Shown: one piece after another, positions 1 through 64,000 of the stretch
Numbering within the stretch: position 1 is the first letter of the stretch
How the letters are laid out: each line of letters opens with the position of its first letter
From: a virus
Taxonomy: Duplodnaviria; Heunggongvirae; Uroviricota; Caudoviricetes
DNA length: 64,000 nucleotides
IMG/VR virus record: IMGVR_UViG_3300033121_000168
Location: 1-64,000 of that record
Reading direction: 5' to 3' (one strand)
Program-made: the position numbers and the translations under genes
The notes under the pieces: model-generated
What the model saw: only the letters and a program-made list of their open reading frames with translations
Told to the model about the DNA's origin: nothing
The model's database searches: none

Positions 1-153
1 ACAACCCTTTCCTGATTGATTAGTATTCCAAAGGCCCTGCTCTTTACAGTACTTCTTAAACGTCTTAAAATTTATTGGAAGTTTTGAAGCTGCTTCAGCC
101 ATTGACTTAGATGTATTTACTGCTATAATTAATTCTTCGATTGAAACTTTCAT
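1..153 (-). CDS. hypothetical protein, N-terminal part only (gene runs off the left edge); HTH-like N-terminus
   Basis: Minus-strand ATG at 151-153 preceded by AGGAGA RBS (rc of catatgatctcctaa); translation MKVSIEELIIAVNTSKSMAEAASKLPINFKTFKKYCKEQG...; not in the ORF track because <60 aa inside the window. Confidence 0.4.
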   Translation of the reverse strand, partial: MKVSIEELIIAVNTSKSMAEAASKLPINFKTFKKYCKEQGLWNTNQSGKGC

Positions 154-175
154 ATGATCTCCTAATTTAACAAAC

Positions 176-262
176 GCGAGTGTGCTGGAACTGGTATACA
201 GAACAAGCTTAAACCTTGTTGCCCGTAAGGGATTGAGGGTTCGAATCCCTTCACTCGCACCA
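176..262 (+). tRNA. tRNA-Leu(TAA), type II with long variable arm
   Basis: Acceptor GCGAGTG/CACTCGC, anticodon stem-loop ACAAG-CTTAAAC-CTTGT, T-arm GAGGGTTCGAATCCCTT, CCA encoded; paralogous to the tRNA at 15039. Confidence 0.75.
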
Positions 263-266
263 ATAA

Positions 267-341
267 TGGTGTGAAACTTTTATGGTGAAGTAGAAAACTT
301 TTAATTTTCAAAACAGGGTTCAAGTCCCTGCACACCAACCA
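267..341 (+). tRNA. tRNA-Lys(TTT)
   Basis: Acceptor TGGTGTG/CACACCA perfectly paired, anticodon arm GAAAA-CTTTTAA-TTTTC, T-arm CAGGGTTCAAGTCCCTG, discriminator A + CCA. Confidence 0.7.
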
Positions 342-399
342 TATTAACATGCGATTTATTTAAATCAATACTAAGGAAACTAAATGTTTGTCTCCAGAT

Positions 400-504
400 A
401 TGATTAAGAAAATACTTCAACTTTGTCATCCTGATAAACATCAAGGTAAACAAATTGCTGTAGAAGTAACTCAAATGCTACTCAAAATGAAAGGTAAGAA
501 ATGA
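400..504 (+). CDS. 34-aa microprotein with J-domain-like HPD motif (MIKKILQLCHPDKHQGKQIAVEVTQMLLKMKGKK)
   Basis: Short ORF whose TGA overlaps the ATG of the next gene (ATGA); contains CHPDKHQG resembling the DnaJ J-domain HPD helix-II/III region; far shorter than a full J domain. Confidence 0.3.
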   Translation: MIKKILQLCHPDKHQGKQIAVEVTQMLLKMKGKK

Positions 505-842
505 CTCAAAACATGTTCCAATTTGGTGATCAAAATAAATGTGAAGTTGAAGTTATTTTGAAGTATTTGGAAAGTTACCAGAGTACTGGAATGTGCTCTT
601 ATTTGAATTATTATAAAACTGGTTATGATTTCCTGAAAAGTCAAGAAGTTTTTAATAAAGACGAAGACCTTCCAGTTGAGTATCATGTTCTTACTAGCAA
701 AGGGAATACCAAGGTTAGACATCTACTTCAGGATGAATATGAAGCCCAATGGAATAAATCAGATCCTGATACACCTTATGGACAACTTCGTCGTTGGTGG
801 TGTTATAATCTTGCAGTCGCAATGAGTCAAGGAATGTGCTGA
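501..842 (+). CDS. hypothetical protein
   Basis: 113-aa ORF, start overlaps the upstream stop, first of a tightly packed plus-strand series. Confidence 0.5.
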   Translation: MTQNMFQFGDQNKCEVEVILKYLESYQSTGMCSYLNYYKTGYDFLKSQEVFNKDEDLPVEYHVLTSKGNTKVRHLLQDEYEAQWNKSDPDTPYGQLRRWWCYNLAVAMSQGMC

Positions 843-1021
843 TGTTGAAGATCTGTTTTGCTTTATTTGTACTTTCAAGTCTGTGGTATTTTTTCCACGA
901 AACTTACAAACACATGTCCTTCTATGATAAGATGCTATTGTGGAAGGTTGTTAGGAACCTTGTAGCAATTGTCTTCTTCTCTACAATGGGAGTAGACCTT
1001 TATTTTTACTTTACAAATTAA
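836..1021 (+). CDS. small hydrophobic (membrane) protein
   Basis: 61 aa, two hydrophobic segments (ICFALFVLSSLWYFF, LVAIVFFSTMGV); overlaps the upstream stop. Confidence 0.4.
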   Translation: MLMLKICFALFVLSSLWYFFHETYKHMSFYDKMLLWKVVRNLVAIVFFSTMGVDLYFYFTN

Positions 1022-1029
1022 GGATTAAC

Positions 1030-1602
1030 ATGCAAAAACGTACATTTAAAATTGGTGAAGAAGTAACTATTCGTCAACTTCCAAAAATTCTGAATAAGGA
1101 ATATAGTAATCGTCAATTTGATCACTATACAATTAATATGCTAGAAGATTCTTATGAAAATAAGGTTTTTAAAGTAGTTGCTAAGATTAAAGATAAGTGG
1201 TATAAGATTAATGATGTATCCAATAAATTTGGGAATTCTTGGTATGTTCGATACAATTGGATTACACCTGTAGAAGTTGAAGAAGGTCCAATTACTAAAA
1301 TTATTTGGAAGGCTATTACATATCTTCAAGATTATGAAGATTATAATCCAGATCGTTTAGGTGAAAAGTATTCTTCTCAATCCACATGTGATTGCCTTGA
1401 ACGAGCATACAATGATATTGCTGAACAAAACGAATATCTTTCCAATGTAAAATATGATGACGTAATGGATTTTCTTAATTCACTTGGTTTTAAGTATGCT
1501 TTCAATTCTTTCAAGGAGTATGAAGAAGGTGAAGCCCGTCAAGGTGCAAGATTTCAATGGTTGCATTTTGCGTATTGGATTGCTAAAGAAGAAGGTATCT
1601 AA
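1030..1602 (+). CDS. hypothetical protein
   Basis: 190-aa ORF with AAGGAT RBS-like sequence upstream. Confidence 0.55.
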   Translation: MQKRTFKIGEEVTIRQLPKILNKEYSNRQFDHYTINMLEDSYENKVFKVVAKIKDKWYKINDVSNKFGNSWYVRYNWITPVEVEEGPITKIIWKAITYLQDYEDYNPDRLGEKYSSQSTCDCLERAYNDIAEQNEYLSNVKYDDVMDFLNSLGFKYAFNSFKEYEEGEARQGARFQWLHFAYWIAKEEGI

Positions 1603-1637
1603 AATATATCTAGTTTATTAAACAACGAAAGGAAATC

Positions 1638-2540
1638 ATGTTTAAAAAGTGTATTAAGTTTTGTTCTATTGCTTTGATTGCAGTTTCTGCAATGTCTATT
1701 ACTGGTTGTGGTGAACGTGTTGAAGTCCCACCAGCTAACATTGGTAAAATCATGACAAATGATGGTTATCAAAAGAATACAATTCCTACATCTAAATTCC
1801 GTTTGGATTACTGCTGGAGTGTTTGTGACAAGCTGGTAACTCTGGATCAGTCAGATAAAACAGTTGTTGAAAAGGTTGTAGTTTTTATGCCAACAGATAA
1901 GCTACAATTGACTGTTCCAGTTCAAACTACTCTTGCAGTTAATCCTACTAAGGTTGATTCTTTGTTCAATACTTTGCCACCTGAAGACGATAGTGATAAT
2001 AATAAGCAAACTGCACAGATTAAGTGGGCTACTATTTATTACACGTATGCACAAAGTATCATTGCTGCTGAGACAACAAGTTTTATCAGTAAATATTCAA
2101 TTGCTGAACTGTCGTCTAATTTGGAACAAATTAATGCTGAATTGCGCAAGCATTTGACTAATACCATTGCACAACGAACACCTTTTAATGCTCGATATGT
2201 TGGAATTTCTCAGATTCAATATCCTGAGATTATTACTAAGGCTCAAGAAGGGGCAGCACAAAGGCGAGAACAGATTCAAACAGAAGAAGCTCAACTTGAG
2301 ATTAGTAAAGTAAAGCTTGAACGTGAATTGCAAGAAGCACGTTTGACTCGTCAGATTGAAATTGAAAAGTCTCAAACTACTGCAGCAGCGAACCGCGTCC
2401 AAGCTGAAACTATTACTTCTGCTGTGCTAGAAAAGCAACGTCTTGACAATCAAGCAGCATGGATTGAAAAGTGGAATGGTATTCTCCCTGGCAATGTAAC
2501 TGCTGATGTTTTTGCTGGCTTTAATAAGGCTCCTAAGTAA
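1638..2540 (+). CDS. putative lipoprotein with coiled-coil, SPFH/band-7-like C-terminal region
   Basis: Signal peptide plus lipobox (AMSITGC), long Q/E/R-rich coiled coil, C-terminal WIEKWNGILP resembling the WDGKLP end of HflK/C-type SPFH proteins. Confidence 0.5.
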   Translation: MFKKCIKFCSIALIAVSAMSITGCGERVEVPPANIGKIMTNDGYQKNTIPTSKFRLDYCWSVCDKLVTLDQSDKTVVEKVVVFMPTDKLQLTVPVQTTLAVNPTKVDSLFNTLPPEDDSDNNKQTAQIKWATIYYTYAQSIIAAETTSFISKYSIAELSSNLEQINAELRKHLTNTIAQRTPFNARYVGISQIQYPEIITKAQEGAAQRREQIQTEEAQLEISKVKLERELQEARLTRQIEIEKSQTTAAANRVQAETITSAVLEKQRLDNQAAWIEKWNGILPGNVTADVFAGFNKAPK

Positions 2541-2884
2541 TGAATTACTTGATTGATTTTGTAATTGCATATCCAGCTTGGAATCTTGCACTTCTTTCTC
2601 TTTCACTTTATTCATATATTACATGCAAAAGTAAAGAAACAGAGAATTTTAGTAAATATGCAATGTTGGTAACTCTAATTGTAGGTATTTTAGTTACTTT
2701 CAACTCTGCATTGATTAAGCCTAAAACGCACGTAGAGCCTTTTAAGCCTTCAGAGGTAGTAACCCATCAGATGGATGAAGAAGTCGCTTCTAAGCCCTTT
2801 ACAGACCGTTTGAGCAAGCCTAAGGAATCAAAGCTGAATGAATCCTTGACCTTCAAACAAGAAGTGCAAAAATACAACAAATAA
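2540..2884 (+). CDS. membrane protein (2 TM)
   Basis: ATG overlaps upstream TAA (TAATGA); two hydrophobic helices. Confidence 0.5.
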   Translation: MNYLIDFVIAYPAWNLALLSLSLYSYITCKSKETENFSKYAMLVTLIVGILVTFNSALIKPKTHVEPFKPSEVVTHQMDEEVASKPFTDRLSKPKESKLNESLTFKQEVQKYNK

Positions 2885-2892
2885 CCAACTGA

Positions 2893-2933
2893 GGTCAAGG
2901 GTCTTTAAATAGTCTCTTGACCTTTTTCTTTTT
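2893..2933 (+). terminator. rho-independent terminator
   Basis: GGTCAAG...CTTGACC hairpin followed by TTTTTCTTTTT. Confidence 0.7.
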
Positions 2934-2973
2934 CTAAAGCATACTTCTTGCATCGAGTTAATAGGAGATACGA

Positions 2974-3285
2974 ATGGAAAAGAAACTTGAATTTTGGATC
3001 TACTCTCTTTACCGAAAAGAGTTTCAAGAAAACTGGAATAAGATTGATGATAATGGTAATCCTGAAATTGAAGCAGTAGATGTTCTTGTATACGAAAGAG
3101 TCATCAATGATCCATCGGATAACCTGTGTATTGGCGGTATTGGTATTGATGGTAAATATTATCAGTTTGATTCATATGAAGCGTATCATGCTGCAAACTG
3201 GTTTGCTGAACGTGAAAGTGTTCATGGACTTAGAGTTGAATCTGTAAAAGTTTCAGTAGACCGAAATAACCTAATAATTCTGTAA
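2974..3285 (+). CDS. hypothetical protein
   Basis: 103-aa ORF, GGAGATA RBS. Confidence 0.5.
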   Translation: MEKKLEFWIYSLYRKEFQENWNKIDDNGNPEIEAVDVLVYERVINDPSDNLCIGGIGIDGKYYQFDSYEAYHAANWFAERESVHGLRVESVKVSVDRNNLIIL

Positions 3286-3308
3286 AATTCAGATCTAGAG
3301 GAGTAAAT

Positions 3309-3512
3309 ATGAAGTCAGAACGTATTATTGAAAGTAAATACGAAATTGCTGAAGTTGATGGTAGATTCTGTCTACGAATTCAAGTATTAGCATATAATGT
3401 ACTTAGAGATGACACCTACTGGGTAACTGTGCATTGGAAATATTATCATACAATTGATAAAGCAAAACGAGTCCAAACTGAATTCTACAAAACACACAAC
3501 CTTACTGAATAA
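3309..3512 (+). CDS. hypothetical protein
   Basis: 67-aa ORF, GGAG RBS. Confidence 0.45.
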   Translation: MKSERIIESKYEIAEVDGRFCLRIQVLAYNVLRDDTYWVTVHWKYYHTIDKAKRVQTEFYKTHNLTE

Positions 3513-3546
3513 TTCTGTAAAATTCAGATCTAGATTTTGGAAATTT

Positions 3547-3723
3547 ATGCAATACAAAAAAGGTAAAGTACCAAAAGGTCATAATTTTTCTGGTAGACTT
3601 CTTTTAGGCAGATGGAGTTATTGTAAAAAATGTCTAATCGTAAACCTAAACAATAAAGCTAGTCGAAAGAAAGTAGAACAAGCTTGTAGAGGTGATAAAT
3701 ATGATGATTATGAATTGGATTAA
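3547..3723 (+). CDS. hypothetical small basic protein
   Basis: Internal ATG of the 3454-3723 ORF; the listed upstream part overlaps the intergenic repeat. Confidence 0.35.
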   Translation: MQYKKGKVPKGHNFSGRLLLGRWSYCKKCLIVNLNNKASRKKVEQACRGDKYDDYELD

Positions 3724-3725
3724 AC

Positions 3726-3941
3726 ATGAATATCCTAACTAGAAACGAAGTATTTGAATCATATTCTGAAGCTGAAAAATATGCTTCTGGGATGATGACA
3801 TTTGAGCAAATTGTTGAAGTCTATAGAGATTTATCTATTGCAGAAAAACAACAGTTTGCAGTCTATAAAGTACAAATCCTTGGTGGATATGATACAATGC
3901 TATTTACACGCTACGAAGTTGTTAAATCTGAAAGGAACTAA
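3726..3941 (+). CDS. hypothetical protein
   Basis: 71-aa ORF immediately after the previous stop. Confidence 0.45.
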   Translation: MNILTRNEVFESYSEAEKYASGMMTFEQIVEVYRDLSIAEKQQFAVYKVQILGGYDTMLFTRYEVVKSERN

Positions 3942-4081
3942 TACAATTACTGCAATTGACAATACACCAAAATCCGAACAATCCTGTCAAAAATCGTGTA
4001 GAATCCTAGAAATTATATAAGAAATTTCTACAGATTTATAGAATTAGATTAACAAGATATCAAATACTTAAAGGAATTAAG

Positions 4082-4681
4082 ATGCAAGAATATGTTCGTA
4101 AAGATCGTAATGGTAATGAGTTGAAGGTTGGGGATAAGGTTAACCAAATTGAAGATGAGGTAATTGTTGGTTCAGGTAAAGTAAAACCACCGCAATATAC
4201 TTACCCATGGGCACATGAAGGAGATATTGTCTGGATTGAATGGGAAACTGCTACTCATGAATTTGAAGATAACATTGGTCAAATTGTGCAATGGCGGCTC
4301 GATGACACTGAACACGTAGAGAAGATTGATACCAAACAAGAATTTAACAAGCCCACACCTCATCCTCATGCAGAACTGATTAAACTGTGGGCTGATGATT
4401 TCACTATCAAGTTTCAGTACAAGTTTAAAGATTCTGTTGTTTGGAATGATCTAAATGCAGACCCAGTTTGGAATAAAACTTTAGAATATCGAGTCAAACC
4501 AAAAGAAAAGAAGTTTGTTGATAAGTATTATTATACTTGTGAAAATCAACATGGAGTGGTTTTTGTAACTGATGACAAATATTCAGATAATGAATGGGAG
4601 TCTTTTATTAAAGAACAAAACATCACTCAATATGTCCGACTAGATTTCAGTCTTACCAAGGTAGAAGTTAAAGAAGATTAA
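4082..4681 (+). CDS. hypothetical protein
   Basis: 199-aa ORF, AAGGAAT RBS, preceded by a 140-bp intergenic region with inverted repeats. Confidence 0.55.
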   Translation: MQEYVRKDRNGNELKVGDKVNQIEDEVIVGSGKVKPPQYTYPWAHEGDIVWIEWETATHEFEDNIGQIVQWRLDDTEHVEKIDTKQEFNKPTPHPHAELIKLWADDFTIKFQYKFKDSVVWNDLNADPVWNKTLEYRVKPKEKKFVDKYYYTCENQHGVVFVTDDKYSDNEWESFIKEQNITQYVRLDFSLTKVEVKED

Positions 4682-4682
4682 T

Positions 4683-4883
4683 ATGTATCACAAAACTCAT
4701 CATGGAAATGCCATTGGTACAATTGAAGTAACTGCAAGTGAAGTTAGAACACTATTGAAATTGCTTGATGTGATCAAATCTAATCCTGACAATAAGTTTG
4801 AGGTTGATCATGTGATCTGGAATAGAACTGTTTGGGAGTTAAATGAAAATCTAATTGAACTTGAAAAACGGTTAATTGGTTGA
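4683..4883 (+). CDS. hypothetical protein
   Basis: 66 aa, start 2 nt after the upstream stop. Confidence 0.45.
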   Translation: MYHKTHHGNAIGTIEVTASEVRTLLKLLDVIKSNPDNKFEVDHVIWNRTVWELNENLIELEKRLIG

Positions 4884-4898
4884 AATAGAATTTAAATC

Positions 4899-4947
4899 AA
4901 AAGCCCAGATCTGGATTAAATATCTGGAATGGGCTTTATTCTTTTTC
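4899..4947 (+). terminator. rho-independent terminator (long hairpin)
   Basis: AAAAGCCCAGATCTGG...CCAGAATGGGCTTT hairpin followed by ATTCTTTTT. Confidence 0.7.
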
Positions 4948-5141
4948 AGAACTCAAAAGTAAAATTTCAAGCTTGAAAAGTTTTTTAACAAAAGCCCAGA
5001 TCGAAAATGCCCTATCCTCAAAACGTAAATAAGCCAGGAAATTGTTGATAACGCATTACGAATAACGGAGAGCGTTAACCGGATAAAATTAACCAGTAAT
5101 AAATAACCATTTAACGATAAATATTAAATAAGGGGAAATAA

Positions 5142-5366
5142 ATGCACTGTCGTATCACTAAACCAAAAGGGTTACAGACTAACCCGCAAAAGCGCAACTC
5201 AATTAATAAATGCTTTGAGATTAATAAGATATATTCACATCTGAACATTAATCATTATATATTAAATGGGAGTCCTTTTATTTGGACTGAATCCGAAATT
5301 GAACTTGTTACACCAGACCAATTTAACGTTTCACATTTAACATATGAATTTACAACTAGAGACTAA
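5142..5366 (+). CDS. hypothetical protein
   Basis: 74-aa ORF with GGGG RBS, inside an otherwise non-coding repeat-rich region. Confidence 0.3.
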   Translation: MHCRITKPKGLQTNPQKRNSINKCFEINKIYSHLNINHYILNGSPFIWTESEIELVTPDQFNVSHLTYEFTTRD

Positions 5367-5836
5367 GCAAGCTCTGTGCCTACATATGTAGGGTTTCTAC
5401 TCAGTTTTGATCAATCTAGGGTTTATCCTAACTTAGACTGAATTGTCACTAAATGACGAATCCTCAGGAATGCCCTTAAAACGCTCTACAATCGATTTTC
5501 ACCCCTTGCCTATAGTCTGGTCTCAAAAAATATAGTTCTCGCAACATGGAGCTATCCTCAGGTTCTAAACATGGGTTTACATAGACAAAAATCCAGACTT
5601 ATCCACATGTTGTAAAATAATAACAAAGTATTTTACTAGGGTTTGTGTTTTGTGTTACGCGTGCATGCGTGTCTAGATCTAGGGACGGGTTTTCAATAGC
5701 GTTACAAATTATTACAGTTTGTTGTAACAAAACAACGGAATTCTGTGCATAATGGGAACCAATGCAGCAATGCAGACGACACAGGAAAAACATGATACTA
5801 CGTCAAGCCCTCACACAAACCAAAGGAAGTGATTAA

Positions 5837-6049
5837 ATGGAATACCCTAAAGAATACGACATTATCAAAGTAAATGGTGTGGTTCCCGACTGGGTTGATG
5901 ATTTTGACAAAGCCCATTTCATCTCGCCCGATGACTACTGGGTAATTGACTTGACTGATGAAAACGTCAGTGTTCAATTTTTCAAGCTGATCGAAATCAA
6001 CCAGCCCCCGTTACTTTCAACCAACGCTAAACGGACCACATCATGCTGA
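5837..6049 (+). CDS. hypothetical protein (first gene of the higher-GC island)
   Basis: 70 aa, AAGGAAG RBS; local GC clearly above the window average. Confidence 0.45.
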   Translation: MEYPKEYDIIKVNGVVPDWVDDFDKAHFISPDDYWVIDLTDENVSVQFFKLIEINQPPLLSTNAKRTTSC

Positions 6050-6345
6050 CAATTGAACAATTGACTTCTGTCAAATCTCAAATGACCCTCAAAGGGGCTG
6101 CAATCACTGCTAAAATTGTAGCTGATGCGGTACGGCTCAAAATGCGGGCTGACATTGAGAACCCGGCGGGAACCTGCTCACTGTCCGGTTTTCTGCCCCT
6201 CGCCATAAATCTACATTTTAATGAACTAGCAGACAGCCTAGACAATAATTGTCCGCACTACCCCGACGACGTGGACACAATCGACACATTGCGCGATCAG
6301 GTGGCACAGAATATGCGTGAACTGGGTTTTGATTTTGAGGCATAA
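6043..6345 (+). CDS. hypothetical protein
   Basis: 100 aa, overlapping start. Confidence 0.45.
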   Translation: MLTIEQLTSVKSQMTLKGAAITAKIVADAVRLKMRADIENPAGTCSLSGFLPLAINLHFNELADSLDNNCPHYPDDVDTIDTLRDQVAQNMRELGFDFEA

Positions 6346-6346
6346 T

Positions 6347-6538
6347 ATGAAAAACGAACATGATGCAAACTTGGGCCTCACCCCTCAAACTGTCCCAAGC
6401 TGGATGCACCCCTCGAAACACGTTTACAAGCCCCTCAAGGCTCAAACAAAGGGCCGGGAATACTTGGGGGCTATCGTGATCGGTTTGATTATTGCAGCCC
6501 CTTTTATCGTTCAAACAATTACCGATTACACGAAGTAA
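6347..6538 (+). CDS. small membrane protein
   Basis: ATG at 6347 (internal to the listed 6317-6538 ORF), C-terminal TM segment GAIVIGLIIAAPFIV. Confidence 0.4.
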   Translation: MKNEHDANLGLTPQTVPSWMHPSKHVYKPLKAQTKGREYLGAIVIGLIIAAPFIVQTITDYTK

Positions 6539-6546
6539 GGATACAA

Positions 6547-6753
6547 ATGCCCAAAATCAATATGATGCAAAACGAAGCCGATTTTATGGCATCGGTTAAT
6601 CAAGCCTTGCAAAAGGTTCACAACAAGGCTTTGCAGCATCGCCGCAGTTTCGAGGAATTGTCACGCCCAGATTATTGGAAGGAACAACAAGCCAGAAAGA
6701 ATAACCCGCGTGTTAAATCATATGATGCGCTTGCAGATTATGTCCTCGTCTAA
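6547..6753 (+). CDS. hypothetical protein
   Basis: 68 aa, AAGGAT RBS. Confidence 0.4.
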   Translation: MPKINMMQNEADFMASVNQALQKVHNKALQHRRSFEELSRPDYWKEQQARKNNPRVKSYDALADYVLV

Positions 6754-6770
6754 TTGACCATATCGGAAAG

Positions 6771-7130
6771 GTGACAAAAGAAACCTATTCTGTCCGCATC
6801 AAATACTTGCAAGATAAAATCAAATTCTTTCAAGATCAACTGAACCAACAAAAGGAAACCAAAACAGTGCAAGAAGACAAAAAGACAAAACGTATCCCCA
6901 TTGGTCGAAAGTATCAAAAAACAATCGATACTAGTGGGTGGTCTAACGAACAATTCAATAGTTTACATCGTGGACAATGGGTCAAAAACTTTGGTGCAAC
7001 TGGGCAATTCTTGGGCATTACCGCAAGGGGCACAGTCACGGTCAACTACAAGCAAACCGAGGATAAGCGCAAGCAATATGCCGCGAATCAGCCCTTGCGC
7101 AAGTTCGTCATTTTACACGGGGGGAAGTAA
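6771..7130 (+). CDS. hypothetical basic protein (GTG start)
   Basis: 119 aa, Lys/Gln-rich. Confidence 0.4.
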   Translation: MTKETYSVRIKYLQDKIKFFQDQLNQQKETKTVQEDKKTKRIPIGRKYQKTIDTSGWSNEQFNSLHRGQWVKNFGATGQFLGITARGTVTVNYKQTEDKRKQYAANQPLRKFVILHGGK

Positions 7131-7135
7131 ATAAA

Positions 7136-7306
7136 TGAACCAACAGATCTACAGGGTTATCATGTTCTCAGTAACATGCCCTAGCGAAAAGTCTAATATG
7201 GGCGTTTATAAGACATACCATGATGCAGAAATGGCGATTCTAAAATTTAAACAGGATTACTCAGATAGCATGCTGTTTGAGATTGAAGAAGATTATTTCG
7301 GATAAT
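7136..7306 (+). CDS. hypothetical small protein (56 aa)
   Basis: ATG after TAAATAA, MNQQIYRVIMFSV...; below the ORF-track cutoff. Confidence 0.3.
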
Positions 7307-7382
7307 AAGGCTTTAACCCTTAGCCCCTGATAATATCGGGGGTTTTGGTTAGATTCTTTTGACCCTTAATTCAAGGTTATTT

Positions 7383-7835
7383 ATGTCACATTTTACAGAA
7401 TCCGAACTTCGTGCTATTACCAAAGCGAAAAATATCCTCTATCGTGCGATGAAATCAGGGCCCGTTTTCAATTCTCCTCAAGTCGTAAAAGATTATTTAC
7501 AATTGCAGATTGGGCACCTGGAGCGCGAGGTTTTCGGGGTGTTGTATCTTGATGCACAAAATAGACTAATTGATTTTGTGATTGAGTTTCACGGCACCCT
7601 CACGCAAACAAGCGTCTACCCGCGTGAGATTGTTAAACGGGCGATTGCTCTAAACGCAGCTAGCACAATCCTTACACACAATCACCCATCGGGTTTATTG
7701 GAGCCATCAAGGGCTGACGAACTATTGACTCAAACCCTAAAATCTAGCCTATCCCTTGTTGATGTTAGGGTTTTGGATCACATGATTGTCGGCGTTTCGG
7801 GGGCAGTATCTTTTGCTGAAAAGGGGTTAATTTAA
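7383..7835 (+). CDS. radC: RadC-like JAB/MPN domain protein
   Basis: Translation carries the RadC signature: ...[40 protein letters not shown]... (HNHPSG...PS..D JAB motif). Confidence 0.8.
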
Positions 7836-7836
7836 T

Positions 7837-8040
7837 ATGCAAGTCAAAGAGTACGAAACCGATTGTTTTGGTGTAACAGCTAGAATATCAACAATCGGCA
7901 ATTCTAAATATGTGGACATCTGCAGTCGCATCCATGTCAAAACAGAACATAGGCTCCCACATAGTTACGCCATAACATGGTCAGACTATCAGATTCTAAG
8001 GGATTCAGATTTTCTGAAATATCTGAGCCGCTACAGGTAA
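7837..8040 (+). CDS. hypothetical protein
   Basis: 67 aa, start 2 nt after the RadC stop. Confidence 0.45.
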   Translation: MQVKEYETDCFGVTARISTIGNSKYVDICSRIHVKTEHRLPHSYAITWSDYQILRDSDFLKYLSRYR

Positions 8041-8177
8041 ACCAAAATGCAATGTCGAATCAAAACCATCGAAACAGTGCTAGACCTAGTGAAAACAGGC
8101 ATCTAGCACCTACCCCTAACCCTATCCATTTCAATTGATCCTAGGCCCTTCCAGGGGCCTTACCGGAGGTTTAACCA

Positions 8178-8927
8178 ATGCCCGGATTTATCATTTATCA
8201 AGGCCCTAGCCTTATCGACGGAAAACCGATTGTTGTCATTTATTTGGCAGGATCGGATAACGTCAAAACTGGTAACATGGCTCAAACCTATATTCTCAGG
8301 GCTGATATTAACCCCCTCTCGGCGTCACGACATGGTGACGATTACTCAATATGTGGAGACTGCAAGCATAGGGGCACCCCTAACCCAGCAAAATCTAAGG
8401 GTTGGGCCGATAATAGGGCCTGCTATGTTAACCTGATACATGGCCCCAATCAGGTTTATAAGGCATTCAAGGCAGGCAAGTACCCCTCAGCACAAAGTCT
8501 AACTATTCTAGGGTGTGACCATATTATCCGGATAGGTTCATATGGTGATCCCCTTGCAGTGCCGCATTATGTATGGGCAAGCCTCACCCTTAAGGCTAAA
8601 ACATGGACAGGCTACACCCACCAATCAGAAACTAACCCCGATAATCGCACAATCAATTTGTGCATGATCTCAGTCGATAATAAGGACGAATATCATCGAG
8701 CACAGTCTAAGGGTTTTAGAACCTTCCGCATTATCCCTTATCAGGAATATCAGGATTTCGGACATAATAGCCTTATGCCAAACGAGATACTATGCCCGGC
8801 TAGTAAAGAGGCTAATATTGAAAAGAGTATCACATGCTCAGATTGTAGTTTGTGCAAGGGTCAAACTATTAAGGCGAAGTCGATAGCTATTGTGGCTCAC
8901 GGCACTGGACGCAAGCATATTACCTAA
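8178..8927 (+). CDS. cysteine-rich hypothetical protein
   Basis: 249 aa, GGAGG RBS; CGDCKHRG and CSDCSLCKG clusters suggest a metal-binding protein; last gene of the island. Confidence 0.5.
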   Translation: MPGFIIYQGPSLIDGKPIVVIYLAGSDNVKTGNMAQTYILRADINPLSASRHGDDYSICGDCKHRGTPNPAKSKGWADNRACYVNLIHGPNQVYKAFKAGKYPSAQSLTILGCDHIIRIGSYGDPLAVPHYVWASLTLKAKTWTGYTHQSETNPDNRTINLCMISVDNKDEYHRAQSKGFRTFRIIPYQEYQDFGHNSLMPNEILCPASKEANIEKSITCSDCSLCKGQTIKAKSIAIVAHGTGRKHIT

Positions 8928-9140
8928 GGCTGAAGCCATTATGTATATTGACTAATAAGGAGAATAATATATTCAATATTAAATATCTTCAATATAGAAA
9001 GAGATTCAAGGCGTATAGAAAGTTAATTAACCTATACTCCCTGCTGTTAGTCCATTGTCTGGTAATGGGTTTGATGCTCATGGGGTGGATATGGATCGCA
9101 GGGTGTGTGTTTAACGCTTCGCGTTAGGTGCAAAATGTTC

Positions 9141-9156
9141 GTGGTGTTGACACCAC
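9141..9156. promoter_or_regulatory. operator-like palindrome GTGGTGT-TG-ACACCAC (copy 1 of a 23-bp repeat)
   Basis: Perfect 7-bp inverted repeat with 2-nt spacer, embedded in TTCGTGGTGTTGACACCACAA which recurs at 9989. Confidence 0.5.
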
Positions 9157-9325
9157 AATGAAGCCTCCAGGTTAACAGCCTGGGGGCTTTTGTCTTTATG
9201 GATTGTTCTATTGTTATGGTTAAATTTGAAGGGTTTAATGCTTTGTGTTATGGGTTTGTGGGCAATGTTGATTGTTAATTGTTAGCTCAATCGCTGGAGG
9301 TGCTATGGTACTATAGTAAAATGTG

Positions 9326-9341
9326 TTAAATGCACATTTAA
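9326..9341. promoter_or_regulatory. palindrome TTAAATG-CA-CATTTAA
   Basis: Perfect 7-bp inverted repeat with 2-nt spacer in a 1.4-kb non-coding region. Confidence 0.4.
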
Positions 9342-9624
9342 CGCTTAACGTTATCCGTTATGGCTGCTATAAAATGTTTGCTTCGCAAATAAATAAACGA
9401 ACCAGAGGCATTAGACTGTAAGCTGGTGTGTTTGCAAGGTTTATAATTCGTGTGATATTTTAAAATTGTTGGAGTATATAGAAGGGGGTGGGGATTGTCC
9501 TATCAAGCAACTAAGCCATACTGCTATTAAAATCACTAAACCCTTATAAATCAACAACTTATCTAACTTAATTAAAACTGAAACCATTATAAAACTTTAA
9601 TTAAAATAGAACACAAAATCTTAC

Positions 9625-9650
9625 GGTGAAAGTCACCTTTATTCTTTTAA
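9625..9650 (+). terminator. rho-independent terminator
   Basis: GGTGAAAGTCACC hairpin followed by TTTATTCTTTT. Confidence 0.55.
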
Positions 9651-9988
9651 TATGACTAAAAATTTTTTTTATAAAAGGTAAATTTGTTAAAATTTAGAGA
9701 TCTCTTAAAACGGTCTATAATCGATTTAAAGGTCTTACCCTAGCACTGGTATTACTTTAGACTGAAAACCTCTTAGGAGTCGTTTAAAGAGGAAATAGAA
9801 CTATGTTAAGAACAGATTTCTTATGTTTAGTTATCAATAGATGATACAATTAAGTTTTGGATAGATAAACAATATGTTGTGCTGGCACAACGAGCTTATG
9901 AAGTATAGGGTGAAACCCTAACAGGAACACAAAAATAATGAATCAGATCATAAAGAAGTCTTCATAACTTGTTTCAAAACTAAGATTC

Positions 9989-10004
9989 GTGGTGTTGACA
10001 CCAC
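9989..10004. promoter_or_regulatory. operator-like palindrome GTGGTGT-TG-ACACCAC (copy 2)
   Basis: Identical 23-bp context to copy 1; overlaps a TTGACA hexamer. Confidence 0.5.
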
Positions 10005-10354
10005 AAGGAAGTTTTGACGACAATTCCTTGACTTTACACAAAAAATATGCTAAAATTAAAAATGTATGTTGATTCATTAACATTCATGTGCAGTTTGCAC
10101 ATAAAATTAATGTTTTAAAATATTTATATTTAATAAATAATTTATTTTCTTATTTATAAGATTTATTGTTTATAAGGAATTATTAGTTTTGATTTGATTT
10201 ATTTAAATTCTTTATAACTGTAATGTTTATTCCTTCGGAATTAAGTAATAAATATTTCTAGATATGTATATTTTGATAAGCTATTCAGCCTAAGGTCTTG
10301 ACTTCATCAAATTAATTTGATAAGATTAAGTTGTGTTTAATTTATGGAGGTGCT

Positions 10355-10615
10355 ATGGAGTACATGGAATTGAATGATAATAAGGTAAAGATTTCAGCTA
10401 TGGGAATTGCGGACTTTTTAGTTGGAGTTACTGAGAAGGTGAAAGAGGGGTATGAGTTGAATTATTTGAATAATGACATGTATCCTGTTGCTTATGGTGG
10501 ATATTTTGAAGTAGTTGTTCAAAAGGTTCAGGCTCAAAAGGTTCAGGCTGAAGAGGTTAAGGAAGATAAGGTTGAGGTTGAGGGTAAGAGGGGACGTAAG
10601 GCTAAGGTTGATTAA
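10355..10615 (+). CDS. hypothetical protein with Lys/Glu/Val-rich repetitive C-terminus
   Basis: ATG at 10355 with GGAGG RBS 4 nt upstream (the listed 10331 start is probably too early); imperfect 15-nt tandem DNA repeats (AAGGTTCAGGCTCAA-like) encode KVQAQKVQAEEVKEDKVEVEG. Confidence 0.45.
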   Translation: MEYMELNDNKVKISAMGIADFLVGVTEKVKEGYELNYLNNDMYPVAYGGYFEVVVQKVQAQKVQAEEVKEDKVEVEGKRGRKAKVD

Positions 10616-10678
10616 CTAGATTAGATATACTATAGGTTACAGTGAGTGGTGATACGACGATAAAGGAGGTTACTTAAT

Positions 10679-11437
10679 ATGCGACAATCTAAACAGGTAC
10701 AGCGTACCAAGGGTTCTTCACGCGATAGTTCGAAGATTAAACCTAAGTTTCAATCGCAACGGGAAGAGGCTGTGAAGGCAAATCCTTTAAGACCAATGAA
10801 CGACAAACAGGCTGAGTATATTAAGTTAATTGAGAACTTTCCTGTTATTGTTGCTACTGGGTTCGCAGGAACATCTAAGACGTACATTCCTACTGTTATG
10901 GCTGCGGACTCTTTTAAAGTGGGTCGGGTAAATAAAATCATAATCACACGTCCAGCAATCAGTTCTAGTCAATCTGTTGGGTTTACTGTCGGCAGTTTTC
11001 AGCAAAAAATGACTATGTGGCTTGGTTCTGTCATACCTATCCTGAAAGAACGACTTGGTTCTGCAATGCTGGAGATTGCTTTGGAGCAAGGCGACATTGA
11101 GTTTGTTCCTTTAGAAGTTCTGAAGGGTATGAGTATAAATAACGCCTTCATGATTATTGAGGAATCTTCAGATCTGACAAAGGAAGAGGTTATTAAGATT
11201 GTTACTCGTATGGGTAAAAATTCTACATTAATTCTTGCTGGGGATGTTCGACAGTCTGAATTGAAAGGTGATTCTGGCCTTGTTTGGTTGACTGGTTTTA
11301 TTGAGCGTCATAAGATGCAAGACATTTTTGGTTGGATTGATTTTGATAGTACAGATGATATTGTGCGATCCGATGCTGTAAAACGCTTTATCATAAATCT
11401 TGTCAGGGACGAGAAGAAAGCATTCAATAAATCTTGA
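10679..11437 (+). CDS. phoH: PhoH-like ATPase
   Basis: Walker A GFAGTSKTY, PhoH-like downstream motifs (LILAGDVRQSE), GGAGG RBS. Confidence 0.8.
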   Translation: MRQSKQVQRTKGSSRDSSKIKPKFQSQREEAVKANPLRPMNDKQAEYIKLIENFPVIVATGFAGTSKTYIPTVMAADSFKVGRVNKIIITRPAISSSQSVGFTVGSFQQKMTMWLGSVIPILKERLGSAMLEIALEQGDIEFVPLEVLKGMSINNAFMIIEESSDLTKEEVIKIVTRMGKNSTLILAGDVRQSELKGDSGLVWLTGFIERHKMQDIFGWIDFDSTDDIVRSDAVKRFIINLVRDEKKAFNKS

Positions 11438-11490
11438 ATTCTTGTTCATTGGTGTTATAATTAAATACCCAATAACACAAAGGAGTAAAC

Positions 11491-12114
11491 ATGAAACAAA
11501 CTATAGGTTCTTCCTTAAAACTTAATGAATTTGATGAAGATGACTTAGGTTCAAGTAAAGGTGAACTTCCTTTCTGTGTTAATTCTACAGTGTCAAATGA
11601 GATTATCATCCCCATTGATGAAGTTGTGCAGGAGGCGTCTTATTACAGAAACGTGGCACACGCAGTTTCTAGTGCAACCGGGGATGATGTAGTCAGGTAC
11701 AGAATTAACTCGCCTGGAGGCCGTTTAGATGGCTTGATAGCCCTTTTGCATGCAACTGTAGGTACTCAGGCAACTGTAGTAGCTGAGATTGTTGGAGAGT
11801 GTCATAGTGCAGCTAGTATTTTAGCTTTACATTGTGATGAGATTTTTGTAGGGCCTTATGCCAGTATGTTGTGTCATTCTGTTAGATATGGATATGCTGG
11901 CAAATGTGCAGATGTAGAGGCTTATGTTAAACACACAACTAAAACTACAGAAAAGCTTATGCGAGAAACTTATACAGGATTCCTTTCAGAAGAAGAAATT
12001 GATGACTTACTTAAGGGTAGGGAACTATATTTAGATTCTGCTGAAATTATTGAGAGGTTAAAACTTAGGGAAGAACTTTTCAATCAATTAGAGGAAGATA
12101 ATTCATTAGATTGA
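11491..12114 (+). CDS. ClpP-family (S14) serine peptidase-like protein
   Basis: INSPGG motif, Ser candidate in GECHSAAS, His in MLCHSV, matching the ClpP layout. Confidence 0.6.
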   Translation: MKQTIGSSLKLNEFDEDDLGSSKGELPFCVNSTVSNEIIIPIDEVVQEASYYRNVAHAVSSATGDDVVRYRINSPGGRLDGLIALLHATVGTQATVVAEIVGECHSAASILALHCDEIFVGPYASMLCHSVRYGYAGKCADVEAYVKHTTKTTEKLMRETYTGFLSEEEIDDLLKGRELYLDSAEIIERLKLREELFNQLEEDNSLD

Positions 12115-12115
12115 G

Positions 12116-12604
12116 GTGAATATGAAAGAAATTTTGGAAATACTTGACTATGATAAAAATAGTGGTAAAATTAAAAATAAAGTAACAAAGAAATTTCTTT
12201 CTGTTCAAGAAGATGGTTATGCTGTAGTTGTATTTGGGAATGGTAAGTCTAAAAAAATTAAGTTTAATAAGTTATGTTTGATTCTTGGTTATGGGGTTGA
12301 TTTAATTCCTGACTTCAAGATTATTCATAGGAATTTAAACACAAAGGATTTTAGACTTTCCAATCTAATGCAGATTTCGAAAGAAGACTACAAGAATCTT
12401 AAGGAAGCACTTAAAAATATCCAGGGAGGAATTACTGTGCTTCCGCATCCTACTGATGTATTTACTTACAAAGTAAGTTGGTATTCTGGAAACATAAAGA
12501 AAACTAGAGTTATACAGGACTTAGTTGTTGCTAAGAGGTTAGAGATTAGATTGAAGCTTAAATATAGTAAAATAATAAGTAAATTCTGTTTATTTGAAGA
12601 ATAA
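12116..12604 (+). CDS. hypothetical protein
   Basis: 162 aa, GAGGTGA RBS. Confidence 0.5.
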   Translation: MNMKEILEILDYDKNSGKIKNKVTKKFLSVQEDGYAVVVFGNGKSKKIKFNKLCLILGYGVDLIPDFKIIHRNLNTKDFRLSNLMQISKEDYKNLKEALKNIQGGITVLPHPTDVFTYKVSWYSGNIKKTRVIQDLVVAKRLEIRLKLKYSKIISKFCLFEE

Positions 12605-12852
12605 ACTAAATAATACTTGTTTATACAGATATTAAATGATATAATTCACTAATTAAAGATTAATTTTGTTGTAAACATTCTTTTCTGGAAGCAAATAAAA
12701 GCTATTTTAATTTCCTTTCGTAGTTATCTGTTGCTTTGATAGAGTGAGATTAGGTTACAACAATGTAATCGGACATCGTTTGTGTTTTAACTCCTTTTAG
12801 CACTTGCAGTTGTCGCTGGAGCCGTAACCAGCATTATGATTAAGGACAACAT

Positions 12853-13056
12853 ATGATTTGTATTTCTTGTGGTGCATATTTTAAGCAGAATAGATTTAAT
12901 GAAACTTTGACATGTGAAATGTGTCTAGATGGTTTGAATGAACCAGTTTTGTATGAATCCGTGTATGAAGCTGATGTTCAAACAATTACAAATCCTTCTG
13001 GGAAGACAAAGCCTGTTTTCTTAGATGAAGTGCAAGAACCTCTTGACAGGGTTTAA
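12853..13056 (+). CDS. zinc-ribbon small protein
   Basis: CISCG ... CEMC double CxxC. Confidence 0.45.
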   Translation: MICISCGAYFKQNRFNETLTCEMCLDGLNEPVLYESVYEADVQTITNPSGKTKPVFLDEVQEPLDRV

Positions 13057-13070
13057 TTTTCTGCTACAAT
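13043..13070 (+). promoter_or_regulatory. near-consensus sigma70 promoter (TTGACA-16 nt-TGcTACAAT) for the small ORF and tRNA operon
   Basis: TTGACA at 13043-13048, 16-nt spacer, extended -10 TGCTACAAT at 13062-13070. Confidence 0.7.
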
Positions 13071-13100
13071 AGCTTCATTGATTCACAAAAAGGAGATTTT

Positions 13101-13235
13101 ATGTACTTTAAGGATATTGAAACAAGTCGTGCTGGGAAGTTGACTCATGATAAGAATCAGAAGTCAAACGCACGTAAACGTTTAGATGATGTTGCTGCAA
13201 AGCTTAAGTTGAAGCATCAACGTCAGAACAGTTAA
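13101..13235 (+). CDS. small basic protein (44 aa)
   Basis: AAGGAG RBS, MYFKDIETSRAGKLTHDKNQKSNARKRLDDVAAKLKLKHQRQNS; directly upstream of the tRNA block. Confidence 0.4.
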   Translation: MYFKDIETSRAGKLTHDKNQKSNARKRLDDVAAKLKLKHQRQNS

Positions 13236-13242
13236 GAATTTA

Positions 13243-13317
13243 GGGTAATTCGTATAGAGGTTATTACGGTGGATTGTCGATCCATTTACAGGAGTTCAAT
13301 TCTCCTATTGCCCGCCA
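13243..13317 (+). tRNA. tRNA-Asp(GTC)
   Basis: Acceptor GGGTAAT/ATTGCCC (one G-U), anticodon loop TTGTCGA, T-arm GGAGTTCAATTCTCC, CCA. Confidence 0.6.
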
Positions 13318-13322
13318 AACTT

Positions 13323-13398
13323 GCCTGAATAGCTCAGATGGTAGAGCGATTCCCTGAAGAGGAATGCGTCGGAGGTTCGAATCCTTCTTCTGGCACCA
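13323..13398 (+). tRNA. tRNA-Phe(GAA)
   Basis: D-arm AGCTCAGATGGTAGAGCG, anticodon arm ATTCC-CTGAAGA-GGAAT, T-arm GGAGGTTCGAATCCTTC; one acceptor mismatch. Confidence 0.75.
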
Positions 13399-13483
13399 AA
13401 GAAAATGCATGTTGTTTGGCTACAACAAACACTAATCAAGAATGATGACGATACTTGACATTGAAGTGGAAAGCTTCTATAAT

Positions 13484-13555
13484 AGAGACTTAGCACAGAG
13501 GTAGTGCGGCTCCTTTACACGGAGTAGGTCATAGGTTCGATCCCTATAGTCTCTA
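13484..13555 (+). tRNA. tRNA-Val(TAC)
   Basis: Acceptor AGAGACT/AGTCTCT, anticodon loop TTTACAC, T-arm ATAGGTTCGATCCCTAT; CCA not encoded. Confidence 0.7.
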
Positions 13556-13559
13556 CAAT

Positions 13560-13635
13560 GTCGATATAGTTTAGTTGGTTAGAACAGGAGACTTTCAATC
13601 TCCAAAGTCGGGTTCGATCCCCGATATCGACTCCA
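13560..13635 (+). tRNA. tRNA-Glu(TTC)
   Basis: Acceptor GTCGATA/TATCGAC, anticodon arm GGAGA-CTTTCAA-TCTCC, T-arm TCGGGTTCGATCCCCGA, CCA. Confidence 0.8.
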
Positions 13636-13647
13636 GAATTTTTAGGT

Positions 13648-13720
13648 GTGACTATAACTCAACTGGTTAGAGTTTCAGGTTGTGACCCTGAATGTGAGAG
13701 TTCAAGTCTCTCTAGTCACC
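13648..13720 (+). tRNA. tRNA-His(GTG)
   Basis: Acceptor GTGACTA/TAGTCAC, anticodon arm TCAGG-TTGTGAC-CCTGA, T-arm GAGAGTTCAAGTCTCTC. Confidence 0.75.
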
Positions 13721-13733
13721 CCTAAGAGTTTAA

Positions 13734-13809
13734 TGCGGGATAACTCAGTTGGTAGAGTGCGAGGCTCATAACCTTGATGTCGTCGGTTCGAATCCGGCTC
13801 CCGCAACCA
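13734..13809 (+). tRNA. tRNA-Met(CAT), elongator-type (or Ile2 via lysidine)
   Basis: Acceptor TGCGGGA/TCCCGCA fully paired, anticodon loop CTCATAA, T-arm GTCGGTTCGAATCCGGC, CCA. Confidence 0.75.
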
Positions 13810-13816
13810 GAATTGA

Positions 13817-13892
13817 TGCCGGTTAGCTCAGTTGTTAGAGCACTCGCTTGATAAGCGATAGGTCGTTGGTTAGAGTCCAACACTGGCAACCA
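13817..13892 (+). tRNA. tRNA-Ile(GAT)
   Basis: Acceptor TGCCGGT/ACTGGCA, D-arm GCTCAGTTGTTAGAGC, anticodon loop TTGATAA, CCA. Confidence 0.7.
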
Positions 13893-13922
13893 TTTGATGG
13901 GTCTTTATTTAAAAGATCTTGT

Positions 13923-14000
13923 TGGCGAGTAGAATAGTTTGGCCTAATTCAAGCGGCTTTGACCCGCTGATCGTTGGTTCGAATCCAACCTCGTCTGCCA
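13923..14000 (+). tRNA. tRNA-Gln(TTG), acceptor first pair U1-U72 mismatch
   Basis: Anticodon arm AGCGG-CTTTGAC-CCGCT, T-arm GTTGGTTCGAATCCAAC, acceptor TGGCGAG/CTCGTCT (6/7 pairs), CCA. Confidence 0.55.
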
Positions 14001-14007
14001 AATTTGT

Positions 14008-14093
14008 TCCGTTGTAGGAGAATTGGTAAATCCAGCACACTGTTAATGTGCCACTTAATTGTACTGTAGGTTCGAAGCCTACCAACGGAGCCA
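14008..14093 (+). tRNA. tRNA with anticodon GTT (Asn) but type-II length (86 nt, 14-nt variable region)
   Basis: Acceptor TCCGTTG/CAACGGA perfect, anticodon arm GCACA-CTGTTAA-TGTGC, extra CACTTAATTGTACT before T-arm GTAGGTTCGAAGCCTAC, CCA. Confidence 0.55.
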
Positions 14094-14095
14094 AA

Positions 14096-14317
14096 ATTTC
14101 AATACAGCTAGACCGGCCAGTCGAAAAGAATCAATTTTCAAATACAATTCCTCTTGAAGTTGAACATATTGATGGTAATAGTCAAAATAATGTAGAATCA
14201 AATTTAACCTTACTTTGTCCAAATTGTCACTCATTGACTAAAACTTATAAATCTTTGAATAAAGGTAATGGGGGATATAGTAGAATGAAAAGGTATAGAG
14301 AAGGTAAAAGTTATTAA
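14096..14317 (+). pseudogene. HNH homing-endonuclease remnant (C-terminal HNH motif only, no canonical start)
   Basis: In-frame translation ...EVEHIDGNSQNNVESNLTLLCPNCHSLTKTYKS... carries the HNH core; the frame opens inside the upstream tRNA with no ATG/GTG/TTG, only a possible ATT at 14096 after a GGAG. Confidence 0.5.
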
Positions 14318-14401
14318 GCTGGGTTAGCATAGTGGGAGTGCAACGGTTTTGTAATCCGTCGAAGAAATTCAAAGGGTGTTCGATTCACCCACTCAGCACC
14401 A
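14318..14401 (+). tRNA. tRNA with anticodon TGT (Thr) but 84 nt long (14-nt variable hairpin, U31-U39 mismatch)
   Basis: Acceptor GCTGGGT/ACTCAGC, anticodon arm ACGGT-TTTGTAA-TCCGT, variable CGAAGAAATTCAAA (GAA/TTC hairpin), T-arm GGGTGTTCGATTCACCC, CCA. Confidence 0.5.
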
Positions 14402-14410
14402 ATTTATAAT

Positions 14411-14487
14411 GCGTGTATGGTGTTTAACGGCTAACATCTCTGGCTTCCACCCAGAAGTTCTCGGTTCGAATCCGAGTACCCGCACCA
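14411..14487 (+). tRNA. tRNA-Gly(TCC)
   Basis: Anticodon arm TCTGG-CTTCCAC-CCAGA, T-arm CTCGGTTCGAATCCGAG, acceptor GCGTGTA/TACCCGC (one mismatch), CCA. Confidence 0.7.
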
Positions 14488-14491
14488 GAAT

Positions 14492-14588
14492 TACAGTATG
14501 GCCGAGTGACTAGGCAGCGAATTGCTCCTACATAAGTAGGAAAAGTCAAACTCGCTTCAGGCTGGTTAAAATCCAGTTACTGTATCCA
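14492..14588 (+). tRNA. tRNA-like gene (Ser-type TGGCCGAG D-arm) with a 31-nt insertion in the anticodon arm; possibly interrupted or pseudo
   Basis: Acceptor TACAGTA/TACTGTA perfect, D-arm GCCGAGTGACTAGGC, T-arm GCTGGTTAAAATCCAGT, CCA. The only 5-bp anticodon-stem pairing (AGCGA/TCGCT) encloses 31 nt (ATTGCTCCTACATAAGTAGGAAAAGTCAAAC) with an internal hairpin, not a 7-nt loop. Confidence 0.4.
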
Positions 14589-14593
14589 AATTA

Positions 14594-14679
14594 GGAGTAA
14601 TGGCGAAATGGTAGCCGCAAGAGTTTGCTAAACTCTCGTTAGAAATGGCGTGTAGGTTCAAGTCCTACTTACTCCGCCA
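14594..14679 (+). tRNA. tRNA-Ser(GCT), type II
   Basis: Acceptor GGAGTAA/TTACTCC perfect, anticodon arm AGAGT-TTGCTAA-ACTCT, long variable arm, T-arm GTAGGTTCAAGTCCTAC, CCA. Confidence 0.75.
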
Positions 14680-14688
14680 ATATGAATT

Positions 14689-14777
14689 AGAGTGTAGCTA
14701 CAAAGGGTACAAACAGGACTTGAAATCCTGGCTACTGTAGAGATACGGTAAGGGTTCGATTCCTTTACACTCTGCCA
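14689..14777 (+). tRNA. tRNA-Ser(TGA), type II
   Basis: Acceptor AGAGTGT/ACACTCT perfect, anticodon arm CAGGA-CTTGAAA-TCCTG, long variable arm, T-arm AAGGGTTCGATTCCTTT, CCA. Confidence 0.75.
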
Positions 14778-14784
14778 TAAATTA

Positions 14785-14870
14785 GGATGAGTAGACTCGT
14801 AAGGAGCGAGGACAGCCTGTAAAGCTGTTGTCTATCGGCCAGCTTGGATCGTTACCAAGGTCATCCACCA
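14785..14870 (+). tRNA. tRNA-Tyr(GTA), type II
   Basis: Anticodon arm ACAGC-CTGTAAA-GCTGT, long variable arm, T-arm CTTGGATCGTTACCAAG, acceptor GGATGAG/GTCATCC, CCA. Confidence 0.65.
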
Positions 14871-14876
14871 ATAAAT

Positions 14877-14953
14877 GGGGTCGCATGTACCAAGGGCGGC
14901 GAAGGAGGTTTGCACCTTTCTTGTGGTGAGTTCGATTCTCACTGGCTCCACCA
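14877..14953 (+). tRNA. tRNA-Ala(TGC) with G3-U70 identity pair
   Basis: Acceptor GGGGTCG/TGGCTCC including the G3-U70 wobble, anticodon loop TTTGCAC, T-arm GTGAGTTCGATTCTCAC, CCA. Confidence 0.7.
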
Positions 14954-14955
14954 AT

Positions 14956-15031
14956 CTTCATATAGCGCAGTTGGTAGCGCGTTTGCTTTGGGAGCATAAG
15001 GTCGAAGGTTCGAATCCTTCTATGAAGACCA
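14956..15031 (+). tRNA. tRNA-Pro(TGG)
   Basis: Acceptor CTTCATA/TATGAAG perfect, D-arm GCGCAGTTGGTAGCGC, anticodon loop TTTGGGA (G37), T-arm GAAGGTTCGAATCCTTC, CCA. Confidence 0.75.
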
Positions 15032-15038
15032 AATTAAA

Positions 15039-15122
15039 GCCTCGGTGGTGGAATGGTATACACACTGCGCTAAGAACGCAGCGCCGAAGGGATTGAGGGT
15101 TCGACTCCCTCCTGAGGCACCA
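15039..15122 (+). tRNA. tRNA-Leu, type II, anticodon read as AAG (unusual A34)
   Basis: Acceptor GCCTCGG/CTGAGGC, anticodon arm CTGCG-CTAAGAA-CGCAG, variable arm GCCGAAGGGATTG, T-arm GAGGGTTCGACTCCCTC, CCA; paralog of the tRNA at 176. Confidence 0.65.
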
Positions 15123-15138
15123 ATAAGATTTAATTTTT

Positions 15139-15170
15139 ACCCTGTGTATATTACACGGGGTTTTTGCGTT
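15139..15170 (+). terminator. rho-independent terminator closing the tRNA operon
   Basis: 10-bp stem ACCCTGTGTA/TACACGGGGT with 3-nt loop followed by TTTTTGCGTTT. Confidence 0.8.
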
Positions 15171-15181
15171 TGGAGAATATA

Positions 15182-15544
15182 ATGCCTTTTGTTCCTGGTA
15201 AATCTGGTAATCCGAATGGAAGACCAACTAAAGATCGAATTTTGGAAAAAGCAGCAGGCGATTCTAAATCAAATAGAAAGCTTAGGGAAAAAGCTTTACT
15301 TGAGTTAGCTCGTAAGGTTAAACCACATACTGGAAAAGCAATTGTTACTGCCATGAACATCATGGAAAATGATAAATCTTCTGAAGCAGGAAGACTTAAA
15401 GCAGCAGCCTTACTTATTCAGACGTATAAGTCTTTAATCAATGAATTATATGATTATAGATATGATGAAGAGATTGCTGAAGAAATGCAAGAGACTGACA
15501 AAGCTCCTGTATTCTCTTTAAAGATGGTTAATAAGGATGAATAA
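15182..15544 (+). CDS. putative terminase small subunit (GNPNGRP-motif family)
   Basis: ATG at 15182 with GGAG RBS; N-terminal MPFVPGKSGNPNGRPTKD matches the G-x-SGNP-x-GRP motif of one terminase small-subunit family; sits directly upstream of the large subunit. Confidence 0.5.
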   Translation: MPFVPGKSGNPNGRPTKDRILEKAAGDSKSNRKLREKALLELARKVKPHTGKAIVTAMNIMENDKSSEAGRLKAAALLIQTYKSLINELYDYRYDEEIAEEMQETDKAPVFSLKMVNKDE

Positions 15545-15559
15545 ACATAAGGAGGTTGA

Positions 15560-17108
15560 ATGAGTTCTAATACTGTATTTGCACCAGCGTCAAAAGCACA
15601 AGAGCAATTCTTGAATAGTGATGCAGATATTACTTTCTATGGTGGTAAAGTTGTGCCTCCATTCAAAACCTATTTAATTCGGTGAAACCCTAACGTAAAA
15701 TCGAGGGCAATACCGAGCCAAGCAGGGGGTATTTTTAATATCCCCGGGCGTGTGTAGAGACTATGGGAAACCAGTAAGGTTCAAGCGAATCTGAAACAGT
15801 AGGATGCTTTATAGCATAAGATATAGTCCGACACCCAAGGAAACTTGGGAGTACTCTAGCGAAGTACATAACTTTCTGGCAGCGGGCAGTGGAAAGAGCC
15901 ATTGCTTACTTATGTCGTTCCTAAAGTTTTGTCATCATCCACGTACTCGTGGTGTGATATTTAGGCGAACAACAAAGCAGATCACAAACCCTGGTGGTTT
16001 ATTTGACTCTGCAGTTAATTTATACAAATTAGTAGATCCTAAACTAAGAGTAAGAATGAGAGAGTTAGAACTTGTTTTTAGTTCTGGAGCTGTTCTCAAA
16101 TTTGCTTACCTTGACAATGCTTCTGATAAATATAACTTCCAAGGTGCGGAACTTACTTTCATTGGTTTTGATGAGATTCAACAATTAAGTGAAGACAATG
16201 TAACTTATTTGTTTTCTCGTTTGCGTTCAACCTCAGTTGATTATAAGAAGCAGATTGTAGCTACAGGTAATCCTGACTACGATAGTTTCATTCGACATTG
16301 GGTTGAATTTGCACTTGATGAGCGTGGCATTCCAATTAGAAAAGATGTTTACCCTACTCGATATATGTGTCAAGCGATGGGTGGCTCTATTGAGTGGGCA
16401 GATACTAGAGAAGAACTAGAGAAGAAATATGGTACTGGGGATGACTCTGGTATTCTATCCTTTACATTCATTCCAGGGACTATTTATGATAATCCACCTT
16501 TGATGAAGGCTGATCCGACTTACGTTAGTAAGTTAAAGAAACTTCCTCGCGTTGAGATGGAACGTCTTCTATTGGGGTCTTGGTATGCAAGACAAGAGGC
16601 TGCAGGACTATGGAAGAGAGAGTGGATTACTCTTGTAGATCATCCTAATCCTAAAGCAACAAAAAGGATTAGAGCCTGGGATTTTGCGTTTAGTCTACCC
16701 TCCGAACAATATCCAAATCCTGACTGGACTCGTGGTGTCCTTATGTCAAAGGATAAGAACAGTGTTTACACAGTTGAAAATGTCGTTTCTATGCGAGACA
16801 GAGTACACGAAGTTGAGAAGTTAGTATTTGAGACTGCAATTCGGGATGGACAAGAGGTTATTATTTCTATACCTATTGACCCTGCAGCAGCAGCAGGAGC
16901 ATATGCTAGAGACTTCCAACGGAGGCTTTCTGAATATGGTTTCAATGTGAAACTATCGAAGCCTGTAAAGTCCAAGGTAACTAGATTTGCTCCATTTTCG
17001 AGTGTAACTCAGGCTGGATTTGTTAATGTAGTAAAGGGTGATTGGAATACTCCTTTCTTTGATGAATTGGAGATATTCGATGGAGATCCTAAGAAAAAAG
17101 ACGATTAA
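15560..17108 (+). CDS. terminase large subunit, split gene: exon 1 15560-15646 (29 aa) + exon 2 15879-17108, joined by group I intron splicing
   Basis: Exon 1 (GGAGG RBS) encodes MSSNTVFAPASKAQEQFLNSDADITFYGG; exon 2 continues AAGSGKSHCLL... (Walker A), FDEIQ Walker B and a C-terminal nuclease domain. The Walker A motif YGG|AAGSGKS is regenerated only when 15647-15878 is removed; exon 2 is in frame 0 with the long ORF 15804-17108. Confidence 0.8.
15647..15878 (+). ncRNA. group I self-splicing intron (232 nt, no ORF) in the terminase large subunit gene
   Basis: 5' exon ends in U (..ATGGTGGT); internal guide sequence GCCTCCAT at 15655-15662 pairs 7/8 with the exon end; P7 strands AGAGACTATGG / AAGATATAGTCC (canonical S element); P9 hairpin CCCAAG-GAAA-CTTGGG; terminal G at 15878 precedes GCAGCGGGC of exon 2. 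Confidence 0.7.
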
Positions 17109-17314
17109 ATTGGGTCGTCTATAAACTCATTGAATTCGGTGGACACCTACTTGGAATCAAGTAGACAATACCGAGCGAAGCTGGTGTAATACCAGAACGT
17201 GTAACGACTAGCCGAAAGGCGTAGGGGCAAGTGCTCCGAAGCGGTGAGAAACCTAATAACTTAGGTTTAAGATATAGTCTCATCTGCATGGTGACATGCA
17301 GCATTTTAATATAG
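17106..17314 (+). ncRNA. second group I intron-like element inserted exactly after the last sense codon of the terminase large subunit (3' boundary uncertain)
   Basis: Exon end AGACGAT (17099-17105, last nt U) pairs perfectly with GTCGTCT at 17114-17120 (P1 with terminal U-G). Shares AATTCGGTG, CAATACCGAGCGAAGC, ACGACTAG (P7 5') and AAGATATAGTCT (P7 3') with the intron at 15647. P9-like hairpin CTGCATG-GTGA-CATGCAG. The terminase TAA stop is the first 3 nt of the element. Confidence 0.5.
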
Positions 17315-17324
17315 GAGAATTTCT

Positions 17325-17852
17325 ATGATTTATAATTCAAACTCTACAGGCCCTTTTAAAATTCTGCAAAGGAATGGTGATGCTTGTTTAATTCAGTTTA
17401 TAGACACCGGCACCACCAAAACTGCTTGTATTTCTAATATATTAGCTGGTAAAGTAAAAGACCAATATTTCCCTACTGTGTATGGTAAGGGGTATTATGG
17501 GGATTACGACAAGACCACGACTTATTACAAGCAGGCTAAACAGCTTTGGCAAAATATGCTAAAAAGATGTTATTGCGAAAAAGACTTAAAAGGTTACTAT
17601 GGTAAAGCAACAGTATCACAAAGATGGCTGAACTTTAGCAATTTCCTAGAGGATTTACCTAGCCTTGTAAACTTTAAGCAGTGGCTTGCTGGACAACAAA
17701 AAACAGGCGGGAAATATAATCTGGATAAAGATTTAAAGGTAAAAGGTAATACCTGTTACTGTAAAGAAGCCTGTATGTTCGTAACTGAGTTTGAAAATAA
17801 ATCAGAGGGCGCTAAAAATGGCAAACCTTATACTAAAATGGGCAAGAGTTAA
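17325..17852 (+). CDS. hypothetical protein next to the second intron-like element; possible intron-associated endonuclease/DNA-binding protein
   Basis: 175 aa with its own GGAG RBS; W-x2-M-x2-RC-Y motif (LWQNMLKRCY) and Tyr/Lys-rich regions reminiscent of DNA-binding modules in homing endonucleases; the position mirrors intron-encoded ORFs. Confidence 0.4.
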   Translation: MIYNSNSTGPFKILQRNGDACLIQFIDTGTTKTACISNILAGKVKDQYFPTVYGKGYYGDYDKTTTYYKQAKQLWQNMLKRCYCEKDLKGYYGKATVSQRWLNFSNFLEDLPSLVNFKQWLAGQQKTGGKYNLDKDLKVKGNTCYCKEACMFVTEFENKSEGAKNGKPYTKMGKS

Positions 17853-18056
17853 CGCCTCTTGTTTAAGGTAATGCAAGCTGATTGTTGTTCAGACGCTTTC
17901 TTGCTTTTGAACAGAGAGTTGATCATACCTGAGATGACTATAACAGAGTTGTCTTCATCAAACCCCTTCAATTTTAACACAAGTCTAGGTCACACAGGAT
18001 TATCTGCTCCACCTTTACCTACAAATTTACCTTCTTTTAATTTTTAAAGGATAATT

Positions 18057-19505
18057 ATGGAAACAAAAGTAGAAAAAGGATTAGATGATCCTAATCGTTT
18101 TAAGCTTTCTGAGATGGGATACATTGGATTAAATATCTTTGATGGTATTACTTCGGATGAACTAAAGAAGGAATTGAATTTCCCTTATAATCTAAAGACA
18201 TATAAACAAATGTCAGTTCATTCTACAATTAATTCAGCTTTAACTTTATATGACAACATTATCAGTAAAGCTAATTGGGTTGTAAGACCTCCAGAATCAC
18301 CTACTCAGGAAGAAAAAGATCAGACTAAATTCATTGAAGAATGTATGCAAGATATGGAACATTCTTGGTCTGAATTTATTCAAGAAGCTTTAAGTATGAC
18401 CACTTTTGGTTTTTCTGTGCATGAAAAAGTCTACCGTAGACGATTTTCTTCTAATGGTAGTAAATATAATGATGGTAAAATTGGTTGGAAAAAGATTCCA
18501 ATTCGTTGCCAGGAAAGTATTACTAGATTTATTTATTCAGAAGATGGAAATGACTTAGTTGGTGTTAAACAGAATGTTTCTGCTTTACAAGATCCAATGA
18601 ATCGCTACAAGAATAAGACTGAAGTTGCTTTTCCAATTTCTAAAGTTCTTCTCTTTAGAACTGGTCGTCATAGAGGTGATCCATTTGGTAAGAGTCCCTT
18701 GCGTGATGCTTATCTAGCATGGAGATACTTGATGGCTTTGGAAGAAATTGAAGCTACTGGAGTTACTAAGGATTTGCAAGGATTTCCGGTTCTGTACCTG
18801 CCACCTCAGTACTTAGCATCAGATGCCACACCAGAACAGAAGACTATTCGTACATACTATGAGCAGTCTATGGCTAATCTTCAAATGAATCAGCAGTCTG
18901 CTATGATTCTTCCACAAGCATTCGATCCTGATACAAAGCAGCCTTTGTTCAAGATGGAGCTTTTAAGCGTCTCTGGTCAAAAGGGCTTTGACACAGTAAA
19001 AATTAAAGAATACTATAAAAATTTAATCCTTACTTCATTATTCGCGGATATTCTAATCATGGGTCAAAGTACTACAGGTAGTTTTGCACTTGGTCAGATT
19101 AAAAATAGTCTTACAGGTACTGCTGCTGAATCTTTTATTTCCACTATTAGGGATGTAATCAATAAAGATCTGATCCGCCAGACTTACGAATTGAATGGTT
19201 GGGATGCTTCAAGAGCTTGTGTAATTGATTATGAAAACATTGATAGTGTAGATGCTGAAACATTCTCTAAGGCAATTCAACGTATTGCTTCAGTAGGATT
19301 CTTGACGAAAGACCTTGACACTATTAATAAGATTAGAAATGTATTAGGTACAGATGAACTTCCTGAGGGGACAGATTTTGAATCTTTACTTAGTGATATC
19401 ACATCCAGGTCTGGTGATGGGATGAGTAAAGGGTCAGGAAATGGAACAAGCGATGTAGTTGCTTCAACTGATACCTCTTCCAATAATGCAAATAATGCGA
19501 GTTAA
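18057..19505 (+). CDS. portal protein
   Basis: 482 aa, AAGGAT RBS, downstream of terminase; size and composition typical of siphovirus portals, acidic C-terminus. Confidence 0.65.
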   Translation: METKVEKGLDDPNRFKLSEMGYIGLNIFDGITSDELKKELNFPYNLKTYKQMSVHSTINSALTLYDNIISKANWVVRPPESPTQEEKDQTKFIEECMQDMEHSWSEFIQEALSMTTFGFSVHEKVYRRRFSSNGSKYNDGKIGWKKIPIRCQESITRFIYSEDGNDLVGVKQNVSALQDPMNRYKNKTEVAFPISKVLLFRTGRHRGDPFGKSPLRDAYLAWRYLMALEEIEATGVTKDLQGFPVLYLPPQYLASDATPEQKTIRTYYEQSMANLQMNQQSAMILPQAFDPDTKQPLFKMELLSVSGQKGFDTVKIKEYYKNLILTSLFADILIMGQSTTGSFALGQIKNSLTGTAAESFISTIRDVINKDLIRQTYELNGWDASRACVIDYENIDSVDAETFSKAIQRIASVGFLTKDLDTINKIRNVLGTDELPEGTDFESLLSDITSRSGDGMSKGSGNGTSDVVASTDTSSNNANNAS

Positions 19506-19507
19506 TT

Positions 19508-20062
19508 ATGAAATGTCCAAAAGCACTTTTAGATAATGATTTAAATGTAAAAAATCATTTATCTACAATAAAAAATAATGGTCTTGGTCCAGCAGATCCT
19601 ACTGTTTCAAATGATGATTTTTGGAATAATAAATCTAAGATTTGGAGCATATCAACTGGTGATGCTAGGTCAAGACTATGCATGAATTGTGAACACTATT
19701 TGAATACTTCTTTTATTAAAGAATGTATAGATAGTGGTCCGGCTAAAACAATAAAAGCTTCTGATCTTCCACTTACTCCAAAATGGAAAGATATTGAATC
19801 AAAACCAGTTGCATTTTGTACATTATATGAAATTACTTGTAGTCCACTTAGAACTTGTGATTCTCAAGAAGAAGGTGGACCCATAGATGATTTAAAATTG
19901 AAAGCAATTCAGTTTGGTAAATTTATTGAAGAACTTGGATTGGATTTAAATGAAATTGATGACACAGAAGTAGTGAAATCAGTTAAACTTTTAAAAAGTT
20001 GCAAATCTGTTAAAACTAAAGTATCTGATATGATTAAAAAGAAGTACTCAGATAATAAATAA
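19508..20062 (+). CDS. hypothetical Cys-rich protein
   Basis: 184 aa, start 3 nt after the portal stop. Confidence 0.5.
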   Translation: MKCPKALLDNDLNVKNHLSTIKNNGLGPADPTVSNDDFWNNKSKIWSISTGDARSRLCMNCEHYLNTSFIKECIDSGPAKTIKASDLPLTPKWKDIESKPVAFCTLYEITCSPLRTCDSQEEGGPIDDLKLKAIQFGKFIEELGLDLNEIDDTEVVKSVKLLKSCKSVKTKVSDMIKKKYSDNK

Positions 20063-20073
20063 GGAAAAATAAT

Positions 20074-23000
20074 ATGCCTAATGTAAGTGAAACTAGACTT
20101 GGTATTGATGGTAAATTAAGTGTAGAATTTTCAGGAGGTACTTCTGATGTTATTGATTTATCTCGTGCAGTAGCTGGAGTTTATGATCCAGTTACTGATA
20201 AAGTAAATCTGAATTCTAATTCAGTATCTGTTCTTTCTACAGCAGTTCCTACTCGTACTCCAAAAGCTCCTAGTAGTGGAGATTGGTATGTTCAGGAAGA
20301 TCAACAACTTCATGTTATTGCAGGAAGCCCTCTTGATTTCTCATCATATGTAAAAACTGCAATTCCTGCTGGGAGTAAAGGTTATGTAACCGCATCGGGT
20401 GATAACTTAATTGAGAATGGTGTAGTTGTCAAATTTAATGTAGCCACCTGGGCACCTGATAGTGGATTTTATTGGATTCCAGCTTCTAATTCTGAAGTTA
20501 CTGCTGCATTAGAACATCTTGTTCGTTCAGGATATAATGCTTTACGAATTCATGGAGTTGAAAATTTACTTCTTTCAGGAACTGATGGTGAATGGAATGT
20601 AAATACATCTATTCTTGATCGATTTGATTTTGTATTGTCAGAAGCAAAACGAGTTGGTCTTTATTGGATTCATAATCCAATGAATTGGTGGTTAGGTAAA
20701 GATATGGATGGTGCCACTGATCGATTTGCACCTAGCCATTCTGATGGTGGATATAAAACTCGTATTTATACTCATCAAAATATTAGAGATCACTGGTTAT
20801 CTGGATTGAATATTATTTACAATCGAATTAATCCATATACGGGTCTTAATATTTTAACTGATCCAGCAACATTGATGATTGAGTTATTTAATGAAACTGA
20901 TATCAATTATCTTGCTACAGTAAATAATGCAAGTAATAAATTTCCAGTAGCATTTCTTACTAGAGATTCAGGTGCAACTGCTGCTGCAAAGACATGGAGT
21001 GAATGGATTTCAGATACTTCTCAATTGCATGGTTATACTGATATTGCTGCATTGAATACTTCTTGGGGTACTGCATATGCTGATTTTGCTGCTGCTGGAG
21101 CTGCTGTACTTCCTAATAATTGTTTGACAGGTTCAGCACCATCAACTAACATTGGTATTGATATTTCAATGTACTCTACATATCTTGATGATCATTTGGC
21201 AAGTTTTTATGTATCAGTAGCTAACTCACTCGGTTTGAAATGTTTATTATCTCAGTATACAACAGCAATTCATTCATTACTTGCATATAGAGGTATTTCA
21301 AGTCAAGCATCTAATAGTGTAGTTAATTTACATGCATATCCTGTTTTGGCAGATGCTGGTTTAGATGTTGGATCTGTTATCAATAAGGGCGGTACTCCCG
21401 CAAATATTCCTTTATGGCATTCTACAAACAGAAATGGATTTGCTTCTACTCTTTGGCAAGCTGGCGGAAAACCTCTTTGGTTTGGTGAATATGGTTTCCC
21501 AAGTTGGGCTAAATATCGAGCACAATTTCCTATTTGGGTAGCTGCTATGATTCAAAATAATGCGGCTGGCGTCAGTTATTTTTGTCAAGGAAGGTTCTGG
21601 GAAAAAGATTACAAGCTTCTTTCAAATGGTACTACAGCTCAAAGATTTGGTAGAGTATATCCTTATGCTGGTCATGGTGATCCCTGTGCTCACTATAATG
21701 CTGTAATGATTGCTATTCTTCAACAAGGTGGAGTTATGACAAGTCAAACTTCAAAAGTTGATTATATAATTAACCCAAGATCTTTTGGATGGTATTCATC
21801 AGGTGGTGTAATTACTCGTACAGCAGGACGAAATGCAAGACTTCATGGCGGATTATATCGTCCAATGATGTATAATTCTCTTGTAAATCGTTGCAATATT
21901 CAATATGATCCAAGTATTACTTCAACAGATGATAATTATGCATCTGTAAACCTTGCTAGATCTTGGAAACAGTTCTTAGGTGATTTTACTCCTGTTAAAG
22001 CTATTTCTGGAGTACTAATTTCTGGATCATACGGCGGTGTTACAGCATCAGCAACTGCTCCAATCTTAACATTATCTTCTCCATTGTATTCAAATACAGT
22101 TACTGGAGATAAGATTCTTATTACTAATTTGACTGGTTCTGGTGGAACATGGCCTGGAACAACTTTAGCTCAAACTGCATGCACAATTACTGTTATTGAT
22201 TCTCAACACGTACAGGTTACGTCTGGTTTAAATCTTACAGGTACATCTGGATTTACTTCTGGTACATATTGTGAAGCTGCTGAACACTTCACATCTATGT
22301 ATAATAATAGTGGTAATATCCTTACAGTTTCAACAACTGGAACATTCTTTGGAGCTACTGCAACCACTACAAGTCCAGTTCTTACTCTTGGTGCAAATGG
22401 TGGCAGTACAGGAACTACTTCATTAGTCACTGGTGACGAATTCTTTATCACTAACTTAACTGGAACTGGGGGAACAGGTGGTTCATGGCCAGGAACAGGA
22501 TTTAAAAATTCAACACTCACTGTTACTGTTTTAGATACTGCAACTAATACTGTACAAGTTACTATTTCTTCTGCACTTCCATCTGGATTATCTAGTGTTG
22601 TCCCAACTGCTGGAACATGGAATGAAGGTTTGAACATTGTTGAAGGACGATTTAGAGAATGGGGTATTTCTAGTAGAAAACAATGTGCTTGGATTAATAC
22701 TCCAAAACTTGTTGCATTTTCACATGCTTCTGCTACAACTTTCCCAGTGACTTATCAAAATGTTACATTCTCAGCATTGACGAATGATTCTAATATTTTT
22801 GTTGCTTCTCTTGATGGACTTCCATTAACTACTTCTAAAAAGATTTTAGTTGGAATGGTAAATGATGCACAAAATAGTGGAATGAAATTTAGTGATGGTT
22901 CAGCAAGAACGACTATTGCCTCAGGTGGACAATATCCAATTCAGTTGAGTGATAGTTATTCAAAGTTTACTCTTGCAAGAACTTCTTATGGTAATCCAAA

Positions 23001-23130
23001 GATTACTCCACTTGGAATTTCTGGTGCAAGGTTGTCTAAACCAAGTAAACTTGTAGTTGACGCAACCAATATTACTGTTGAAGTACAGAATTCAGTTGCT
23101 GATTCTATTTTCTGGTTAATTGAAATCTAA
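20074..23130 (+). CDS. large tail spike/fiber-like protein with glycoside-hydrolase-like central domain and conserved N-terminal anchor
   Basis: 1018 aa. N-terminal MPNVSETRLGIDGKLSVEFSGGTSDVIDL is homologous to the N-terminus of the ORF at 43215. Central region resembles a (beta/alpha)8 glycosidase (..IHGVENLL..WIHNPMNWW..LFNETD). C-terminal Gly/Thr-rich beta repeats. Confidence 0.55.
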   Translation: MPNVSETRLGIDGKLSVEFSGGTSDVIDLSRAVAGVYDPVTDKVNLNSNSVSVLSTAVPTRTPKAPSSGDWYVQEDQQLHVIAGSPLDFSSYVKTAIPAGSKGYVTASGDNLIENGVVVKFNVATWAPDSGFYWIPASNSEVTAALEHLVRSGYNALRIHGVENLLLSGTDGEWNVNTSILDRFDFVLSEAKRVGLYWIHNPMNWWLGKDMDGATDRFAPSHSDGGYKTRIYTHQNIRDHWLSGLNIIYNRINPYTGLNILTDPATLMIELFNETDINYLATVNNASNKFPVAFLTRDSGATAAAKTWSEWISDTSQLHGYTDIAALNTSWGTAYADFAAAGAAVLPNNCLTGSAPSTNIGIDISMYSTYLDDHLASFYVSVANSLGLKCLLSQYTTAIHSLLAYRGISSQASNSVVNLHAYPVLADAGLDVGSVINKGGTPANIPLWHSTNRNGFASTLWQAGGKPLWFGEYGFPSWAKYRAQFPIWVAAMIQNNAAGVSYFCQGRFWEKDYKLLSNGTTAQRFGRVYPYAGHGDPCAHYNAVMIAILQQGGVMTSQTSKVDYIINPRSFGWYSSGGVITRTAGRNARLHGGLYRPMMYNSLVNRCNIQYDPSITSTDDNYASVNLARSWKQFLGDFTPVKAISGVLISGSYGGVTASATAPILTLSSPLYSNTVTGDKILITNLTGSGGTWPGTTLAQTACTITVIDSQHVQVTSGLNLTGTSGFTSGTYCEAAEHFTSMYNNSGNILTVSTTGTFFGATATTTSPVLTLGANGGSTGTTSLVTGDEFFITNLTGTGGTGGSWPGTGFKNSTLTVTVLDTATNTVQVTISSALPSGLSSVVPTAGTWNEGLNIVEGRFREWGISSRKQCAWINTPKLVAFSHASATTFPVTYQNVTFSALTNDSNIFVASLDGLPLTTSKKILVGMVNDAQNSGMKFSDGSARTTIASGGQYPIQLSDSYSKFTLARTSYGNPKITPLGISGARLSKPSKLVVDATNITVEVQNSVADSIFWLIEI

Positions 23131-23131
23131 C

Positions 23132-23327
23132 ATGCCATACTCGAAAGATAATCCGCCACAGTGGTCATCTAAAAATCGAGTCATGTTCAAGAAGTGGCAA
23201 TCCGAGTTTTTAATCAGACCTTTAGTGATACTGGCTCTGAAGAAAAAGCAAGGATTGCTTCTTTGGCTGCAATGAAAAATGCAGAGGAATCTGACAAAAA
23301 GAAATCAGTCAAAAAGCTCTTAACTTG
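23132..23327 (+). pseudogene. possible small gene disrupted by a frameshift at a T5 run
   Basis: ATG 23132 opens MPYSKDNPPQWSSKNRVMFKKWQSEF.. and a second frame continues ..RVFNQTFSDTGSEEKARIASLAAMKNAEESDKKKSVKKLLT to 23327; the frames meet around GAGTTTTTAATC. Confidence 0.25.
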
Positions 23328-23331
23328 AAGT

Positions 23332-23691
23332 TTAATACACTTCAATTTGATATTGATTGATAAAATCTTTAAGCCAATCTGCTTCTTTTGTAGAAGAGGT
23401 TAATTGTTGTCGAACTTTGTATTTAGATTTTTTAACAGGAACTTGATCTGTTAATTGTTTCATGAATTGTTTCACCTCTTCATTATCTTCAATATAGATT
23501 GAGATTGAAGTTTGGACATTCATATCGTCAATATTTTTAAGTACTGGGATTAGTACATCTCCGAATGTAAAGGATGAGCAGTTTTCTTTAATTACTTCTT
23601 CACCATCCCAGTATTTAATCTTTACTCGATAATATGAAATATCAAGAAAAGAATCTGTTTTAATGAATACAAGTTTGATGTGATTAGACAT
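23332..23691 (-). CDS. hypothetical protein, lone minus-strand gene inside the plus-strand structural block
   Basis: 119 aa, strong RBS AGGAGA 4 nt upstream of the ATG on the minus strand; divergent from the 23815 gene. Confidence 0.55.
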   Translation of the reverse strand: MSNHIKLVFIKTDSFLDISYYRVKIKYWDGEEVIKENCSSFTFGDVLIPVLKNIDDMNVQTSISIYIEDNEEVKQFMKQLTDQVPVKKSKYKVRQQLTSSTKEADWLKDFINQYQIEVY

Positions 23692-23754
23692 TGGATCTCC
23701 TAGTGTTAAGAAGCTTTGATTGTACTAAATTTCAAATTTTCTGTCAATATGTTC

Positions 23755-23793
23755 AGAAAATACTGGATTATATTAGTACTTTATGATATAATT
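23755..23793 (+). promoter_or_regulatory. candidate promoter with extended -10 (TGATATAAT)
   Basis: TGATATAAT at 23784-23792, about 22 nt upstream of the 23815 start; divergent intergenic region. Confidence 0.4.
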
Positions 23794-23814
23794 TACATTA
23801 ATGTAAGGTATTAA

Positions 23815-24222
23815 ATGCAAGAAATTACAAATAATAAACAAGTTCAGATTATTAAATCATTGAACGAAGAAAAACGTTTAGCTACCTTTGTAGTATTAGA
23901 ACCTCAGGATAATGATGGTTTGACTACTGATTTACACGGTGATACTTACACTGCTGATGCAGTTGAACAAGCTTGTCATGACTTTAATACTCAATGTAGA
24001 AAAGCAAATCTTTTACATATGCTTGATACTGATTCATATGAATTTGTTGAGAGTTATATTCTTCCGGTTGAAGCTGAAATCAATGGAAAAGTTATTAAGG
24101 CTGGAAGTTGGTTAGCTGTTGTTAAAGCTAAAGAAGATTGGATTTGGCAGGGTATTAAAGATGGAACTTTTAACGGTCTTTCTATTCAGTGTAATGCTGT
24201 TTATGAAGATATAACGGAGTAA
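23815..24222 (+). CDS. head morphogenesis protein, possibly a small prohead protease (XkdF/DUF2213-like)
   Basis: 135 aa directly upstream of an acidic scaffold-like gene; ..FVVLEPQDNDGLTTDLHGDTYT.. resembles the N-terminal protease part of XkdF-type proteins; call is tentative. Confidence 0.35.
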   Translation: MQEITNNKQVQIIKSLNEEKRLATFVVLEPQDNDGLTTDLHGDTYTADAVEQACHDFNTQCRKANLLHMLDTDSYEFVESYILPVEAEINGKVIKAGSWLAVVKAKEDWIWQGIKDGTFNGLSIQCNAVYEDITE

Positions 24223-24225
24223 TTA

Positions 24226-25140
24226 ATGGAATCAAAAACTAAGACAAAAGCTACTAGAAAACTTAAATCATTTGACTTCTCTACTCCAGATTCTGCTGTA
24301 GCGTTAGTTGGACCATCTGTAGGTGGTGGTGCTAATGGTCATACTACTGTTTTATTTAAATCAGTTGGTACTAATCGTTCAGAAGATTTTATTAAAAAAG
24401 CACAACAAATTCAAGTAACTATGGAGATTCCTGAGTTTCTTCAGAAGTTTTTTGGGTTGTGGTATGAAGATGCTCATGTGTTAGCTAGTCTTATGGGTTA
24501 TGTTGAAAATACGCCCGATGATGAAAATATGAAAACATATGAGGATTATATTCAGGAAAAGATTGATTCTTTTAAGATTTTAAAGTCAGTTAATGAAGGT
24601 GCTAGTTTGGCAAAAGCATTGATGTCTTTATCTGAAGAAGAACATTTATCGTTACTTAAAGATCAAGAGTATCTTGAATCTATTATGAAACAATTAGAAA
24701 ATACTGAACCTGTTTCTGGTTCTGTTAACAATAAGGAAACTACTATGTCAGATAATGTAGAAACCGTTACTAAGAGTCAATTTGAAACAGTTCAAAAGGC
24801 ACTTGATGACAAGGAAGTTGCACTTCAGAAGGCTCTTGCGGATCTTGAAGTTCTGCAAGCTGCTCAGAAAGAAGCTGTGCGTAAATCTCGTTTTAATCAA
24901 GTTGTGACTGCTCTTAAGGATGAAAGTATTGCTACTGTAATCTTCAAGGCTGTTGGCTTGATTGAAAGTGAAGAAGATTTTGCTGAAGTTGTGAAGACTT
25001 TGGGTGATCTTCAAGAAAAGGTAGAGAAGTCTGCTCTGTTCCAAGAACAAGGTGCTTCTGGTGATGTTCAGGAAGAACCTGTTCAAGAATCTGCGGTAGC
25101 AAAGCTGGTTAAGGCTCGTGTTGCGGCTGGATCTAAATAA
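24226..25140 (+). CDS. putative scaffolding protein
   Basis: 304 aa, highly acidic and alpha-helical/coiled-coil (..EEEHLSLLKDQEYLESIMKQLEN.., ..ALADLEVLQAAQKEAV..), located between protease-like and decoration/capsid genes. Confidence 0.5.
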   Translation: MESKTKTKATRKLKSFDFSTPDSAVALVGPSVGGGANGHTTVLFKSVGTNRSEDFIKKAQQIQVTMEIPEFLQKFFGLWYEDAHVLASLMGYVENTPDDENMKTYEDYIQEKIDSFKILKSVNEGASLAKALMSLSEEEHLSLLKDQEYLESIMKQLENTEPVSGSVNNKETTMSDNVETVTKSQFETVQKALDDKEVALQKALADLEVLQAAQKEAVRKSRFNQVVTALKDESIATVIFKAVGLIESEEDFAEVVKTLGDLQEKVEKSALFQEQGASGDVQEEPVQESAVAKLVKARVAAGSK

Positions 25141-25160
25141 TTTTTAATTAGGAGAAAAAT

Positions 25161-25562
25161 ATGGCTGTAACTATTGGTACAGATACCTTCCGTAAGGGTC
25201 ATGTTGTGAAGCATGAATACGAACCTTCGATTGGTTATTGCGTGGATAATGTGACTGCTCTTGAATCTGGTGCTAAGACTTATGTCGTTGGTACGGTTCT
25301 GGGTAAGATTACTGCTTCGGGTAAGTTCAAGATTTGTGAAGCAACTGCTGTTGATGGTTCGCAGAATGCTGCTGCTGTCGTTGTTGAAGACAAGGCTGTT
25401 GCTGCTACTACTGACACTCCAGTTCTTGCTCTTGTGCGTGGCCCAGCTACTGTTGCAAAGCAAAACCTTACGCTTGGTTCTACCGTTGACACTGATGGCG
25501 AAAAGACTGCTGTTTATGACAGTCTCAAGGCTCTTGGTATTCTGGTACAAGACGTAATCTAA
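25161..25562 (+). CDS. putative head decoration protein
   Basis: 133 aa Ala/Val/Thr/Gly-rich beta protein immediately upstream of the major capsid gene, matching the lambda D-E arrangement. Confidence 0.5.
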   Translation: MAVTIGTDTFRKGHVVKHEYEPSIGYCVDNVTALESGAKTYVVGTVLGKITASGKFKICEATAVDGSQNAAAVVVEDKAVAATTDTPVLALVRGPATVAKQNLTLGSTVDTDGEKTAVYDSLKALGILVQDVI

Positions 25563-25578
25563 TAAGGGAGAATAATAA

Positions 25579-26595
25579 ATGACTGCAACTCGTAGTTTTT
25601 CTAATCAGTTTGAAGTTACTGATTTTACTCAAGAACTGAACATCATCCCTAATACATGGGGTCTTATTAATGAGCTTGGTATCTTCACCGAAGAAGGTAT
25701 TACTCAAAATACCGTAACCCTTGAGTCTAAGGGTGGTACAATCGCTGTGGTTGGTGACCAAAAGCGTGGTACTCGTGCTCAAGTTGGTAAGGATGAAGTT
25801 TCGACTCTTCGTGCTTTCACAACGACTCACCACCCATATGATGATGCTTTGTTTGCTCATGAGCTTCAAGGTCGTCGTGCATATGGTACAGCAGATCAGC
25901 CTGATACCGAAGCTCGTGCTATTGCTGACAAGCTTTCGCGTATTCGTATGGCTCATGCTCAAACCCTTGAACTGGCTCGTGCTAGTACTCTGGTGAATGG
26001 TACGCAATGGTCGCCTAATGGTACTGTGTCTGAAAACTTCTACACAACTTTCGGTATTACCCCTAAGGAAGTGGACTTTGTGCTTGGTACTGCAACTACT
26101 GAAGTGAATGAAAAGATTCAGGAAGGTGTTGCTCATATTCAAGACAACCTGCTTTCTGGTGAAGTTGTTTCTGGAGTGGTTGTGTTGTGTGGTACTAACT
26201 TCTTCAACAAGCTTGTTCGTCAAGCTAATGTGAAGGAAGCTTACAAGTTCTACTCTTCTACACAAGAAGGTCAACGTAATGGTTATCGTTCTGGTCGCTA
26301 TCAGATCTTTGATCATGCAGGTGTTCGTTTCATTGAATATCGTGGTTCTATTGGTGGAAATGCTCTTATCCCTACGGATGAAGCTCGCATGATTCCTACT
26401 GGAACTGTTGATACTTTCAAGACTCTGTTCAGCCCTGCTGCAAAGTTTGACCTTGTGAACACTATCGGTGAACAGGCTTATGTCTGGGCTTACCGTGATG
26501 CTAAGAACACAAAGATTGAACTTGAATCGGAATCGAATTTCATTAACATGGTTCGTCGTCCTCAAGCAATCGTTCGTCTTTACAGTTCGAACTAA
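25579..26595 (+). CDS. major capsid protein (lambda gpE-like family)
   Basis: 338 aa (lambda E is 341), strong RBS AGGGAGAATAA, strong terminator right after; high expression-type codon usage producing many spurious antisense ORFs. Confidence 0.85.
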   Translation: MTATRSFSNQFEVTDFTQELNIIPNTWGLINELGIFTEEGITQNTVTLESKGGTIAVVGDQKRGTRAQVGKDEVSTLRAFTTTHHPYDDALFAHELQGRRAYGTADQPDTEARAIADKLSRIRMAHAQTLELARASTLVNGTQWSPNGTVSENFYTTFGITPKEVDFVLGTATTEVNEKIQEGVAHIQDNLLSGEVVSGVVVLCGTNFFNKLVRQANVKEAYKFYSSTQEGQRNGYRSGRYQIFDHAGVRFIEYRGSIGGNALIPTDEARMIPTGTVDTFKTLFSPAAKFDLVNTIGEQAYVWAYRDAKNTKIELESESNFINMVRRPQAIVRLYSSN

Positions 26596-26597
26596 TA

Positions 26598-26624
26598 GAA
26601 AGCCCTTCGGGGCTTTCTTATTTA
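26598..26624 (+). terminator. rho-independent terminator after the capsid gene
   Basis: GAAAGCCC-TTCG-GGGCTTTC followed by TTATTT; a second 10-bp inverted repeat TTATTTAAGA/TCTTAAATAA follows. Confidence 0.85.
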
Positions 26625-26670
26625 AGAGTATTCATTTCGTGTATTCTTAAATAAGAGAAAGGTAACTAAT

Positions 26671-27081
26671 ATGGCATTAACTGATATTGAAAAAGTCAGA
26701 ATGGAAATTCAGGATGTCGATGTTACATTCCCAATTTTATCTGATGCAACTTATACTTATTTGCTTGAAAAGCATTCTAATATAATTACTAGAGCATCAA
26801 TGGATGCCGCCAGAATGGCTTTAATGCAGTTATCTCAAAGAGGGAATGAAACTGTAGATATTTTCACAATCAAAGGTTCTTCTGTTGCTGAACAGTATCG
26901 TCAGGCTTTACTTCTTTATATTAAAGACCCTTACAATAATCCTATTTTACAGAATTGTCAGGGATGGGTAGGAGGAGTATTTCTTGATGAATTTCAAGCT
27001 AATATTGATGATTTGAATACTAACAATATTCAGCCTCCAACTGAGTCTGAGCAGAAACCTTCAAGTTATTTTATTTTCTGA
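26671..27081 (+). CDS. head-tail connector/head completion protein (putative)
   Basis: 136 aa, first gene after the capsid terminator, AGGTAACTAAT RBS-like. Confidence 0.45.
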   Translation: MALTDIEKVRMEIQDVDVTFPILSDATYTYLLEKHSNIITRASMDAARMALMQLSQRGNETVDIFTIKGSSVAEQYRQALLLYIKDPYNNPILQNCQGWVGGVFLDEFQANIDDLNTNNIQPPTESEQKPSSYFIF

Positions 27082-27088
27082 GGTTGTC

Positions 27089-27442
27089 ATGAATCAGTTT
27101 GCTAAAGCATCTATTAGTGCAATAACCAGAAATGGAACTTCAGTAACTTATAAAACAGTTTCAACTGGAAGTTATAATCCAGCAACTGGTGCAGTTACTT
27201 CAACAGAGTCTTCAATTACTCTGAAGGCTTATCCTAAGCACATTAAGTTTACTGCATTTAACCATCCAGACTTAATTGGAAAAGAAGGGGTGCTGTTCTA
27301 CTTCACTGCTGAGAATTCCTTTGTCCCTAAGTTATCTGACATTGTTGTATATAACTCAGGTGAGTATATTGTGCAATCTATTCAAAGTCATTTTGCTCAA
27401 GGTGAAGTCATCCTTTACAGGGTTTTAACGATTAAAGGTTGA
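27089..27442 (+). CDS. head-tail joining protein (putative)
   Basis: 117 aa; position. Confidence 0.45.
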   Translation: MNQFAKASISAITRNGTSVTYKTVSTGSYNPATGAVTSTESSITLKAYPKHIKFTAFNHPDLIGKEGVLFYFTAENSFVPKLSDIVVYNSGEYIVQSIQSHFAQGEVILYRVLTIKG

Positions 27443-27975
27443 CTATGATTAAAGCAGACTTGTCAGCATTTAGATCTTCACTGGAAGAAGTTAAACTTAA
27501 GATGACAAGAGGTTTAGAATCTGTTGTTGAAGGTTTTATTTACAATATTACAGTACAGGCTATTGATAATACTCCATATGGTACAGATAATGAGTTATAC
27601 CATATGAAATCCAGATTGTACGCTGGATTATATCCTGAACCTGGACATGCTAAAGGTGGCTGGCAAGTTGTTACTGGTCAATTCCTAACAGGATCTTCTG
27701 CTGGTCTTAGAAAAACATATCCAGCAAGGTCTGAACAAGCTTTTGATGTTAAAGAATATGCTGATGTTGCAAGTTCTAAATATAGACTTGGAGAAACAGT
27801 CCTTGTTGTGAATAATATTCCGTACATGGCGAATGATGGATTTACATTACCTTGGATGGAATCAATCGAATCTGGATATTCAAAGAAAGCTTCAAAGGGT
27901 GTCATGGCTCCTACCATTTCTCAGATTGAAACAATTTATAAAAATAATCTTCTTGATTATTATGTTGAACAGTGA
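27439..27975 (+). CDS. tail completion/neck protein (putative)
   Basis: 178 aa, overlapping start (ATGA). Confidence 0.45.
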   Translation: MTMIKADLSAFRSSLEEVKLKMTRGLESVVEGFIYNITVQAIDNTPYGTDNELYHMKSRLYAGLYPEPGHAKGGWQVVTGQFLTGSSAGLRKTYPARSEQAFDVKEYADVASSKYRLGETVLVVNNIPYMANDGFTLPWMESIESGYSKKASKGVMAPTISQIETIYKNNLLDYYVEQ

Positions 27976-27982
27976 GGATTAA

Positions 27983-28390
27983 ATGCGATCATTAATTAAA
28001 AGTAAAAGAGCATGTGAAAAGCATTTATCTACTTTGACACCAACATTACCAATTGCGTATGAAGGGGTTGTATTTACACCTCCAACAGGTATGTATGAAA
28101 GTTGTCAGTTTGTCATTCAGTCTCCTGATGATCCTGTATTTGGTACAGGTTATTTTAGAGAAAGATTTGATTTTCAAGTCTTTGTAATTGGACCTTATAA
28201 CAAAGGGACTACGGATGCACTTGAACGTGCTGAATTAATTAGAGATCATTTTCATAAAGGTCTTACATTAACAGAAGAGGATGTAACTCTTCATTTTCTT
28301 AGAACTCCCAAGATTGCAGGATCGGTTATTTCTGAAGGTAGGATTATTATCCCTATTTTAATTTCTGTAATGTCAGAGGTGTACTCTTAA
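27983..28390 (+). CDS. tail terminator-like protein (putative)
   Basis: 135 aa upstream of the major tail gene. Confidence 0.45.
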   Translation: MRSLIKSKRACEKHLSTLTPTLPIAYEGVVFTPPTGMYESCQFVIQSPDDPVFGTGYFRERFDFQVFVIGPYNKGTTDALERAELIRDHFHKGLTLTEEDVTLHFLRTPKIAGSVISEGRIIIPILISVMSEVYS

Positions 28391-28449
28391 ACAAAGGCGC
28401 TTGTCCTTGATCAAGCTTACTTTATGTAATTTTATAATGGAGAAATAAT

Positions 28450-29661
28450 ATGGCTGTAGCAAAGGGTGTATCGAAAAAGGTTGCCTACAAAAAAGAAGGT
28501 AGTGGTTGGGGTACTCTTGCCGGTGCCGCAGGTGCTAAATATATTCGTCGTGTAACGTCGAACTTTAACCTTGTAAAAGACACTTACGAATCTGCTGAAA
28601 TTCGTACTGACTTCCAGACTGCTGACATGCGTCATGGTATTCGTAGTGTTAATGGAACTATCAATGGTGAATTGTCACCAGGATCTTATTCAGATTTTAT
28701 GCAATCAGTAGTAGCTCGTGATTTCACAGCAGTTACTGCAATTACAGGTCTTTCAGTAACTATTGCAGCATCTGGAAGTCTTTTCACTATTACTCGTAGT
28801 GCAGGGTCATGGTTGACTGACGGAATCATGGTTGGTATGGTTCTTCGTCTTACAGGCGCAGGTCTTAACGTAGCTAACCAAAGTAATAACGTTCTTGTTG
28901 CTTCTATGACTGCAACAGTACTTACAGTTAAAGTATTGTCATCAACTGCTCTTGTTGCAGAAGGTCCAATTGCTACTGTAACAGCAACAGTTCAAGGTAA
29001 GGTTACTTATGTTCCTCAATCTGGACATACTGATGACTCATATACTGTTGAAGAATGGTATTCTGATATTGCTCAATCCGAAGTATATACTGGTCTTAAA
29101 GTTGGTACAATGAATGTACAACTTCCTGCAACTGGTCTTGTTACTACAGATTTTACATTCCTTGGTAAGAACCTTGAACAAACTGGAACTTCTCAGTATT
29201 ACACAACTCCTACAGTTGCTGGTACTAACGGTATCTTCGCTGCTGTTCAGGGTGTAATGCTTGTTGGTGGTGTTCCTGTTGCTCTTATTACTTCAATGGA
29301 TTTCTCTGTTGAACGTGCTCTTGAATCAGCTAACGTTGTTGGTAGTAACTTTGCTGCTGACGTATTTACTGGTCGTATTAAGGTTACTGGTAATTTCAGT
29401 ACTTACTTCCAAGATGGAACATATCGTGATTATTTCAATGCTGAAACTCCAATTTCACTTGTAGTAGCTCTTACGACAGATAGTACTAAGACTGGTAGTG
29501 TTCTTTCGTTTGTTCTTCCTCGCGTGAAGATTGGATCTGCTGATAAGCAAGATGCCGAACTTGGTATTGTTCAACAACATAGTTTTGTTGCTTTACTTAA
29601 TTCTGACACTAGTGCAGGTCTTGTAAACAGTACAATTCTTATTAACGATACAACAATCTAA
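28450..29661 (+). CDS. major tail (tube) protein
   Basis: 403 aa, strong RBS GGAGAAATAAT, strong terminator downstream, followed by the chaperone pair and tape measure. Confidence 0.7.
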   Translation: MAVAKGVSKKVAYKKEGSGWGTLAGAAGAKYIRRVTSNFNLVKDTYESAEIRTDFQTADMRHGIRSVNGTINGELSPGSYSDFMQSVVARDFTAVTAITGLSVTIAASGSLFTITRSAGSWLTDGIMVGMVLRLTGAGLNVANQSNNVLVASMTATVLTVKVLSSTALVAEGPIATVTATVQGKVTYVPQSGHTDDSYTVEEWYSDIAQSEVYTGLKVGTMNVQLPATGLVTTDFTFLGKNLEQTGTSQYYTTPTVAGTNGIFAAVQGVMLVGGVPVALITSMDFSVERALESANVVGSNFAADVFTGRIKVTGNFSTYFQDGTYRDYFNAETPISLVVALTTDSTKTGSVLSFVLPRVKIGSADKQDAELGIVQQHSFVALLNSDTSAGLVNSTILINDTTI

Positions 29662-29666
29662 AAATA

Positions 29667-29703
29667 AACCTCCCTTGGATAATACCTTGGGAGGTTTTTA
29701 TTG
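29667..29703 (+). terminator. rho-independent terminator after the major tail gene
   Basis: AACCTCCC...GGGAGGTT hairpin followed by TTTATT. Confidence 0.8.
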
Positions 29704-29813
29704 CTTAAAATTTTCAGATAATCATTGACTTTATATATTTTTCATGGCATAATGACAATTATGGATGAGTAGTAGATCATACTACTTTTTATTAACTTGA
29801 AAAGGAGAAAACA

Positions 29814-30212
29814 ATGGGTTTTGATCTTAATAAGAAGAATCTTTCTGAAATTGCTGAAGCTGGGTATGAGTTTGAGCTTCGTCTTCCTGGTTCTAATGAA
29901 AAGACAGGTGCTTTTGTGACGGTTCGTGGTGATCAGTCTAAAGTTGTAAAGGCTTATATTCGTAAGAAGTTTGATGAGATTCAGACTCGGAATAACAGTA
30001 AGCGCAAGGGCAATGATGTGACTTTGGAAGAAGCAGAAGAAATGGCAGTTGAAGCAGCAGTGGTTCGTATCATTGACTGGAAGGGTATTGAAGAAGATGG
30101 TAAGCCAATTCCTTTTACAAAGGAAAATGCAAGTCGTATTCTTACTGAACATTCTTGGATTCGTGAACAGATTCAGGAGGAAGCTTCTGAGCAATTGAAC
30201 TTTCTTGGATGA
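29814..30212 (+). CDS. tail assembly chaperone (gpG-like)
   Basis: 132 aa acidic protein between the major tail and tape measure genes, AAGGAGAAAA RBS. Confidence 0.55.
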   Translation: MGFDLNKKNLSEIAEAGYEFELRLPGSNEKTGAFVTVRGDQSKVVKAYIRKKFDEIQTRNNSKRKGNDVTLEEAEEMAVEAAVVRIIDWKGIEEDGKPIPFTKENASRILTEHSWIREQIQEEASEQLNFLG

Positions 30213-30606
30213 AGATTTAGAAAAAGCAATTGAATTTGCTAAATATGAATTTTCAATGCAAGAAATACAAAAAGATGGTAAAACTTTAAGAGAACACTTA
30301 AAGAAAGCTGCAGAATTTGCAAACACATCATCTTGGTTTGATTCCTCTATTCCAAAAGAGTTAGAGGAAGCTCCTGAATTACCTTCTGTATTTGAATATT
30401 GTTGGCATGATTTTCTTCAATTGCATAATGCAAGACAAGCTGGATTTTCTATTAATTGTCTATCCTATACGGAAATCAAGAGTTATTTTGATTTAATGGG
30501 TGTAACTCCAGCACCTTGGCATATTTCTGTAATCAAGTTATTTGATAACTTATTTATGCAAGAACATGCTAAACAAGAAGAAAAGAAAAAACCAAAGAAT
30601 AAATAA
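30205..30606 (+). CDS. tail assembly chaperone second ORF (gpT-like); TTG start or produced by frameshift from the upstream ORF
   Basis: 133 aa in the +1 frame relative to the upstream ORF, overlapping its last 3 codons (CTT GGA TGA / TTG GAT GAA); no SD upstream. Confidence 0.45.
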   Translation: MDEDLEKAIEFAKYEFSMQEIQKDGKTLREHLKKAAEFANTSSWFDSSIPKELEEAPELPSVFEYCWHDFLQLHNARQAGFSINCLSYTEIKSYFDLMGVTPAPWHISVIKLFDNLFMQEHAKQEEKKKPKNK

Positions 30607-30702
30607 TGAGGTCCGGTATATAAATATATCGGATCTTTTGCATTGGATTATTCCTTTAGGGAATAAATATATTCTCTAAATGAATAACCTAAGGATAATA
30701 AT

Positions 30703-33700
30703 ATGACTCTAGAATTACAAAGTATTGGATTCAAAGCAGATACTAGTGATCTACTTAAAGTTATTGAAGTAATGGATAACATCGGTACTTCAGCAGAAAA
30801 GAATTCTAAAAGAGTTACTAATTCATTTTCTGATATTAAGAAAGCTACTGATTCTCTTTCAAGTGAAAAAGTTGATCTTGGTTTAGATGATAATGCAATC
30901 AGCAAAGCTAAAGCCTACGTAGACCAGCTTAATAAGGCCGTAGAGGCTGTAACGAAGATGCCTAAGGGGGTAGGTACTCCTATGTCTTCTGGGAGCGTTA
31001 CAGGGGCTTCTATTGATGCTGGAGAGACTAAGAAGTCTGTAGACTATACTGAAAGATTAGTCTTAGCTACCAAGATGTTGCGAGGTGAGTCAATTGCCCT
31101 TGCTGATGGTTTAAAGATTCAAGCAGATGGTTTTAGTAAATCCCAAGCAGCAGCTTTGGCTAATTTAATTCTGATGGGTAAATCTATTGATGAGATTAAC
31201 AAGGCTAAAGGAGCCTTTGAAGATCTTAACAGAATGTCCGGCGTAAATACTTTTGATAAGAGTACCTCGGGTGCATATAGATTAAAGAAGCAAGTTGAAG
31301 AACTTATTCTAGTTGAGAAGTTACAAGCTGAGAATATAGACCTCACTCGTAAAGAAGTTGTTGATTATGCTCGTGATCTTGAGCGTGTAAATCAACAAGA
31401 AAGAGATGGAGTTGTTACTGCTAAACAAGCTTTAGCAGATAGAACAAAACTAGCTGGGACTTATAAATCAAATGCTTCTATTCTTAGAAAAATTGAAGCA
31501 GAAGCTATTGCTAATGAGTCAGCATCTAAAGCTAGAGGTAATGCTGAAATTAAAAGAGCTAAGGAATTAGCTGCTGCTCAGGCATATGTGTATGGAACTC
31601 TTGAAAAATTAAATTATCAAGTATCTCTTGTTGAAGAAGGAATGGGTAAGGGTGCAACTAATGCAGCTTTCCGTTTTGAACAAAGTTTGAAGAAACTTGG
31701 TTTATCTGTATCTGAACAAGAAAGATTACTTAAGGAATTCGGTGATGCACAAACCACTTTAGCTGTAAAACAGACTAAAGATAAAATGGATTATGTAGCT
31801 CGTGCAGTTGCACCTCAAATTACAGACATTGTAGTTGGTTTGAGTACTGGACAATCTCCCATGACTGTCATGTTGCAACAAGGTGGTCAATTAAGAGACA
31901 TGTTTGGGAAAATGGGTGTTGAAGCTAAAGACATGTCTAAAGTAATGCGTGAAAGTATGGTTCAAATGGCTGGAAGTGTAAAAGGTACACTTATGGGTAT
32001 GTTTGGACTTGTTCAAGGTATTTTCTTAGATATGGGTAAAGCTGCAGGTGCATCGGTTGGTAAGTTAGTTGTTGGAATGAACACTGCAGTAATTGGATTT
32101 ACTCAAGGTAAAGCTGCTGCAGAATCTTTCAAAAATAGTTTAGAAGGTGTTTCATCAGAAGCAGGGCCTGTTATTCCTTTGATTAGTAAGTTTGGTGCAT
32201 ATTTAGCTGGACCTTTTGCTATAGCATTGGCAGGTGCAGCAGCATCATTAATTGCTATTGGAATTGCTTTTAAATCGGCTTTTGATCAGCAAGATGCTTT
32301 GGAAAAATCATTACGCACAACTGGTGCGAGTTTTGGATTTAACGCTGCACAGGCATATGATTATGCTAAATCACTCAATGGGATTTCTCAATCAAAAGCC
32401 ATTGATGTGATGATTGAAATGGCTAAAGTTGGTGGATTTACTCGTGAACAATTTGCTTTATCTGCTAAATCTATTTCTGAATATAGTAAGGTTACTGGAA
32501 CCTCGTTAAGTGATACTGTAAAAATGTTTAAGGATCTTGAAAAAGATCCAGTTGATACTCTTTATAAGTTAAACAAAGCAATGGGTAATATTCCTCTTGC
32601 TGCTATTGCTCAAGTAGATGCTTTAAAAGAAGCTGGTAAAGCTTCAGAGGCTCTTACTCTTGCTACTCAATTACTTGCAAAATCTCAGTCTGATGCTGTT
32701 GATGATATCAAAGGTGAATGGGGAACTCTGTTTACCATGTGGATGTCCATGAAGTCAGTATTCAGTTCTGTAGGAGATTGGATTAAAGAAGTTTTTGCTC
32801 CTGTTCCTACTTCAACTAAATTAGTTGAAACTCTTAAGGAACTTACTAGACTTAAACAAGATTGGATTCCTGATAACCTCCAAGCTGAAAAGATTGGACA
32901 ACTACAAGCTGAAGTCACCAAATTGACTGAAAAGTTAAATAAGGAACAAGCTGATTCTAAAATCAAAGCAGACGCATCAGCAACATCGAATTACATTCAG
33001 TTAGGGGATAAAGAACTTAAAAAGGCAAGAGATGTAGCTGAAGCTAAAAAACGTGAAACAATGTCTTTTAATGATTTCTTTAAAAGTAAAATTGAAGAAA
33101 CTTATGGTTTAGAATTTGACAAGATTGAATCTATGCCTGAAGTTTATGCTCAAGCTATGAAGCTTAAAGCAGGATATCTTGTTGAGTATAACAAGATTCA
33201 TGAAAAGCTTACTAGAAAACAATCTTCAAAAGATTCAGATGCAATCAAAACTTTGAAACAAGATTTTGATTCTCAATATCAGATTCTTGAAAAAGAACTA
33301 AGTTCTCAATTAGAATTGAACAAGAAGTATAAAGAAGCTGGTATTCTTGATGATCAGCAGTATTTTGAAAATCAGAATACTCTACTTAACGAGTACAACA
33401 CTGAAAGACTTCTTCTTATTGGAGAATACTCTAGAAAAGCTTCTGCTGTAGGATCTAAGAACAGTGGTTTCCTAACCCAATTAGATAAACAGAAACAACT
33501 TCTTGGTGTTGATGCACTTAAGAATTATGGTTCTCAGATTGCAGAATCAACTAAAGCCTTAAATGAATTCTATAAGGGTTTAGAGAAAGTTGTTTTAGAG
33601 AATAAGTTACTTGAAGATCAGTTGAGAGGTCAACAAGATCTTAATATATCAATGATTGGGATGACACCAGATCAACAAGCTGCTGCTAAGGCTCGGTTTG

Positions 33701-36423
33701 ATATGACTGAGAAACTTAATAAGCAGCAGGAAGAACAGAATCTTAAGTTTAAGGAAGCTAAGAAAGTCTATGAAGCTGCAGGTATTGCACGTTCCAAGGG
33801 AATGTTAGATCCAGCAACATCAGGTGATACACAAGTACAGTTAAATCAGGTATATACAGATGCTAAAGTTGTATATGATAATGCAGCTAAAGCTATGGAT
33901 GATCTGAAGGCTAAAAATACTGACTTAGTTAAAGTAGCTGGGGACACTGCTGGAATTAGTAATCAAATTGCTAGATTTAAAGAATTATCTGACACTGTAA
34001 ATAGTATCAATCTTGGTCAGACTTTAGCTAGTGGATTTGATTCTGCAAGTAATTCAATTGCTGGTTTAATCAATATGGTTGGAAAGCTCACTAAATCATA
34101 TGAAGATTATCAATCTGTACGTGGTAAAGCTAGTGATGATAAAGAACGTCAGAAGCTAGATCTTAAGTATGGTAAAAATATGATAAATACTCTTGGTGAT
34201 ATGGCAGGTGCTGCAAAGGGTTACTTTGCTGAACATACTGCTGGTTACAAAGTATTGAGTGCTTTTGAAGGTATTTTCAAAACCATGCAAATTGCAGAAG
34301 CTGCTTATACTGTTGCTAGTACAGCCGCGAGTGCATTACGTGCTGCTGCTGCTGGTGTAGAAGCATTGGCTGTGTCACTTACTGGGGCACCACCTCCTAT
34401 TTCATTTGGTATGTTTGCTGCAACAGCCGCTTTACTTGCTGGAATTGGGATTGCTGTTGCTGGGGCGGGTTCTGGAGGTGGTTCATTTGCTGCTACCAAT
34501 ACTGGAACAGGTACGGTAAAAGGTGATCCAATGGCTCAATCATTATCGATTAAAAACAGTATTGAGGATCTTTCTAAAATTGATACTATGACAATGAAAT
34601 ATTCTGCAAAGATGCTTGTTGCTCTTAATCAAATTGAATCTAATACTGCAGGATTAGCTGATCTTCTTGTATCGTCAGGAGTAATTCAAACAAATGCAAG
34701 TTCTGCTGGAATTCAAACTGGATTTAAGTCGGATTTAATCGGAAGCAAATTAATCAGTGGAAATAATATTGCATATGCATATGGTGGGTTAGCTGGATTA
34801 GGCGGATATAAAGTTCTTGATAAATTAACTGGTGGAGTAATGTCTGGTTTAGTTAATAAAGCTGTAAATTTTGTGTCTGGGTTATTTGGAACTAAAACAA
34901 GTATTCAAGGACAAGGGTTCAATATTGGATCTCAAGGACTTGGTAATGCTCTTTCTGGAGGATTATCTGCGCAATACTACACTGATGTTGAAAGTAAAAA
35001 GAAAGCTTTAGGTATTACTATTAGCACCTCAAGAGATACTTATTATACTGAAACAGATAAGTTATTTAAAGATCAGATTAGTTTGATTTTTACTAATTTT
35101 GCTGCCAGCATTAAATCTGCTGGACCTTTATTGGGGGCTTCTCTTGATGATATTACAAATAAGTTGAATTCTTTTGTCATCAATATTGGAAGAGTTGAAA
35201 CTTCAGGTCTTTCTCAAGAGGATCTTCAGAAGAGACTTAGCGCAGTATTCAGTGCATTTGGTGATAATTTAGCTTCTTCAATTTTACCTGGATTTGAAAA
35301 ATTCCAGAAAGTTGGTGAAGGTTACTATCAGACTATTGTACGTGTTGCGAGTGGTATTGAAGAGGCTAGAAATCTTTTAGATAACTTTGGAATTTCAATG
35401 ATAGGTGTTCAATCTGTCATGAATAAACAAGGAGAAGTTTCTTCTGAATTAGTTCGTGATAGTATTTTGACAGTTGAATCTTTGACTGGTATTAAAGATA
35501 TTATTTCAGCAATCAGTGGTTCAGCATCTGATATTATTCAAGCTTATTCAGCATTGAAAGATGTTCAGTATGCTTTAGTTTCGATGGGAGTATCTGCTGA
35601 GAATGTATCTAGTTCTTTATTAGCTGGTGCTGGGGGGCTTAGTAATCTTCAAGATTCTATTTCTTCTTACCAAGAAAACTTTATGACTGAATCTGAAAGA
35701 CTTGCAGCTAAAACTACAGTACTTAAGGATAAGTTCAAATCACTTGGTTTAACCATGCCGACAACTGCAGAAGGGTTTGTAGCTCTTGTCAAAACTCTTG
35801 GACAAGATACATCAGAAGCAGGTCAGAAGCTACTTGGGAGAGTTCTAGGTTTATCAGATGGATTCTCTCAGATTACTTCTTCAATTCAAGATGCAATTGA
35901 TGCCACTAAAGACTTTAATAAGACTATTATTGACTATGTTAATAACTTAGGATTGTCTGACTCGAATTCTTCAAGTAGTTACTCTGTTGCAAGACAGTTG
36001 TTCTCAGAACAACTTGGTTTAGCTAAAAATGGTAATTCAGATGCAAGAGGAAGTATTACTTCATATGCTGATAAATTGCTGGAAGCTGCTAAGAATCAAT
36101 CTTCTTCTGCTGTTGAGTATCAGACTATTCTTTCCAGTGTGAAATCTGAGTTACTTGGATTAACTACTGGAGTTTATGCTAATACAGCCTTGACTTCTGA
36201 TATTAGTAGTTTACAATCTAATAATACAGTGGTAACTGCTAATCAGATTGCAGATCAAGCTGAGACTACTCAGGAAATCTTAACTGATATTCTGAAGAAG
36301 TTAAGTGAAATGCAAACTGAAGATAGAGCAGAAGGTCAGTCAAGTATTGCGAAACTTAGTACAATTGAGAAGATCTTTAAGAGAATTGATAACGACGATT
36401 CTATTAGAGTTACTTCGGTATAA
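30703..36423 (+). CDS. tail tape measure protein
   Basis: 1906 aa, long alpha-helical/coiled-coil regions, Gly/Ala-rich hydrophobic segment (..AAALLAGIGIAVAGAGSGGG..), canonical position. Confidence 0.9.
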   Translation: MTLELQSIGFKADTSDLLKVIEVMDNIGTSAEKNSKRVTNSFSDIKKATDSLSSEKVDLGLDDNAISKAKAYVDQLNKAVEAVTKMPKGVGTPMSSGSVTGASIDAGETKKSVDYTERLVLATKMLRGESIALADGLKIQADGFSKSQAAALANLILMGKSIDEINKAKGAFEDLNRMSGVNTFDKSTSGAYRLKKQVEELILVEKLQAENIDLTRKEVVDYARDLERVNQQERDGVVTAKQALADRTKLAGTYKSNASILRKIEAEAIANESASKARGNAEIKRAKELAAAQAYVYGTLEKLNYQVSLVEEGMGKGATNAAFRFEQSLKKLGLSVSEQERLLKEFGDAQTTLAVKQTKDKMDYVARAVAPQITDIVVGLSTGQSPMTVMLQQGGQLRDMFGKMGVEAKDMSKVMRESMVQMAGSVKGTLMGMFGLVQGIFLDMGKAAGASVGKLVVGMNTAVIGFTQGKAAAESFKNSLEGVSSEAGPVIPLISKFGAYLAGPFAIALAGAAASLIAIGIAFKSAFDQQDALEKSLRTTGASFGFNAAQAYDYAKSLNGISQSKAIDVMIEMAKVGGFTREQFALSAKSISEYSKVTGTSLSDTVKMFKDLEKDPVDTLYKLNKAMGNIPLAAIAQVDALKEAGKASEALTLATQLLAKSQSDAVDDIKGEWGTLFTMWMSMKSVFSSVGDWIKEVFAPVPTSTKLVETLKELTRLKQDWIPDNLQAEKIGQLQAEVTKLTEKLNKEQADSKIKADASATSNYIQLGDKELKKARDVAEAKKRETMSFNDFFKSKIEETYGLEFDKIESMPEVYAQAMKLKAGYLVEYNKIHEKLTRKQSSKDSDAIKTLKQDFDSQYQILEKELSSQLELNKKYKEAGILDDQQYFENQNTLLNEYNTERLLLIGEYSRKASAVGSKNSGFLTQLDKQKQLLGVDALKNYGSQIAESTKALNEFYKGLEKVVLENKLLEDQLRGQQDLNISMIGMTPDQQAAAKARFDMTEKLNKQQEEQNLKFKEAKKVYEAAGIARSKGMLDPATSGDTQVQLNQVYTDAKVVYDNAAKAMDDLKAKNTDLVKVAGDTAGISNQIARFKELSDTVNSINLGQTLASGFDSASNSIAGLINMVGKLTKSYEDYQSVRGKASDDKERQKLDLKYGKNMINTLGDMAGAAKGYFAEHTAGYKVLSAFEGIFKTMQIAEAAYTVASTAASALRAAAAGVEALAVSLTGAPPPISFGMFAATAALLAGIGIAVAGAGSGGGSFAATNTGTGTVKGDPMAQSLSIKNSIEDLSKIDTMTMKYSAKMLVALNQIESNTAGLADLLVSSGVIQTNASSAGIQTGFKSDLIGSKLISGNNIAYAYGGLAGLGGYKVLDKLTGGVMSGLVNKAVNFVSGLFGTKTSIQGQGFNIGSQGLGNALSGGLSAQYYTDVESKKKALGITISTSRDTYYTETDKLFKDQISLIFTNFAASIKSAGPLLGASLDDITNKLNSFVINIGRVETSGLSQEDLQKRLSAVFSAFGDNLASSILPGFEKFQKVGEGYYQTIVRVASGIEEARNLLDNFGISMIGVQSVMNKQGEVSSELVRDSILTVESLTGIKDIISAISGSASDIIQAYSALKDVQYALVSMGVSAENVSSSLLAGAGGLSNLQDSISSYQENFMTESERLAAKTTVLKDKFKSLGLTMPTTAEGFVALVKTLGQDTSEAGQKLLGRVLGLSDGFSQITSSIQDAIDATKDFNKTIIDYVNNLGLSDSNSSSSYSVARQLFSEQLGLAKNGNSDARGSITSYADKLLEAAKNQSSSAVEYQTILSSVKSELLGLTTGVYANTALTSDISSLQSNNTVVTANQIADQAETTQEILTDILKKLSEMQTEDRAEGQSSIAKLSTIEKIFKRIDNDDSIRVTSV

Positions 36424-36427
36424 TTTA

Positions 36428-36458
36428 AAGGGGAAGGTTTTTCTCCCCTTTTTCTTTC
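36428..36458 (+). terminator. putative terminator after the tape measure gene
   Basis: AAGGGGA...TCCCCTT hairpin followed by a T-rich run. Confidence 0.55.
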
Positions 36459-36470
36459 ATAAGGATAAAT

Positions 36471-37397
36471 ATGACATCACCATTTACAGTTATTTTACCA
36501 AAAGTAATTGATGATTCAAATTTAGTTAGTTCAACAGTGAGTGAATCTGGTTCAGAAGCTGATCATGGGATTTGGAATTCAGGCACTAATTATTCATTGA
36601 ATGATATAGTCATAGTAACAACTGGTGTACATAAGAAATATAAATCATTAACTGGTTCTTCAAATATAAATCATTATCCTCCTACGAGTCCTACTCAGTG
36701 GGTTGAAATTGGACCAACAAATAGATATGCAATGTTTGATCAATCTGGAGGAACAATTTCTCAAGGTTCTTCTAGTGTTATAGAATTTGTATTTACTGCA
36801 GATAGAATTAATTCAATGGGATTTTTAGATGTTACAGCATCTAGTATCCGAATTAGAGCTACAGATGGTACTACAACATTTTATGATAGGACTTATGTAT
36901 TACCAGATAAAGCAATTCTTTCAAATTGGTATGATTATTTCTATAGTGAAATTTTTAGAACAACAGAATTGATTGTCAAAGATATACCGGCTATTACTGG
37001 TTCAATTTTTACCATTACTATTACAAATGACACAGCAAATGCTTCCATTGGAACTTTTGTTTATGGAAATTATTCAGAATTAGGTGGCACTCAATATGGT
37101 GCTAATATTGGGATAATTGATTATTCAAAGAAATCAGTCGATGAGTTTGGTCAAGCGACTCTTGTGAAAAGAACATTTAGTAAAAAAATGGATATTAGAA
37201 TTGCAGTAAAGAATGAATCATTGGATGCAGTTGTATATAAGATGAATAGTTTGCGATCAACAGTTTGTTTGTGGGCTGGTACTACTGGAACATATGAGTC
37301 ATTGACTATTTTAGGTTTTTATAGAGATTATTCAATTGATATTTCATATCCAACATATAGTATTTTATCATTACAAGTTGAAGGTTTAACACAATAA
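36471..37397 (+). CDS. distal tail/tail tip protein (putative)
   Basis: 308 aa immediately after the tape measure gene. Confidence 0.45.
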   Translation: MTSPFTVILPKVIDDSNLVSSTVSESGSEADHGIWNSGTNYSLNDIVIVTTGVHKKYKSLTGSSNINHYPPTSPTQWVEIGPTNRYAMFDQSGGTISQGSSSVIEFVFTADRINSMGFLDVTASSIRIRATDGTTTFYDRTYVLPDKAILSNWYDYFYSEIFRTTELIVKDIPAITGSIFTITITNDTANASIGTFVYGNYSELGGTQYGANIGIIDYSKKSVDEFGQATLVKRTFSKKMDIRIAVKNESLDAVVYKMNSLRSTVCLWAGTTGTYESLTILGFYRDYSIDISYPTYSILSLQVEGLTQ

Positions 37398-37406
37398 GGA
37401 GATTAA

Positions 37407-38483
37407 ATGCCTATCCCAATTTTACCACCAGCACCATCTAGAACTGATCCTGCTAATTTTGCAGTATTAGGTGATGCATGGGTTGCTGCATTACCAGCTT
37501 GGACTGATGCAGCTAATGCTCTCGAACAAAGTTTACAATTGACTGCAACAACAGGTACTTCCACAACCTCTTTAACTATTGGTGCGGGGAGTAAAACTCT
37601 TAATACTCAAACAGGGAAAGTTTGGTCTGTTGGGTCATATCTCTATGTTGTAAGTTCAGTCAGTGTATCTAATTTAATGATTGGGCAAGTAACTGCTTAT
37701 AACTCAGGTACTGGTTCATTAACTGTAAATGTTACTTCGACATCAGGAAGTGGAACAATTTCCAATTGGATACTTGGATTATCAGCACCTTTAGGAAGTT
37801 CAGCATCTTTCTCAGGTACGATATCAGCTTCTGTTTTTCAGCTAGATTCTACTTCTAGTTTATATTTAAGTTCGGGTAATCCTGTACTTCAGTTTGATAC
37901 TGATGATTATCTTAGTTACGATAGAACAAGTAATACTTTGAAAGTAAGAATAGCAACTGTAGAGAAGTTTACGGTAGATGGAACAGATGGTCCTCAACGT
38001 CCAAATGATGCTACAACTGCAAATGGTTTAGTTAGGAAATCACAATTACCAGTGGATGCTACAACTTCAGTTGCTGGTTTAATCAAGAAATCTACCAATA
38101 CAATTACTCAAACTGGTACTGCTACAGATTGTGCAGTTATGCCAGCAGATCTAGCTGCCTCTATGCTTGGTGGTGTTGGTCAAACATATCAGGATGTCAC
38201 GGCATCGCGTGCATTGGGCGTGACCTATACCAACAGCACTGGCCGAATGATCGAGGTTTCGGTATGGATCGGTGGTGGTGGGGCTTCAGGAGTCTACTCG
38301 TCCGTGACCGGAACAGTGGATGGTATCGATATGTACTTCGCGACAAACTCTGACCAAAATGGTGGCGCGTACAACAACCCACCCATGGGTATCACCATGC
38401 GGGTTAAGGCTGGCTCTACCTACAAGGCGTCAGCAGCCCTGACAGGTGGGCAATCTCTCGATAAGTGGGTGGAGTTGCGTTGA
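37407..38483 (+). CDS. tail fiber/receptor-binding protein with mosaic high-GC C-terminal domain
   Basis: 358 aa Ser/Thr/Gly-rich beta protein; the last ~320 nt (38160-38483) have much higher GC than the rest of the window; followed by a chaperone-like gene. Confidence 0.6.
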   Translation: MPIPILPPAPSRTDPANFAVLGDAWVAALPAWTDAANALEQSLQLTATTGTSTTSLTIGAGSKTLNTQTGKVWSVGSYLYVVSSVSVSNLMIGQVTAYNSGTGSLTVNVTSTSGSGTISNWILGLSAPLGSSASFSGTISASVFQLDSTSSLYLSSGNPVLQFDTDDYLSYDRTSNTLKVRIATVEKFTVDGTDGPQRPNDATTANGLVRKSQLPVDATTSVAGLIKKSTNTITQTGTATDCAVMPADLAASMLGGVGQTYQDVTASRALGVTYTNSTGRMIEVSVWIGGGGASGVYSSVTGTVDGIDMYFATNSDQNGGAYNNPPMGITMRVKAGSTYKASAALTGGQSLDKWVELR

Positions 38484-38529
38484 TGATTTCTAAAATTTTA
38501 AACAGATTACAACATATTGGGAACATAAG

Positions 38530-38937
38530 ATGAAACACTTTCGTACACACTCAGGAGAAATTTACGGGTTTGAAGAAGACGGATCTCAAGATCATTTAAT
38601 TACAGAAGATATGGTTTTACTTACAGGTAAAGCTCTTGAAGATGAATTTAAACCACCTGAATTGACCCCAGAACAAATCCAACAAAAATATGTAGATGCT
38701 ATTCAATTGTTCATGGATAGAAAAGCAGCAGAAAAGAAGTATGACAACATTAAGTCCGCAGCTTTACGTGCAGCATTACCAAACAGTCCTTTTCATGCTG
38801 AAGGTTTAGCAGCAGGTACATGGATGGATAATTGTTGGGCATTAAGTTATCAAGTTCTTGCTGAAGTAAAGAATGGAACTCGACCAATGCCCACAATTGA
38901 AGAACTTATTGACATGATGCCGGAGCTTGTATGGTAA
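38530..38937 (+). CDS. putative tail fiber assembly chaperone
   Basis: 135 aa directly downstream of the fiber gene, typical Tfa position. Confidence 0.45.
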   Translation: MKHFRTHSGEIYGFEEDGSQDHLITEDMVLLTGKALEDEFKPPELTPEQIQQKYVDAIQLFMDRKAAEKKYDNIKSAALRAALPNSPFHAEGLAAGTWMDNCWALSYQVLAEVKNGTRPMPTIEELIDMMPELVW

Positions 38938-39263
38938 TTTTAATTTTTATTTTATTTGTTTGGCTATTCTGGGGTTTATATGCTTTAGTAATGGCGTTAT
39001 ACCGAGCCAAACTAAATAATGAACTAACTCCAATGATAAAAATTCTTGGTTTTCCTTATTTATTTATTGGATATTTATTTGATGTGATTTGTAATCTAAC
39101 AATTGCGTGTATTCTATTTTTAGAATTTCCTCGTGAAATGTTAGTAACTGGAAGATTAATTCGTCATTTAGATTCTAAAGAAGGGTGGCGATATGATCTA
39201 GCCAAATGGATCTGTAACAACATGCTTGATCCTCTTGATCCTCGTGGAAAACATTGCGATTGA
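38931..39263 (+). CDS. membrane protein (3 TM)
   Basis: 110 aa, very hydrophobic N-terminal half. Confidence 0.45.
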   Translation: MVILIFILFVWLFWGLYALVMALYRAKLNNELTPMIKILGFPYLFIGYLFDVICNLTIACILFLEFPREMLVTGRLIRHLDSKEGWRYDLAKWICNNMLDPLDPRGKHCD

Positions 39264-39297
39264 TGTAATTTAAAAGTCTAAAAATCTAGGAAGTAAT

Positions 39298-39660
39298 ATG
39301 GACGAAAATACTAAAGAGAATATTCATCTTCAAATTGTAGCTGAAAGAATTACATCTTTGCATTCTGATGTGAATGATTTGAAGGATTCTGTGAGGGATT
39401 CTATGAAAGAAGTTGCTGCCGCTGTAACAAAATTAGTTCAAATGGAAGAAAGACAAATTCAAAGTAGTCAAGCTATTGAGCGTGCTTTTAAAGCATCTGA
39501 GGAAAATCAGAAAGATGTAAGAGAATTGAATAAACGTATCACTGATCTTGAGCGTGAAGTTCCTCGAAATAAGGAAACTTCAGAATGGATTAGGGGAATT
39601 ATGTATGGTGCTGTAGGTTTATGTGCAATGTTTATTGCTAAAAAAGTTGGTTTAATTTAA
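39298..39660 (+). CDS. coiled-coil protein with C-terminal transmembrane anchor
   Basis: 120 aa, GGAAGTAAT RBS, TM segment IMYGAVGLCAMFIAKKV. Confidence 0.45.
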   Translation: MDENTKENIHLQIVAERITSLHSDVNDLKDSVRDSMKEVAAAVTKLVQMEERQIQSSQAIERAFKASEENQKDVRELNKRITDLEREVPRNKETSEWIRGIMYGAVGLCAMFIAKKVGLI

Positions 39661-39760
39661 GGGGAACAATATGCCTTTTGAAAATTTAGGTACACAAAAT
39701 ACGATCACAAAAGATTTCTTTGATCGTTTACAATAATCTGTTACTTGTGTTGAAAAGTAT

Positions 39761-40417
39761 CATGGAATATTATGTATATGTTCATAGGAAGAAGACTGAT
39801 GGGACGATCTTCTATGTAGGAAAAGGATGTGGGAAAGAGCATGGTCAAAGGCTCGATCTGTACACTGGAAAAGAGTTGTTCAAAAACACGGGTTTACAGT
39901 TGAAATCATACGTTCAGGTTTACAGGAGTGGTATGCATTTGAACTCGAAAAAGAGATGATACTTCGTATTGGTAGATTGAATGATAAGACAGGTCCTTTG
40001 GTTAATCACTCGGAGGGAGGGTGTGGAGGATACAATTCATCCAGCAAAGAAGTCAGCACTAAGATTTCTGAAGCACTGAAAAATAGGTCAAAGACAAACG
40101 AGCACCGTGAAAATCTAAGACTCGGAGTATTAAGATATAATTCAATCCACGGAACACATCCTCGCAAACCACATTCAGAAGAGAGTAAACTGAAAATATC
40201 AAAAGCTAAAATAGGAACAAAGACAGAGGGAGAAAATCCTTTTGCAAAGAAAATAAGATGTATACAAACTGGTGAAATTTTCAATTCATTAAAAAGCGCC
40301 GAAAAGTGGATGATTTCTATCGGCTTCTACAAGGCCAGTTCAAATACAATCGGTTTAGTACTTAAAGGAATTTTTAAACAATACCATGGTTATTCGTGGG
40401 AGTATGTAAAGGATTAA
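39761..40417 (+). pseudogene. GIY-YIG homing endonuclease gene disrupted by a frameshift (free-standing)
   Basis: Frame 1 MEYYVYVHRKKTDGTIFYVGKG.. (GIY-YIG motif), then frame +1 from ~39830 ..HWKRVVQKHGFTVEII..EKEMILRIG.. plus NUMOD3-like repeats (KISEALKNRSK, SKLKISKAKIG) and a C-terminal DNA-binding region; shift lies in GGAAAAGGATGTGGGAAAGAGC. Confidence 0.7.
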
Positions 40418-40419
40418 AT

Positions 40420-40929
40420 ATGTTACCTATTATAGCAAACATTGTGTCTAGTTTAATTGCTGGAAATTTACCTTCTGTAGCTAAAGCTGTAGTTGACAAA
40501 GGAGTTGATTATGTTTCAGATAAATTAGGAGTAGAACTTAAACCTGATATGTCTAATGAAGATATTCAGAAGATTGCGGAAGCTGCTCAAAAGCACGAAG
40601 AATTTTGCATTGAACAATCTTATAAAGATACTGCAGATGCAAGAGATATGCAAAAGGAAGCTTTAAAGCAAACTGATGTTTGGTCTAAAAGATTTATTTA
40701 TATCTTTGCTGGTGCATGGTCAATCTTTGCAATGATCTTTATTTTTGCAATCTCATTTGGACATATTCAACCAGACTCAGTTCGATTTGTAGATACCATT
40801 TTAGGATTTCTTCTTGGTACTGTAGTTAGTACAGTGATTCAGTTCTTCTTTGGTAGTAGTGTTACTTCTAGAAAGAGAACAGATGAATTAGTAGAAGGAT
40901 TAAAAGATGCTCGAAAATCTAACAATTGA
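40420..40929 (+). CDS. holin-like membrane protein (putative)
   Basis: ATG at 40420 (the listed 40396 start overlaps the upstream gene); two C-terminal TM helices; immediately upstream of the endolysin with overlapping stop/start. Confidence 0.45.
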   Translation: MLPIIANIVSSLIAGNLPSVAKAVVDKGVDYVSDKLGVELKPDMSNEDIQKIAEAAQKHEEFCIEQSYKDTADARDMQKEALKQTDVWSKRFIYIFAGAWSIFAMIFIFAISFGHIQPDSVRFVDTILGFLLGTVVSTVIQFFFGSSVTSRKRTDELVEGLKDARKSNN

Positions 40930-41593
40930 ACAACTTCAAGTTTGTACTGGAGCAAATAAATCGAATGCTGAAGTATTCCTACCTTATATTAAAGAAGTTT
41001 GTAAGTCTTTTGGAATTAATACTCCTAAAAGGCTTGCAGCTTTTTTATCTCAAGTTGGGCATGAATCAGCAGGGTTATCTTGTTTACAAGAGAATTTGAA
41101 CTACAGCGCAGACGGATTAGCTAATACATGGCCTAACAGGTACGCTAAAACGCTGCAAAACGGCGTATACGCTAAAAATCCAGTTGGGAGATACCTACCC
41201 TCAGACCTAGCCTTAAAAATCGCTAGAAAGCCTGTTTTAATCGCTAACAACTGCTATGCAAATCGAATGGGTAATGGGAATGAGAGTTCAGGTGATGGTT
41301 GGAAGTTTAGAGGTAGAGGACTTAAGCAATTAACTGGAAAGTCTAATTATGTTCAACTTACTCTTGAAACGGGTATTAATTTTGTTTCTAATCCTGATCT
41401 TCTTTTACAACCTTCTTATGGAGTTATTTCTGCCTGTGTATTCTGGAAAATAAATAATCTTGAATATTATGCAGATAAAGAAGATATTGAAGGTTTGACT
41501 AAGAAGATCAATGGTGGATTAAATGGAATAAAAAATCGTAAAGCTTTATTTGATAAAGCTATTGAAATTTTACAGAAAGGTTATAATGAATAA
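40907..41593 (+). CDS. endolysin, glycoside hydrolase family 19 (chitinase-like lysozyme)
   Basis: ..LAAFLSQVGHESAGLSCLQENLNYSADGL.. matches the GH19 catalytic region (Q-x-x-H-E-S/T); 228 aa. Confidence 0.8.
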   Translation: MLENLTIEQLQVCTGANKSNAEVFLPYIKEVCKSFGINTPKRLAAFLSQVGHESAGLSCLQENLNYSADGLANTWPNRYAKTLQNGVYAKNPVGRYLPSDLALKIARKPVLIANNCYANRMGNGNESSGDGWKFRGRGLKQLTGKSNYVQLTLETGINFVSNPDLLLQPSYGVISACVFWKINNLEYYADKEDIEGLTKKINGGLNGIKNRKALFDKAIEILQKGYNE

Positions 41594-43205
41594 TTTAAGT
41601 AAATTTATAGCAGCTTTACTTTGTTCGATTTCGATCATTGCTATTGCTTGTGTTGATCCTGTTCCAGCTACGAATCCTTCAGTTCCTCCTGTCACAGTTG
41701 GAACAACTTATCATGTTCGTACTGATGGTGGTAATATTAATCAATGTAATGGTAAGGTGAATGCTGCATATATTCAAGGATCAACGAGTAAGGATTGTGC
41801 ATGGAGTAACCCTATGCAAGCTTTACCTGCTTATGGTACACCTAAAATCTCTGGCGGGGATACTCTAATCATTCATCAAGGCCAATACAAGGTTGGATAT
41901 GGGGCTACTTCTGGTGCTGAAAAGTGTAACATAGCTTATTCTTGGGACTGTCAGATGCTTGCAATTCCGTCAGGCCCTGATCAAGAACACCCTACTGTAA
42001 TAACAGGTCAGGATATGTCTGGGAGTTGTCAAAATAAACCAACTCTTTGGGGTTCTCAAAGAGCATACAGAATAATTGGACTTGAGAAGAGTAGCAATGT
42101 AAGAGTGCAATGTCTAGAAATAACAGACAAGAGTTCGTGTGTTGACGGTCATTCAAAACAAGATCAAAAATGCAACAGAACTTTATACCCTTACGGTGAT
42201 TGGTCCCCAAATGGGATTAATGCTTATGACAGTAGTAATGTAACCTTGAAAGATTTAGACATACATGGTCTTGCTATCAACGGTATCAATGCTGGAAGGC
42301 TTAAAGATTGGACATTGCAGTCTGTCAGGATTGCGGCCAATGGGTGGGCAGGTTGGAACGGAGATATTGGTAGTAGTAGTAGTAACTCTGGGACAATTAA
42401 ATTATCTAAGGTAATTATAGAATGGAATGGATGCGCCGAAACAGTTGGTTCTAACCCCTCTCCAACTGCTTGCTGGGGTCAATCTGCTGGTGGATATGGT
42501 GATGGTTTAGGTACAGCCGCTACAGGGGGTAATTGGATAATCGAAGACTCTAAGTTCCTACATAATACTTCTGATGGTTTAGATTTGTTGTATGCAAATG
42601 GAACTGGGTCAGTTACTTTGGATAGGGTTTGGGCTGAGGGGAATGCTGGGAATCAAATCAAGATTGGAGGACCATCCCTAGTTCAGAATACCGTGGTTGT
42701 AGGTAACTGTGGATTCTTTGATAAGCAATCCTTTACGTTCAATGTAGATAACTGTAGAGCGAATGGTGATAGTCTTGCGTTTTCTTTAAAGAATACAACT
42801 GATGTGGCTTCTTTAGTGAATTCTACATTTGTTAGTCAAGGTAATGTAGCGATCTTAGTTGTAGGGCCTGTGGGGTCTAAAGTTAATTCAATTAACAATA
42901 TACTGGTTGGAAAACCGTACTTTTTAGACAGTACTAAACTCTCTGCTGACAGCTATATTCAAGGACCATCGGTTATAGAATTAGGTAACATCAAATATAA
43001 TCTTAAAAGTATTCGATGTAACTCAACATCGGTACTATGTGTAGATCCAAAGTTAGTTAATGATTCTTTGGTTGGGTTTAATCCTAATCTGACATCAGAA
43101 AGTCCTGCTAAAGATTCAGGAGTATCTCATAGTCTTGTACCTCTGCAAGATTATTTCAATGCTGTAAGAATTGCACCAGATCGTGGTGCTGTAGAATTTA
43201 AATAA
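41586..43205 (+). CDS. secreted/lipoprotein right-handed beta-helix protein (pectate-lyase fold; putative polysaccharide depolymerase)
   Basis: ATG 41586 overlaps the endolysin stop (ATGAATAA); signal peptide with possible lipobox (IIAIAC); repeated beta-helix coil signatures (NTSDGLDLLYANGTGSVTLDRVWAEGNAGNQIKIGG, VVVGNCGFF). Confidence 0.65.
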   Translation: MNNLSKFIAALLCSISIIAIACVDPVPATNPSVPPVTVGTTYHVRTDGGNINQCNGKVNAAYIQGSTSKDCAWSNPMQALPAYGTPKISGGDTLIIHQGQYKVGYGATSGAEKCNIAYSWDCQMLAIPSGPDQEHPTVITGQDMSGSCQNKPTLWGSQRAYRIIGLEKSSNVRVQCLEITDKSSCVDGHSKQDQKCNRTLYPYGDWSPNGINAYDSSNVTLKDLDIHGLAINGINAGRLKDWTLQSVRIAANGWAGWNGDIGSSSSNSGTIKLSKVIIEWNGCAETVGSNPSPTACWGQSAGGYGDGLGTAATGGNWIIEDSKFLHNTSDGLDLLYANGTGSVTLDRVWAEGNAGNQIKIGGPSLVQNTVVVGNCGFFDKQSFTFNVDNCRANGDSLAFSLKNTTDVASLVNSTFVSQGNVAILVVGPVGSKVNSINNILVGKPYFLDSTKLSADSYIQGPSVIELGNIKYNLKSIRCNSTSVLCVDPKLVNDSLVGFNPNLTSESPAKDSGVSHSLVPLQDYFNAVRIAPDRGAVEFK

Positions 43206-43214
43206 GGAGCAATT

Positions 43215-44507
43215 ATGCCACAAATTAGCGAAGTAAAACAAGGTATTGATGGGAAACTGTATGTGGAGTATTCTGACGGTACTACATCAGTTAAAGATTT
43301 GACCTTGACTCAAGCAGATACTTATAAAAGAACAACTCTTTCTTTTGCTGGGGATAGCACATGCCTAACAACTGGCGCAGTATCTTCTGGGACATGGATG
43401 CACTCCTTGACAGTTCCATTTGCTTTTGATAGTGTTAGAGTTGGTTTTGTTTCTGTAGATACTGTTAATTCAGCATCAGGATTGAAGATCTCTGTTGCAT
43501 CTAGTGAAACAGCATTGAACAATGGTACACAATGGCCCATTATTTCTGGATCTAGAAATGATACGGTATGGAGCAATGCTACATTTAATGGTGCAGGAAC
43601 AGGTACTCCAGCAGTTGCTACTTCAACAGCAAATCCATCTATCACATGGACAGATTGGACCCCTTGTAAATCTCTTCCTCGTACAGATGGATTTGGAAAT
43701 TATATTCTATTGTGTCGCGCCTATTTGCCTTCCGCATGGGCTGTTCTACCAGGGTATTCTGCTGTGTGGTCAACTAAAACATCTTCAATTGCTTCAAATT
43801 CTGGTGAAATCTATGAAGTCAGGCAAGTTGGCGCTGATTACATTGCTACACCTTCAGGGTGGTCTAATACAAGTACAGCAGGTGCCTCTCCTGGGTTGAT
43901 CTTTCAGTTCAGAGTTAGACAACCAAACCATTCCCTGGCTTTCTATGGTGACTCAACTTTCCAAGGTTTTGCTGGGACAGCTACTTACTCTTGGGCAGAT
44001 ATGGCTTGTAGAGTACTAGGAGTAATGCATAAAAATGCAGGTTGGTCAGGTCAAACGACCGCACAAACTCTTACAAGACTGAAAGCAGATATCAGTCGTG
44101 GCGAGAAACCTACTTGTATTATGTTTGAATCAGCATCACCAAACGATGCTTCACAATCATATACAACTACAACTTTATATCAAAATAGAGCTTATGTCCT
44201 TGATGTCCTAGATCAGGCTCAGCAGATTGGTGCAGCAGTAATTTTAACTACTCCAATGCCTTACATGGGGACTAACCCAGATGCCAATAACCAAGCAGCG
44301 TATCTTGAGCACTATAGTTGGGTAAAATCACTAGAAACATCAGATGGCAGAGTACAGATTCTTGACTTTTCTTCATTGCATGACACAACTTATCCTGGCA
44401 AATGGAAGTCAGCATATAGTGCAGATGGCTTGCATCCCAATGATACTGCTAAGTCAATAATGAATACTCTAGCTCAAACTGCAATCCGCAACACTCTACA
44501 TGTTTAA
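43215..44507 (+). CDS. SGNH/GDSL hydrolase-domain tail spike-like protein with conserved N-terminal anchor
   Basis: N-terminal MPQISEVKQGIDGKLYVEYSDGTTSVKDL homologous to the 20074 ORF; C-terminal esterase domain with GDS block (AFYGDSTFQGFAG) and DGLHPND catalytic block. Confidence 0.7.
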   Translation: MPQISEVKQGIDGKLYVEYSDGTTSVKDLTLTQADTYKRTTLSFAGDSTCLTTGAVSSGTWMHSLTVPFAFDSVRVGFVSVDTVNSASGLKISVASSETALNNGTQWPIISGSRNDTVWSNATFNGAGTGTPAVATSTANPSITWTDWTPCKSLPRTDGFGNYILLCRAYLPSAWAVLPGYSAVWSTKTSSIASNSGEIYEVRQVGADYIATPSGWSNTSTAGASPGLIFQFRVRQPNHSLAFYGDSTFQGFAGTATYSWADMACRVLGVMHKNAGWSGQTTAQTLTRLKADISRGEKPTCIMFESASPNDASQSYTTTTLYQNRAYVLDVLDQAQQIGAAVILTTPMPYMGTNPDANNQAAYLEHYSWVKSLETSDGRVQILDFSSLHDTTYPGKWKSAYSADGLHPNDTAKSIMNTLAQTAIRNTLHV

Positions 44508-44520
44508 GTAGAGATATGAC

Positions 44521-44580
44521 AAAAGCCCCTAGTGGACCTCTTGGATTATTAGTCCTTGAAGCTCTCTAGGGGCTTTTTCT
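44521..44580. terminator. bidirectional rho-independent terminator between the convergent structural and replication blocks
   Basis: AAAAGCCCCTAG...CTAGGGGCTTTTT long hairpin; a second 9-bp inverted repeat TTAAATTGG/CCAATTAAA follows at 44583-44625. Confidence 0.8.
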
Positions 44581-44653
44581 TTGTTAAATTGGATTCAAGA
44601 AGAATAGACCAATTAAATTAAACCAAATAATAATCCATCCCATGCGTTACTCC

Positions 44654-45217
44654 TTATCGTTGTTTCTTAAGACCTTTTTGAATCAATCGAAGTTCACGAA
44701 GTTGTTGTTCAAGATCACGAATCTTAGTTGCATTTTTAGAAATCAAACTTTGAACAACTTGTTGATCTGTTGTTTGATTAATTTTCTTTGGAACTTCTTT
44801 AGGCTGCACTACATTTTCATTACTAAATGACTCGTTTTTGGTGTAATCAGTTCCAAATTTATTAATCCAGTACTTTGCACCATCAACCAAAAAATTGTTA
44901 GAAAGAGTTTCACTATCAATAAATTCTTTTACTCCTTTACTATCTTCAAGAGTATTGAAAGAGGCTACAGTCATTCGGTAGATTTTAGTAGAACTACCTT
45001 CGTCATGAAAAGGACTTCTGATGCTTGGACAGCCATCTAATGAACTTTCAATACATTTATTATCAGGTCCAAGGATACAACCTTTCCAGACATTACCAAT
45101 ACCCTTCTTCTTGTAATAAACATCATAGTATTCTACTTCAAGTACAATATGATATTTACCTTTAGGAAGATCTTCAGCCCAATATGTACCATATACATCT
45201 TTAAATTCTGTTTCCAT
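44654..45217 (-). CDS. hypothetical protein
   Basis: 187 aa, GGAGAAT RBS (minus strand). Confidence 0.5.
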   Translation of the reverse strand: METEFKDVYGTYWAEDLPKGKYHIVLEVEYYDVYYKKKGIGNVWKGCILGPDNKCIESSLDGCPSIRSPFHDEGSSTKIYRMTVASFNTLEDSKGVKEFIDSETLSNNFLVDGAKYWINKFGTDYTKNESFSNENVVQPKEVPKKINQTTDQQVVQSLISKNATKIRDLEQQLRELRLIQKGLKKQR

Positions 45218-45321
45218 TTCAATTCTCCTTTTTGAAATTCAGTTTGTCCATAAAATCTAACCAATACAAATGAAGTTTGATACAAATCTTCAGATATTCA
45301 GTTTTGATTTTTTCAATTACG

Positions 45322-45573
45322 TTAGTCATTTTCAATCCTTTCTTTGAGTTGTTGAAGTGTAGCAAGAGTTTGAGATCCTGTCAATCGTTGGATTTCAACT
45401 CCGTTGTTGTCTAACAACATCAATGTAGGAATATTTCGAATATTGTATTTTTTAAAATCTTCTAAATGTAAATCAGCATCGAGATCTATCGTATCTAATT
45501 TTATTTGTTGAATTGAGAGCTTTAAAGGTTTGCAGTTAGTACACCAAGTACTAGAGAAAAATAAGAGTTTCAT
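45322..45573 (-). CDS. nrdH: NrdH/thioredoxin-like redoxin
   Basis: 83 aa with CxxC active site (SSTWCTNCKP) next to the RNR gene. Confidence 0.65.
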   Translation of the reverse strand: MKLLFFSSTWCTNCKPLKLSIQQIKLDTIDLDADLHLEDFKKYNIRNIPTLMLLDNNGVEIQRLTGSQTLATLQQLKERIEND

Positions 45574-45574
45574 A

Positions 45575-45802
45575 TTATTTGTTCCATCTTGCGGAGTGCA
45601 ACACGTAAAGGTTAATTGGAGGAAAACTAAGATCAGGCCAACATACTTCAGTAAAAATCCTAGAATTGATTTTAACTTTTTCTGAATCTGATAGTTTATT
45701 CCAACTAACTATTTCATCCAGCGTTCTTTTACATCCTTGACATTTTCCATTGACAAGTTTACAAGATCTAACGCAAGGTGACTTTACCATATTGCACTCC
45801 AT
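45575..45802 (-). CDS. small Cys-rich protein (DUF1289-like)
   Basis: SPCVRSCKL..GKCQGCKRTLDEIVSWNKLSDSEK resembles the DUF1289 C-x4-C...C-x2-C pattern. Confidence 0.45.
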   Translation of the reverse strand: MECNMVKSPCVRSCKLVNGKCQGCKRTLDEIVSWNKLSDSEKVKINSRIFTEVCWPDLSFPPINLYVLHSARWNK

Positions 45803-45806
45803 TTAA

Positions 45807-48044
45807 TTAAAAGATTACTTCACAAGTTCCACCAGCACATGCTGCTCCTGCCATAGTATCAACATCAACAAATTGCTTCTTTTGTAACTCATTACTGAAG
45901 TCAATCTGTTTGAGATTATTAGAAATTGTACACCATTTATGAAGATTATAACAATCTTTCAAGCAGTTAGTCATTTCCAACAGATCTCCATTGAAATAAT
46001 TAAAGGCAAACTTATTTGCTCTACGAACCCAATCTCGTTTCAAAAGATCTTCTCTAGCTTCAGGATCAAGTTTTTCACCCCATCCATTTGCAGTATCACA
46101 TGCAACCCAAAGGTTTTCATTGAAAGCTTTAAGTCCATCCACAATTAAACCTGAAGCAAGTAAACTAGCATTACCATATTTGTTAAGAATTTGTTCTGCT
46201 GTAAATACTTCAGTAAATGGTGCCTGAGGATATGCTTTATCCCCCATAGCAGAAAGCAATGAAATACCAGCAAACCATTCTCGATTATTATAGATATATT
46301 CTTCAACTTCATCCCAATCATCAACTGTGATCGTGTTGCTTACATTGTGTCGAAGATTTTTATCTACACAAAGATCGATATTAGTACCATACTCAATCCA
46401 TACTTGTTGAGCTTTCTTAACGAAATCTAATTGTTTGACTCCAAGAAGATCGCTTTTATAAATGCTACCTTCTTTACTTACAACAGGAAAACTAACAACT
46501 TTATCTGTACCAGTTGATGACCATACACTATCTTCAATCATTTCAGGATTACTTTGTTTGATTAAAGCTAATACATCATCTTGATCATTCATTTGAACAT
46601 TTCTAAAATAAATTGGAGAATGTTCACCATGAATTCCTGAAGCTGTACCAAGTAATACACTTGCATTTCCTGAAGGTTTAACTGCAGTAGTTCTAGCAGC
46701 AGGATTAATATTGATTAATTTAGCAACAACTTTATTCCAATATCTAACACCTTCTGCTGCTTTTTGCATATTGGTTTCATCAAACAAAACATCTGGATTA
46801 TTCATCCATCCTGTAATACTTACTCCAATTAAGGCTTCACGTTCAATAATCTTTTTAGATGCTTCGGTAAGATATTTAAAGTTTGTGTATCCTGCTTGTA
46901 AAGTTCCAAGGATTGCACTAGCTTTACTTGCTCTCATCAAAGTTTCAAAATCAATGCATTTACCACCATTGGTTTCAGTAAGATTACAAACTTGAAAACC
47001 ACTTTCAGCATCTATTGATTTTGGAAGCATGCCAATTTCAACACAAGGATTATAACAGAATTCCAAATTATCAGTAAAGATAAATCCAGGTTCTCCAACT
47101 TGTCGAACTGATTTCATAATCTCATGCCATTCTTCACGAGTTACTTCATCACGTTTCAGCATAACAGAATTATTACTTCTACCACGTTGAGGATTAGTAA
47201 TGAACCAATCTCCGGTTTTGGCATTTAGCATTTCTCTGTCATCTTTACTGAACATACAAATTGTAGCACTGCGACGAACACCACCTGAAAGTACAGCATC
47301 AGACATATGCATTACAAAGTCATACGCAACAATACTTGGCATTCTAACAAAATTCGAATCACCTGTAAACAGACCTTCAATCAGAGCTTCACATTTTTGT
47401 AAAGATTGACGCAAACCATCAGGTCCAGGAGCCTTAAAACCACCTGAGATCAGTGCACCCTTTGGTCGAATTTTAGAATAATCAAAGTGTACTTGAACAC
47501 CTCTATATTCTTTAAATTCTCCATCATGATCAAAATAACTAGCTAACAAAACCCCAAATGAATCGGCCCATCCTTCAATAGTATCGGGAATTGTGAACAC
47601 CTTTGATTTCTTTAAACTACGTTTCTTAAGATCTGGAAGTTTGTTAATGTGTTGAGTTTGAACACTGAAACCAACACCACATCCACATAATAGCATATAC
47701 ATTGCTTCTTGGAAGAATCTAGGGCGATCTACATGAGAAACAGTGCAATTATACATTCTTGCTTCATGCTTGAATAATTGTTCACCACCAAATTGTAATG
47801 CTCGTTGTGCTCCAAGAATTAATTTCTCTTCATAAGCATCTTGAGCATATTGAATCAGTTCTTCAAGTTCAGGAGTCATTACATCTTTATATTTTTCTCG
47901 ATGCATGTCCATTACTCGCTTAACTGATTCCTCCCATGTTTCATATCTATTTTTAGAATCATCCCATCTACTATATCCCATATAGAATTTAGATTGAGAC
48001 AACATTCCTTTACCAATATTTCCAATTTCATTCAACCTTTGCAT
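45807..48044 (-). CDS. nrdJ: ribonucleotide reductase catalytic subunit (likely class II, B12-dependent; no small subunit gene seen)
   Basis: 745 aa; RNR-like active-site regions (..MLLCGCGVGFSV.., ..NPCVEIGM..), C-terminal Cys pair (ACAGGTCE); adjacent NrdH and ThyX; class assignment is inferred from the absence of nrdB. Confidence 0.7.
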   Translation of the reverse strand: MQRLNEIGNIGKGMLSQSKFYMGYSRWDDSKNRYETWEESVKRVMDMHREKYKDVMTPELEELIQYAQDAYEEKLILGAQRALQFGGEQLFKHEARMYNCTVSHVDRPRFFQEAMYMLLCGCGVGFSVQTQHINKLPDLKKRSLKKSKVFTIPDTIEGWADSFGVLLASYFDHDGEFKEYRGVQVHFDYSKIRPKGALISGGFKAPGPDGLRQSLQKCEALIEGLFTGDSNFVRMPSIVAYDFVMHMSDAVLSGGVRRSATICMFSKDDREMLNAKTGDWFITNPQRGRSNNSVMLKRDEVTREEWHEIMKSVRQVGEPGFIFTDNLEFCYNPCVEIGMLPKSIDAESGFQVCNLTETNGGKCIDFETLMRASKASAILGTLQAGYTNFKYLTEASKKIIEREALIGVSITGWMNNPDVLFDETNMQKAAEGVRYWNKVVAKLININPAARTTAVKPSGNASVLLGTASGIHGEHSPIYFRNVQMNDQDDVLALIKQSNPEMIEDSVWSSTGTDKVVSFPVVSKEGSIYKSDLLGVKQLDFVKKAQQVWIEYGTNIDLCVDKNLRHNVSNTITVDDWDEVEEYIYNNREWFAGISLLSAMGDKAYPQAPFTEVFTAEQILNKYGNASLLASGLIVDGLKAFNENLWVACDTANGWGEKLDPEAREDLLKRDWVRRANKFAFNYFNGDLLEMTNCLKDCYNLHKWCTISNNLKQIDFSNELQKKQFVDVDTMAGAACAGGTCEVIF

Positions 48045-48046
48045 TA

Positions 48047-48388
48047 TTACTCCACATCTACTTGACCTTTCAAACGGTAAAGATCAATAACCAATTTCAA
48101 CCCTTTACTCTTATCCTTAGCTTCGATACTTGCATGACCTGATTCTAACCAGTCTGCATCTTGACGTTCATTACCAACTACTCGATCTGAAATAACAACT
48201 TCATTAAAATAATTTCTATGTTGAAGATTTTCTTGATATTCATAAGGAACCGAAGTATCTACTCCGAGTTCAAATAGAATTTGATTGAATTCTTCTGGAT
48301 TTTTGTCAACCCAAATCTTATTTACTTCTGGACGGATCTTATTGATTTCAGAAAGAGAAATGTAACGCAGTGCTACGATATTAAGCAT
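48047..48388 (-). CDS. hypothetical protein
   Basis: 113 aa, start overlaps the RNR stop. Confidence 0.5.
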   Translation of the reverse strand: MLNIVALRYISLSEINKIRPEVNKIWVDKNPEEFNQILFELGVDTSVPYEYQENLQHRNYFNEVVISDRVVGNERQDADWLESGHASIEAKDKSKGLKLVIDLYRLKGQVDVE

Positions 48389-48470
48389 TTATAACTCCTT
48401 TATAGGAGACATGCTACTTTAAATACTCAAAGGAGTATCGATTATAGCATGTCATTGTATGTTTTTCTAG

Positions 48471-49160
48471 TTAAATCTTGAACACTGTAGATACTGCAGT
48501 AGCAATAGCTTTCGCGAGTTCTTGATGTTCTTTCTGTGTACCTTCTGCTGTGCGAAGTTCAATATAATGAATGAAACTACGAATAGTACCTTGAACATAT
48601 AATCGAGAAATAGTATTACCTTCAGGAAGGATAGATCTTGCTTGTTCTTTAGCAATTCCACAACCAATTGCCCAGTTATAATGTTCAGTAACTAAGTCTA
48701 AGACTTCTTGTTGTCTTCGATTCCATTCTGCAACAATGAACCTACTATCTTCAGAATCTTCATCAAGTTCGATACTATTCTGTCGATTCTTCAAATCCTG
48801 CATCCGTGCTTCACGAATAACAAATCCAAGATCTTTTGTAGGGTCAGCATAACGCTGACTAAATTCTTGAAATGAGAATGATCTGTGACGAAGCATCTGA
48901 CGTGCAATATCTCTGGTAGTAGTAATTTCAAGAGTTGCACTTGCCATTTCAAATGGGGACCAGTGTTTATGTTTAACAAGGTAGTTCAGTAACTTATCTG
49001 AAGTTTCGTTGTTCAACTGGTTAGAAGGATTACTTACTCGTGCGCAATAAGCAATTAGTTCTTTAACATCAGATCCATCGAACCATTCACTTGTGTCTGC
49101 ACTTGGTTGTGTATACCCAATTAACTTTGCTTTTGTATAATCCATCAAACTACCTCCCAA
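48471..49160 (-). CDS. thyX: flavin-dependent thymidylate synthase ThyX
   Basis: ThyX signature R-H-R-x7-S (MLRHRSFSFQEFSQRY) and overall size 229 aa. Confidence 0.85.
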   Translation of the reverse strand: MGGSLMDYTKAKLIGYTQPSADTSEWFDGSDVKELIAYCARVSNPSNQLNNETSDKLLNYLVKHKHWSPFEMASATLEITTTRDIARQMLRHRSFSFQEFSQRYADPTKDLGFVIREARMQDLKNRQNSIELDEDSEDSRFIVAEWNRRQQEVLDLVTEHYNWAIGCGIAKEQARSILPEGNTISRLYVQGTIRSFIHYIELRTAEGTQKEHQELAKAIATAVSTVFKI

Positions 49161-49435
49161 CTCTTTACTTCAATTACCTTAATCTTAGGTTCAACTTGAT
49201 AAATAAAGTAATTATCATAATTAGATTCACCACTACCATAGTGACTTTCATAAGAATCCCAGTCTAAAGCCCAATATGTGTCATCATCTTTATTTCTGAA
49301 GATTGTAGTTGCACTACACATATCTTTGTATAAGGTGTCATAATCTTTGTTTACTTCAATTTCTTCAAAGTTATCTGGATAACCTCCCCAAACCCATTCA
49401 CGAGGATTTTCAATTTCAATCTTATTCATTAACAA
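49145..49435 (-). CDS. hypothetical protein
   Basis: 96 aa, overlapping start. Confidence 0.45.
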   Translation of the reverse strand: MLMNKIEIENPREWVWGGYPDNFEEIEVNKDYDTLYKDMCSATTIFRNKDDDTYWALDWDSYESHYGSGESNYDNYFIYQVEPKIKVIEVKSWEVV

Positions 49436-49814
49436 TCTCCTTTAAATTTGGATTTAGATCAAATTCAACTAAAGCCATTAGGTTAAAAATCACACAAGTA
49501 AGTTCATGCAGATCAGGTTCAAGACCTTCAGGATCGTACTTATTACCCTTCATGAAGCTCTGAAAATGCCTGTGTGCTGCTTTTAAATACTCTAGCCTTG
49601 CGTTAGGTACTTTCTTCCAATTATCTCGATCTGGGTACTTCCTAAGACCTACAGTGTAGTGTCTAGCAAGTTCTTCAAGAGCGTAAGGAGGAATCAAAGT
49701 GTAATCAAGTTTATCTTTACTATACTTCTTTCCTATTTCTTTAGGTTCTAAGATTGAACCATGATCAGGAGTGTAATAAAAGTCACCAACGCAATGTGTA
49801 GGTGGTTTACTCAT
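49422..49814 (-). CDS. hypothetical protein
   Basis: 130 aa. Confidence 0.45.
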   Translation of the reverse strand: MSKPPTHCVGDFYYTPDHGSILEPKEIGKKYSKDKLDYTLIPPYALEELARHYTVGLRKYPDRDNWKKVPNARLEYLKAAHRHFQSFMKGNKYDPEGLEPDLHELTCVIFNLMALVEFDLNPNLKEIVNE

Positions 49815-49823
49815 ATACTCTCC

Positions 49824-50324
49824 TCAGTTTAATTTAGGAAAGCAAACAGAAAGATCTACAGGTTGGAATCCTACAGGTTTCTTAACCTTCCCTGTTAACT
49901 TATCACGAATAACATACACCTGATAATCTTCATTATAAGAATAACATGTTTCAACACCTTTGTCTGCATACATTTTTACAGTTTGTTCAGCAATTTCTTT
50001 AGTAGTTGGGTATTTACTCAAGTTATTTGCAGCAACCAAGTTCATAGCTTGGGCAATATCCGCACCGTAAGTATATTGCATTTTTTGCATATAACCCAAT
50101 ACAGTAACAAGAATATCTACACAAGCATCAAGAGCTTCTGCGTTGTCTGTGGCGTCCTTTAGTTCATAAAATTCTTCCTCAATAAAACTAAATTGATCGC
50201 CAAAAGATTTTCCTGAAGTTTCTTGGATTGATCCAGAGATTGAATTAAACGCATAAGTATCAGCATAAAGTTCTCCGGTAGCATATGTTGTTTCTCGGAT
50301 TTCGTAATATTCTTTTCCAGTCAT
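49824..50324 (-). CDS. MazG-like nucleoside triphosphate pyrophosphohydrolase (putative)
   Basis: E-E-x2-E...D metal-binding pattern (FIEEEFYELKDA...EALDACVD). Confidence 0.4.
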   Translation of the reverse strand: MTGKEYYEIRETTYATGELYADTYAFNSISGSIQETSGKSFGDQFSFIEEEFYELKDATDNAEALDACVDILVTVLGYMQKMQYTYGADIAQAMNLVAANNLSKYPTTKEIAEQTVKMYADKGVETCYSYNEDYQVYVIRDKLTGKVKKPVGFQPVDLSVCFPKLN

Positions 50325-50354
50325 ATATGTGCATTTCCTTTCTAACTGTTTTAA

Positions 50355-50543
50355 TTAAACTATTTCAGCATCTTCTTTTTTGACAAAATTAAGACATTGC
50401 CAGCCGCCTTTTTCTCTTGTCCAATAAACATCAGGGGATTCTTTAATTACCATAAAGATTTCCCCTATATGTTTTGAATACCAAAAAGTTTGATTTGAAG
50501 ATTTGATTATTTTAATCTTCTTTGGTGGATTTAGCAGTTGCAT
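50355..50543 (-). CDS. hypothetical protein
   Basis: 62 aa. Confidence 0.35.
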   Translation of the reverse strand: MQLLNPPKKIKIIKSSNQTFWYSKHIGEIFMVIKESPDVYWTREKGGWQCLNFVKKEDAEIV

Positions 50544-51060
50544 CTTGTTCCTTCAAGTTGGTTATCAACTCTTTTAGAAATTCATAAGAATAATTTCTGC
50601 TCATTACAAGTTTCTTAAAGATTTCCTTTCGTTGTTTTGAATTGGAACCTGTTTCTTGTAATGACTGCAGTATAGTTTCTTTTTGCTTTTCAGTCAAGCT
50701 GTTGAACATGGTTTGTATCTTTTTGATGTGGCCTGGATGTCTAAATCTAGAATCAGATTCTTTTTCTAAATATGAAGCACATTGTCGTAAGAAGTCTGAA
50801 AGTTTCCCAGGATACCAATAACTTAAATACCGTATATGTAAATTTTCAATCTTACCAAGGGCTGCATTAGCTTGCCTATGTGCTACCCCTCGGACGTATT
50901 GATTAGCGTCATGTGCGTGGTCCAAACAGTGTTGCTTAGGTGGAATTTCAAGACCAGTGATAGCACATCTGTTCTCTTGTTCTTCAGTCAGAAGATCTCT
51001 AACCCTCTTGACATCTTTAATTGTATATAAATCTTCAGTCATTTTTCTCCTTATAACCAC
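50512..51060 (-). CDS. HNH endonuclease, T4 endonuclease VII-like
   Basis: ..CAITGLEIPPKQHCLDHAHDANQYVRGVAHRQANAALGKIE.. matches the endo VII C..G...H.DH.H......RG..H..N core. Confidence 0.6.
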   Translation of the reverse strand: MVIRRKMTEDLYTIKDVKRVRDLLTEEQENRCAITGLEIPPKQHCLDHAHDANQYVRGVAHRQANAALGKIENLHIRYLSYWYPGKLSDFLRQCASYLEKESDSRFRHPGHIKKIQTMFNSLTEKQKETILQSLQETGSNSKQRKEIFKKLVMSRNYSYEFLKELITNLKEQDATAKSTKED

Positions 51061-51365
51061 GAGTAGTTATTGATTATCCAATCAGCAAAATTTAGTAGCT
51101 GTTCTGGAGTAGCATTAGACTTCATTGTATTAGCCAAATGACTAATAACTTGAACATTACCTTTGACATATCCTTTAGTTGGATCAATCCTGTCTAAACT
51201 AGGAGAGTTAGGACCAACCTTAACCCCCTGTTTATTTAATTCAATTTGTAAAACAGGACAGTAATATGGAATTTGTAAATCCTTATATGTAATGTCGAAA
51301 TCTAAACTCTTCTTTTCTGCTCTGTATTTTGCTTCCCTTACTAATTTCTTAAGATGTGCTGACAT
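51051..51365 (-). CDS. HNH-family nuclease-like protein
   Basis: ..SLDRIDPTKGYVKGNVQVISHLANTMKSN.. typical short HNH motif; adjacent to the endo VII-like gene. Confidence 0.45.
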   Translation of the reverse strand: MSAHLKKLVREAKYRAEKKSLDFDITYKDLQIPYYCPVLQIELNKQGVKVGPNSPSLDRIDPTKGYVKGNVQVISHLANTMKSNATPEQLLNFADWIINNYSWL

Positions 51366-51503
51366 TAGTATTCATGCCACTCATGTCCGCAATCAGGACA
51401 AATGAAATGTCTACATGACATCCATTCACCATTAGAATCTAAATAATCTTCTACAAATGTATACAGATTATTATGTTCACAGTAATCCTCATGTTGATCA
51501 TCT

Positions 51504-52496
51504 TCATTCATATGCTACTCCATATTTATCAAATAATTCTCTAGGGTCTGAAGGATCATCAATTCTTCGTTTCATCCAGCAGCACTTGAAATACAAATCA
51601 AGCATGAATTTCCAATCTGCTTTAATTACTTTTTCATCCCAAGAAATATATTCAAAAGGTTCGGGATACCATTCTTTATATTTTTGGATAACAATTTCAA
51701 GACATTCTTTTACAGATTCAACATCAACTAAAAGATCATACGCAGATTTAGCTCCAAATACTGTATCAGCTAATTGATAACCATGATAATTATCTGAAGA
51801 ATCTCCCCATAACCATTGGAAACACAAGAATTTAAGTCCATCACCTTTTACTGTAGGTGCCTTATATCTAAGTGAACCAAGTTCTGGAACTTCTACAACC
51901 TTAGGCTTATCATCATCAAAATTATAAATAAATAACTTATCCCCTTGATAAGCATCTTTGTCAATAGTACTTACAATTGGAATGTTACCTTTAGCTAATT
52001 CTTCATATCCTCTGATACTTAAAGTATCATCAGTTTCATGTCCATGTGATTTCTTAGATCCATGTACACGCTTCAAATAATCTTTAGCATCAGAAAGAAG
52101 TAAAGGGCGTAGCATGTTTTCACGTTGACCCTTATATCGACCTTTTGATGGAACATCCTTAGCACTTGGTAATGGTAAATCTAGTCTGAAGTTATTTTCA
52201 TCTTCAGCATAAATTTCAAATTCATCAGCTTTAGTTTCTTTTACAATCTTTTCGATTTTCTGTCGAATAACTTTGAAGCAGAATGCAGGAGATTCAGCTT
52301 CTTGTTGATCTTCAATTGTGTAATCTTCAGTAATCTCTTTATTCTTTTCTTGCATTACTTTTTTAAATGCTGTTCTAGTTTTGAAGCTTTTAGTGATCCC
52401 AGTTGGTTGATGAGTAACTAGGATACTTCTTTCTTCAGCAGCAGCAGCACATAAATAAGCAATAATATCTCCATCAATCAGTAATATTCTTTTCAT
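51504..52496 (-). CDS. 5'-3' exonuclease / flap endonuclease (RNase H, T5 D15 / T4 rnh type)
   Basis: N-terminal LLIDGDIIAY, acidic clusters (ETDDTL, IDKDAYQGD) and overall 330 aa, consistent with the FEN family. Confidence 0.8.
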   Translation of the reverse strand: MKRILLIDGDIIAYLCAAAAEERSILVTHQPTGITKSFKTRTAFKKVMQEKNKEITEDYTIEDQQEAESPAFCFKVIRQKIEKIVKETKADEFEIYAEDENNFRLDLPLPSAKDVPSKGRYKGQRENMLRPLLLSDAKDYLKRVHGSKKSHGHETDDTLSIRGYEELAKGNIPIVSTIDKDAYQGDKLFIYNFDDDKPKVVEVPELGSLRYKAPTVKGDGLKFLCFQWLWGDSSDNYHGYQLADTVFGAKSAYDLLVDVESVKECLEIVIQKYKEWYPEPFEYISWDEKVIKADWKFMLDLYFKCCWMKRRIDDPSDPRELFDKYGVAYE

Positions 52497-52815
52497 GAAT
52501 CATTCCTTGTTCTTTAGAGTATTCATAGTATTTATTGACCTTGACTCGTTTGAGATTACTTTTAACTGAGTCTATTTTAAACTCAAAGTTAAACTCATCA
52601 TTGAGCATTTCTATGATTCCAAATAAGTCATTTAATTCAGAATGAATTCTTTGTTTATTATTTTCAAGTAAACCAGGGCAAGTTTCTTCCATACCAAACT
52701 GGCTAGTTTTTAGGGCTATTTGAGAAACTTCGGAAGCTTCTTCAGCTAATTTAATTAGCAAATATTGTATTCTTTTCATTCTAAGTATTCCTTCCAATCT
52801 AAATGGAATCTGCAA
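52474..52815 (-). CDS. mazG: MazG-like NTP pyrophosphohydrolase
   Basis: Classic MazG motif KLAEEASEVSQ...GMEE; true start probably an internal Met (MKRIQY..). Confidence 0.6.
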   Translation of the reverse strand: MQIPFRLEGILRMKRIQYLLIKLAEEASEVSQIALKTSQFGMEETCPGLLENNKQRIHSELNDLFGIIEMLNDEFNFEFKIDSVKSNLKRVKVNKYYEYSKEQGMIHEKNITD

Positions 52816-53183
52816 TTATTCGGTGCATATTTAAATAATGGAGCAATTTCAGAATCGGAATATCCTGCTAATCCACATCCAATTTTAGTTACAACAAAAA
52901 TAAGATGAGGATTTGATTTAGCATAATGCAAAAACTCATCAATATAATCTGAGATTTTACCGATACCTAAAGTTTCAATATATCTATCTTTAGTTGGAAT
53001 AGCATAAGATTGCTTGCATCTTCCTACACTAACACCATATCGTGCCCCAAAATACCTAAGTGCAACCTTTGCTGCCCCTGCACCATGTCTTCCTGCTTCA
53101 TTAGATCCAAATACAAATATTTCATTTTCAGAAAGACTTGTAATATTTTCTTTATCGTAGTATTCAAACATTTGAACCTCCAA
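52776..53183 (-). CDS. Rossmann-fold SLOG/YpsA-like protein (putative nucleotide-processing)
   Basis: IFVFGSNEAGRHGAGAAKVALRYFG and KIGCGLAGY motifs typical of SLOG-type Rossmann proteins; tentative. Confidence 0.35.
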   Translation of the reverse strand: MEVQMFEYYDKENITSLSENEIFVFGSNEAGRHGAGAAKVALRYFGARYGVSVGRCKQSYAIPTKDRYIETLGIGKISDYIDEFLHYAKSNPHLIFVVTKIGCGLAGYSDSEIAPLFKYAPNNCRFHLDWKEYLE

Positions 53184-53185
53184 TG

Positions 53186-53210
53186 AGAAAAAGCCCCGAA
53201 GGGCTTTTAT
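53186..53210 (-). terminator. rho-independent terminator (symmetrical, functions on the minus strand)
   Basis: AAAAAGCCCC-GAA-GGGCTTTTT directly downstream of the minus-strand gene ending near 53210. Confidence 0.7.
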
Positions 53211-53461
53211 TAACCAGCAAGATCTTGAATCTTCTGTAGTTGTGCTTTAGCTTTATCCTCAAGATCAGAAATCTTGTTATAAGCCTTAGCTTTAGCAATT
53301 GTCTTGATCAAAGAAACATCTTCAACTTCATCTTCCTTAGCTTGATCAATCAAATCTTTAATATCTTGATCAAGTTCCCAAGTTTCATTAAAAATCTTCA
53401 CAAGCTTTTCAAACAATGTTTCTTCTGTTAGCTTTTCTTTAACTTCCGTAGTTTCTGTCAT
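53210..53461 (-). CDS. acidic hypothetical protein
   Basis: 83 aa. Confidence 0.5.
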   Translation of the reverse strand: MTETTEVKEKLTEETLFEKLVKIFNETWELDQDIKDLIDQAKEDEVEDVSLIKTIAKAKAYNKISDLEDKAKAQLQKIQDLAG

Positions 53462-53462
53462 A

Positions 53463-53657
53463 TTACTCCTTATTACTTTTCACATTATTTGCAAATACCC
53501 ACATCAGAAATGCAGCACTAAACCATTCAAACAAACCATACTTAATTGCCAAAGTTGGGAACAAAGTATTCAGACTTGCAATCAAAGCCAAAGGCCCTGC
53601 AACAATTAGAACAGCAAACAACAGAATAGTAATCAAACCAGCAATAAAATTTTGCAT
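53463..53657 (-). CDS. small membrane protein
   Basis: 64 aa, two TM segments. Confidence 0.45.
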   Translation of the reverse strand: MQNFIAGLITILLFAVLIVAGPLALIASLNTLFPTLAIKYGLFEWFSAAFLMWVFANNVKSNKE

Positions 53658-53737
53658 ATTTTCCTTTCAAATTTTAGGTTAGGTAGGGCTTGGTATTGCC
53701 CTACATTTTAAATCGATTCTAGAGCGTTTTAGAGGCC

Positions 53738-54685
53738 TTAGAAGGGGCTAGTATCATCTGAAGTATCCTCCGGAAGCTTTGCAGATTGAACAGGCTTAGA
53801 ACTCTTAGGAGTTTCTTCAGACTTTTCCTTCTTATCATCTTCTGTTTCAAGTTGCTTTTGAATTTCACTACCTTCGTAGTTCTTAGCACGCTTGATAGTA
53901 TTGATGATATGCCAACGAAGATTACCAAGAGCTTCTTCAGTGTTTTGCTGAGTAAACTGAACCAGGAAAGGAGGATTAGCAATTTCAGGAACTGCTTGGC
54001 CTCGCCCCAAACCACCATTAAACTTGATATATTCCGTCAGATACTTCTTACCCTTTACTTCTTTGAAGTAAATTTGAACTTCAAACTGAAAAGCTTTACC
54101 AAGCAGTTGATCAATATCTTGAGGTTTGAAAATCTCATCAGATTTAATCAGCTTACAGGCAACAGCCATCTTATGGAACAAGTGCTTCTTGTCGAAAGAC
54201 CATGCACCAAGAGAGGTATTTTCCTTAAGAGGTGTAGGACGACCAACAACCATACCCACATTAGGGATAAAGAATTGACCACCAAGCCACAGTCGAAGAG
54301 GTTGAGGATTGGATTCACCATAGAATTGACCCTTATCAATGATGATATCAGGGAAGTCAACTGCAACTGCAACCGATTGAATAGGCTTTTGAGGCCAGCA
54401 CTTCAGACGAACAGGTTTCTTAGTTTCTTCATCAATACCATCCTTGAAATAAGTCAAGGGATGCTTTTCAATTGCAGCAGCTTCATCATCTGCGTCACCA
54501 TTGAAAACAACTTCAGCATCATCTTGTTCTTGTTCACCAAGATCAACAATACCAGAAATATAACCAGCTAAAACTTCCTTAGTTTCCAAACCAGCAGTCT
54601 CAACAAGATACTGATTCATCTTTTCATAATCAACCTTAGGCTGATCTGATTCACTACGAGTTGCTGCTGTAACATTAAATGCCAT
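53738..54685 (-). CDS. putative single-stranded DNA-binding protein (acidic C-terminal ...DDTSPF tail)
   Basis: 315 aa, in the replication block; C-terminal acidic tail ending D-D-T-S-P-F resembles the DDDIPF protein-interaction tail of bacterial and phage SSBs. Confidence 0.45.
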   Translation of the reverse strand: MAFNVTAATRSESDQPKVDYEKMNQYLVETAGLETKEVLAGYISGIVDLGEQEQDDAEVVFNGDADDEAAAIEKHPLTYFKDGIDEETKKPVRLKCWPQKPIQSVAVAVDFPDIIIDKGQFYGESNPQPLRLWLGGQFFIPNVGMVVGRPTPLKENTSLGAWSFDKKHLFHKMAVACKLIKSDEIFKPQDIDQLLGKAFQFEVQIYFKEVKGKKYLTEYIKFNGGLGRGQAVPEIANPPFLVQFTQQNTEEALGNLRWHIINTIKRAKNYEGSEIQKQLETEDDKKEKSEETPKSSKPVQSAKLPEDTSDDTSPF

Positions 54686-54726
54686 ATAAATTTCCTTTCA
54701 AATAAATTAAGCTATCATCGGCTAGC

Positions 54727-55017
54727 TTAGGGCCAATCATGAAAGCCTCTTAATCGAGACATAATATAACTCATAATATCTGGAGATACACAAGTTAAAA
54801 ACTCAATTGAATTCAATTGCATTCCAGTTCCTCTAATATCTTCTAATTGTTTAAATACCCTGCACTTGATAAAACTATTTTCAAATCTTGCTTCTTTATT
54901 TCTAAAACTGATTTCCCAAGGTACATTAGAAGTCTCATTCAGATTCTGTAAGTATCTATCAGCTTGTTCATAATCTCTGCAAACTACAAGTTTGAGTAAA
55001 TACATAACATTCTCCAT
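54727..55017 (-). CDS. hypothetical protein, paralog 1 of a tandem pair
   Basis: Shares VVC..QA..YL...IRG...EFLT...SRLR with the next gene; preceded by a GCCCTAAGCTAGCC motif. Confidence 0.5.
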   Translation of the reverse strand: MENVMYLLKLVVCRDYEQADRYLQNLNETSNVPWEISFRNKEARFENSFIKCRVFKQLEDIRGTGMQLNSIEFLTCVSPDIMSYIMSRLRGFHDWP

Positions 55018-55043
55018 TAAAATTAATAAACTATTACGCTAGT

Positions 55044-55301
55044 TTAGGGCTTCAAACGTAATCTCGAAAGTATAAATTCGAAATCTTTATTAGAAATTTC
55101 ATTAGTTAAAAATTCAACTCCATTTACTTCAACACCTCTAATTCTGTCCAAGTAGTCAGGAGTACAACAAAATATTTTTTCATTAAGTTTTTGAGCAGTA
55201 AAATTACTGAAATAGACTTTCCAGTCTTCACCTAAAGAACTAAGATAAAGTTTTGCTTGAGTTGTATTTTTACAAACTACAATTTTGTGAATTTTAAACA
55301 T
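55044..55301 (-). CDS. hypothetical protein, paralog 2 of a tandem pair
   Basis: Homologous to 54727-55017; preceded by a CCCTGGACCTAGCC motif. Confidence 0.5.
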   Translation of the reverse strand: MFKIHKIVVCKNTTQAKLYLSSLGEDWKVYFSNFTAQKLNEKIFCCTPDYLDRIRGVEVNGVEFLTNEISNKDFEFILSRLRLKP

Positions 55302-55475
55302 AAATCTCCTTAAAATCCCAGCTTACTATACTACTGGGTCAGTGCCCCCTGGCTAGGTCCAGGGCTTAGTATATTTTCATACACTCTGACAGATCAAGCT
55401 AAATTATAACTTACTTTGGAAGATTAGACAATAGTTCATTACGAATATCATCTAGAGTGAACTTAGTTACTTTAA

Positions 55476-55661
55476 TCATTCTTGTACCTTTACCCAAATG
55501 ATCTTGTGTTTACAGCAATCTGTTTCTTCATGTTCAGCCGATGCTTCACAACCTTTACCTGTCATAAAGAAGTCACATCCTTCACAAGAAGGAAGATCAA
55601 GGTTACACATCTCAATAGGTTCTTTAGATTCATAAGTTTCACCTTCAAAAACAAAGTACAT
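55476..55661 (-). CDS. small Cys-rich protein
   Basis: 61 aa, 6 Cys (CNLDLPSCEGCDFF..CEAS..DCC). Confidence 0.4.
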   Translation of the reverse strand: MYFVFEGETYESKEPIEMCNLDLPSCEGCDFFMTGKGCEASAEHEETDCCKHKIIWVKVQE

Positions 55662-55813
55662 AAATTTCCTTTCCTTTACATTAATCGTCTAATTCTTCTA
55701 ACTCAACTAACTCAGTTAAATCTCCTTTAAGAGTCAGTTTATTAGCTTGTTCGATGTAGTATTCATAGTTGATATCTTGAAGTGTAGTAGGAACTTGATT
55801 ACATGTCAAGGGG

Positions 55814-57928
55814 TTAGTGAACTTCCTTCCAGTTTTTACCAACTTTACCTTCACCCTCTAGTGGGACTTTGATACCAAGAAACTCACCTGCCTTTTTAAT
55901 AGCCTTTTCAATAAGCTCAGACACCTCTTCAGCAATTTCATCTTGACACTCAAGCTCAACTTCATCGTGAAAATAACCAATCCTTTTTACAGAGTAACCT
56001 TTGTAAAAATAGTATGGCCTGCGCAAATCATCCCACTTCAATCCACCCAACCACACATCTAGGAAGCAACAAGCGTAGTCCATTGCAATACCGCCACAAC
56101 TCTGGAATATTGTGTTCAATAAAGCTGATTTCTTACGAGTCAAAAGAATTCTACCATCAATAGCTGGAAGATATTTCTTCTGTCCAGTATTTTCCCAATA
56201 GCTTTCAAGGTTCTTCTTGAGCAAGGCTGTTCCAGGGTTAGCATCCCAAAAAGATTCAAGAGCAATCTTACCATATTTCTCAGGAATACCCAATGTGCTT
56301 GCAACCTTCGGTGCTGCTGCACCATATAAAATTGCGTAGAATCCATTTTTACTTTTATTCCGATATGGTTTCCATTCAGGATCTTCCTTGTTGAAGTTTG
56401 GAGAAGCATACATTGTTGCAACTTTCTCATAGATACTCCCATAGAAAGCATTGGCATTTTTGGAGTGAACGTCACCTTTTAGTAGTTCTTCAGCAGTTGC
56501 CCCATTGTCATACTTGAAAGTGTAGTGCCCTTGGACCCGTCCCTCAAGTGCTGCTGCGTCACCTGCTGCAATTAGGTGATTATCTTCAGCAATCCATAAC
56601 TCTCTGAATTCATACCCGAGCAATACTTTAGGATCTGCTTTTGGTACGTTTACAACAACCCTGTGTTTTTGGCGATGTGTTGCAGCTATACCAGTTCTTC
56701 CTGCCCCAATACGACCATCATACTGCAGTCTTGGATTTTCAAGCCAACCAGTTAATACAGATAATCTATTACGGAGAGACAGCCACTTGACAACGTTCTT
56801 AACTAACTCACCTTCAAGCTTTTCAAGATTGGGACATAACTTACCTTGTTCTTGAAGTTTAGGTGTTGTAAGGATAAGTTGCCTAGTTTTTGGATCTCTC
56901 TCTGGTTTGCCGTTGGCATCTCTTTTAAAGTTAAACAAAGTTGGTTCCCAACCAATGGATAGGAACCAGTCTTTCATCTGATCCTGATTAGCCATTTCCA
57001 TTGGCAGAGTTATATCTAAAATTCTAGAGCTTTCAGGTGAATACTCTTTACCATAGAATTCCCATTTGCCATTATCCTTGACTACACCATTATGCTTAAG
57101 CACAAACTTATCCCAATGACTACTGTATTCACCAGATTTCTTAAAAGGTTTTGCTGGCATCCTGAAATTAGCTTCTTCAGTTTTCTTCAAAGGGCGCGGT
57201 GGGAGTTGAGGTTCAACAATAGCCCTAATCTCTTCCATCATGCCTTCAATACGGACTTGCAGTTTCAGCGCGGCCTGAATATCGAATTTCCAACCAGTTA
57301 GTTCCTGACAAGACATTAAATAGAAGGCTTTTTGACCAGCTTTAAAATGTGCAGGCCATGTATTATAATCCCAGGTCTTATAAACAGAAATCCATTCACG
57401 GATAAGATCAATAAAAGTGAGTTTACCAATGTAAGTATCTCGTTCACAGTACTCATCCATCAGAGGGTGAAAGTTTTTAAACTCATAACCCTCTGGTGAG
57501 TCGGCAGGGATAGCCCCAACATCAACAAGATTTTGACGGAAGTCTAGCTTAGGCATATTAAACTTATCACCAAAATACTCAATACCATGCCGTTCACGAT
57601 CTGGGTTTAGGTACATTGACAAATAAAAGGTATCTACAAAATTTACTTCTCTGTCTTCAATTTTGTCTGGCCCAACTGAGTATTCAATCCCTAGAAGAAA
57701 CATTAAGATAAAAATATCATAACCTAGGCCATTATGGAAAGAGATATTAGGCTTCTGATAACTGCCTACCCACTCTAGGAATTTATCCTTAGCATCTGGA
57801 TCTCTGAAGGGGTGGATTTGGAGTTTACGATCTGAATCAAGATCCTCTAGATTAATAACCCAGAGATTCTTAGCTTCAAAGACAAATCCATCTGCTTCAG
57901 TGTCAATTGAAAATCCATTATACTTCAT
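55814..57928 (-). CDS. DNA polymerase, family A (Pol I/T7-like) with 3'-5' exonuclease domain
   Basis: Exo I FSIDTEADG, Exo II HNGLGYD; polymerase motif A AAGDAAALEGRVQ, motif B RNKSKNGFYAILYG, motif C YFHDEVELE. Confidence 0.85.
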   Translation of the reverse strand: MKYNGFSIDTEADGFVFEAKNLWVINLEDLDSDRKLQIHPFRDPDAKDKFLEWVGSYQKPNISFHNGLGYDIFILMFLLGIEYSVGPDKIEDREVNFVDTFYLSMYLNPDRERHGIEYFGDKFNMPKLDFRQNLVDVGAIPADSPEGYEFKNFHPLMDEYCERDTYIGKLTFIDLIREWISVYKTWDYNTWPAHFKAGQKAFYLMSCQELTGWKFDIQAALKLQVRIEGMMEEIRAIVEPQLPPRPLKKTEEANFRMPAKPFKKSGEYSSHWDKFVLKHNGVVKDNGKWEFYGKEYSPESSRILDITLPMEMANQDQMKDWFLSIGWEPTLFNFKRDANGKPERDPKTRQLILTTPKLQEQGKLCPNLEKLEGELVKNVVKWLSLRNRLSVLTGWLENPRLQYDGRIGAGRTGIAATHRQKHRVVVNVPKADPKVLLGYEFRELWIAEDNHLIAAGDAAALEGRVQGHYTFKYDNGATAEELLKGDVHSKNANAFYGSIYEKVATMYASPNFNKEDPEWKPYRNKSKNGFYAILYGAAAPKVASTLGIPEKYGKIALESFWDANPGTALLKKNLESYWENTGQKKYLPAIDGRILLTRKKSALLNTIFQSCGGIAMDYACCFLDVWLGGLKWDDLRRPYYFYKGYSVKRIGYFHDEVELECQDEIAEEVSELIEKAIKKAGEFLGIKVPLEGEGKVGKNWKEVH

Positions 57929-57939
57929 CTTATCCTTTC

Positions 57940-59586
57940 TTAGAAATCCTCCCCTTCATTAGCAAGAAGAACTTCCCATGTATTATCATCCACTGTGAAT
58001 TCATCACAAGCACCTAAGTAGCCCCAAGGTCTATTCTTGAGAACTGTAAGTCTAACACGACCACGACTACGGTCAGGCTTAATTTCAGGTTCAAGACCAA
58101 TAATTACAAAAGATAGTTGTTCTAATGCTGCACTTCCTCGCATCATTTCTTTTGTAACTTTTACCCAGAAAGGTTCATCTTCTTTCCCCTTTGGAGGTTT
58201 AAATTGTTCAGCAGCAGTTCTATTGATGTGTGAAATAGCAATAATACAAACTTCATTAGCTGCACAGAAAGCAGCCAGTTCTGTCATGATCATATCTAGT
58301 TCTTTTCGTTCATTTTCTACAGCAGACCCACTCACTACAACTGAAAGATGGTCCAAGATAATGTACTTACACCCCTCAACCAAGTGCATGTGTTTAATCT
58401 TCGCCATAAGTTCAGTAATAGGTAAAGAACCGAAATGGCCTAACATGATCACTCTATCATTCTGACAAATTTCTTCATAAGCTCGCCTGATATCTTGTTC
58501 ACTAGCAACTGATAGAGGGTCATTCTTGAATCTCAAATAATTGACTTTAAGTTTTGATGCTACTGCTCGCTGAAGGGTTTCTTTATTGGTTTCTTCTAAA
58601 TAGATCTGACCGACTCGTTCACCATGCTCAATAAAGGCGTTTGCAATAATACTACTTACAGTACTCTTACCAACACCACTTGGCGCAGTTAATAAAACTA
58701 ACTCCCTAGTCCTAAACCCATGTAGTTTATCCATCAGTTTTGGGAAAGAATTTACATAAAGACCTTCAGGACGCTTAGTAATTAACTCTTCAAAACTAAT
58801 ATCACTGGCCTTCACAATCTTCTCAGCAGAGAATACACGCTTCCCAAATTGAACAAGCTTGCCAAGATCAGCAGACTTATTATTTTGAAGATAGTCTGAG
58901 GCATCTTTAAACCCATCGCAAGGCGTCAAAGTCATTAGGCTAACGCCTGACCCCACTAACGCATTTGCAACCTGTTCGCGTGCTTCATGACCCTTTACAA
59001 TCCCCTTCTTAGCTTCTGCTGGAGTGCAATGATCATCATCAAAGAAGATAGTAACTGCATCATAACTCTTTACAAATGTATCATTATGCAGAATAGCTTC
59101 GACTGCATTCTTAGTCCCCATTGGGATAGAAACTACTGTTGGTTCAATACCTTCATATTTTGTACCTTTGACACTATCAATACAGGCTTGGTAAACACTA
59201 AGCTGATCCCATTCGCCTTCTGTCAGAATAAGATTTGAACGCTTGCGGTTCATTTCCTCTACAGTATTTTGACCAAAGAGTTTATTCCCAATTGTAACTG
59301 CACCCACAGTAGTCCAATGATAGTCATGAGACTTGTCTACAGTAATATCTTGTCGCTTATAACCTGTAATCTTCCCTTTCTGGTTAAAGGATGGAAAGTA
59401 GAATGCTTCAATGGTCTTACCATCCTTCTCTGAGAGTCCCGCACGTACTCCAAATTTTTCACAGACCTCTTTACGAATACCTCGTTCTGGAAAATCTTTA
59501 AACGGATACTTCTGAACGTCTGCTACTGTCTCTACTTTTTTATTTGGATTTGTATTCATAAATACCTTTTGTTTTTTATCGTACAT
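57940..59586 (-). CDS. primase-helicase (T7 gp4-like: TOPRIM primase + DnaB-family helicase)
   Basis: TOPRIM (LTEGEWD, IFFDDD), helicase Walker A LLTAPSGVGKST, Walker B/H3 region IILDHLSVV. Confidence 0.85.
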   Translation of the reverse strand: MYDKKQKVFMNTNPNKKVETVADVQKYPFKDFPERGIRKEVCEKFGVRAGLSEKDGKTIEAFYFPSFNQKGKITGYKRQDITVDKSHDYHWTTVGAVTIGNKLFGQNTVEEMNRKRSNLILTEGEWDQLSVYQACIDSVKGTKYEGIEPTVVSIPMGTKNAVEAILHNDTFVKSYDAVTIFFDDDHCTPAEAKKGIVKGHEAREQVANALVGSGVSLMTLTPCDGFKDASDYLQNNKSADLGKLVQFGKRVFSAEKIVKASDISFEELITKRPEGLYVNSFPKLMDKLHGFRTRELVLLTAPSGVGKSTVSSIIANAFIEHGERVGQIYLEETNKETLQRAVASKLKVNYLRFKNDPLSVASEQDIRRAYEEICQNDRVIMLGHFGSLPITELMAKIKHMHLVEGCKYIILDHLSVVVSGSAVENERKELDMIMTELAAFCAANEVCIIAISHINRTAAEQFKPPKGKEDEPFWVKVTKEMMRGSAALEQLSFVIIGLEPEIKPDRSRGRVRLTVLKNRPWGYLGACDEFTVDDNTWEVLLANEGEDF

Positions 59587-59622
59587 TTAAACTCCTTTCA
59601 TACAAATCTGCCATAGTTCTCC

Positions 59623-60162
59623 TTATATTTCTCTAATTTGTCTTTCTATAATTTCCTTGGATAAACTATAATCTATACCGTCAGTAAATCTTTGAACATA
59701 TCCTTTTGGTAGAGTTACTTCAGTTTCAATACCTAATTTATAACCTGCTTTAGCTCCTGCTAAATCTGCACCAGTTTGTCCACCAGAATAAATCTTATCA
59801 AACTTCCAATATTCATGTACTTTAGAAATAATTCTAAATACTACTGAATCTACTTCAGGCTGAAAAATCATGTGCTTTGAAAAAGTATAAATACCATTTC
59901 CAGCAACATTAAGACTTTTAAGATTTACGTTTTTACAATGTCTCCATAATACTCTGGCGTGATTCAGTAAATATTCATCTGACATATCTTTCCAGATTTT
60001 CAGTTGAACAATATTAGCACCAGCAGCTTTATGCGTACAACGCTCTCCAGCAGTAGAAAAATCAACTGCAAAAGCTACAGTAAGATCTGCTGATTTAGCA
60101 TTGTAATATGTCCTTGGTGTGTACTTAGAAGAAGTTGATTCTTTAATGATCAGTTTATTCAT
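59623..60162 (-). CDS. Rossmann-fold SLOG/YpsA-like protein (second copy of this fold in the block)
   Basis: C-terminal half carries YSGGQTGADLAGAKAG (G-G-Q-T-G-A-D signature of YpsA/LOG-like SLOG proteins). Confidence 0.4.
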   Translation of the reverse strand: MNKLIIKESTSSKYTPRTYYNAKSADLTVAFAVDFSTAGERCTHKAAGANIVQLKIWKDMSDEYLLNHARVLWRHCKNVNLKSLNVAGNGIYTFSKHMIFQPEVDSVVFRIISKVHEYWKFDKIYSGGQTGADLAGAKAGYKLGIETEVTLPKGYVQRFTDGIDYSLSKEIIERQIREI

Positions 60163-60317
60163 TTACAAGCCTCAAATGACTTGAGCTACAAATAAAGCTG
60201 GAACAATAATAGGCCAGTAAAGAAATATAACAAATCTTGGAATAGTACGTTCAAGATAATCACTTAGTACACAACCAATGATCCCATACCATAAACCAAA
60301 CAAAATTAGACACCAAC

Positions 60318-60629
60318 TCATTCTTCCTCCAACTCATCTTCAAGCATTTCATCTTCACTGATATCAACATAATCAAAAGGATTATAACCAGAAATAGTGC
60401 CGTCACCAATAATTTCAATAAACTTTTGAATAAACTCTTGATCTTCTGTTTTGATAACAAAATCATCAGCAGAGATTGTACCAGAAATCTCAGAGTGCTT
60501 ACCAAGGATTTCTCCAAAGTATACTTCTTTTCCTTCGATCTTTTCTAAGTCTTGTTTATTACAAATGAATAAACCTGAAACATCCCCCATTCTTCCACAA
60601 TCCCAAAAGAACTCTACAATTACTTTCAT
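60318..60629 (-). CDS. acidic hypothetical protein
   Basis: 103 aa ending in EDELEEE; preferred over the overlapping low-complexity ORF 60260-60517. Confidence 0.5.
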   Translation of the reverse strand: MKVIVEFFWDCGRMGDVSGLFICNKQDLEKIEGKEVYFGEILGKHSEISGTISADDFVIKTEDQEFIQKFIEIIGDGTISGYNPFDYVDISEDEMLEDELEEE

Positions 60630-60638
60630 GTTTACTCC

Positions 60639-60950
60639 TTAGTGCCAATCCAAACAAAGATGGATTTCAGCTTGTTGACCTGTAATCTTTTCAAATTGAT
60701 CCTTAAGCTTTTGAATTTTGAAAACAATTAATCCATTATCTTCAATTACCTGATATCCCTTATACAACTTAAATCCAATAACTGGATTATCATCATTGTC
60801 TCCTTCCATAAAAGAAGTCAAAGTATCATTGTCAATAAGATCATCAATATCTTCTCTAGTAATTTCAGAACGAAGTAAACCTACAGCTAAAACTGGATAA
60901 TAATAACTAGACATCTTCCAAAATCTCCTTAATAGTTTCATCAACAACAT
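60639..60950 (-). CDS. hypothetical protein
   Basis: 103 aa. Confidence 0.5.
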   Translation of the reverse strand: MLLMKLLRRFWKMSSYYYPVLAVGLLRSEITREDIDDLIDNDTLTSFMEGDNDDNPVIGFKLYKGYQVIEDNGLIVFKIQKLKDQFEKITGQQAEIHLCLDWH

Positions 60951-61106
60951 CTTGATATTTCTTCAAAACAATATCAGCATTCTTTCATTGACTTGGATAC
61001 TCTGAATCAGAATACATCCAATGATTTTCTCCTAAACTAAAAACACGAGAGAAGGCATGTCTAAGTTTTTCTTCTTTAGTCATTACAAATTTAGTCATTT
61101 TGGTCC

Positions 61107-62069
61107 TTACATATCATTATCATTACGAATGCACTGAAACTGTGCAAACCTTGGTTTATCTTTAGTACCTTTTGGAAAGAGTTTAAACTTACCGATTTTC
61201 ATCAGGAGTTCATGTTGGTTCTCAAAGTAGTACTTACGTTCATCATGATTCATTTTACCAGGGGCAACATCAATTTTCAAACCTTCTTTTAACAAGACTT
61301 CTTCAGTCTGAGGGTCTACGATGTCTTTTAAGAGAGTTCCACGAAGAGTACCTACCATACCATTAGGCTGCATGTTTTCGGCGTTTGTAGAGCGTTCTGT
61401 GCGGCCCAAGAGGTTAACCTTAGCTTCATTTGCATTGTGCTTACCTTCAATGATCTCTTCAATCAAGAATTCACCATCAATAAATCGTTTGATACGCCAT
61501 GCACCCATGAAAGTTTTACCACATCGACCATACTTATACCCAGTCTTAGGATCACGAATAATAGCACCTTCATAACCAAGATTCAAATATCTATCTTCTT
61601 CTTCAAGAAGTTCTTCCATATTGTAAACAATCTTTGATTCAATAATGTGAAGTCTACTCCTAAGTTCATTATCATAAATGAATTCAAGCTTTTCACACAT
61701 ACTTGCAATTCGATACCCATATTCAAGATCCTTTGTAGAATCCGTACAGTAGTCAAACAACCACCAGTGAATATCTGGTTCACCTTCAATACGACGCAAA
61801 GCACCAGAACTAATACGACAAAGATCTGCAAGAGTTGGATCAGTACCAAGAATCTTTTCACCACAGAAACCATGTAATTCAGGAATACTAAACTTTTGTA
61901 CAGTATACAAATTATCATGTGCTCTTAGGCTTCGACCAACACAATTCCCATGTCTATTAAGACTATGAACACCGTCTATTTTTGCCTGAATAATACAAGG
62001 AAATTTTACCTTTTCCTGAATCCAGTCACAAGCCAACATTGGTTTAAATTTATCCATATGTTCTTTCAC
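61107..62069 (-). CDS. ATP-dependent DNA ligase
   Basis: Motif I QAKIDGVHS (KxDG), motif IV-like EGAIIRD; 320 aa typical of T7-type ligases. Confidence 0.85.
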   Translation of the reverse strand: MKEHMDKFKPMLACDWIQEKVKFPCIIQAKIDGVHSLNRHGNCVGRSLRAHDNLYTVQKFSIPELHGFCGEKILGTDPTLADLCRISSGALRRIEGEPDIHWWLFDYCTDSTKDLEYGYRIASMCEKLEFIYDNELRSRLHIIESKIVYNMEELLEEEDRYLNLGYEGAIIRDPKTGYKYGRCGKTFMGAWRIKRFIDGEFLIEEIIEGKHNANEAKVNLLGRTERSTNAENMQPNGMVGTLRGTLLKDIVDPQTEEVLLKEGLKIDVAPGKMNHDERKYYFENQHELLMKIGKFKLFPKGTKDKPRFAQFQCIRNDNDM

Positions 62070-62266
62070 AGAAAGATCACCTTATAACCAGCTTCTTCCA
62101 AAAGATATTCAATTGCATCTTTTGAAGAATCACAATTATCTCCATAAGGAACTTCAATACTCAAATCTTTAAAAGGTAGTTGAATGTCAACTTGATTCCC
62201 ATCGAGGCCAGATGTAACTCTAACTCTAGCATACTTTTGATCAAGTCTAGCATCAAACATGCTCAT
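62066..62266 (-). CDS. hypothetical protein
   Basis: 66 aa, overlapping start. Confidence 0.45.
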   Translation of the reverse strand: MSMFDARLDQKYARVRVTSGLDGNQVDIQLPFKDLSIEVPYGDNCDSSKDAIEYLLEEAGYKVIFL

Positions 62267-62516
62267 CAGGCTTCTCCTTATGTTCAGTATTCATTTCATG
62301 AATCTTATCTACACAATCTAAACAAATATGAATATTCTGTCCTCGATTTCTCCGAGAGTACATGCTAAGCATATATTCACCAACTTGAATTTTCTTATCA
62401 CAAGCTCTACAGAATGCTTGTCGTTGTGCTTTACGAATTTCCATGTTATTCCTTTTCAATATTAAGTTGATAACATAACCAATCCAAATCCTGCGCGATT
62501 CTTGCAAATTCACCAC
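62253..62516 (-). CDS. zinc-finger small protein
   Basis: CRACDKK...CLDC double CxxC. Confidence 0.45.
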   Translation of the reverse strand: MVNLQESRRIWIGYVINLILKRNNMEIRKAQRQAFCRACDKKIQVGEYMLSMYSRRNRGQNIHICLDCVDKIHEMNTEHKEKPDEHV

Positions 62517-62745
62517 ACTCAGGAATTCTAGCTTTAAGAGTATGAGTCATAGCAATGTCTCTGGCATCTAAAAGGGCTTTTGATTGTTGTTCATCCAACT
62601 TTGGTTTCAATAATTCAACTAACATCCAATACACAAGATTGTCACCAGTCAAATCTTTCCATTCTTCACCATATCTGAGAGCTTTCAATATTCCATTATT
62701 ATTTATAATTGTATATTTACCATCACACACTGTAACCGCTTCCAT
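62446..62745 (-). CDS. hypothetical protein
   Basis: 99 aa. Confidence 0.45.
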   Translation of the reverse strand: MEAVTVCDGKYTIINNNGILKALRYGEEWKDLTGDNLVYWMLVELLKPKLDEQQSKALLDARDIAMTHTLKARIPECGEFARIAQDLDWLCYQLNIEKE

Positions 62746-62983
62746 GTTAAATCATTCCATTCAAAACAGCAAGCAAGATATTTACAGATTGAATTACTGC
62801 AGATTGTTGCTGTAGGTTAAGATCATTCCAAGATCGTGTATCACCATAAGCTACACAAATCTTAGCCCAATATTTTTCAATATCACTCATCCTTTACTCC
62901 CTTATAAATTTTAAGTATATCAATAGCATACTCACCAATGATAACGAGGATAATCACAATACCAACAAAAGTCCAGAAGTCCA

Positions 62984-63328
62984 TCATGTCACCTTATTAA
63001 AGAAAGAGAAGTAAATCAGATCAGTAATAAACCCATAACCATCTTGGTTAAAAGATTCCAGATAAGATTCTTCATCAAGAAGCACATCACTGAATTTACC
63101 CTCAATAAATCCAGCTTGGACAAGAGGAATAATCAGATCATTTTCCCAACCTGAATTTCCAAATGGCCGCTTAGAACTAAAACCTTCTCCTTCAATCCAC
63201 AAAGTTTCAAGCAACTTATGTAAATATTCACGAACAGTAATAGTTTCATCTTCAAAATTAAATTTAACTCTTAAAGCTTTTCGTAATTGTTTTTCATATT
63301 CTGTCATACGAGTTCCTTTCTTGACCAC
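62984..63328 (-). CDS. hypothetical protein
   Basis: 114 aa. Confidence 0.5.
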   Translation of the reverse strand: MVKKGTRMTEYEKQLRKALRVKFNFEDETITVREYLHKLLETLWIEGEGFSSKRPFGNSGWENDLIIPLVQAGFIEGKFSDVLLDEESYLESFNQDGYGFITDLIYFSFFNKVT

Positions 63329-63687
63329 TTGTTAATCAATCTAGCATCTTCAACATCAAGCTGCATCAAATCTACATTCAATCGTTTGCAGTTTTCTGCA
63401 AGAGTCTTTAGACGGTTGTATGAACTCTTATGTGCATTTTCTGCATAGAAGAATGCGTAGTTATACACATCAAGAGAGTAGTAGTATTTCTTTACACCTT
63501 CATAAGAATCATCATATTTAGGGTAGCCAAAGATGTTACGCCACCAAGTCTTTTCATTCTTGTCTACCAACCATTTCTGATGAAGTTCTTTTTTCTTTTC
63601 TTCTCGATAAGAAATGATATTGTCAAGTGCATCAGAAGCAAGTTCAGATACTTTTCGTTCTTCTACATAGATGCAACTTTGATTCAT
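63304..63687 (-). CDS. hypothetical protein
   Basis: 127 aa. Confidence 0.5.
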   Translation of the reverse strand: MNQSCIYVEERKVSELASDALDNIISYREEKKKELHQKWLVDKNEKTWWRNIFGYPKYDDSYEGVKKYYYSLDVYNYAFFYAENAHKSSYNRLKTLAENCKRLNVDLMQLDVEDARLINKWSRKELV

Positions 63688-63962
63688 TTCACATCCTTTT
63701 CAATAATTTCAATAGAGATAATCTTACCATCCAAATAACTTGTCTTTGCGACTTTTCCTGTAAAAGTAATTAGTACAGATTCCGAATGAGTTTCGACATC
63801 AGACAAGAAATAGGAACCAGTTTTACTTACAAACTCCATACCTTCTTTGTGAGAAAAGATTGGAAAGAAATAGCATTCTTCCTCTGGTTTGATTCGGTAC
63901 TCAGTTTCATTATCCCAAAAAGGGCAATTTGTACTAGGGATATCTTTCCATTTGTTTGTCAA
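63684..63962 (-). CDS. hypothetical protein (TTG start)
   Basis: 92 aa, overlapping start with the downstream gene. Confidence 0.4.
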   Translation of the reverse strand: MTNKWKDIPSTNCPFWDNETEYRIKPEEECYFFPIFSHKEGMEFVSKTGSYFLSDVETHSESVLITFTGKVAKTSYLDGKIISIEIIEKDVK

Positions 63963-64000
63963 ACAATCTTTAAATTGAATTTGCGAACCATTAGCCCAAG

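Follow-up and report, generated by a model that had tools for sequence, protein, structure and literature searches.

The terminase large-subunit gene (terL) of the phage is very probably a three-exon gene (15560-15646, 15879-17105, and 17874-18047) that encodes 495 aa and is interrupted by two group I introns that are related to each other and of the phage IA type. The window, i.e., the whole 64,000-nt stretch of DNA analyzed here, derives from a tailed phage with a genome of roughly 77-80 kb, and all features described below are located on its plus strand. Judging from the sequence, a TerL in which both the P-loop and the nuclease domain are complete would be encoded only by the doubly spliced mRNA, and thus both introns should have to be spliced out for DNA packaging to occur. 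The preliminary description of this locus had tied packaging to ribozyme activity, and it is reasonable to infer that such a dependence would exist.

Gene model and predicted spliced product of terL

Exon 1 (15560-15646) comprises 29 codons (MSSNTVFAPASKAQEQFLNSDADITFYGG), starts with an ATG at 15560, and ends in ...ITFYGG with U15646 as its last base. The sequence AAGGAGG (15549-15555), read as a Shine-Dalgarno sequence 4 nt 5' of the start codon, supports the view that translation really begins at exon 1. When compared with the intron-less homolog P0002 using tblastn, exon 1 covered residues 5-30 with 92% identity. Exon 2 (15879-17105), which was located by tblastn against the same homolog, comprises 409 codons (AAGSGKS...FDGDPKKKDD), ends in U17105, and matches the Pfam domains Terminase_6N and Terminase_6C. 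It starts immediately 3' of G15878 with GCA GCG GGC AGT GGA AAG AGC (AAGSGKS). Exon 3 (17874-18047), identified by translation, adds 57 codons, from QADCCSDAFLLLNRELII to LPSFNF, and a stop codon. Its counterpart in the homologs reads ...KKKDDQVDCCSDAMLLLNK..., and the tblastn coverage corresponded to residues 440-484.

The spliced TerL has 495 aa, compared with 487-490 aa for the uninterrupted homologs. These homologs read continuously through both insertion sites, with ITFYGGAAGAGKS (YGGAAG) at site 1, where the preliminary description had presumed such continuity of the P-loop, and ...KKKDDQVDCCSDA... (KDDQVD) at site 2. In the spliced product, the Walker A motif (G29-AAGS-G34-K35-S36) straddles the junction of exons 1 and 2. 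The addition of exon 3 extended the Pfam match to Terminase_6C from 132 to 153 of 155 positions and raised its score from 48.8 to 57.8 bits. Only the three-exon TerL has complete domains of the T4-like type (Terminase_6N, 2-214 of 215 positions; Terminase_6C, 2-153 of 155 positions). No match was found between the spliced TerL and the sequences of solved structures.

The gene had previously been described as ending at 17108 and encoding a 438-aa terminase, which has to be revised; the TAA at 17106-17108 already belongs to intron 2, of which it forms the first triplet, and the predicted product has 495 aa. It had also been stated that exons 1 and 2 are in one frame. This holds after splicing, whereas the genomic frames differ (15560 mod 3 = 2 and 15879 mod 3 = 0); as intron 1 has 232 nt (3 x 77 + 1), the two exons share a frame only once it is spliced out. 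The exact ligated junctions (TATGGTGGT/GCAGCGGGC and AAAGACGAT/CAAGCTGAT; here and below, a slash between exon ends marks the junction) were searched twice by exact match in public metagenome contigs, the targets being cDNA or an intron-less allele of the source phage. Neither junction was found in these scans, which is a neutral result.

Structure and covariation of the two introns

Intron 1 (15647-15878) is inserted at the codon boundary G29/A30 and thus separates the first two residues of the Walker A motif (YGG/AAGSGKS). The earlier claim that this motif is interrupted by a 232-nt group I intron without an ORF was confirmed with exact boundaries and strong covariation. The intron matched the Rfam family RF00028 (Intron_gpI) with 62.1 bits (E = 2.3e-13 for the whole 64-kb window; span 15637-15850), which is above the gathering score of 50 bits. 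On its sense strand, no ORF of at least 25 aa was found apart from the exon-1 read-through; without an endonuclease gene, intron 1 would be unable to home by itself.

As had been noticed previously, the upstream exon ends in U and is complementary to an internal guide sequence. This sequence (GCCUCCAU, 15655-15662) is the 3' strand of P1, and its partner is AUGGUGGU in the exon (15639-15646). Seven of the eight P1 positions are paired, with one U-U mismatch and the wobble U15646.G15655 at the 5' splice site. GUUGU (15650-15654) is a weak candidate for P10, as it can pair with GCAGC of exon 2 and is 64% paired across the relatives. The gap between P1 and P3 consists of UCAAAA (6 nt), and the Rfam alignment deletes the P2 positions. 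Although P7.1 and P7.2 are present, P2 is absent, and thus, the intron was called IA-like rather than IA2.

Covariation was evaluated using seven distinct, divergent introns that occupy this site in related phages. For helices P1, P3-P9, P7.1, P7.2, and P9.1, 92% of the cells were paired, compared with 38-41% in slid controls. Both sides had changed in 33 of 72 pairs, which was reached by none of 500 shuffles. The 5' strand of P3 (15669-15674) pairs with 15798-15803 in the P3/P7 pseudoknot, with five of six pairs compensatory and 100% of the cells paired. The P4-P5 domain (15678-15717; P4, 15678-84 and 15711-17; P5, 15688-95 and 15702-07) is likewise 100% paired; it is the most conserved part of the intron, and matches to it were found in introns of Twort, Salmonella, Staphylococcus, and other phages. 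The P6/P6a hairpin (15722-15749) varies in length between relatives and has compensatory changes in seven of ten pairs.

The 5' strand of P7 (15757-15763; G, a bulged A, and GACUA) pairs with UAGUCC (15824-15829) in a helix that is presumed, by analogy with group I introns in general, to bind guanosine. It is 100% paired, and three of six pairs are compensatory, GACUA with UAGUC being replaced by GGUCA with UGACC in relatives. AGAGACUA is located at 15756-15763, and the conserved AAGAUAUAGUCC, containing the 3' strand of P7, at 15818-15829. The hairpins P7.1 (15764-15773, with a GAAA loop) and P7.2 (15777-15792), together spanning 15764-15792, are 100% paired, with compensatory changes in three of three and four of six pairs, respectively. 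All five pairs of the P8 hairpin (15804-15817), which contains an ATG at 15804, are compensatory. Compensatory changes were also observed in both P9 (15834-15849, with a GAAA loop) and P9.1 (15851-15867), which form the region 15834-15867. The 3' splice site is the omega G at 15878, which is invariant in all seven relatives, and joining at this position restores YGG/AAGSGKS as in the intron-less homologs. The P7 strands, P9 hairpin, and terminal G named in the preliminary description were therefore all recovered.

The covariation extended into the exon. The third-codon base in TAU/TAC covaries with CCAU/CCGU of the internal guide sequence in all seven sequences, the exon change being synonymous, and the U-U mismatch in P1 is present in all seven as well. 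The last exon codon at site 1 was GGT in seven of seven intron-bearing alleles and GGA, GGT, GGG, or GGC in intron-less alleles. Folding of 15647-15878, which had been suggested as a check, gave a single-sequence MFE structure that was better than those of shuffled sequences, but only modestly (z = -2.07). MFE folding is less informative than covariation for this intron because it misses the P3/P7 pseudoknot. The exons of phages bearing intron 1 are only 72-82% identical, yet the intron structure has been kept by compensatory substitutions. The divergence of the intron tracks that of the exons, suggesting that the intron has long been inherited vertically while selected for splicing, and its patchy distribution points to earlier mobility, possibly via endonucleases acting in trans.

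Intron 2 (17106-17873, 768 nt) begins with the in-frame TAA, has a core extending to 17301, and ends with the omega G at G17873. It matched RF00028 with 74.1 bits, the 5' boundary given by Rfam (17050) being misplaced into the exon. P1 is formed by GACGAU (17100-05) and GUCGUC (17114-19) with the wobble U17105.G17114. As in intron 1, P7.1 and P7.2 are present and P2 is absent. The core was 94% paired, compared with 34-43% in controls, and 18 of 50 pairs showed double changes (none of 500 shuffles). The insertion is directly 3' of the conserved KDD in the RNase H-like nuclease domain (...KKKDD), and the use of G17873 as the 3' end gives KDD/QADCCSDA with the same spacing as in homologs. The site 2 junction is identical in three metagenomic loci (L083, L084, and L086) and in Pseudomonas phage KIL1. 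The last codon of the upstream exon is GAT in all four intron-bearing metagenomic loci and in KIL1, and GAC (45) or GAT (22) in intron-less alleles, which read AAAGACGAT/CAAGTTGA... in, for example, L001 or Limnohabitans phage DC31. Hence, at both sites, the last base of the upstream exon is always U in intron-bearing alleles and free in intron-less ones.

An ORF of 175 aa (17325-17852), located between P9 and P9.1 and preceded by the ribosome-binding site AGGAG (17314-17318), encodes a putative HNH-like homing endonuclease. It is conserved, apparently full-length, and assigned to PHROG 2081 ('HNH endonuclease'). No match was found in NCBIfam or Pfam, and the comparison with the sequences of solved structures gave only spurious TPR-like matches. 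Its stop codon lies in the loop of a P9.1-like hairpin (17843-17861; CAAGAG paired with CUCUUG), which was read from the sequence and has equivalents with compensatory changes in L083, L084, L086, and KIL1. When the whole window was scanned against Rfam with permissive settings, tRNAs and sub-threshold tRNA-like matches were retrieved, but no third intron.

Proposed splicing pathway, distribution among relatives, and competing explanations

The steps proposed for splicing are those of the standard group I intron pathway. The pre-mRNA would fold, and the internal guide sequence would pair with the last bases of the upstream exon to place a U.G wobble at the splice site. An exogenous guanosine at P7 would attack 3' of U15646 (or U17105). 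The terminal G (G15878 or G17873) would take the place of the guanosine in this site, and the 3'-OH of the upstream exon would attack, resulting in the ligation of the exons.

It is possible, but unlikely, that the introns are spliced in vivo without being autonomous and depend on a protein cofactor from the host or the phage or on certain ionic conditions. Some phage terL and pol introns splice in vivo and not in vitro, and for several introns in terL, pol, and RNR of Bastillevirinae, splicing was observed during infection and not in vitro (PMC11878797). Intron 1 is very compact (no P2, a weak P10, and U-U in P1) and could need a chaperone. However, all core helices are present and upheld by compensatory changes, the GAAA (GNRA-type) loops on P7.1 and P9 are typical stabilizers of autonomous folds, and intron 1 has no maturase-like ORF.

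Among the relatives, terL was uninterrupted in 55 of 80 loci, and each of the two introns was found in only some of the relatives. A two-intron terL locus with identical junctions was found in at least five other contigs from different samples (L016-18 and L081-82), and divergent introns were found at site 1 in at least six other lineages. Homologous introns of relatives at both sites were also matched by Rfam. Further elements were observed in the P-loop DNA: a second intron position lies 6 bp downstream of the intron 1 site (L047/L050), a LAGLIDADG intein is located between GK and S of Walker A in four relatives (L009-L012), and L078 carries another in-frame insert, which was not confirmed as an intein by Pfam. 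As L011 and L012 carry an intron and the intein together, only six codons apart, the two do not exclude each other. The mycobacteriophage TerL inteins TerL1-a/b are also selfish splicing elements inserted in Walker A (PMC5050341); they are in-frame and spliced at the protein level, whereas the element in the window is an RNA intron. These observations tentatively suggest, at a rather low probability, that the Walker A DNA of this terL clade is a battleground of selfish splicing elements, in which the 232-nt intron would persist by target-site immunity or trans mobilization and not as a neutral relic.

Somewhat more doubtful is a benefit of the introns to the phage, either as a GTP-sensitive timing switch on late packaging or as a weapon or shield between co-infecting relatives; in the latter case, the intron-2 endonuclease would cut intron-less terL, and the inserts would destroy rival endonuclease sites at the P-loop. 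The contest for the P-loop by introns at two positions, an intein, and a second in-frame insert is in line with such a benefit, as are the conserved intron-2 ORF with its own ribosome-binding site and the 'molecular switch' idea raised for terL, pol, and RNR introns (PMC11878797). On the other hand, sequence does not separate benefit from neutrality, most relatives are without any insert, and the coexistence of intron and intein argues against mutual exclusion.

We regard it as very improbable that intron 1 is a dead relic, leaving a 41-aa exon-1 peptide and a truncated TerL starting from ATG 15804, or that the phage is defective and its terL a pseudogene. The ORF 15804-17108 is indeed open and is called by automatic annotation, but it lacks the first Walker A glycine, its first 25 residues are translated P8-P9.1, and its ATG is inside the P8 stem with no Shine-Dalgarno sequence. 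In addition, exon 1 is maintained at 75-92% amino-acid identity with a strong Shine-Dalgarno sequence, compensatory substitutions uphold the structure between divergent phages, which is unexpected of a relic, and the same locus was found in multiple independent contigs that are near-complete. An assembly or chimera artifact, with the 232-nt insert missing from the real genome, hardly merits consideration; the window is from a metagenome-type assembly, with nothing specific pointing to an artifact, and the same junctions occur in L016, L017, L018, L081, and L082 from different samples, with divergent homologs at the same site in other lineages and equivalent introns in the isolates Barba19A and KIL1. 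Translational bypassing of the 232-nt gap, as in T4 gene 60, was rejected because of the Rfam match and covariation.

Comparison with known introns and consequences for annotation

Group I introns in terL are already documented, in Twort and Bastillevirinae. The terL of Staphylococcus phage Twort (annotated as a join of three pieces) has three exons and two group I introns, as in the window, and the P3-P5 core is 81% identical to that of intron 1 over 58 nt. Twort differs in being a herellevirus of a Gram-positive host with a TerL sequence unrelated to that of the window, and both of its terL introns encode endonuclease ORFs (IepA and IepB), whereas intron 1 is ORF-less. The first Twort intron was considered as a further Walker A insertion and rejected, because translation of its exon 1 places it apparently upstream of the P-loop.

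The introns of T4 (td, nrdB, and nrdD(sunY)) belong to subgroup IA2 and interrupt conserved catalytic regions of essential enzymes. They share P7.1/P7.2 extensions and the J8/7-P7 element AAGAUAUAGUC with the introns of the window. T4-type introns exist in ORF-containing and ORF-less versions, and their presence varies among relatives. Unlike the introns described here, those of T4 have P2, are larger, and are located in genes of nucleotide metabolism, not in terL.

In Bastillevirinae (e.g., Bacillus phage SIOphi), terL carries group I introns, sometimes two or three per gene, for which splicing has been demonstrated both in vitro and in vivo (PMC11878797). The ORFs of Bastillevirinae introns include PHROG 2081 'HNH endonuclease', as does the intron-2 ORF of the window; the lineage and insertion sites differ from those of the window, however, and the PHROG 2081 ORFs are in DNA polymerase introns (PMC11878797). 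The text of this survey contains no occurrence of 'Walker' or 'P-loop' (PMC11878797). The literature on cyanophage PA-SR01 and OM43 phages contained nothing relevant to terL introns.

Equivalent introns that are not annotated occur in two isolates, at site 2 in KIL1 and at Walker A in Barba19A. The TerL of Pseudomonas phage vB_PsyM_KIL1 (Flaumdravirus, NC_030934) belongs to the same family as that of the window (43-50% aa identity), and the genome is laid out in the same way, with a tRNA cluster followed by terL and then portal. The KIL1 terL is interrupted by two group I introns, which Rfam confirmed with 94.7 and 68.9 bits. The second shows the junction AAAGACGAU/UAA as in intron 2 of the window, encodes a 178-aa ORF of the same family that is 58% identical to the intron-2 ORF, and has the same P9.1 hairpin with the stop codon inside; the third exon reads QVDATSDAF.... 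The first KIL1 intron is at residue 231/232, whereas that of the window is in Walker A, and the portal gene carries an intron in KIL1 and is intact in the window. In RefSeq, the first KIL1 terL intron is annotated as a join, and the site-2 intron and exon 3 were missed; introns were not mentioned in the KIL1 phage paper (PMC4791379).

Rheinheimera phage vB_RspM_Barba19A (gp102 + gp103, MK719730) has an ORF-less group I intron of the same core type in Walker A. Its Terminase_6 TerL reads FFGGGA before and GGGKTWS after the intron, which has a terminal G and a P1 formed by GGAGCU and GGUUCC. The insertion is two codons downstream of intron 1, i.e., at the L047/L050 position, and the Barba19A TerL is only about 32% identical to that of the window. 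The intron scored 48.9 bits in Rfam, just below the threshold. GenBank annotates this terL as two separate genes, and the Barba19A paper does not mention an intron (PMC6715854).

Automatic gene calling at the window locus yields a 434-aa 'terminase' (P0001 in public collections), running from the ATG at 15804 in P8 to the first codon of intron 2, along with separate small 'hypothetical' ORFs. The public records of Barba19A and KIL1 contain the same type of error. As TerL is a standard marker for classification and packaging strategy, such truncated models distort alignments and trees.

The current understanding of how these introns work is unchanged, and the locus represents a fairly ordinary case of a known phenomenon. 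The P2-less introns of 219-233 nt are compact natural candidates for ribozyme study. The finding extends terL group I introns from the herelleviruses of Gram-positive hosts to a widespread aquatic clade (relatives of PAK_P1, Limnohabitans, and Pseudomonas phages), in which the insertions are placed precisely at two catalytic motifs, one being the P-loop and the other the nuclease KDD, and the P-loop DNA has been targeted repeatedly by introns and inteins alike.

Organization of the terL gene

The terL gene starts at ATG 15560 downstream of a strong Shine-Dalgarno sequence (AAGGAGG, 15549-15555), and its first exon (15560-15646) runs for 29 codons to ...ITFYGG, ending at U15646. The exon frame is closed by stops in the following 232 nt (intron 1, 15647-15878), and the codons directly 3' of G15878 (GCA GCG GGC AGT GGA AAG AGC) encode AAGSGKS. 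The preliminary description had placed an ORF-less 232-nt group I intron between YGG and AAGSGKS, and this was borne out by sequence reading, Rfam, and covariation. Neither of the two computational checks that could have refuted it did so: Rfam gave a group I match, and homologs carry the continuous motif ITFYGGAAGAGKSHCLL. The observation is confirmed and its interpretation is right in its core, intron 1 and the split Walker A motif included, but the gene model, a 438-aa terminase ending at 17108, was incomplete, since a second intron and a third exon follow.

The Pfam Terminase_6C match with the 438-aa model ends at 132/155. The nearest uninterrupted TerL homologs are 487-490 aa long and read on through ...FDGDPKKKDDQVDCCSDAMLLLNK...; in the window, TAA (17106) stands directly after ...KKKDD. 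The supposed stop codon is this TAA, which opens intron 2 (17106-17873). Exon 3 (17874-18047) is translated as QADCCSDAFLLLNRELII...SFNF*, and its junction with exon 2 restores the spacing KDD-xx-DxxSDA of the homologs. The three-exon coding sequence of 1488 nt yields 495 aa, whose Terminase_6C match reaches 153/155 and scores 57.8 instead of 48.8 bits.

Public gene calls list a 434-aa 'terminase' at 15804-17108 (protein cluster P0001). Its ATG (15804) sits in the P8 stem of intron 1 without a ribosome-binding site, and its first 25 residues (MLYSIRYSPTPKETWEYSSEVHNFL) are the translation of intron P8-P9.1. The artefact 'IRYSPTPEETW' recurs in clusters of other lineages (P0048 and P0056). Of the 120 best protein clusters, seven start with translated intron or a spurious start immediately before AAGAGKS (P0047, P0048, and P0056-60), and four end at KKDD (P0023, P0034, P0039, and P0114).

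Neighboring features were also recorded. ARAGORN called 17 tRNA genes, two at the window start (176-341) and 15 in a cluster (13243-15122) immediately preceding the terS-like gene (DUF5681) and terL; the same order has been described for PAK_P1-like and KIL phages. Sub-threshold Rfam matches comprised a tRNA-like one at 14688-14774, scored as tRNA-Sec and called tRNA-Ser by ARAGORN, and one to the tmRNA model at 14877-14953 (23 bits). An int-alpA sRNA was matched upstream of terL in two relatives (L014, 2147-2215, 37 bits; L047, 2296-2361, 41.6 bits; gathering 35.8), and Rfam reported no int-alpA match in the window. The portal gene of the window is intact (18057-19505); that of the relative L087 (Portal_Mu, about 6218-7136) is apparently interrupted by an insert that codes for an HNH_3 protein of 224 aa.

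Structure and covariation of the introns

Rfam Intron_gpI matched 15637-15850 with 62.1 bits (gathering 50; E = 2e-13 over the whole window). The alignment contains P3-P9 and the conserved AAGAUAUAGUC, with P2 of the model deleted. The helices were assigned to P1 (15639-46/15655-62), P3 (15669-74/15798-803), P4 (15678-84/15711-17), P5 (15688-95/15702-07), P6 (15722-49), P7 (15757-63/15824-29), P7.1 (15764-73), P7.2 (15777-92), P8 (15804-17), P9 (15834-49), and P9.1 (15851-67), with the omega G at 15878 and a P1-P3 spacing of 6 nt. The hallmark of subgroup IA is the P7.1/P7.2 pair; because P2 is missing, we termed the intron IA-like and not IA2. As a single sequence, intron 1 folded only mildly better than shuffles (z = -2.07).

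For the covariation test, seven distinct copies of the site-1 intron were aligned with a few exon bases on either side, the full group I structure, P3/P7 pseudoknot and P10 included, was drawn up on the window sequence, and the pairs were then counted. Standard pairs filled 92.0% of the cells, compared with 38-41% when the 3' partners were slid by 1-3 columns. Both-sided changes occurred in 33 of the 72 pairs, and none of 500 shuffles reached any of the five measures. P3, P4, P5, P7, P7.1, P7.2, and P9.1 were 100% paired, and compensatory changes were found in all helices except P4, which is invariant. The most telling pair lies in P1, where the synonymous third base of the exon-1 Tyr codon (TAU/TAC) changes together with the internal guide sequence (CCAU/CCGU) in 7/7 introns; a U-U mismatch in this helix is conserved. 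Intron-bearing alleles all have GGT as the Gly codon preceding the splice site, whereas GGA, GGT, GGG, or GGC is used by the closest alleles lacking the intron, as expected if the U.G wobble constrains the last exon base. With 64% of cells paired, P10 (window: GUUGU/GCAGC) is weak and lacks conservation. The intron RNA has a group I fold kept by selection.

A stronger Rfam match (74.1 bits, 17050-17301) covers the supposed terL stop codon, its 5' end being set too far upstream, within the exon. We placed intron 2 at 17106-17873 (768 nt) because GACGAU at the exon end (17100-17105) forms P1 with GUCGUC (17114-17119), the splice site being marked by a U.G wobble, because G17873 directly precedes exon 3, and because the homolog spacing is restored. 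Inserts of relatives share the junction AAAGACGAU/UAA and come in three forms, all supported by Rfam (62.9-70.9 bits): 242 nt without an ORF (L084), 779 nt with a 178-aa ORF (L083), and 973 nt with a 253-aa ORF (L086/87). Four distinct site-2 cores had 94.3% of cells paired, compared with 34-43% when slid, and both-sided changes in 18 of 50 pairs, a count reached by 0/500 shuffles. The last Asp codon before site 2 is GAC (45) or GAT (22) in intron-less alleles and always GAT in intron-bearing ones.

Intron 2 carries a 175-aa ORF (17325-17852) with its own AGGAG (17314-18). The insertion point of this ORF has P9 on one side and a P9.1-like hairpin (17843-61) on the other, and the ORF stop codon falls in the hairpin loop. 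The ORF matches PHROG 2081 'HNH endonuclease' (E = 8.6e-45), which was reported for intron ORFs of Bastillevirinae (PMC11878797). The family is conserved (862 matching isolate records); its members fall into two lengths, 175-179 or about 240-250 aa, and share the invariant motif NLDKD...Y..C.F..ENK. This motif resembles a beta-beta-alpha-metal motif, but Lys occupies the position of the expected general-base His, and no match was found in Pfam, NCBIfam, or PDB sequences. On this evidence, we consider the product a probable homing endonuclease.

Distribution and the P-loop hotspot

The intron-less TerL homolog P0002 was used as a tblastn query against 80 IMG/VR loci and JGI contigs. terL was uninterrupted in 55 loci. 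In the window's own lineage (L016-18 and L081-82), 219-233 nt are inserted precisely at the YGG/AAG boundary (site 1), and the site-1 insert also occurs in six further lineages (L014, L015, L019-21, L022, L075, and L011/12). Both introns are patchy, carried by some relatives and missing from others. Pairwise identities among site-1 introns (71-94%) follow those of the adjoining exon DNA (72-82%), consistent with introns and exons having long resided together under selection for splicing; in a few pairs the introns are closer than the exons (e.g., L014/L015, 94% vs. 82%), and occasional transfer may have occurred.

The P-loop DNA of terL is an insertion hotspot. In L047 (3103-3333) and L050, a related group I intron, also lacking an ORF, is inserted 6 bp further downstream than in the window (GGAA/GSGKT; 73.1 bits). 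L009 (about 2038-3030) and L010 have an in-frame intein of the Ala1 type between GK and S (GK/ALRHGEKVL...IVTHN/S; Pfam LAGLIDADG_3 and Hom_end). Another in-frame P-loop insert in L078 (about 1810-3000; AG/CFDKDTEYLTPEGW...) has an intein-like start, for which Pfam gave no intein support. In L011 (1793-2019) and likewise L012, the site-1 intron is followed six codons on, after AAGSGK, by a LAGLIDADG-type intein; thus, RNA-level and protein-level splicing elements share one Walker A motif. A third terL site, close to residues 125-129, is occupied in L075 by an additional group I intron (about 2743-2979; 59.6 bits); this Rfam scan scored the site-1 introns of both L075 and L019 below the gathering threshold.

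Known systems and consequences for packaging

In Staphylococcus phage Twort, the terL annotation joins three pieces, and two proteins are encoded in the introns. Introns in terL were reported for 5/52 Bastillevirinae genomes, some with two or three, and splicing of SIOphi TerL was demonstrated in vitro and in vivo (PMC11878797); mycobacteriophages are known to carry inteins in the TerL P-loop (PMC5050341). Rheinheimera phage Barba19A has an ORF-less intron in Walker A (about 2986-3211; ...FFGGGA/intron/GGGKTWS...), 6 bp downstream of the window's site, with 48.9 bits, slightly under the gathering score. Its record lists two genes, gp102 'hypothetical' and gp103 'terminase large subunit', with the intron unannotated, and the word "intron" is absent from its paper. 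Pseudomonas phage KIL1 (NC_030934) contains three Rfam-confirmed group I introns (1355-1606, 2283-3049, and 3924-4239), two in terL and one in the portal gene; it shares the window's site-2 intron, and the ORFs are 58% identical. RefSeq gives joins for one terL intron and the portal gene, and misses the site-2 intron with its HNH ORF and the last terL exon (QVDATSDAF..., 3050-3160); introns are unmentioned in the KIL1 paper. A full-text literature search on terminase P-loop group I introns retrieved nothing relevant. Thus, the Walker A insertion site seems new to the literature searched, and the kind of element is well known.

The intron boundaries are those needed for exon ligation into an intact TerL, and an uninterrupted terL allele is present in relatives. 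Following the established group I pathway, guanosine would attack at the U.G pair of P1, the omega G would then be bound, and the exons would be ligated. The ligated junctions had no match in the public contigs scanned, and by analogy with reported cases (PMC11878797), strict self-splicing of the window's introns in vitro is not assured. Since the P-loop and the nuclease domain are both complete only in the product of an mRNA from which the two introns have been removed, packaging is expected to require both splicing events. The element, a phage group I intron interrupting a catalytic motif in an essential gene, represents a known phenomenon; the modest added interest is that introns and inteins have repeatedly targeted the TerL P-loop and that public records are systematically mis-annotated.

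Follow-up and report, generated by a model that had tools for sequence, protein, structure and literature searches.

The large terminase gene in the stretch of DNA analysed here (64,000 nt of the Caudoviricetes record IMGVR_UViG_3300033121_000168, hereafter the window) very probably contains an ordinary mobile group I intron with an ORF that most likely encodes an endonuclease. This intron, designated intron 2, comprises 768 nt on the plus strand (17106-17873). Its insertion site follows the ...KKKDD codons and precedes those for QADCCSDA...; it lies in the catalytic motif of the nuclease domain, which is C-terminal and RNase-H-like. The first-pass annotation had described an element at 17099-17852 that was inserted exactly at the end of the terminase gene. 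The element itself is real, but this extent falls 21 nt short of the true 3' end at 17873, and the supposed terminase stop codon is an in-frame stop within the intron, with 57 further codons in exon 3.

The terminase gene probably consists of three exons

The predicted terL gene is composed of exon 1 (15560-15646, 29 codons, ending with ...ITFYGG), exon 2 (15879-17105, 409 codons, ending with ...FDGDPKKKDD) and exon 3 (17874-18047, 57 codons and the stop codon TAA at 18045-18047), all on the plus strand. The terminase of Limnohabitans phage DC31, which has no introns, served as the reference for comparison. Exon 1 is colinear with its N-terminus (...ITLAGG/AAGSGK; here and below, a slash marks an insertion site), exon 2 aligns with it and matches Terminase_6N and Terminase_6C, and exon 3, which starts with QADCCSDAFLLLNRE and contains a conserved nuclease-domain motif, Q-x-D-x-x-S-D-A, has its counterpart in the DC31 sequence, which reads KKKDDQVDCCSDAMLLLNKE at the exon 2/exon 3 site without interruption. 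The peptide predicted across the spliced junction of the window is KKKDDQADCCSDAF. The complete product of the three exons has 495 aa and is colinear with DC31 TerL, with no gap at either junction; 293 of the 497 columns in the alignment are identical. In profile searches, the match to Terminase_6C spanned positions 2-132 of the 155-position profile without exon 3 and positions 2-153 with it, and the score rose from 48.9 to 57.8 bits; Terminase_6N is covered at positions 2-214 of 215 (78.9 bits), and both Pfam domains are complete in the spliced product. Because the 495-aa protein aligns with DC31 without gaps and exon 3 completes Terminase_6C, the terminase is predicted to end at 18047 and not at 17108, with 57 more residues contributed by exon 3.

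Exons 1 and 2 are separated by a smaller group I intron, intron 1 (15647-15878, plus strand, 232 nt), which lacks an ORF and lies within the Walker A codons. It matches the group I model RF00028 at 15637-15850, and its junction GG/AAGSGKS restores the Walker A motif without a gap relative to DC31. Against this model, intron 2 scores 74.1 bits and intron 1 scores 62.1 bits; like the covariation of P1 in related introns, these scores go far beyond chance. The proposed relatedness of the two introns is borne out, and they have sequence blocks in common. Three of the four blocks that had been listed as shared are indeed present in both, namely, AATTCGGTG (17133 in intron 2, 15676 in intron 1), CAATACCGAGC (17166 and 15708) and AAGATATAGTC (17269 and 15818). 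The fourth, ACGACTAG (17204), is missing from intron 1, where the common part is only GACTA (15759).

Intron 2 has a complete ribozyme core and a distant 3' end

The covariance model RF00028 matched intron 2 over its full length (model positions 1-253) at 17050-17301, with an E-value of 6e-17 and a score above the gathering threshold of 50 bits. The intron is of the phage IA type, with P7.1 and P7.2 located between the 5' strand of P7 and the 3' strand of P3. The last seven nucleotides of exon 2 (AGACGAU, 17099-17105) are fully complementary to the internal guide GUCGUCU (17114-17120), as had been noticed before, and form a 7-bp P1 (17099-17120) that is closed by the pair U17105.G17114, with the 5' splice site after U17105. 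The P1 loop is UAAAUUGG, and inspection of the sequence placed the TAA (17106-17108) as its first three nucleotides, directly 3' of the splice site. The Rfam alignment put P1 and P2 on exon sequence (17050-17095), with 17095-17122 as an insertion; this placement was dropped, as P1 at 17099-17120 covaries. The core extends from 17126 to 17301 and, according to the RF00028 alignment, includes P3 (17126-17132/17242-17248), P4 (17136-17141/17169-17174), P5, P6/P6a, P7 (17206-17210/17275-17279), P7.1 (17211-17220), P7.2 (17224-17228/17233-17237), P8 (17251-17256/17261-17266) and P9 (17284-17290/17295-17301), the last being the hairpin that had been described as P9-like.

The 3' splice site lies far downstream of the core. 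Both the gap-free DC31 alignment and 24 related introns with both splice sites placed locate it at 17873/17874, in agreement with the earlier suggestion of a site beyond the ORF. The terminal segment UUAAGGUAAUG (17863-17873) ends with G17873, the omega G, and is preceded by a conserved 3'-terminal hairpin (17842-17862; GCAAGAG / CUCUUGU, 7 bp as scored), which carries the ORF stop codon TAA (17850-17852) in its loop and has a minimum free energy of -9.4 kcal/mol in the window (z -2.2). An alternative site after G17867, which would add the residues VM, was rejected, as there is no junction indel relative to DC31 and 47 intronless relatives. A candidate P10 partner, UUG at 17110-17112, is weak, with only three base pairs to the exon 3 bases CAA (17874-17876) at an offset of 1 nt; among relatives, P10 runs range from 1 to 6 bp. 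In a search for long-range pairing between tail and core, folding of concatenated core and tail alignments with RNAalifold gave only three implausible pairs, all in exon 3, and the single-stranded stretches of the 3' tail that are conserved were not found to pair with the core. A mimic of the 5' exon was also considered and rejected: a tail-loop ACGAC complements the guide GUCGU in most relatives, and the window's loop UUAACGC pairs over 3 bp only. The scan for promoters and terminators yielded nothing over background apart from P9.

In the proposed mechanism, the guide would pair with the end of exon 2, which places the U17105.G17114 pair at the 5' splice site, P3-P9 would fold as the core just 3' of P1, and the 175-aa ORF would be accommodated between P9 and the 3'-terminal hairpin, with the intron ending at G17873. 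Splicing of 17105 to 17874, together with the removal of intron 1, would yield the 495-aa terminase, and the TAA at 17106-17108 would serve as an intronic stop that halts ribosomes arriving from exon 2.

Related introns share one site and covary

Comparison with relatives revealed 35 distinct introns at one and the same site, ..(K/H)DD/(Q/I/M)xD..DA, in Terminase_6C-type as well as T7-type terminases, and GAYGAU/ is the 5' site common to them. P1 has seven contiguous pairs in 34 of them and six in one, and the U.G pair is invariant (35/35). Exon and guide covary at position -7 (A-U in 24, U-A in seven and C-G in three introns), and at position -4 C-G is once replaced by U-A. RF00028 scores of the relatives range from 55 to 95 bits, and the same core was found in 79 of 96 loci. 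RNAalifold analysis of nine distinct relatives identified compensatory changes in 26 of 51 predicted core pairs, which fall into P3, P4, P5, P6, P6a, P7.2, P8 and P9. P7.1 is present in some relatives only and P7.2 has compensatory changes in three of its four pairs, while P7 (GACUA/UAGUC) is invariant and thus uninformative for covariation. The analysis shows the ribozyme fold as well as both intron boundaries. In all 24 related introns with a placed 3' splice site a G precedes exon 3, followed by (Q/I/M)xD..DA, and a UUAAxA motif is conserved in the terminal segment. For the 3'-terminal hairpin, the covariation score over 25 related introns was 0.86, compared to 0.26 for shuffled alignments (0/500 shuffles reached 0.86) and at most 0.27 for slid controls, and all seven pairs have been changed on both sides.

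The conservation of the site is matched by a polymorphism in its occupancy. It is uninterrupted in 47 of 78 related viral contigs, and the ..HDD/ site of T7-type terminases (PF22530) carries the same intron and ORF as the Terminase_6C types. Among the 47 uninterrupted contigs, 28 have C and 19 have T at position -1; all 35 intron-containing alleles have T there. Such an alternation of presence and absence among relatives is the pattern expected of active homing. It had been suggested that an intron that swallows the stop codon is unusual and might reflect a recent or decaying homing event. This view was not supported: an initial stop is a family trait, as the first codon is TAA, TAG or TGA in 31 of the 35 introns.

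The intron ORF probably encodes a homing endonuclease without histidine

The ORF at 17325-17852 (plus strand) encodes a protein of 175 aa and, as noted before, has its own ribosome-binding site and a W-x2-M-x2-RC motif (WQNMLKRC). The translation-initiation region (17310-17327) contains the Shine-Dalgarno sequence GGAG (17314-17317) and the AUG (17325-17327) in a weak 7-bp hairpin, UAUAGGA / UUCUAUG with the loop GAAU. With -3 kcal/mol this hairpin is no better than those of shuffled sequences; its shape is shared by two relatives (L012 and L019), with a differing stem sequence. The earlier view of the ORF as a homing endonuclease candidate is plausible given its placement within the intron and its match to phrog_2081 'HNH endonuclease' (E 8.6e-45). 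Homologs number 184 by sequence and at least 596 phage proteins by profile, and in viral contigs 16 of 16 are located just 3' of a group I core. AlphaFold2 (pLDDT 91.7) predicted an SH3-like N-terminal barrel, a helical middle part with the W-x2-M-x2-RC motif and a C-terminal beta-beta-alpha unit. The ORF is intact across the family and the alignment has 32 invariant columns, among them L-D-K-D and N158.

The protein is probably a homing endonuclease, a view to which its genomic context and the homolog family contribute. In this interpretation the product would most likely cut intronless terminase alleles at or near AAAGAYGAY/CARGT in mixed infections, and repair of the cut allele would copy the intron into it, i.e. 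homing. One example of an intronless site, the predicted target of the ORF product, is AAGAAAGACGAT/CAAGTTGACTGT.

It is less probable, but the most serious of the alternatives, that the RNA element splices and the ORF product is no longer, or never was, a DNA endonuclease. It might instead, e.g., bind DNA or RNA, act like a maturase or have been domesticated as a regulator. The protein contains no histidine at all, and the canonical HNH general base is absent; the position of the catalytic His is occupied by the invariant D134-K135-D136, and of the catalytic His and the helix metal ligand, the only one that is conserved is the Asn in the helix (N158). Searches against Pfam and NCBIfam, including HNH and HNH_3, gave no match for the ORF protein, for 39 family members or, at E<=10, for C-terminal segments; the HNH label comes from PHROG families only. 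No Pfam domain was present in any ORF homolog among the matches listed. Alignment with hhalign to the canonical HNH ORF of the window itself was empty, and the PDB yielded no sequence match and no significant fold match beyond the SH3-like barrel. As the protein lacks histidine and matches in Pfam, NCBIfam and the PDB sequences, the assignment of nuclease activity is based on the PHROG label, the position and the distribution. Several observations argue against a non-nuclease function: the family is always tied to the same intron at one site, in spite of the difference between Terminase_6C and T7 terminases, presence and absence alternate as active homing predicts, D134, K135, D136 and N158 are invariant within the predicted beta-beta-alpha unit, and phrog_2081, 953 and 3377 are all annotated as endonuclease families.

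A bolder combination of claims is rather doubtful as a whole, namely, that the ORF represents a class of homing endonucleases with a new mechanism, built from SH3, helical and beta-beta-alpha parts, free of histidine, invisible to Pfam and using Asp/Lys/Asn chemistry, that it addresses terminase active-site codons across unrelated phage groups (T7-like and KIL/Pakpuna-like), and that the ORF end doubles as the 3'-terminal hairpin. Under this last claim, the ORF could not be translated while the 3' splice site is in use, and vice versa.

Three further readings call splicing at 17105/17874 into question. In the first, the element is a decayed remnant that does not splice, the terminase stops at KKKDD and exon 3 is a relic; the weak P10 would fit this. 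The reading is nevertheless very improbable: the core helices are all intact and compensatory changes have maintained them, more than 180 relatives have an intact ORF, and exon 3 is open and in frame, its protein sequence is kept in intron-containing loci as far as the portal gene, and it encodes the conserved acidic motif of the nuclease domain that was found in 47/47 uninterrupted relatives matched. Even more remote is the earlier proposal of an intron at the natural terminase end, which would splice near 17314, add only ENFYDL and leave the ORF as a free-standing downstream gene. The TAA directly after the 5' splice site and the end of the Rfam match at 17301 speak for it. It was rejected, as intronless homologs read Q(V/A)DCCSDA... 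straight after KKKDD, this very sequence is found in frame at 17874 and completes Terminase_6C, 25 introns have kept the 3' tail, including the covarying hairpin and the terminal G, 3' of the ORF, and the segment at 17314 is the ribosome-binding site of the ORF and conserved as such. Equally negligible is a gene in pieces, in which two polypeptides, one from exons 1 and 2 and one from exon 3, would come together with no splicing of the RNA. An ORF over exon 3 does begin with a TTG at 17859, but no Shine-Dalgarno sequence precedes this codon, the piece would have just about 60 aa, and the flanking RNA has all features of a complete ribozyme, its splice sites being in the correct places.

Comparison with known introns

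The spliced intron favoured here is a further case of an already known type, i.e. an endonuclease-carrying group I intron in a terminase gene. The closest parallel is found in Pseudomonas phage vB_PsyM_KIL1 and its KIL relatives (Flaumdravirus, NC_030934), which contain an intron of 770 nt at the identical site, ...NIKDD/QVDATSDAF (4010-4779 of locus L001), with the same core, the same 3' hairpin and an ORF of 178 aa that is 57-59% identical. The KIL1 terminase itself is only distantly related to that of the window, and its other intron is located at a position that differs from that of intron 1. In the papers searched, no intron is mentioned for the terminases of KIL, Flaumdravirus or Pakpunavirus.

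The T4 nrdD (sunY) intron is also of the phage IA type, and has its ORF 3' of the catalytic core. Hundreds of nucleotides separate the core from the 3' splice site, for which a short domain at the 3' end is required. This system, reportedly described by Michel et al. (1992, Genes Dev 6:1373), includes I-TevII, a GIY-YIG endonuclease. Intron 2 shares with it the type, the ORF downstream of the core and the distant 3' splice site, while the host gene and the endonuclease family differ, and its 3' domain consists of a single hairpin and about 11 nt.

Splicing of terL group I introns has been experimentally verified for Bacillus phage SIOphi and other Bastillevirinae (PMC11878797) and for Vibrio phage ICP1 (PMC10448857). 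Those introns self-splice or are spliced in vivo, whereas splicing is predicted from sequence for the window. Their insertion sites and endonucleases differ: the ORFs in the terL introns of Bastillevirinae belong to phrog_559 and are VSR-like (PMC11878797), in contrast to the phrog_2081 ORF of the window, and the ICP1 intron lacks an internal ORF (PMC10448857). The phrog_2081 ORFs of the former study belong to DNA-polymerase introns and have C-terminal NUMOD/HTH domains (PMC11878797), which are absent from the window ORF. A divergent 'IPA-HNH' class, too divergent for the Pfam HNH models, has been described as abundant in Flaumdraviruses (PMC10448857). The window ORF resembles HNH_3/I-HmuI-like enzymes and IPA-HNH in its HNH PHROG label, HNH enzymes in the predicted C-terminal beta-beta-alpha unit, whose strand end is rich in Asp and whose helix has an invariant Asn, and IPA-HNH in being beyond the reach of Pfam HNH models. 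In contrast to HNH-type enzymes it has no histidine, and while IPA-HNH proteins are described as having an N-terminal HNH and a C-terminal AP2 domain (PMC10448857), its beta-beta-alpha unit is C-terminal and AP2 is lacking.

Implications for annotation and intron spread

The terminase of the window should be annotated with three exons and 495 residues, instead of a 434-aa ORF that ends at 17108. The RefSeq CDS of the KIL1 terminase is likewise truncated at the intronic TAA, with exon 3 (4780-4890 of L001) left unannotated, which indicates that such mis-annotation is probably widespread; the terL intron studies also report that short exons are missed by annotation pipelines (PMC11878797, PMC10448857). 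The ORF belongs to a large and conserved family of probable endonucleases that lacks histidine and has no solved structural relative. The intron is one more well-supported case of such a pair, intron and endonuclease, aimed at the most conserved codons of the terminase nuclease domain, and it provides clear evidence that such pairs have spread between very different terminase lineages.

Intron boundaries and the terminase reading frame

A DNA search of annotated phages led to Limnohabitans phage DC31, which is 72% identical to part of exon 2 of the terminase gene, and to Pseudomonas phages of the KIL group, whose match covers intron 2 together with its open reading frame (ORF). The DC31 terminase is uninterrupted, comprises 489 aa and reads ...FDGDPKKKDDQVDCCSDAMLLLNKE... 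In the window, exon 2 ends with ...FDGDPKKKDD at 17105, and an in-frame QADCCSDAFLLLNRE... starts at 17874, right after G17873. Joining of 15560-15646, 15879-17105 and 17874-18047 yields a protein of 495 aa that aligns with the DC31 terminase gap-free at both junctions (293 identities in 497 alignment columns). Inclusion of exon 3 extends the Terminase_6C match from profile positions 2-132 of 155 (48.9 bits) to positions 2-153 (57.8 bits). The gap-free alignment and the fuller domain place intron 2 at 17106-17873 (768 nt), with the ORF inside it, downstream of P9. The element is very probably a group I intron that interrupts terL and carries an ORF for a probable homing endonuclease. The Walker A codons (GG|AAGSGKS) are divided by intron 1 (15647-15878).

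The first-pass annotation had taken the element to be inserted exactly at the terminase stop codon. A TAA is indeed present at 17106-17108, just after the U of P1, but it is not the terminase's own stop; it is best read as intronic, and the true stop would be 18045-18047, nine bases upstream of the portal gene (Portal_Mu). The oddity of an intron placed precisely where a coding sequence ends vanishes once exon 3 is recognized. The alternative of a 3' splice site beyond the ORF was correct, as the intron ends with G17873 and the ORF lies wholly inside.

Ribozyme core and 5' splice site

The Rfam group I model, a check suggested earlier, detects both introns, with 74.1 bits (E 6e-17, gathering threshold 50) for intron 2 at 17050-17301 and 62.1 bits for intron 1 at 15637-15850. 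Of the sequence blocks proposed to be common to the two introns, AATTCGGTG, CAATACCGAGC and AAGATATAGTC occur in both, but ACGACTAG is found only in intron 2, and intron 1 has only GACTA in common with it. The P9-like hairpin is present (7 bp, 17284-17301), and, as claimed for P1, AGACGAT at 17099-17105 is fully complementary to GTCGTCT at 17114-17120, with U17105 facing G17114.

A 5' splice site was assigned in 35 distinct introns. It is always preceded by (K/H)-D-D codons (GAYGAU, 35/35), the U.G pair is unchanged throughout, and P1 consists of seven contiguous pairs in 34 introns and of six in the remaining one. Exon base -7, a third codon position, changes in concert with the guide (A-U 24, U-A 7, C-G 3), and at position -4 C-G is replaced by U-A in one intron. 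This covariation is direct evidence that exon and intron pair in P1. For nine distinct cores, RNAalifold predicted P1, P3, P4, P5, P6, P6a, P7.2, P8 and P9. Compensatory changes occur in 26 of 51 core pairs; P7 (GACUA 17206-17210 / UAGUC 17275-17279) is invariant. The predicted P7.1/P7.2 insertion groups intron 2 with the phage IA-type introns.

The 3' end of the intron

Independent of the position of the ORF stop, the last ~45 nt have a conserved layout, i.e., (A/G)UGG, a hairpin, UUAA(G/C/U)A, 3-7 nt and G. The hairpin (17842-17848 / 17856-17862 in the window; -9.4 kcal/mol, z -2.2) has strong support, with a covariation score of 0.86 versus 0.26 for shuffled sequences, a value reached by 0/500 shuffles and compared to at most 0.27 for slid controls, and both sides vary in 7/7 pairs. 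In the window and in 12 of 24 relatives the ORF stop is the TAA of the hairpin loop, and thus the coding end doubles as ribozyme structure. P10 is weak, with 3 bp and an offset in the window and 1-6 bp in relatives, and RNAalifold analysis of core plus tail alignments revealed no pairing partners for the conserved single-stranded parts of the tail. The closest layout known to us is that of the T4 nrdD (sunY) intron, whose core depends for activation on a distant 3' splice junction together with a short 3' domain.

Within its final 24 nt (17850-17873), intron 2 contains TAA in all three frames (17850, 17864, 17869). Three-frame stops occur in the last 30 nt of 15 of 25 related intron tails versus 3.1 expected from shuffles, a count that is not independent because the sequences are related. 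Such stops might prevent ribosomes from running into the 3' splice site.

The intron-encoded protein

The ORF (175 aa, 17325-17852) has the features noted before, a GGAG eight bases 5' of the ATG and the sequence WQNMLKRC. Sequence searches of Pfam, NCBIfam and PDB gave no match, and a Pfam domain is absent from its relatives among the matches listed (184 relatives by sequence search, 596 by profile search). Three PHROG families, phrog_2081 (E 8.6e-45), phrog_953 and phrog_3377, match the ORF product, and each carries the label HNH endonuclease. The ORF was not classed with the HNH enzymes, since it lacks their defining His and the match to curated HNH profiles failed; the window protein is devoid of any histidine. 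Judging from its location, distribution and PHROG label, it is a probable homing endonuclease. Divergent 'IPA-HNH' endonucleases are abundant in Flaumdraviruses according to a published survey (PMC10448857); their published domain order differs from that of the ORF.

In the three-part AlphaFold model (pLDDT 91.7), an SH3-like barrel (residues 2-35) is followed by middle helices bearing W-x2-M-x2-RC and by a C-terminal strand-strand-helix unit (131-134, 151-154, 155-165). Invariant family residues include Q73-L74-W75, K80-R81-C82-Y83, L133-D134-K135-D136, C150 and N158. The family falls into two length classes of about 178 and about 240 aa. In alignment A1 of the family, the N-terminal SH3-like module (SN-x-x-G...F-x-x-TG-x(n)-GK-x-x-D) appears twice in the longer class, which suggests modular DNA-binding repeats.

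The Shine-Dalgarno sequence and AUG of the ORF lie within a 7-bp hairpin with a GAAU loop (17310-17327), and two relatives (loci L012 and L019) have the same shape with another stem (UAUAAAG/CUUUAUA). With -3 to -5 kcal/mol, these hairpins are weak and fold no better than shuffled sequences.

Relatives, site occupancy and spread

ORF relatives are encoded on 16 viral contigs, always preceded by a group I core (16/16), and a metagenome scan added 80 further loci; an nhmmer profile built from the core detected this core in 79 of the 96 loci. Both splice sites could be assigned in 24 related introns; all of these end with G followed by (Q/I/M)-x-D-x-x-(S/A/G)-D-A. As the host genes encode Terminase_6C-type and T7-type (PF22530) terminases, the element has moved among very different phages while its site was kept.

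The comparison with relatives lacking the insertion confirmed site polymorphism: DC31 reads straight through, and among the 78 viral contigs that code for relatives of the spliced C-terminus, 47 have an uninterrupted motif. At position -1 these 47 carry C (28 contigs) or T (19 contigs), versus T in 35/35 intron-containing alleles, as expected if the U.G pair is required and flanks are co-converted.

Five metagenome loci (L061, L063, L080, L081, L083) carry the same intron and ORF family after ...S-L-x-H-D-D; the two checked, L061 and L081, have a T7-type terminase (PF22530) as host, which shows spread over unrelated terminase lineages. In L048, L050, L053, L055 and L058 a related core lies downstream, not upstream, of the ORF homologs. 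For more distant homologs (35-45% identity; 17 loci) the core was not detected by the profile; these may be free-standing or within other introns or genes. In locus L013 (3552-3585) a 1-nt difference from L014 shortens exon 3 to QVDASSDAIGP*, so that the locus is a pseudogene or contains a sequencing error.

Known terminase introns and annotation

Endonuclease-bearing group I introns in phage terminase genes are already established, and intron 2 adds one. Lactobacillus phage LL-H is reportedly a further case. Terminase introns have been demonstrated to splice in Bacillus phage SIOphi and Vibrio phage ICP1 (PMC11878797, PMC10448857).

Pseudomonas phage KIL1 (NC_030934; L001) carries the same element as intron 2, inserted at the same site. 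In RefSeq, its terminase CDS closes at the intronic TAA (L001 4012; intron 4010-4779), exon 3 (4780-4890, QVDATSDAFHALSS...) is unannotated, and the intron ORF is annotated as a separate HNH endonuclease. This is the same mis-call as a terminase end at the intronic TAA in the window. The KIL1 portal gene contains a further group I intron (L009 4424-4739); the window portal gene (18057-19505) is uninterrupted. L019 carries up to three or four group I cores in about 2.5 kb (118-331, 1729-1835, 2374-2619).

In the T7-like Klebsiella phage Henu2_3 (L003 1937-4890) the terminase is annotated as three separate CDS, the last two of which flank a GIY-YIG ORF; a stretch ~70% identical to the window intron core comes right after the first. 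It appears to be another unrecognized multi-intron terminase, in which at least one of the insertions occupies another site. Directly upstream of the packaging module, the window has an array of 16 tRNA genes (13243-15119), including a short ORF (14048-14317) with a canonical HNH motif (EVEHIDGN...NLTLLCPNCH).

Proposed mechanism

terL would be transcribed straight through, and ribosomes from exon 2 would be halted at the intronic TAA; a stop codon opens 31 of 35 related introns. P1 and the core would fold, guanosine would attack after U17105, the distant 3' site would be drawn into the core by the 3' hairpin and G17873, and exon 2 would be ligated to exon 3. The ORF would be translated from its own Shine-Dalgarno sequence and AUG within the weak hairpin. 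Its product would cleave intronless terminase genes of co-infecting relatives, into which the intron would then be copied by repair.

What the first reader, a model, noticed from the sequence alone, without database searches (positions are those of the whole stretch)
20074..23130. Spike-like 1018-aa protein encoded between portal and head genes shares a conserved N-terminal adaptor with the SGNH-hydrolase spike at 43215
N-termini: MPNVSETRLGIDGKLSVEFSGGTSDVIDL and MPQISEVKQGIDGKLYVEYSDGTTSVKDL. About 70% are identical over the first 30 residues, while the rest of the two proteins are unrelated (glycosidase-like barrel plus Gly/Thr beta repeats versus GDSL esterase). This is the signature of interchangeable enzymatic receptor-binding proteins docking to the same virion site. 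A third candidate depolymerase (beta-helix, 41586-43205) has a signal peptide/lipobox instead of the adaptor and sits right after the endolysin. The phage thus seems to carry a glycosidase, an esterase (e.g. O-acetyl removal) and a lyase-fold protein, which would constitute a three-enzyme surface-polysaccharide processing set. The location of the first spike gene inside the head-gene cluster is atypical.
Basis: partly seen in the sequence, partly recalled or inferred. Interest (0 to 1): 0.6.

Follow-up and report, generated by a model that had tools for sequence, protein, structure and literature searches.

The report
Swappable phage enzymes sharing one handle
A freshwater phage encodes two unrelated sugar-processing enzymes that begin with the same 30-residue sequence, which probably attaches interchangeable enzymes to one site on the particle; this is a fresh example of a known design, with the genes in an unusual place beside the portal gene.

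Summary
The 1018-aa protein (20074-23130) and the 430-aa SGNH esterase (43215-44507) share only their first ~30 residues: 18 of 29 identical (62%, not 70%), BLASTP E=9e-9. Eight of the 18 shared residues use different codons, so selection acts on the protein.

Related metagenomic phages carry the same handle on at least five or six other bodies:
- two more SGNH types
- several pectate-lyase-like beta-helices
- a protein with tail-fibre repeats
- small knob-like proteins

Near-identical phages differ only in which handle-bearing genes sit between portal and protease.

The 1018-aa core is a GH5-like (clan GH-A) barrel with invariant N273-E274 and E472. It is followed by two small beta-barrel repeats and a beta-sandwich.

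Exchangeable virion-attached enzymes are well supported by comparison. Virion attachment and the docking site (tail tip, neck or head) were not shown. In 69 related contigs with a related portal gene, those reaching past it mostly carry variable genes there. This is a new variant of a known kind, of moderate interest.

The parts
20074..20163 (+). N-terminal handle of the 1018-aa protein (residues 1-30, MPNVSETRLGIDGKLSVEFSGGTSDVIDLS): an MPxVSE lead followed by a predicted beta-hairpin.
   Evidence: BLASTP E=9e-9 against the 430-aa protein. HMM 55-68 bits. AlphaFold2 places strands at residues 4-9 and 15-19, at low confidence.
20164..20295 (+). Variable linker (residues 31-74) between the handle and the conserved core.
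   Evidence: Homologues P0005-P0013 have entirely different sequence before about residue 75. pLDDT is below 50 here.
20296..21993 (+). GH5-like (clan GH-A) TIM-barrel core with invariant N273-E274 (ELFNE) and E472 (GEYG).
   Evidence: Profile against PDB hits GH5 mannanases, best 8gf3_A at E=8e-7. Foldseek hits GH5, GH42 and a beta-mannosidase. Invariant columns in 13 homologues. No Pfam or PHROG hit.
22006..22623 (+). Two tandem Gly/Thr-rich small beta-barrel repeats, resembling a domain of ubiquitin-activating enzyme E1.
   Evidence: Internal repeat with 24/46 identical, E=0.003. Foldseek hits to UBA1/UBA6 at E about 0.007-0.02. pLDDT 70-87.
22624..23130 (+). C-terminal beta-sandwich domain and stop codon.
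   Evidence: All-beta secondary structure with pLDDT 66-85. By eye, this region resembles the C-terminus of the bacterial relative P0014; no alignment of that region was run.
43215..43304 (+). N-terminal handle of the 430-aa protein (MPQISEVKQGIDGKLYVEYSDGTTSVKDLT).
43305..43916 (+). Uncharacterised domain (residues 31-234) of the 430-aa protein. It contains an extra GDS tripeptide at residue 46.
   Evidence: No family hit. Motif positions.
43917..44507 (+). SGNH/GDSL hydrolase domain with GDS at residues 245-247 and DGLH at 404-407.
   Evidence: Pfam PF13472 at 49.8 bits (cut-off 32.9) and PF00657. PDB SGNH hits, 4ppy_A at E=7e-7. Motif positions.
41586..43205 (+). Right-handed parallel beta-helix protein with a signal-like N-terminus ending in Cys (IIAIAC) and no handle. 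It belongs to a large bacterial family.
18057..19505 (+). Mu-type portal gene, the left border of the variable slot.
   Evidence: Pfam Portal_Mu at E=1e-23. It is 94-98% identical in L002 and L007.
19508..20062 (+). 184-aa ORF in the slot, of unknown function. BLAST found no counterpart in any related locus then held.
   Evidence: No family hits. No BLAST match in the related loci, where the same position holds a 533-aa SGNH gene or nothing.
23332..23691 (-). 119-aa minus-strand ORF at the right edge of the slot. It is conserved in the subclade and preceded by the best promoter-like match in the region.
   Evidence: 84-85% identical in L002 and L007; 32% in L037, L045 and L107 and 26% in L044. 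TTGACA-17-TACAAT at 23747-23719.
23815..24222 (+). Head maturation protease (S78 type), the right border of the slot.
   Evidence: PHROG head maturation protease at E=1e-31. Pfam S78_2 is recorded for the orthologue in L002.
37407..38483 (+). 358-aa tail fibre candidate with a different N-terminal sequence (PSRTDPANF...), encoded in the tail module.
   Evidence: A weak PHROG tail-fibre match to the C-terminus, E=9e-4. Relatives carry two paralogues that share this N-terminus. It resembles the N-terminus of the L038 749-aa protein.
44551..44576 (+). Terminator-like hairpin closing the rightward late operon just after the 430-aa gene.

Best explanation
The 1018-aa GH5-like protein and the 430-aa SGNH esterase are accessory enzymes carried on the phage particle. 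Each consists of a ~30-residue N-terminal handle (an MPxVSE lead plus one beta-hairpin), a flexible linker and a glycan-processing body.

The handle binds a conserved structural protein of the particle. The body is exchanged by recombination within or next to the handle. Related phages therefore display different enzymes for different host surface polysaccharides on an otherwise unchanged virion.

These genes sit at two recombination hot spots:
- the slot between the portal and protease genes
- the region around the lysis genes

Shown here:
- the shared module, with selection acting on the protein
- its fusion to many unrelated enzyme and fibre bodies
- cassette replacement between near-identical phages
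- the fold classes

Inferred:
- presence in the virion
- binding through the handle
- action on host glycans

The docking site is unresolved. My rough split, given attachment, is 45% tail tip or a branch on the tail fibres, 35% neck or head, and 20% elsewhere.

The beta-helix lipoprotein is most likely a separate, host-derived secreted enzyme and not part of this system.
For: The handle is a distinct unit under protein-level selection:
- The handle gives E=9e-9 and the rest of the two proteins is unrelated.
- Eight of 18 conserved residues differ by synonymous codons.

The same handle heads other bodies in relatives:
- 533/542-aa SGNH proteins in L002 and L006, and a 414-aa SGNH protein in L037.
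- A 661-aa pectate-lyase-like protein in L007 whose first 22 residues are identical to the window's.
- The 422-aa protein P0027, which matches Pfam 'phage tail fiber repeats' (E=1e-10) directly after the handle.
- 481- and 508-aa SGNH proteins, and 577-, 625-, 899- and 652-aa proteins read as beta-helix-like from their sequence only (no family hit), which carry divergent handles.

Cassette replacement on a constant virion:
- L002 and L007 have portal 94-98%, capsid 92-99%, connectors 95-100% and tube 95-97% identical to the window, but different genes in the slot.

The core travels separately from its N-terminus:
- Homologues of the 1018-aa core in other phage types carry unrelated N-termini.

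The hairpin looks like fibre sequence:
- The hairpin half of the handle resembles repeat units of collagen-like fibres and adhesins.

Every body that could be classified is a glycan enzyme or a fibre:
- Some bodies, such as the 137-aa P0023 and the 364-aa L104 protein, remain unclassified. No toxin or nuclease domain was detected.

Precedent:
- Short N-terminal 'conserved peptides' that dock second receptor-binding proteins are documented in Klebsiella, K1-5 and SP6 phages (PMC6872550).
Against: - There are no virion proteomics or imaging data for any handle-bearing protein. The papers on the two cultured relatives report only gross siphovirus morphology.
- No docking partner was identified. 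The tail-tip proteins gave no family or PDB hits, so no adaptor-type domain was seen.
- The structure model of the 1018-aa protein is poor (pLDDT 55), and the handle itself is modelled at pLDDT about 40.
- A TIM-barrel glycosidase on a flexible linker is not the classic trimeric spike.
- Two proteins with the same handle in one genome would compete for one site. Well-studied branched systems instead give each protein its own docking peptide.
- The candidate tail fibres use a different N-terminal sequence. The handle therefore does not use the fibres' own site.
Confidence: 0.6

Rival explanations
1. Head or neck display. The handle docks onto the capsid, its decoration protein or the portal-proximal connector. 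The particle then carries many copies of interchangeable enzymes on its head end, while the tail fibres handle final receptor binding. This is a sub-case of virion attachment, listed separately because it is the unusual one.
For: - The gene lies beside the portal inside the head cluster. Most of the 69 related contigs that extend past the portal carry about 1-6 kb of variable genes in this slot.
- Homologues of the GH core also lie among head genes in two unrelated phage types: after the capsid gene in L003, and between portal and coat genes in L031.
- The candidate tail fibres have their own, different N-terminal sequence in the tail module.
- One, two or more proteins with the same handle per genome fits many equivalent sites better than a few tail-tip sites.
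- The first slot protein of DC31-like phages gives weak 'phage cement protein' matches.
Against: - Handle-bearing genes also sit among or after the lysis genes at the end of the structural operon, a usual place for tail receptor-binding genes. The window's own 430-aa gene is there.
- In L032 the GH homologue lies among tail genes.
- The cement-protein matches are below threshold and occur in only 4 of 18 members.
- Gene position alone is weak evidence.
Confidence: 0.2
2. Capsid-targeting sequence. The handle works like the phage T4 internal-protein targeting peptide. It directs the enzymes into the prohead, where the neighbouring protease removes it, and the enzymes are ejected into the host with the DNA.
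For: - An N-terminal position, short length and sharing by unrelated cargo match the T4 targeting-peptide logic (my own knowledge of T4).
- The gene lies between the portal and protease genes, the usual place for internal head proteins of the MuF / SPP1 gp7 kind.
Against: - The classified cargo is entirely extracellular-type glycan enzymes, beta-helices or fibres. One carries tail-fibre repeats directly after the handle.
- The hairpin resembles repeats of external fibres.
- Bodies of up to 1018 aa are large for packaged cargo.
- No cleavage motif was identified.
Confidence: 0.08
3. Soluble enzymes. The proteins are released at lysis and act in free form on surrounding polysaccharide. The shared N-terminus would then serve another purpose, such as oligomerisation, folding or expression, and not attachment to the particle.
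For: - Free depolymerases released at lysis are known for some phages (my own knowledge).
- No docking partner was found.
- The neighbouring beta-helix protein is evidently a secreted, non-virion enzyme.
Against: - The handle stays constant while bodies change on an otherwise identical virion. This is the expected pattern for a structural interface and is not needed for a soluble enzyme.
- The handle-bearing proteins have no signal peptide.
- The genes sit inside the structural operon.
Confidence: 0.12

Closest known systems
Branched receptor-binding protein systems with short N-terminal 'conserved peptides' (Klebsiella KP32/KP34-type phages, coliphage K1-5/K1E, Salmonella phage SP6, coliphage G7C; reviewed in PMC6872550)
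   Same: Unrelated enzymatic bodies carry a short conserved N-terminal peptide. The bodies are exchanged horizontally while the rest of the virion stays constant. There can be more than one such protein per genome.
   Different: - Those are podoviruses or myoviruses with an identified adaptor (a T4 gp10-like domain), and each protein has its own peptide for its own site.
- Here the phage is a siphovirus and no adaptor was found.
- The same handle, 62% identical, is used by both proteins.
- The main gene slot is beside the portal, not beside the tail fibre genes.
- The bodies include a GH5-like barrel and SGNH esterases as well as beta-helices.
Phage T4 capsid-targeting sequence of internal proteins
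   Same: A short N-terminal tag is shared by unrelated proteins in one genome, and the genes lie near head-assembly genes.
   Different: The T4 tag is about 10 residues, is cleaved by the prohead protease, and carries small anti-host proteins. Here the cargo is large extracellular-type glycan enzymes and fibres.
Non-tail-tip appendages: phi29 pre-neck appendages (beta-helix enzymes on the collar), head spikes of the Rhodobacter gene transfer agent, neck fibres of cyanophage A-1(L) (PMC7296036 and PMC10966104 were listed but not read; details are from my own knowledge)
   Different: No sequence relationship to the handle was found, and no evidence here places the proteins on the head or neck. 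This is an analogy only.
GH5 beta-mannanases and mannosidases (clan GH-A)
   Same: The profile aligns across the strand-4 'NE' acid/base motif and, weakly, the strand-7 Glu nucleophile. Fold hits are to GH5, GH42 and a beta-mannosidase.
   Different: - There is no Pfam GH5 match.
- Identity to the matched structures is 10-18%.
- The barrel is much larger, about 560 residues with long insertions.
- It is followed by two small beta-barrels and a beta-sandwich.
- The word-indexed search of 5.8 billion sequences returned 14 proteins, the query among them.

Membership tests
Receptor-binding proteins / depolymerases with a conserved N-terminal docking peptide | The N-terminus is conserved between otherwise unrelated proteins of one phage or lineage. 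| tested here: met
   E=9e-9 for residues 1-41 only. The same module heads at least five or six other bodies.
Receptor-binding proteins / depolymerases with a conserved N-terminal docking peptide | The distal body is exchanged between closely related phages. | tested here: met
   The window, L002 and L007 share 92-100% identical head, neck and tube proteins but carry different slot genes.
Receptor-binding proteins / depolymerases with a conserved N-terminal docking peptide | The protein is a structural component of the virion. | not testable with these tools
   No proteomics exists for this lineage.
Receptor-binding proteins / depolymerases with a conserved N-terminal docking peptide | An identifiable adaptor or docking domain is present in a partner protein, for example a T4 gp10-like domain. 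| tested here: inconclusive
   The 308-aa and 358-aa tail proteins give no Pfam, NCBIfam or PDB hits. No structure-based search of them was possible.
Glycoside hydrolase clan GH-A (GH5-like) | A (beta/alpha)8 barrel. | tested here: inconclusive
   An alternating strand/helix pattern and Foldseek hits to GH5 at E=3e-5 to 1e-3. However the model has pLDDT 55 and TM-scores of 0.3-0.47.
Glycoside hydrolase clan GH-A (GH5-like) | A conserved Asn-Glu acid/base motif on strand 4 and a Glu nucleophile on strand 7. | tested here: met
   ELFNE aligns to ELANE of GH5 mannanases. N273, E274 and E472 are invariant in 13 homologues.
Glycoside hydrolase clan GH-A (GH5-like) | A match to a curated GH5 family model. 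| tested here: not met
   No Pfam, PHROG or NCBIfam hit. Relatedness shows only with a family profile against PDB (E=8e-7).
SGNH/GDSL hydrolase | A family model match above the curated cut-off. | tested here: met
   PF13472 at 49.8 bits against 32.9, and PF00657 at 38.6 against 23.6.
SGNH/GDSL hydrolase | A catalytic Ser in a GDS block and a DxxH block. | tested here: met
   GDS at residues 245-247 and DGLH at 404-407.
Pectate-lyase-like right-handed beta-helix (the 539-aa protein) | A right-handed parallel beta-helix fold. | tested here: met
Pectate-lyase-like right-handed beta-helix (the 539-aa protein) | It is a phage tailspike, that is, a virion-anchored trimer with an N-terminal anchor. 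| tested here: not met
   It has no handle. It starts with a signal-like segment ending in Cys. Its family is bacterial, named 'choice-of-anchor Q' or 'right-handed parallel beta-helix'.
T4-type capsid-targeting sequence | The tag is removed by the prohead protease and the cargo is found inside the capsid. | not testable with these tools
   Indirect evidence only: the classified cargo types are extracellular enzymes and fibres.

The most novel reading that the evidence does not exclude
This lineage of freshwater siphoviruses mounts interchangeable glycan-degrading enzymes on the head or neck, not on the tail tip. A 30-residue beta-hairpin handle would add onto a capsid, decoration or connector protein. 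The portal-adjacent slot would be the lineage's cassette site for such head-end enzymes. The particle could then clear or hold onto capsule or slime with its head end, while separate tail fibres find the true receptor.
Probability: 0.2. Interest if true: 0.7.

Novelty: new variant of a known kind. Interest (0 to 1): 0.45.

Why it matters
Modular receptor-binding proteins set phage host range. Their attachment handles are what allow new specificities to be swapped in, both in nature and in engineering.

This handle is short, matched no Pfam, PHROG or NCBIfam model, and is already seen on glycosidase, esterase, beta-helix and fibre bodies. It belongs to an abundant but barely studied group of freshwater phages, relatives of Limnohabitans phage DC31 and Curvibacter phage P26059A.

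If the docking site proves to be on the head or neck, siphoviruses would join the few known cases of enzymes displayed away from the tail tip. If it is on the tail, this is one more example of a well-known design.

Tried and rejected
- **Handle alone against the 5.8-billion-sequence database.** The accepted one found no candidates, because the word filter is unsuited to a 45-residue query. The exhaustive representative search replaced it.
- **Relatives of the 430-aa protein and of the 308-aa tail protein in viral contigs.** These gave nothing or only two loci.
- **Reaching the parts of the 80-kb source contig outside the window.** Two edge genes returned only short contigs from other samples.
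- **Sharing of the alternative N-termini of GH homologues within their own contigs.** None was found in L003 or L031-L034.
- **Is the first slot protein of DC31-like phages a capsid cement protein?** Only 4 of 18 members gave sub-threshold Pfam matches, and the PDB profile search found nothing. This stays a weak lead.
- **PDB sequence searches.** The 308-aa and 358-aa tail proteins, the L007 661-aa protein and the beta-helix protein gave nothing useful.
- **Chance similarity or a recent DNA duplication.** Rejected on the E-value, the synonymous differences, and recurrence across many genomes.
- **Nucleotide search against known phages.** Only a 445-bp terminase segment matched, at 77% to phage DC31.
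Full report
**Setting**

The window is most of a low-GC (about 36%) phage genome from a metagenome.
- The rightward late operon runs in this order:
  - large terminase
  - HNH endonuclease
  - Mu-type portal (18057-19505)
  - a 184-aa ORF
  - the 1018-aa gene (20074-23130)
  - a 119-aa gene on the opposite strand
  - S78-type protease
  - a 304-aa scaffold-like gene
  - lambda-D-like decoration protein
  - E-type major capsid protein
  - four connector proteins
  - a 403-aa tube protein and chaperones
  - a 1906-aa tape measure
  - a 308-aa tail protein and a 358-aa fibre-like protein
  - small membrane proteins
  - a homing endonuclease
  - a GH19 endolysin
  - the 539-aa beta-helix protein
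  - the 430-aa SGNH protein
- A terminator-like hairpin follows at 44551-44576. Replication genes then converge on the other strand.
- The nearest cultured phages by portal identity are Limnohabitans phage DC31 (63%) and Curvibacter phage P26059A (53%). Both are siphoviruses by electron microscopy.

**The observation**

- The two proteins align only at residues 1-41: 21 of 41 identical, E=9e-9.
- Over the first 29 residues, 18 are identical (62%). Eight of those 18 use different codons.
- Nucleotide identity falls from 63% in the handle to 36% just after it.
- A gapped DNA alignment shows similarity starting at the stop/ribosome-site sequence TAAATAAGGA.
- No other reading frame in the window carries the motif.

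**What the handle is**

The handle heads other bodies in related contigs.

In the portal-protease slot:
- L002, L006 and L009 hold a 533-542-aa SGNH protein and a 1013/1014-aa GH protein, both with the handle (in L009 the second gene is cut off by the contig end).
- L007 holds a single 661-aa pectate-lyase-like protein whose first 22 residues are identical to the window's.
- L037 holds a 414-aa SGNH protein, then a 422-aa protein that matches Pfam 'phage tail fiber repeats' (E=1e-10) directly after the handle. A 1007-aa beta-helix protein without the handle follows.

Around the lysis genes, in more distant relatives (L010, L011, L038):
- Divergent handles sit on SGNH and beta-helix-like proteins placed among or just after the lysis genes.
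- This is the same region where the window's 430-aa gene lies.

Distribution and character:
- An exhaustive profile search of 1.84 billion representative proteins gave 18 hits at E<=0.001.
- Five were single N-terminal matches:
  - three SGNH proteins, one of them the window's own 430-aa protein
  - the fibre-repeat protein
  - a 137-aa protein
- The other 13 were multi-stretch matches. The four inspected carry a similar hairpin as a repeat unit, two of them a collagen-like fibre and a Rib-like adhesin.
- The second half of the handle is therefore a generic fibre-type beta-hairpin, and MPxVSE is the specific lead.
- Every body that could be classified is a glycan-type enzyme or a fibre; a few short ones remain unclassified.

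**Cassette exchange**

- L002 and L007 have portal, capsid, connector and tube proteins 92-100% identical to the window.
- Their slot content differs:
  - the window has the 184-aa ORF plus GH
  - L002 has SGNH-533 plus GH
  - L007 has the beta-helix-661 alone
- Their tail and lysis regions carry no further handle-bearing gene. Handle-bearing proteins therefore number one, two or more per genome.
- Conversely, the conserved core of the 1018-aa protein (from about residue 75) occurs in other phages behind unrelated N-termini:
  - P22-like podovirus contigs
  - a MuF-encoding phage
- Handle and body thus evolve as separate units.

**The bodies**

The 1018-aa protein:
- It has no Pfam, PHROG or NCBIfam match.
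- The word-indexed search returned 14 proteins, the query among them.
- A profile of the 13 phage-type sequences matches GH5 mannanases in PDB across the 'NE' motif, best E=8e-7.
- N273, E274 and E472 are invariant.
- The AlphaFold2 model is weak (pLDDT 55). Its Foldseek hits are nevertheless GH5, GH42 and a beta-mannosidase. The Gly/Thr repeats hit a small domain of ubiquitin-activating enzyme E1.
- The repeats are a real duplication.

The 430-aa protein:
- It has a C-terminal SGNH domain above Pfam cut-offs, with GDS and DxxH blocks.

The 539-aa protein:
- It has no handle and begins with a signal-like segment ending in Cys.
- It has more than 2,200 homologues. The 120 best listed are 44-63% identical, and those with a source name come from bacterial genomes, including Ideonella and Aquabacterium.
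- I read it as a host-derived secreted or lipid-anchored enzyme, not a spike.

**Where the handle might dock**

This is not resolved.

For the head or neck:
- The slot beside the portal is a lineage-wide feature. In 69 related viral contigs, most of those that extend past the portal carry about 1-6 kb of variable genes between portal and protease.
- Those genes include cadherin-like and beta-helix proteins and fibre-like proteins.
- GH homologues sit among head genes in two unrelated phage types.
- The tail module encodes its own candidate fibres with a different shared N-terminus, PSRTDPxNF.
- Variable numbers of proteins with one handle suit many equivalent sites.

For the tail:
- The second hot spot is the usual place for receptor-binding genes, at the end of the structural operon by the lysis genes.
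- One GH homologue lies among podovirus tail genes.

No partner domain was detected.

**Comparison with known systems**

- The closest known design is the short N-terminal 'conserved peptide' that docks second receptor-binding proteins in Klebsiella, K1-5 and SP6 phages (PMC6872550).
- The differences are:
  - the siphovirus context
  - one handle shared by several proteins
  - the portal-adjacent gene slot
  - the GH5-like and SGNH bodies
- A T4-style capsid-targeting tag and free soluble enzymes remain possible but less likely.

**Verdict**

- This is a new variant of a known kind, of moderate interest.

Noticed in passing
window 176-341 and 13243-15122: Seventeen tRNA genes in two clusters. 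The larger cluster, 15 genes, lies just upstream of the terminase.
   Followed up: no
window 23332-23691 (minus strand): A 119-aa gene of unknown function sits alone on the opposite strand inside the late operon, at the right edge of the variable slot. It is conserved in the handle-bearing subclade and in L044, L045 and L107. The best promoter-like match in the region precedes it.
   Followed up: partly
window 17325-17852 and 39827-40417: Two endonuclease genes interrupt the structural and lysis modules: an HNH type between terminase and portal, and a homing type before the endolysin. Relatives carry similar insertions at other positions.
   Followed up: no
L110 and L111, 12005-14284: The closest relatives carry two tail-fibre paralogues (353 and 399 aa) that share their own N-terminus, MLPILPxAPSRTDPTNFSA. 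The window has one such gene (37407-38483). This is a second, independent shared-N-terminus system in the same phages.
   Followed up: partly
window 36471-38483: The tail tip looks minimal: after the 1906-aa tape measure come only a 308-aa protein and a 358-aa fibre, with no recognisable hub or central spike gene.
   Followed up: partly
L001 17710-19146; L039 4084-4959; about 20 loci: In DC31- and P26059A-like phages, the first gene after the portal encodes a protein of about 465 aa (291 aa in P26059A). By eye it has a ChaB-like N-terminus, an internal hairpin of the same style (for example AEFDAQGHLVILMSDGRKVVT) and a variable C-terminus. It gives weak 'phage cement' matches.
   Followed up: partly
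window 41586-43205: Among the bacterial homologues of the beta-helix protein are proteins from Ideonella and Aquabacterium genomes (53% and 47-49% identical). This fits a Burkholderiales host, in line with the cultured relatives.
   Followed up: no
window 43350-43358 (residue 46 of the 430-aa protein): A second GDS tripeptide (FAGDS) lies in the uncharacterised N-terminal half, upstream of the recognised SGNH domain. It could be chance or the remnant of a duplicated or split domain.
   Followed up: no
L031, L032, L003: The GH5-like core occurs with unrelated N-termini in P22-like podovirus contigs and in a MuF-encoding phage. The enzyme body therefore moves between very different phage types.
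   Followed up: partly
window 1638-2540: A 300-aa protein with a Band_7 (SPFH) domain is encoded in the early region. The identical protein was found on eight short contigs.
   Followed up: no
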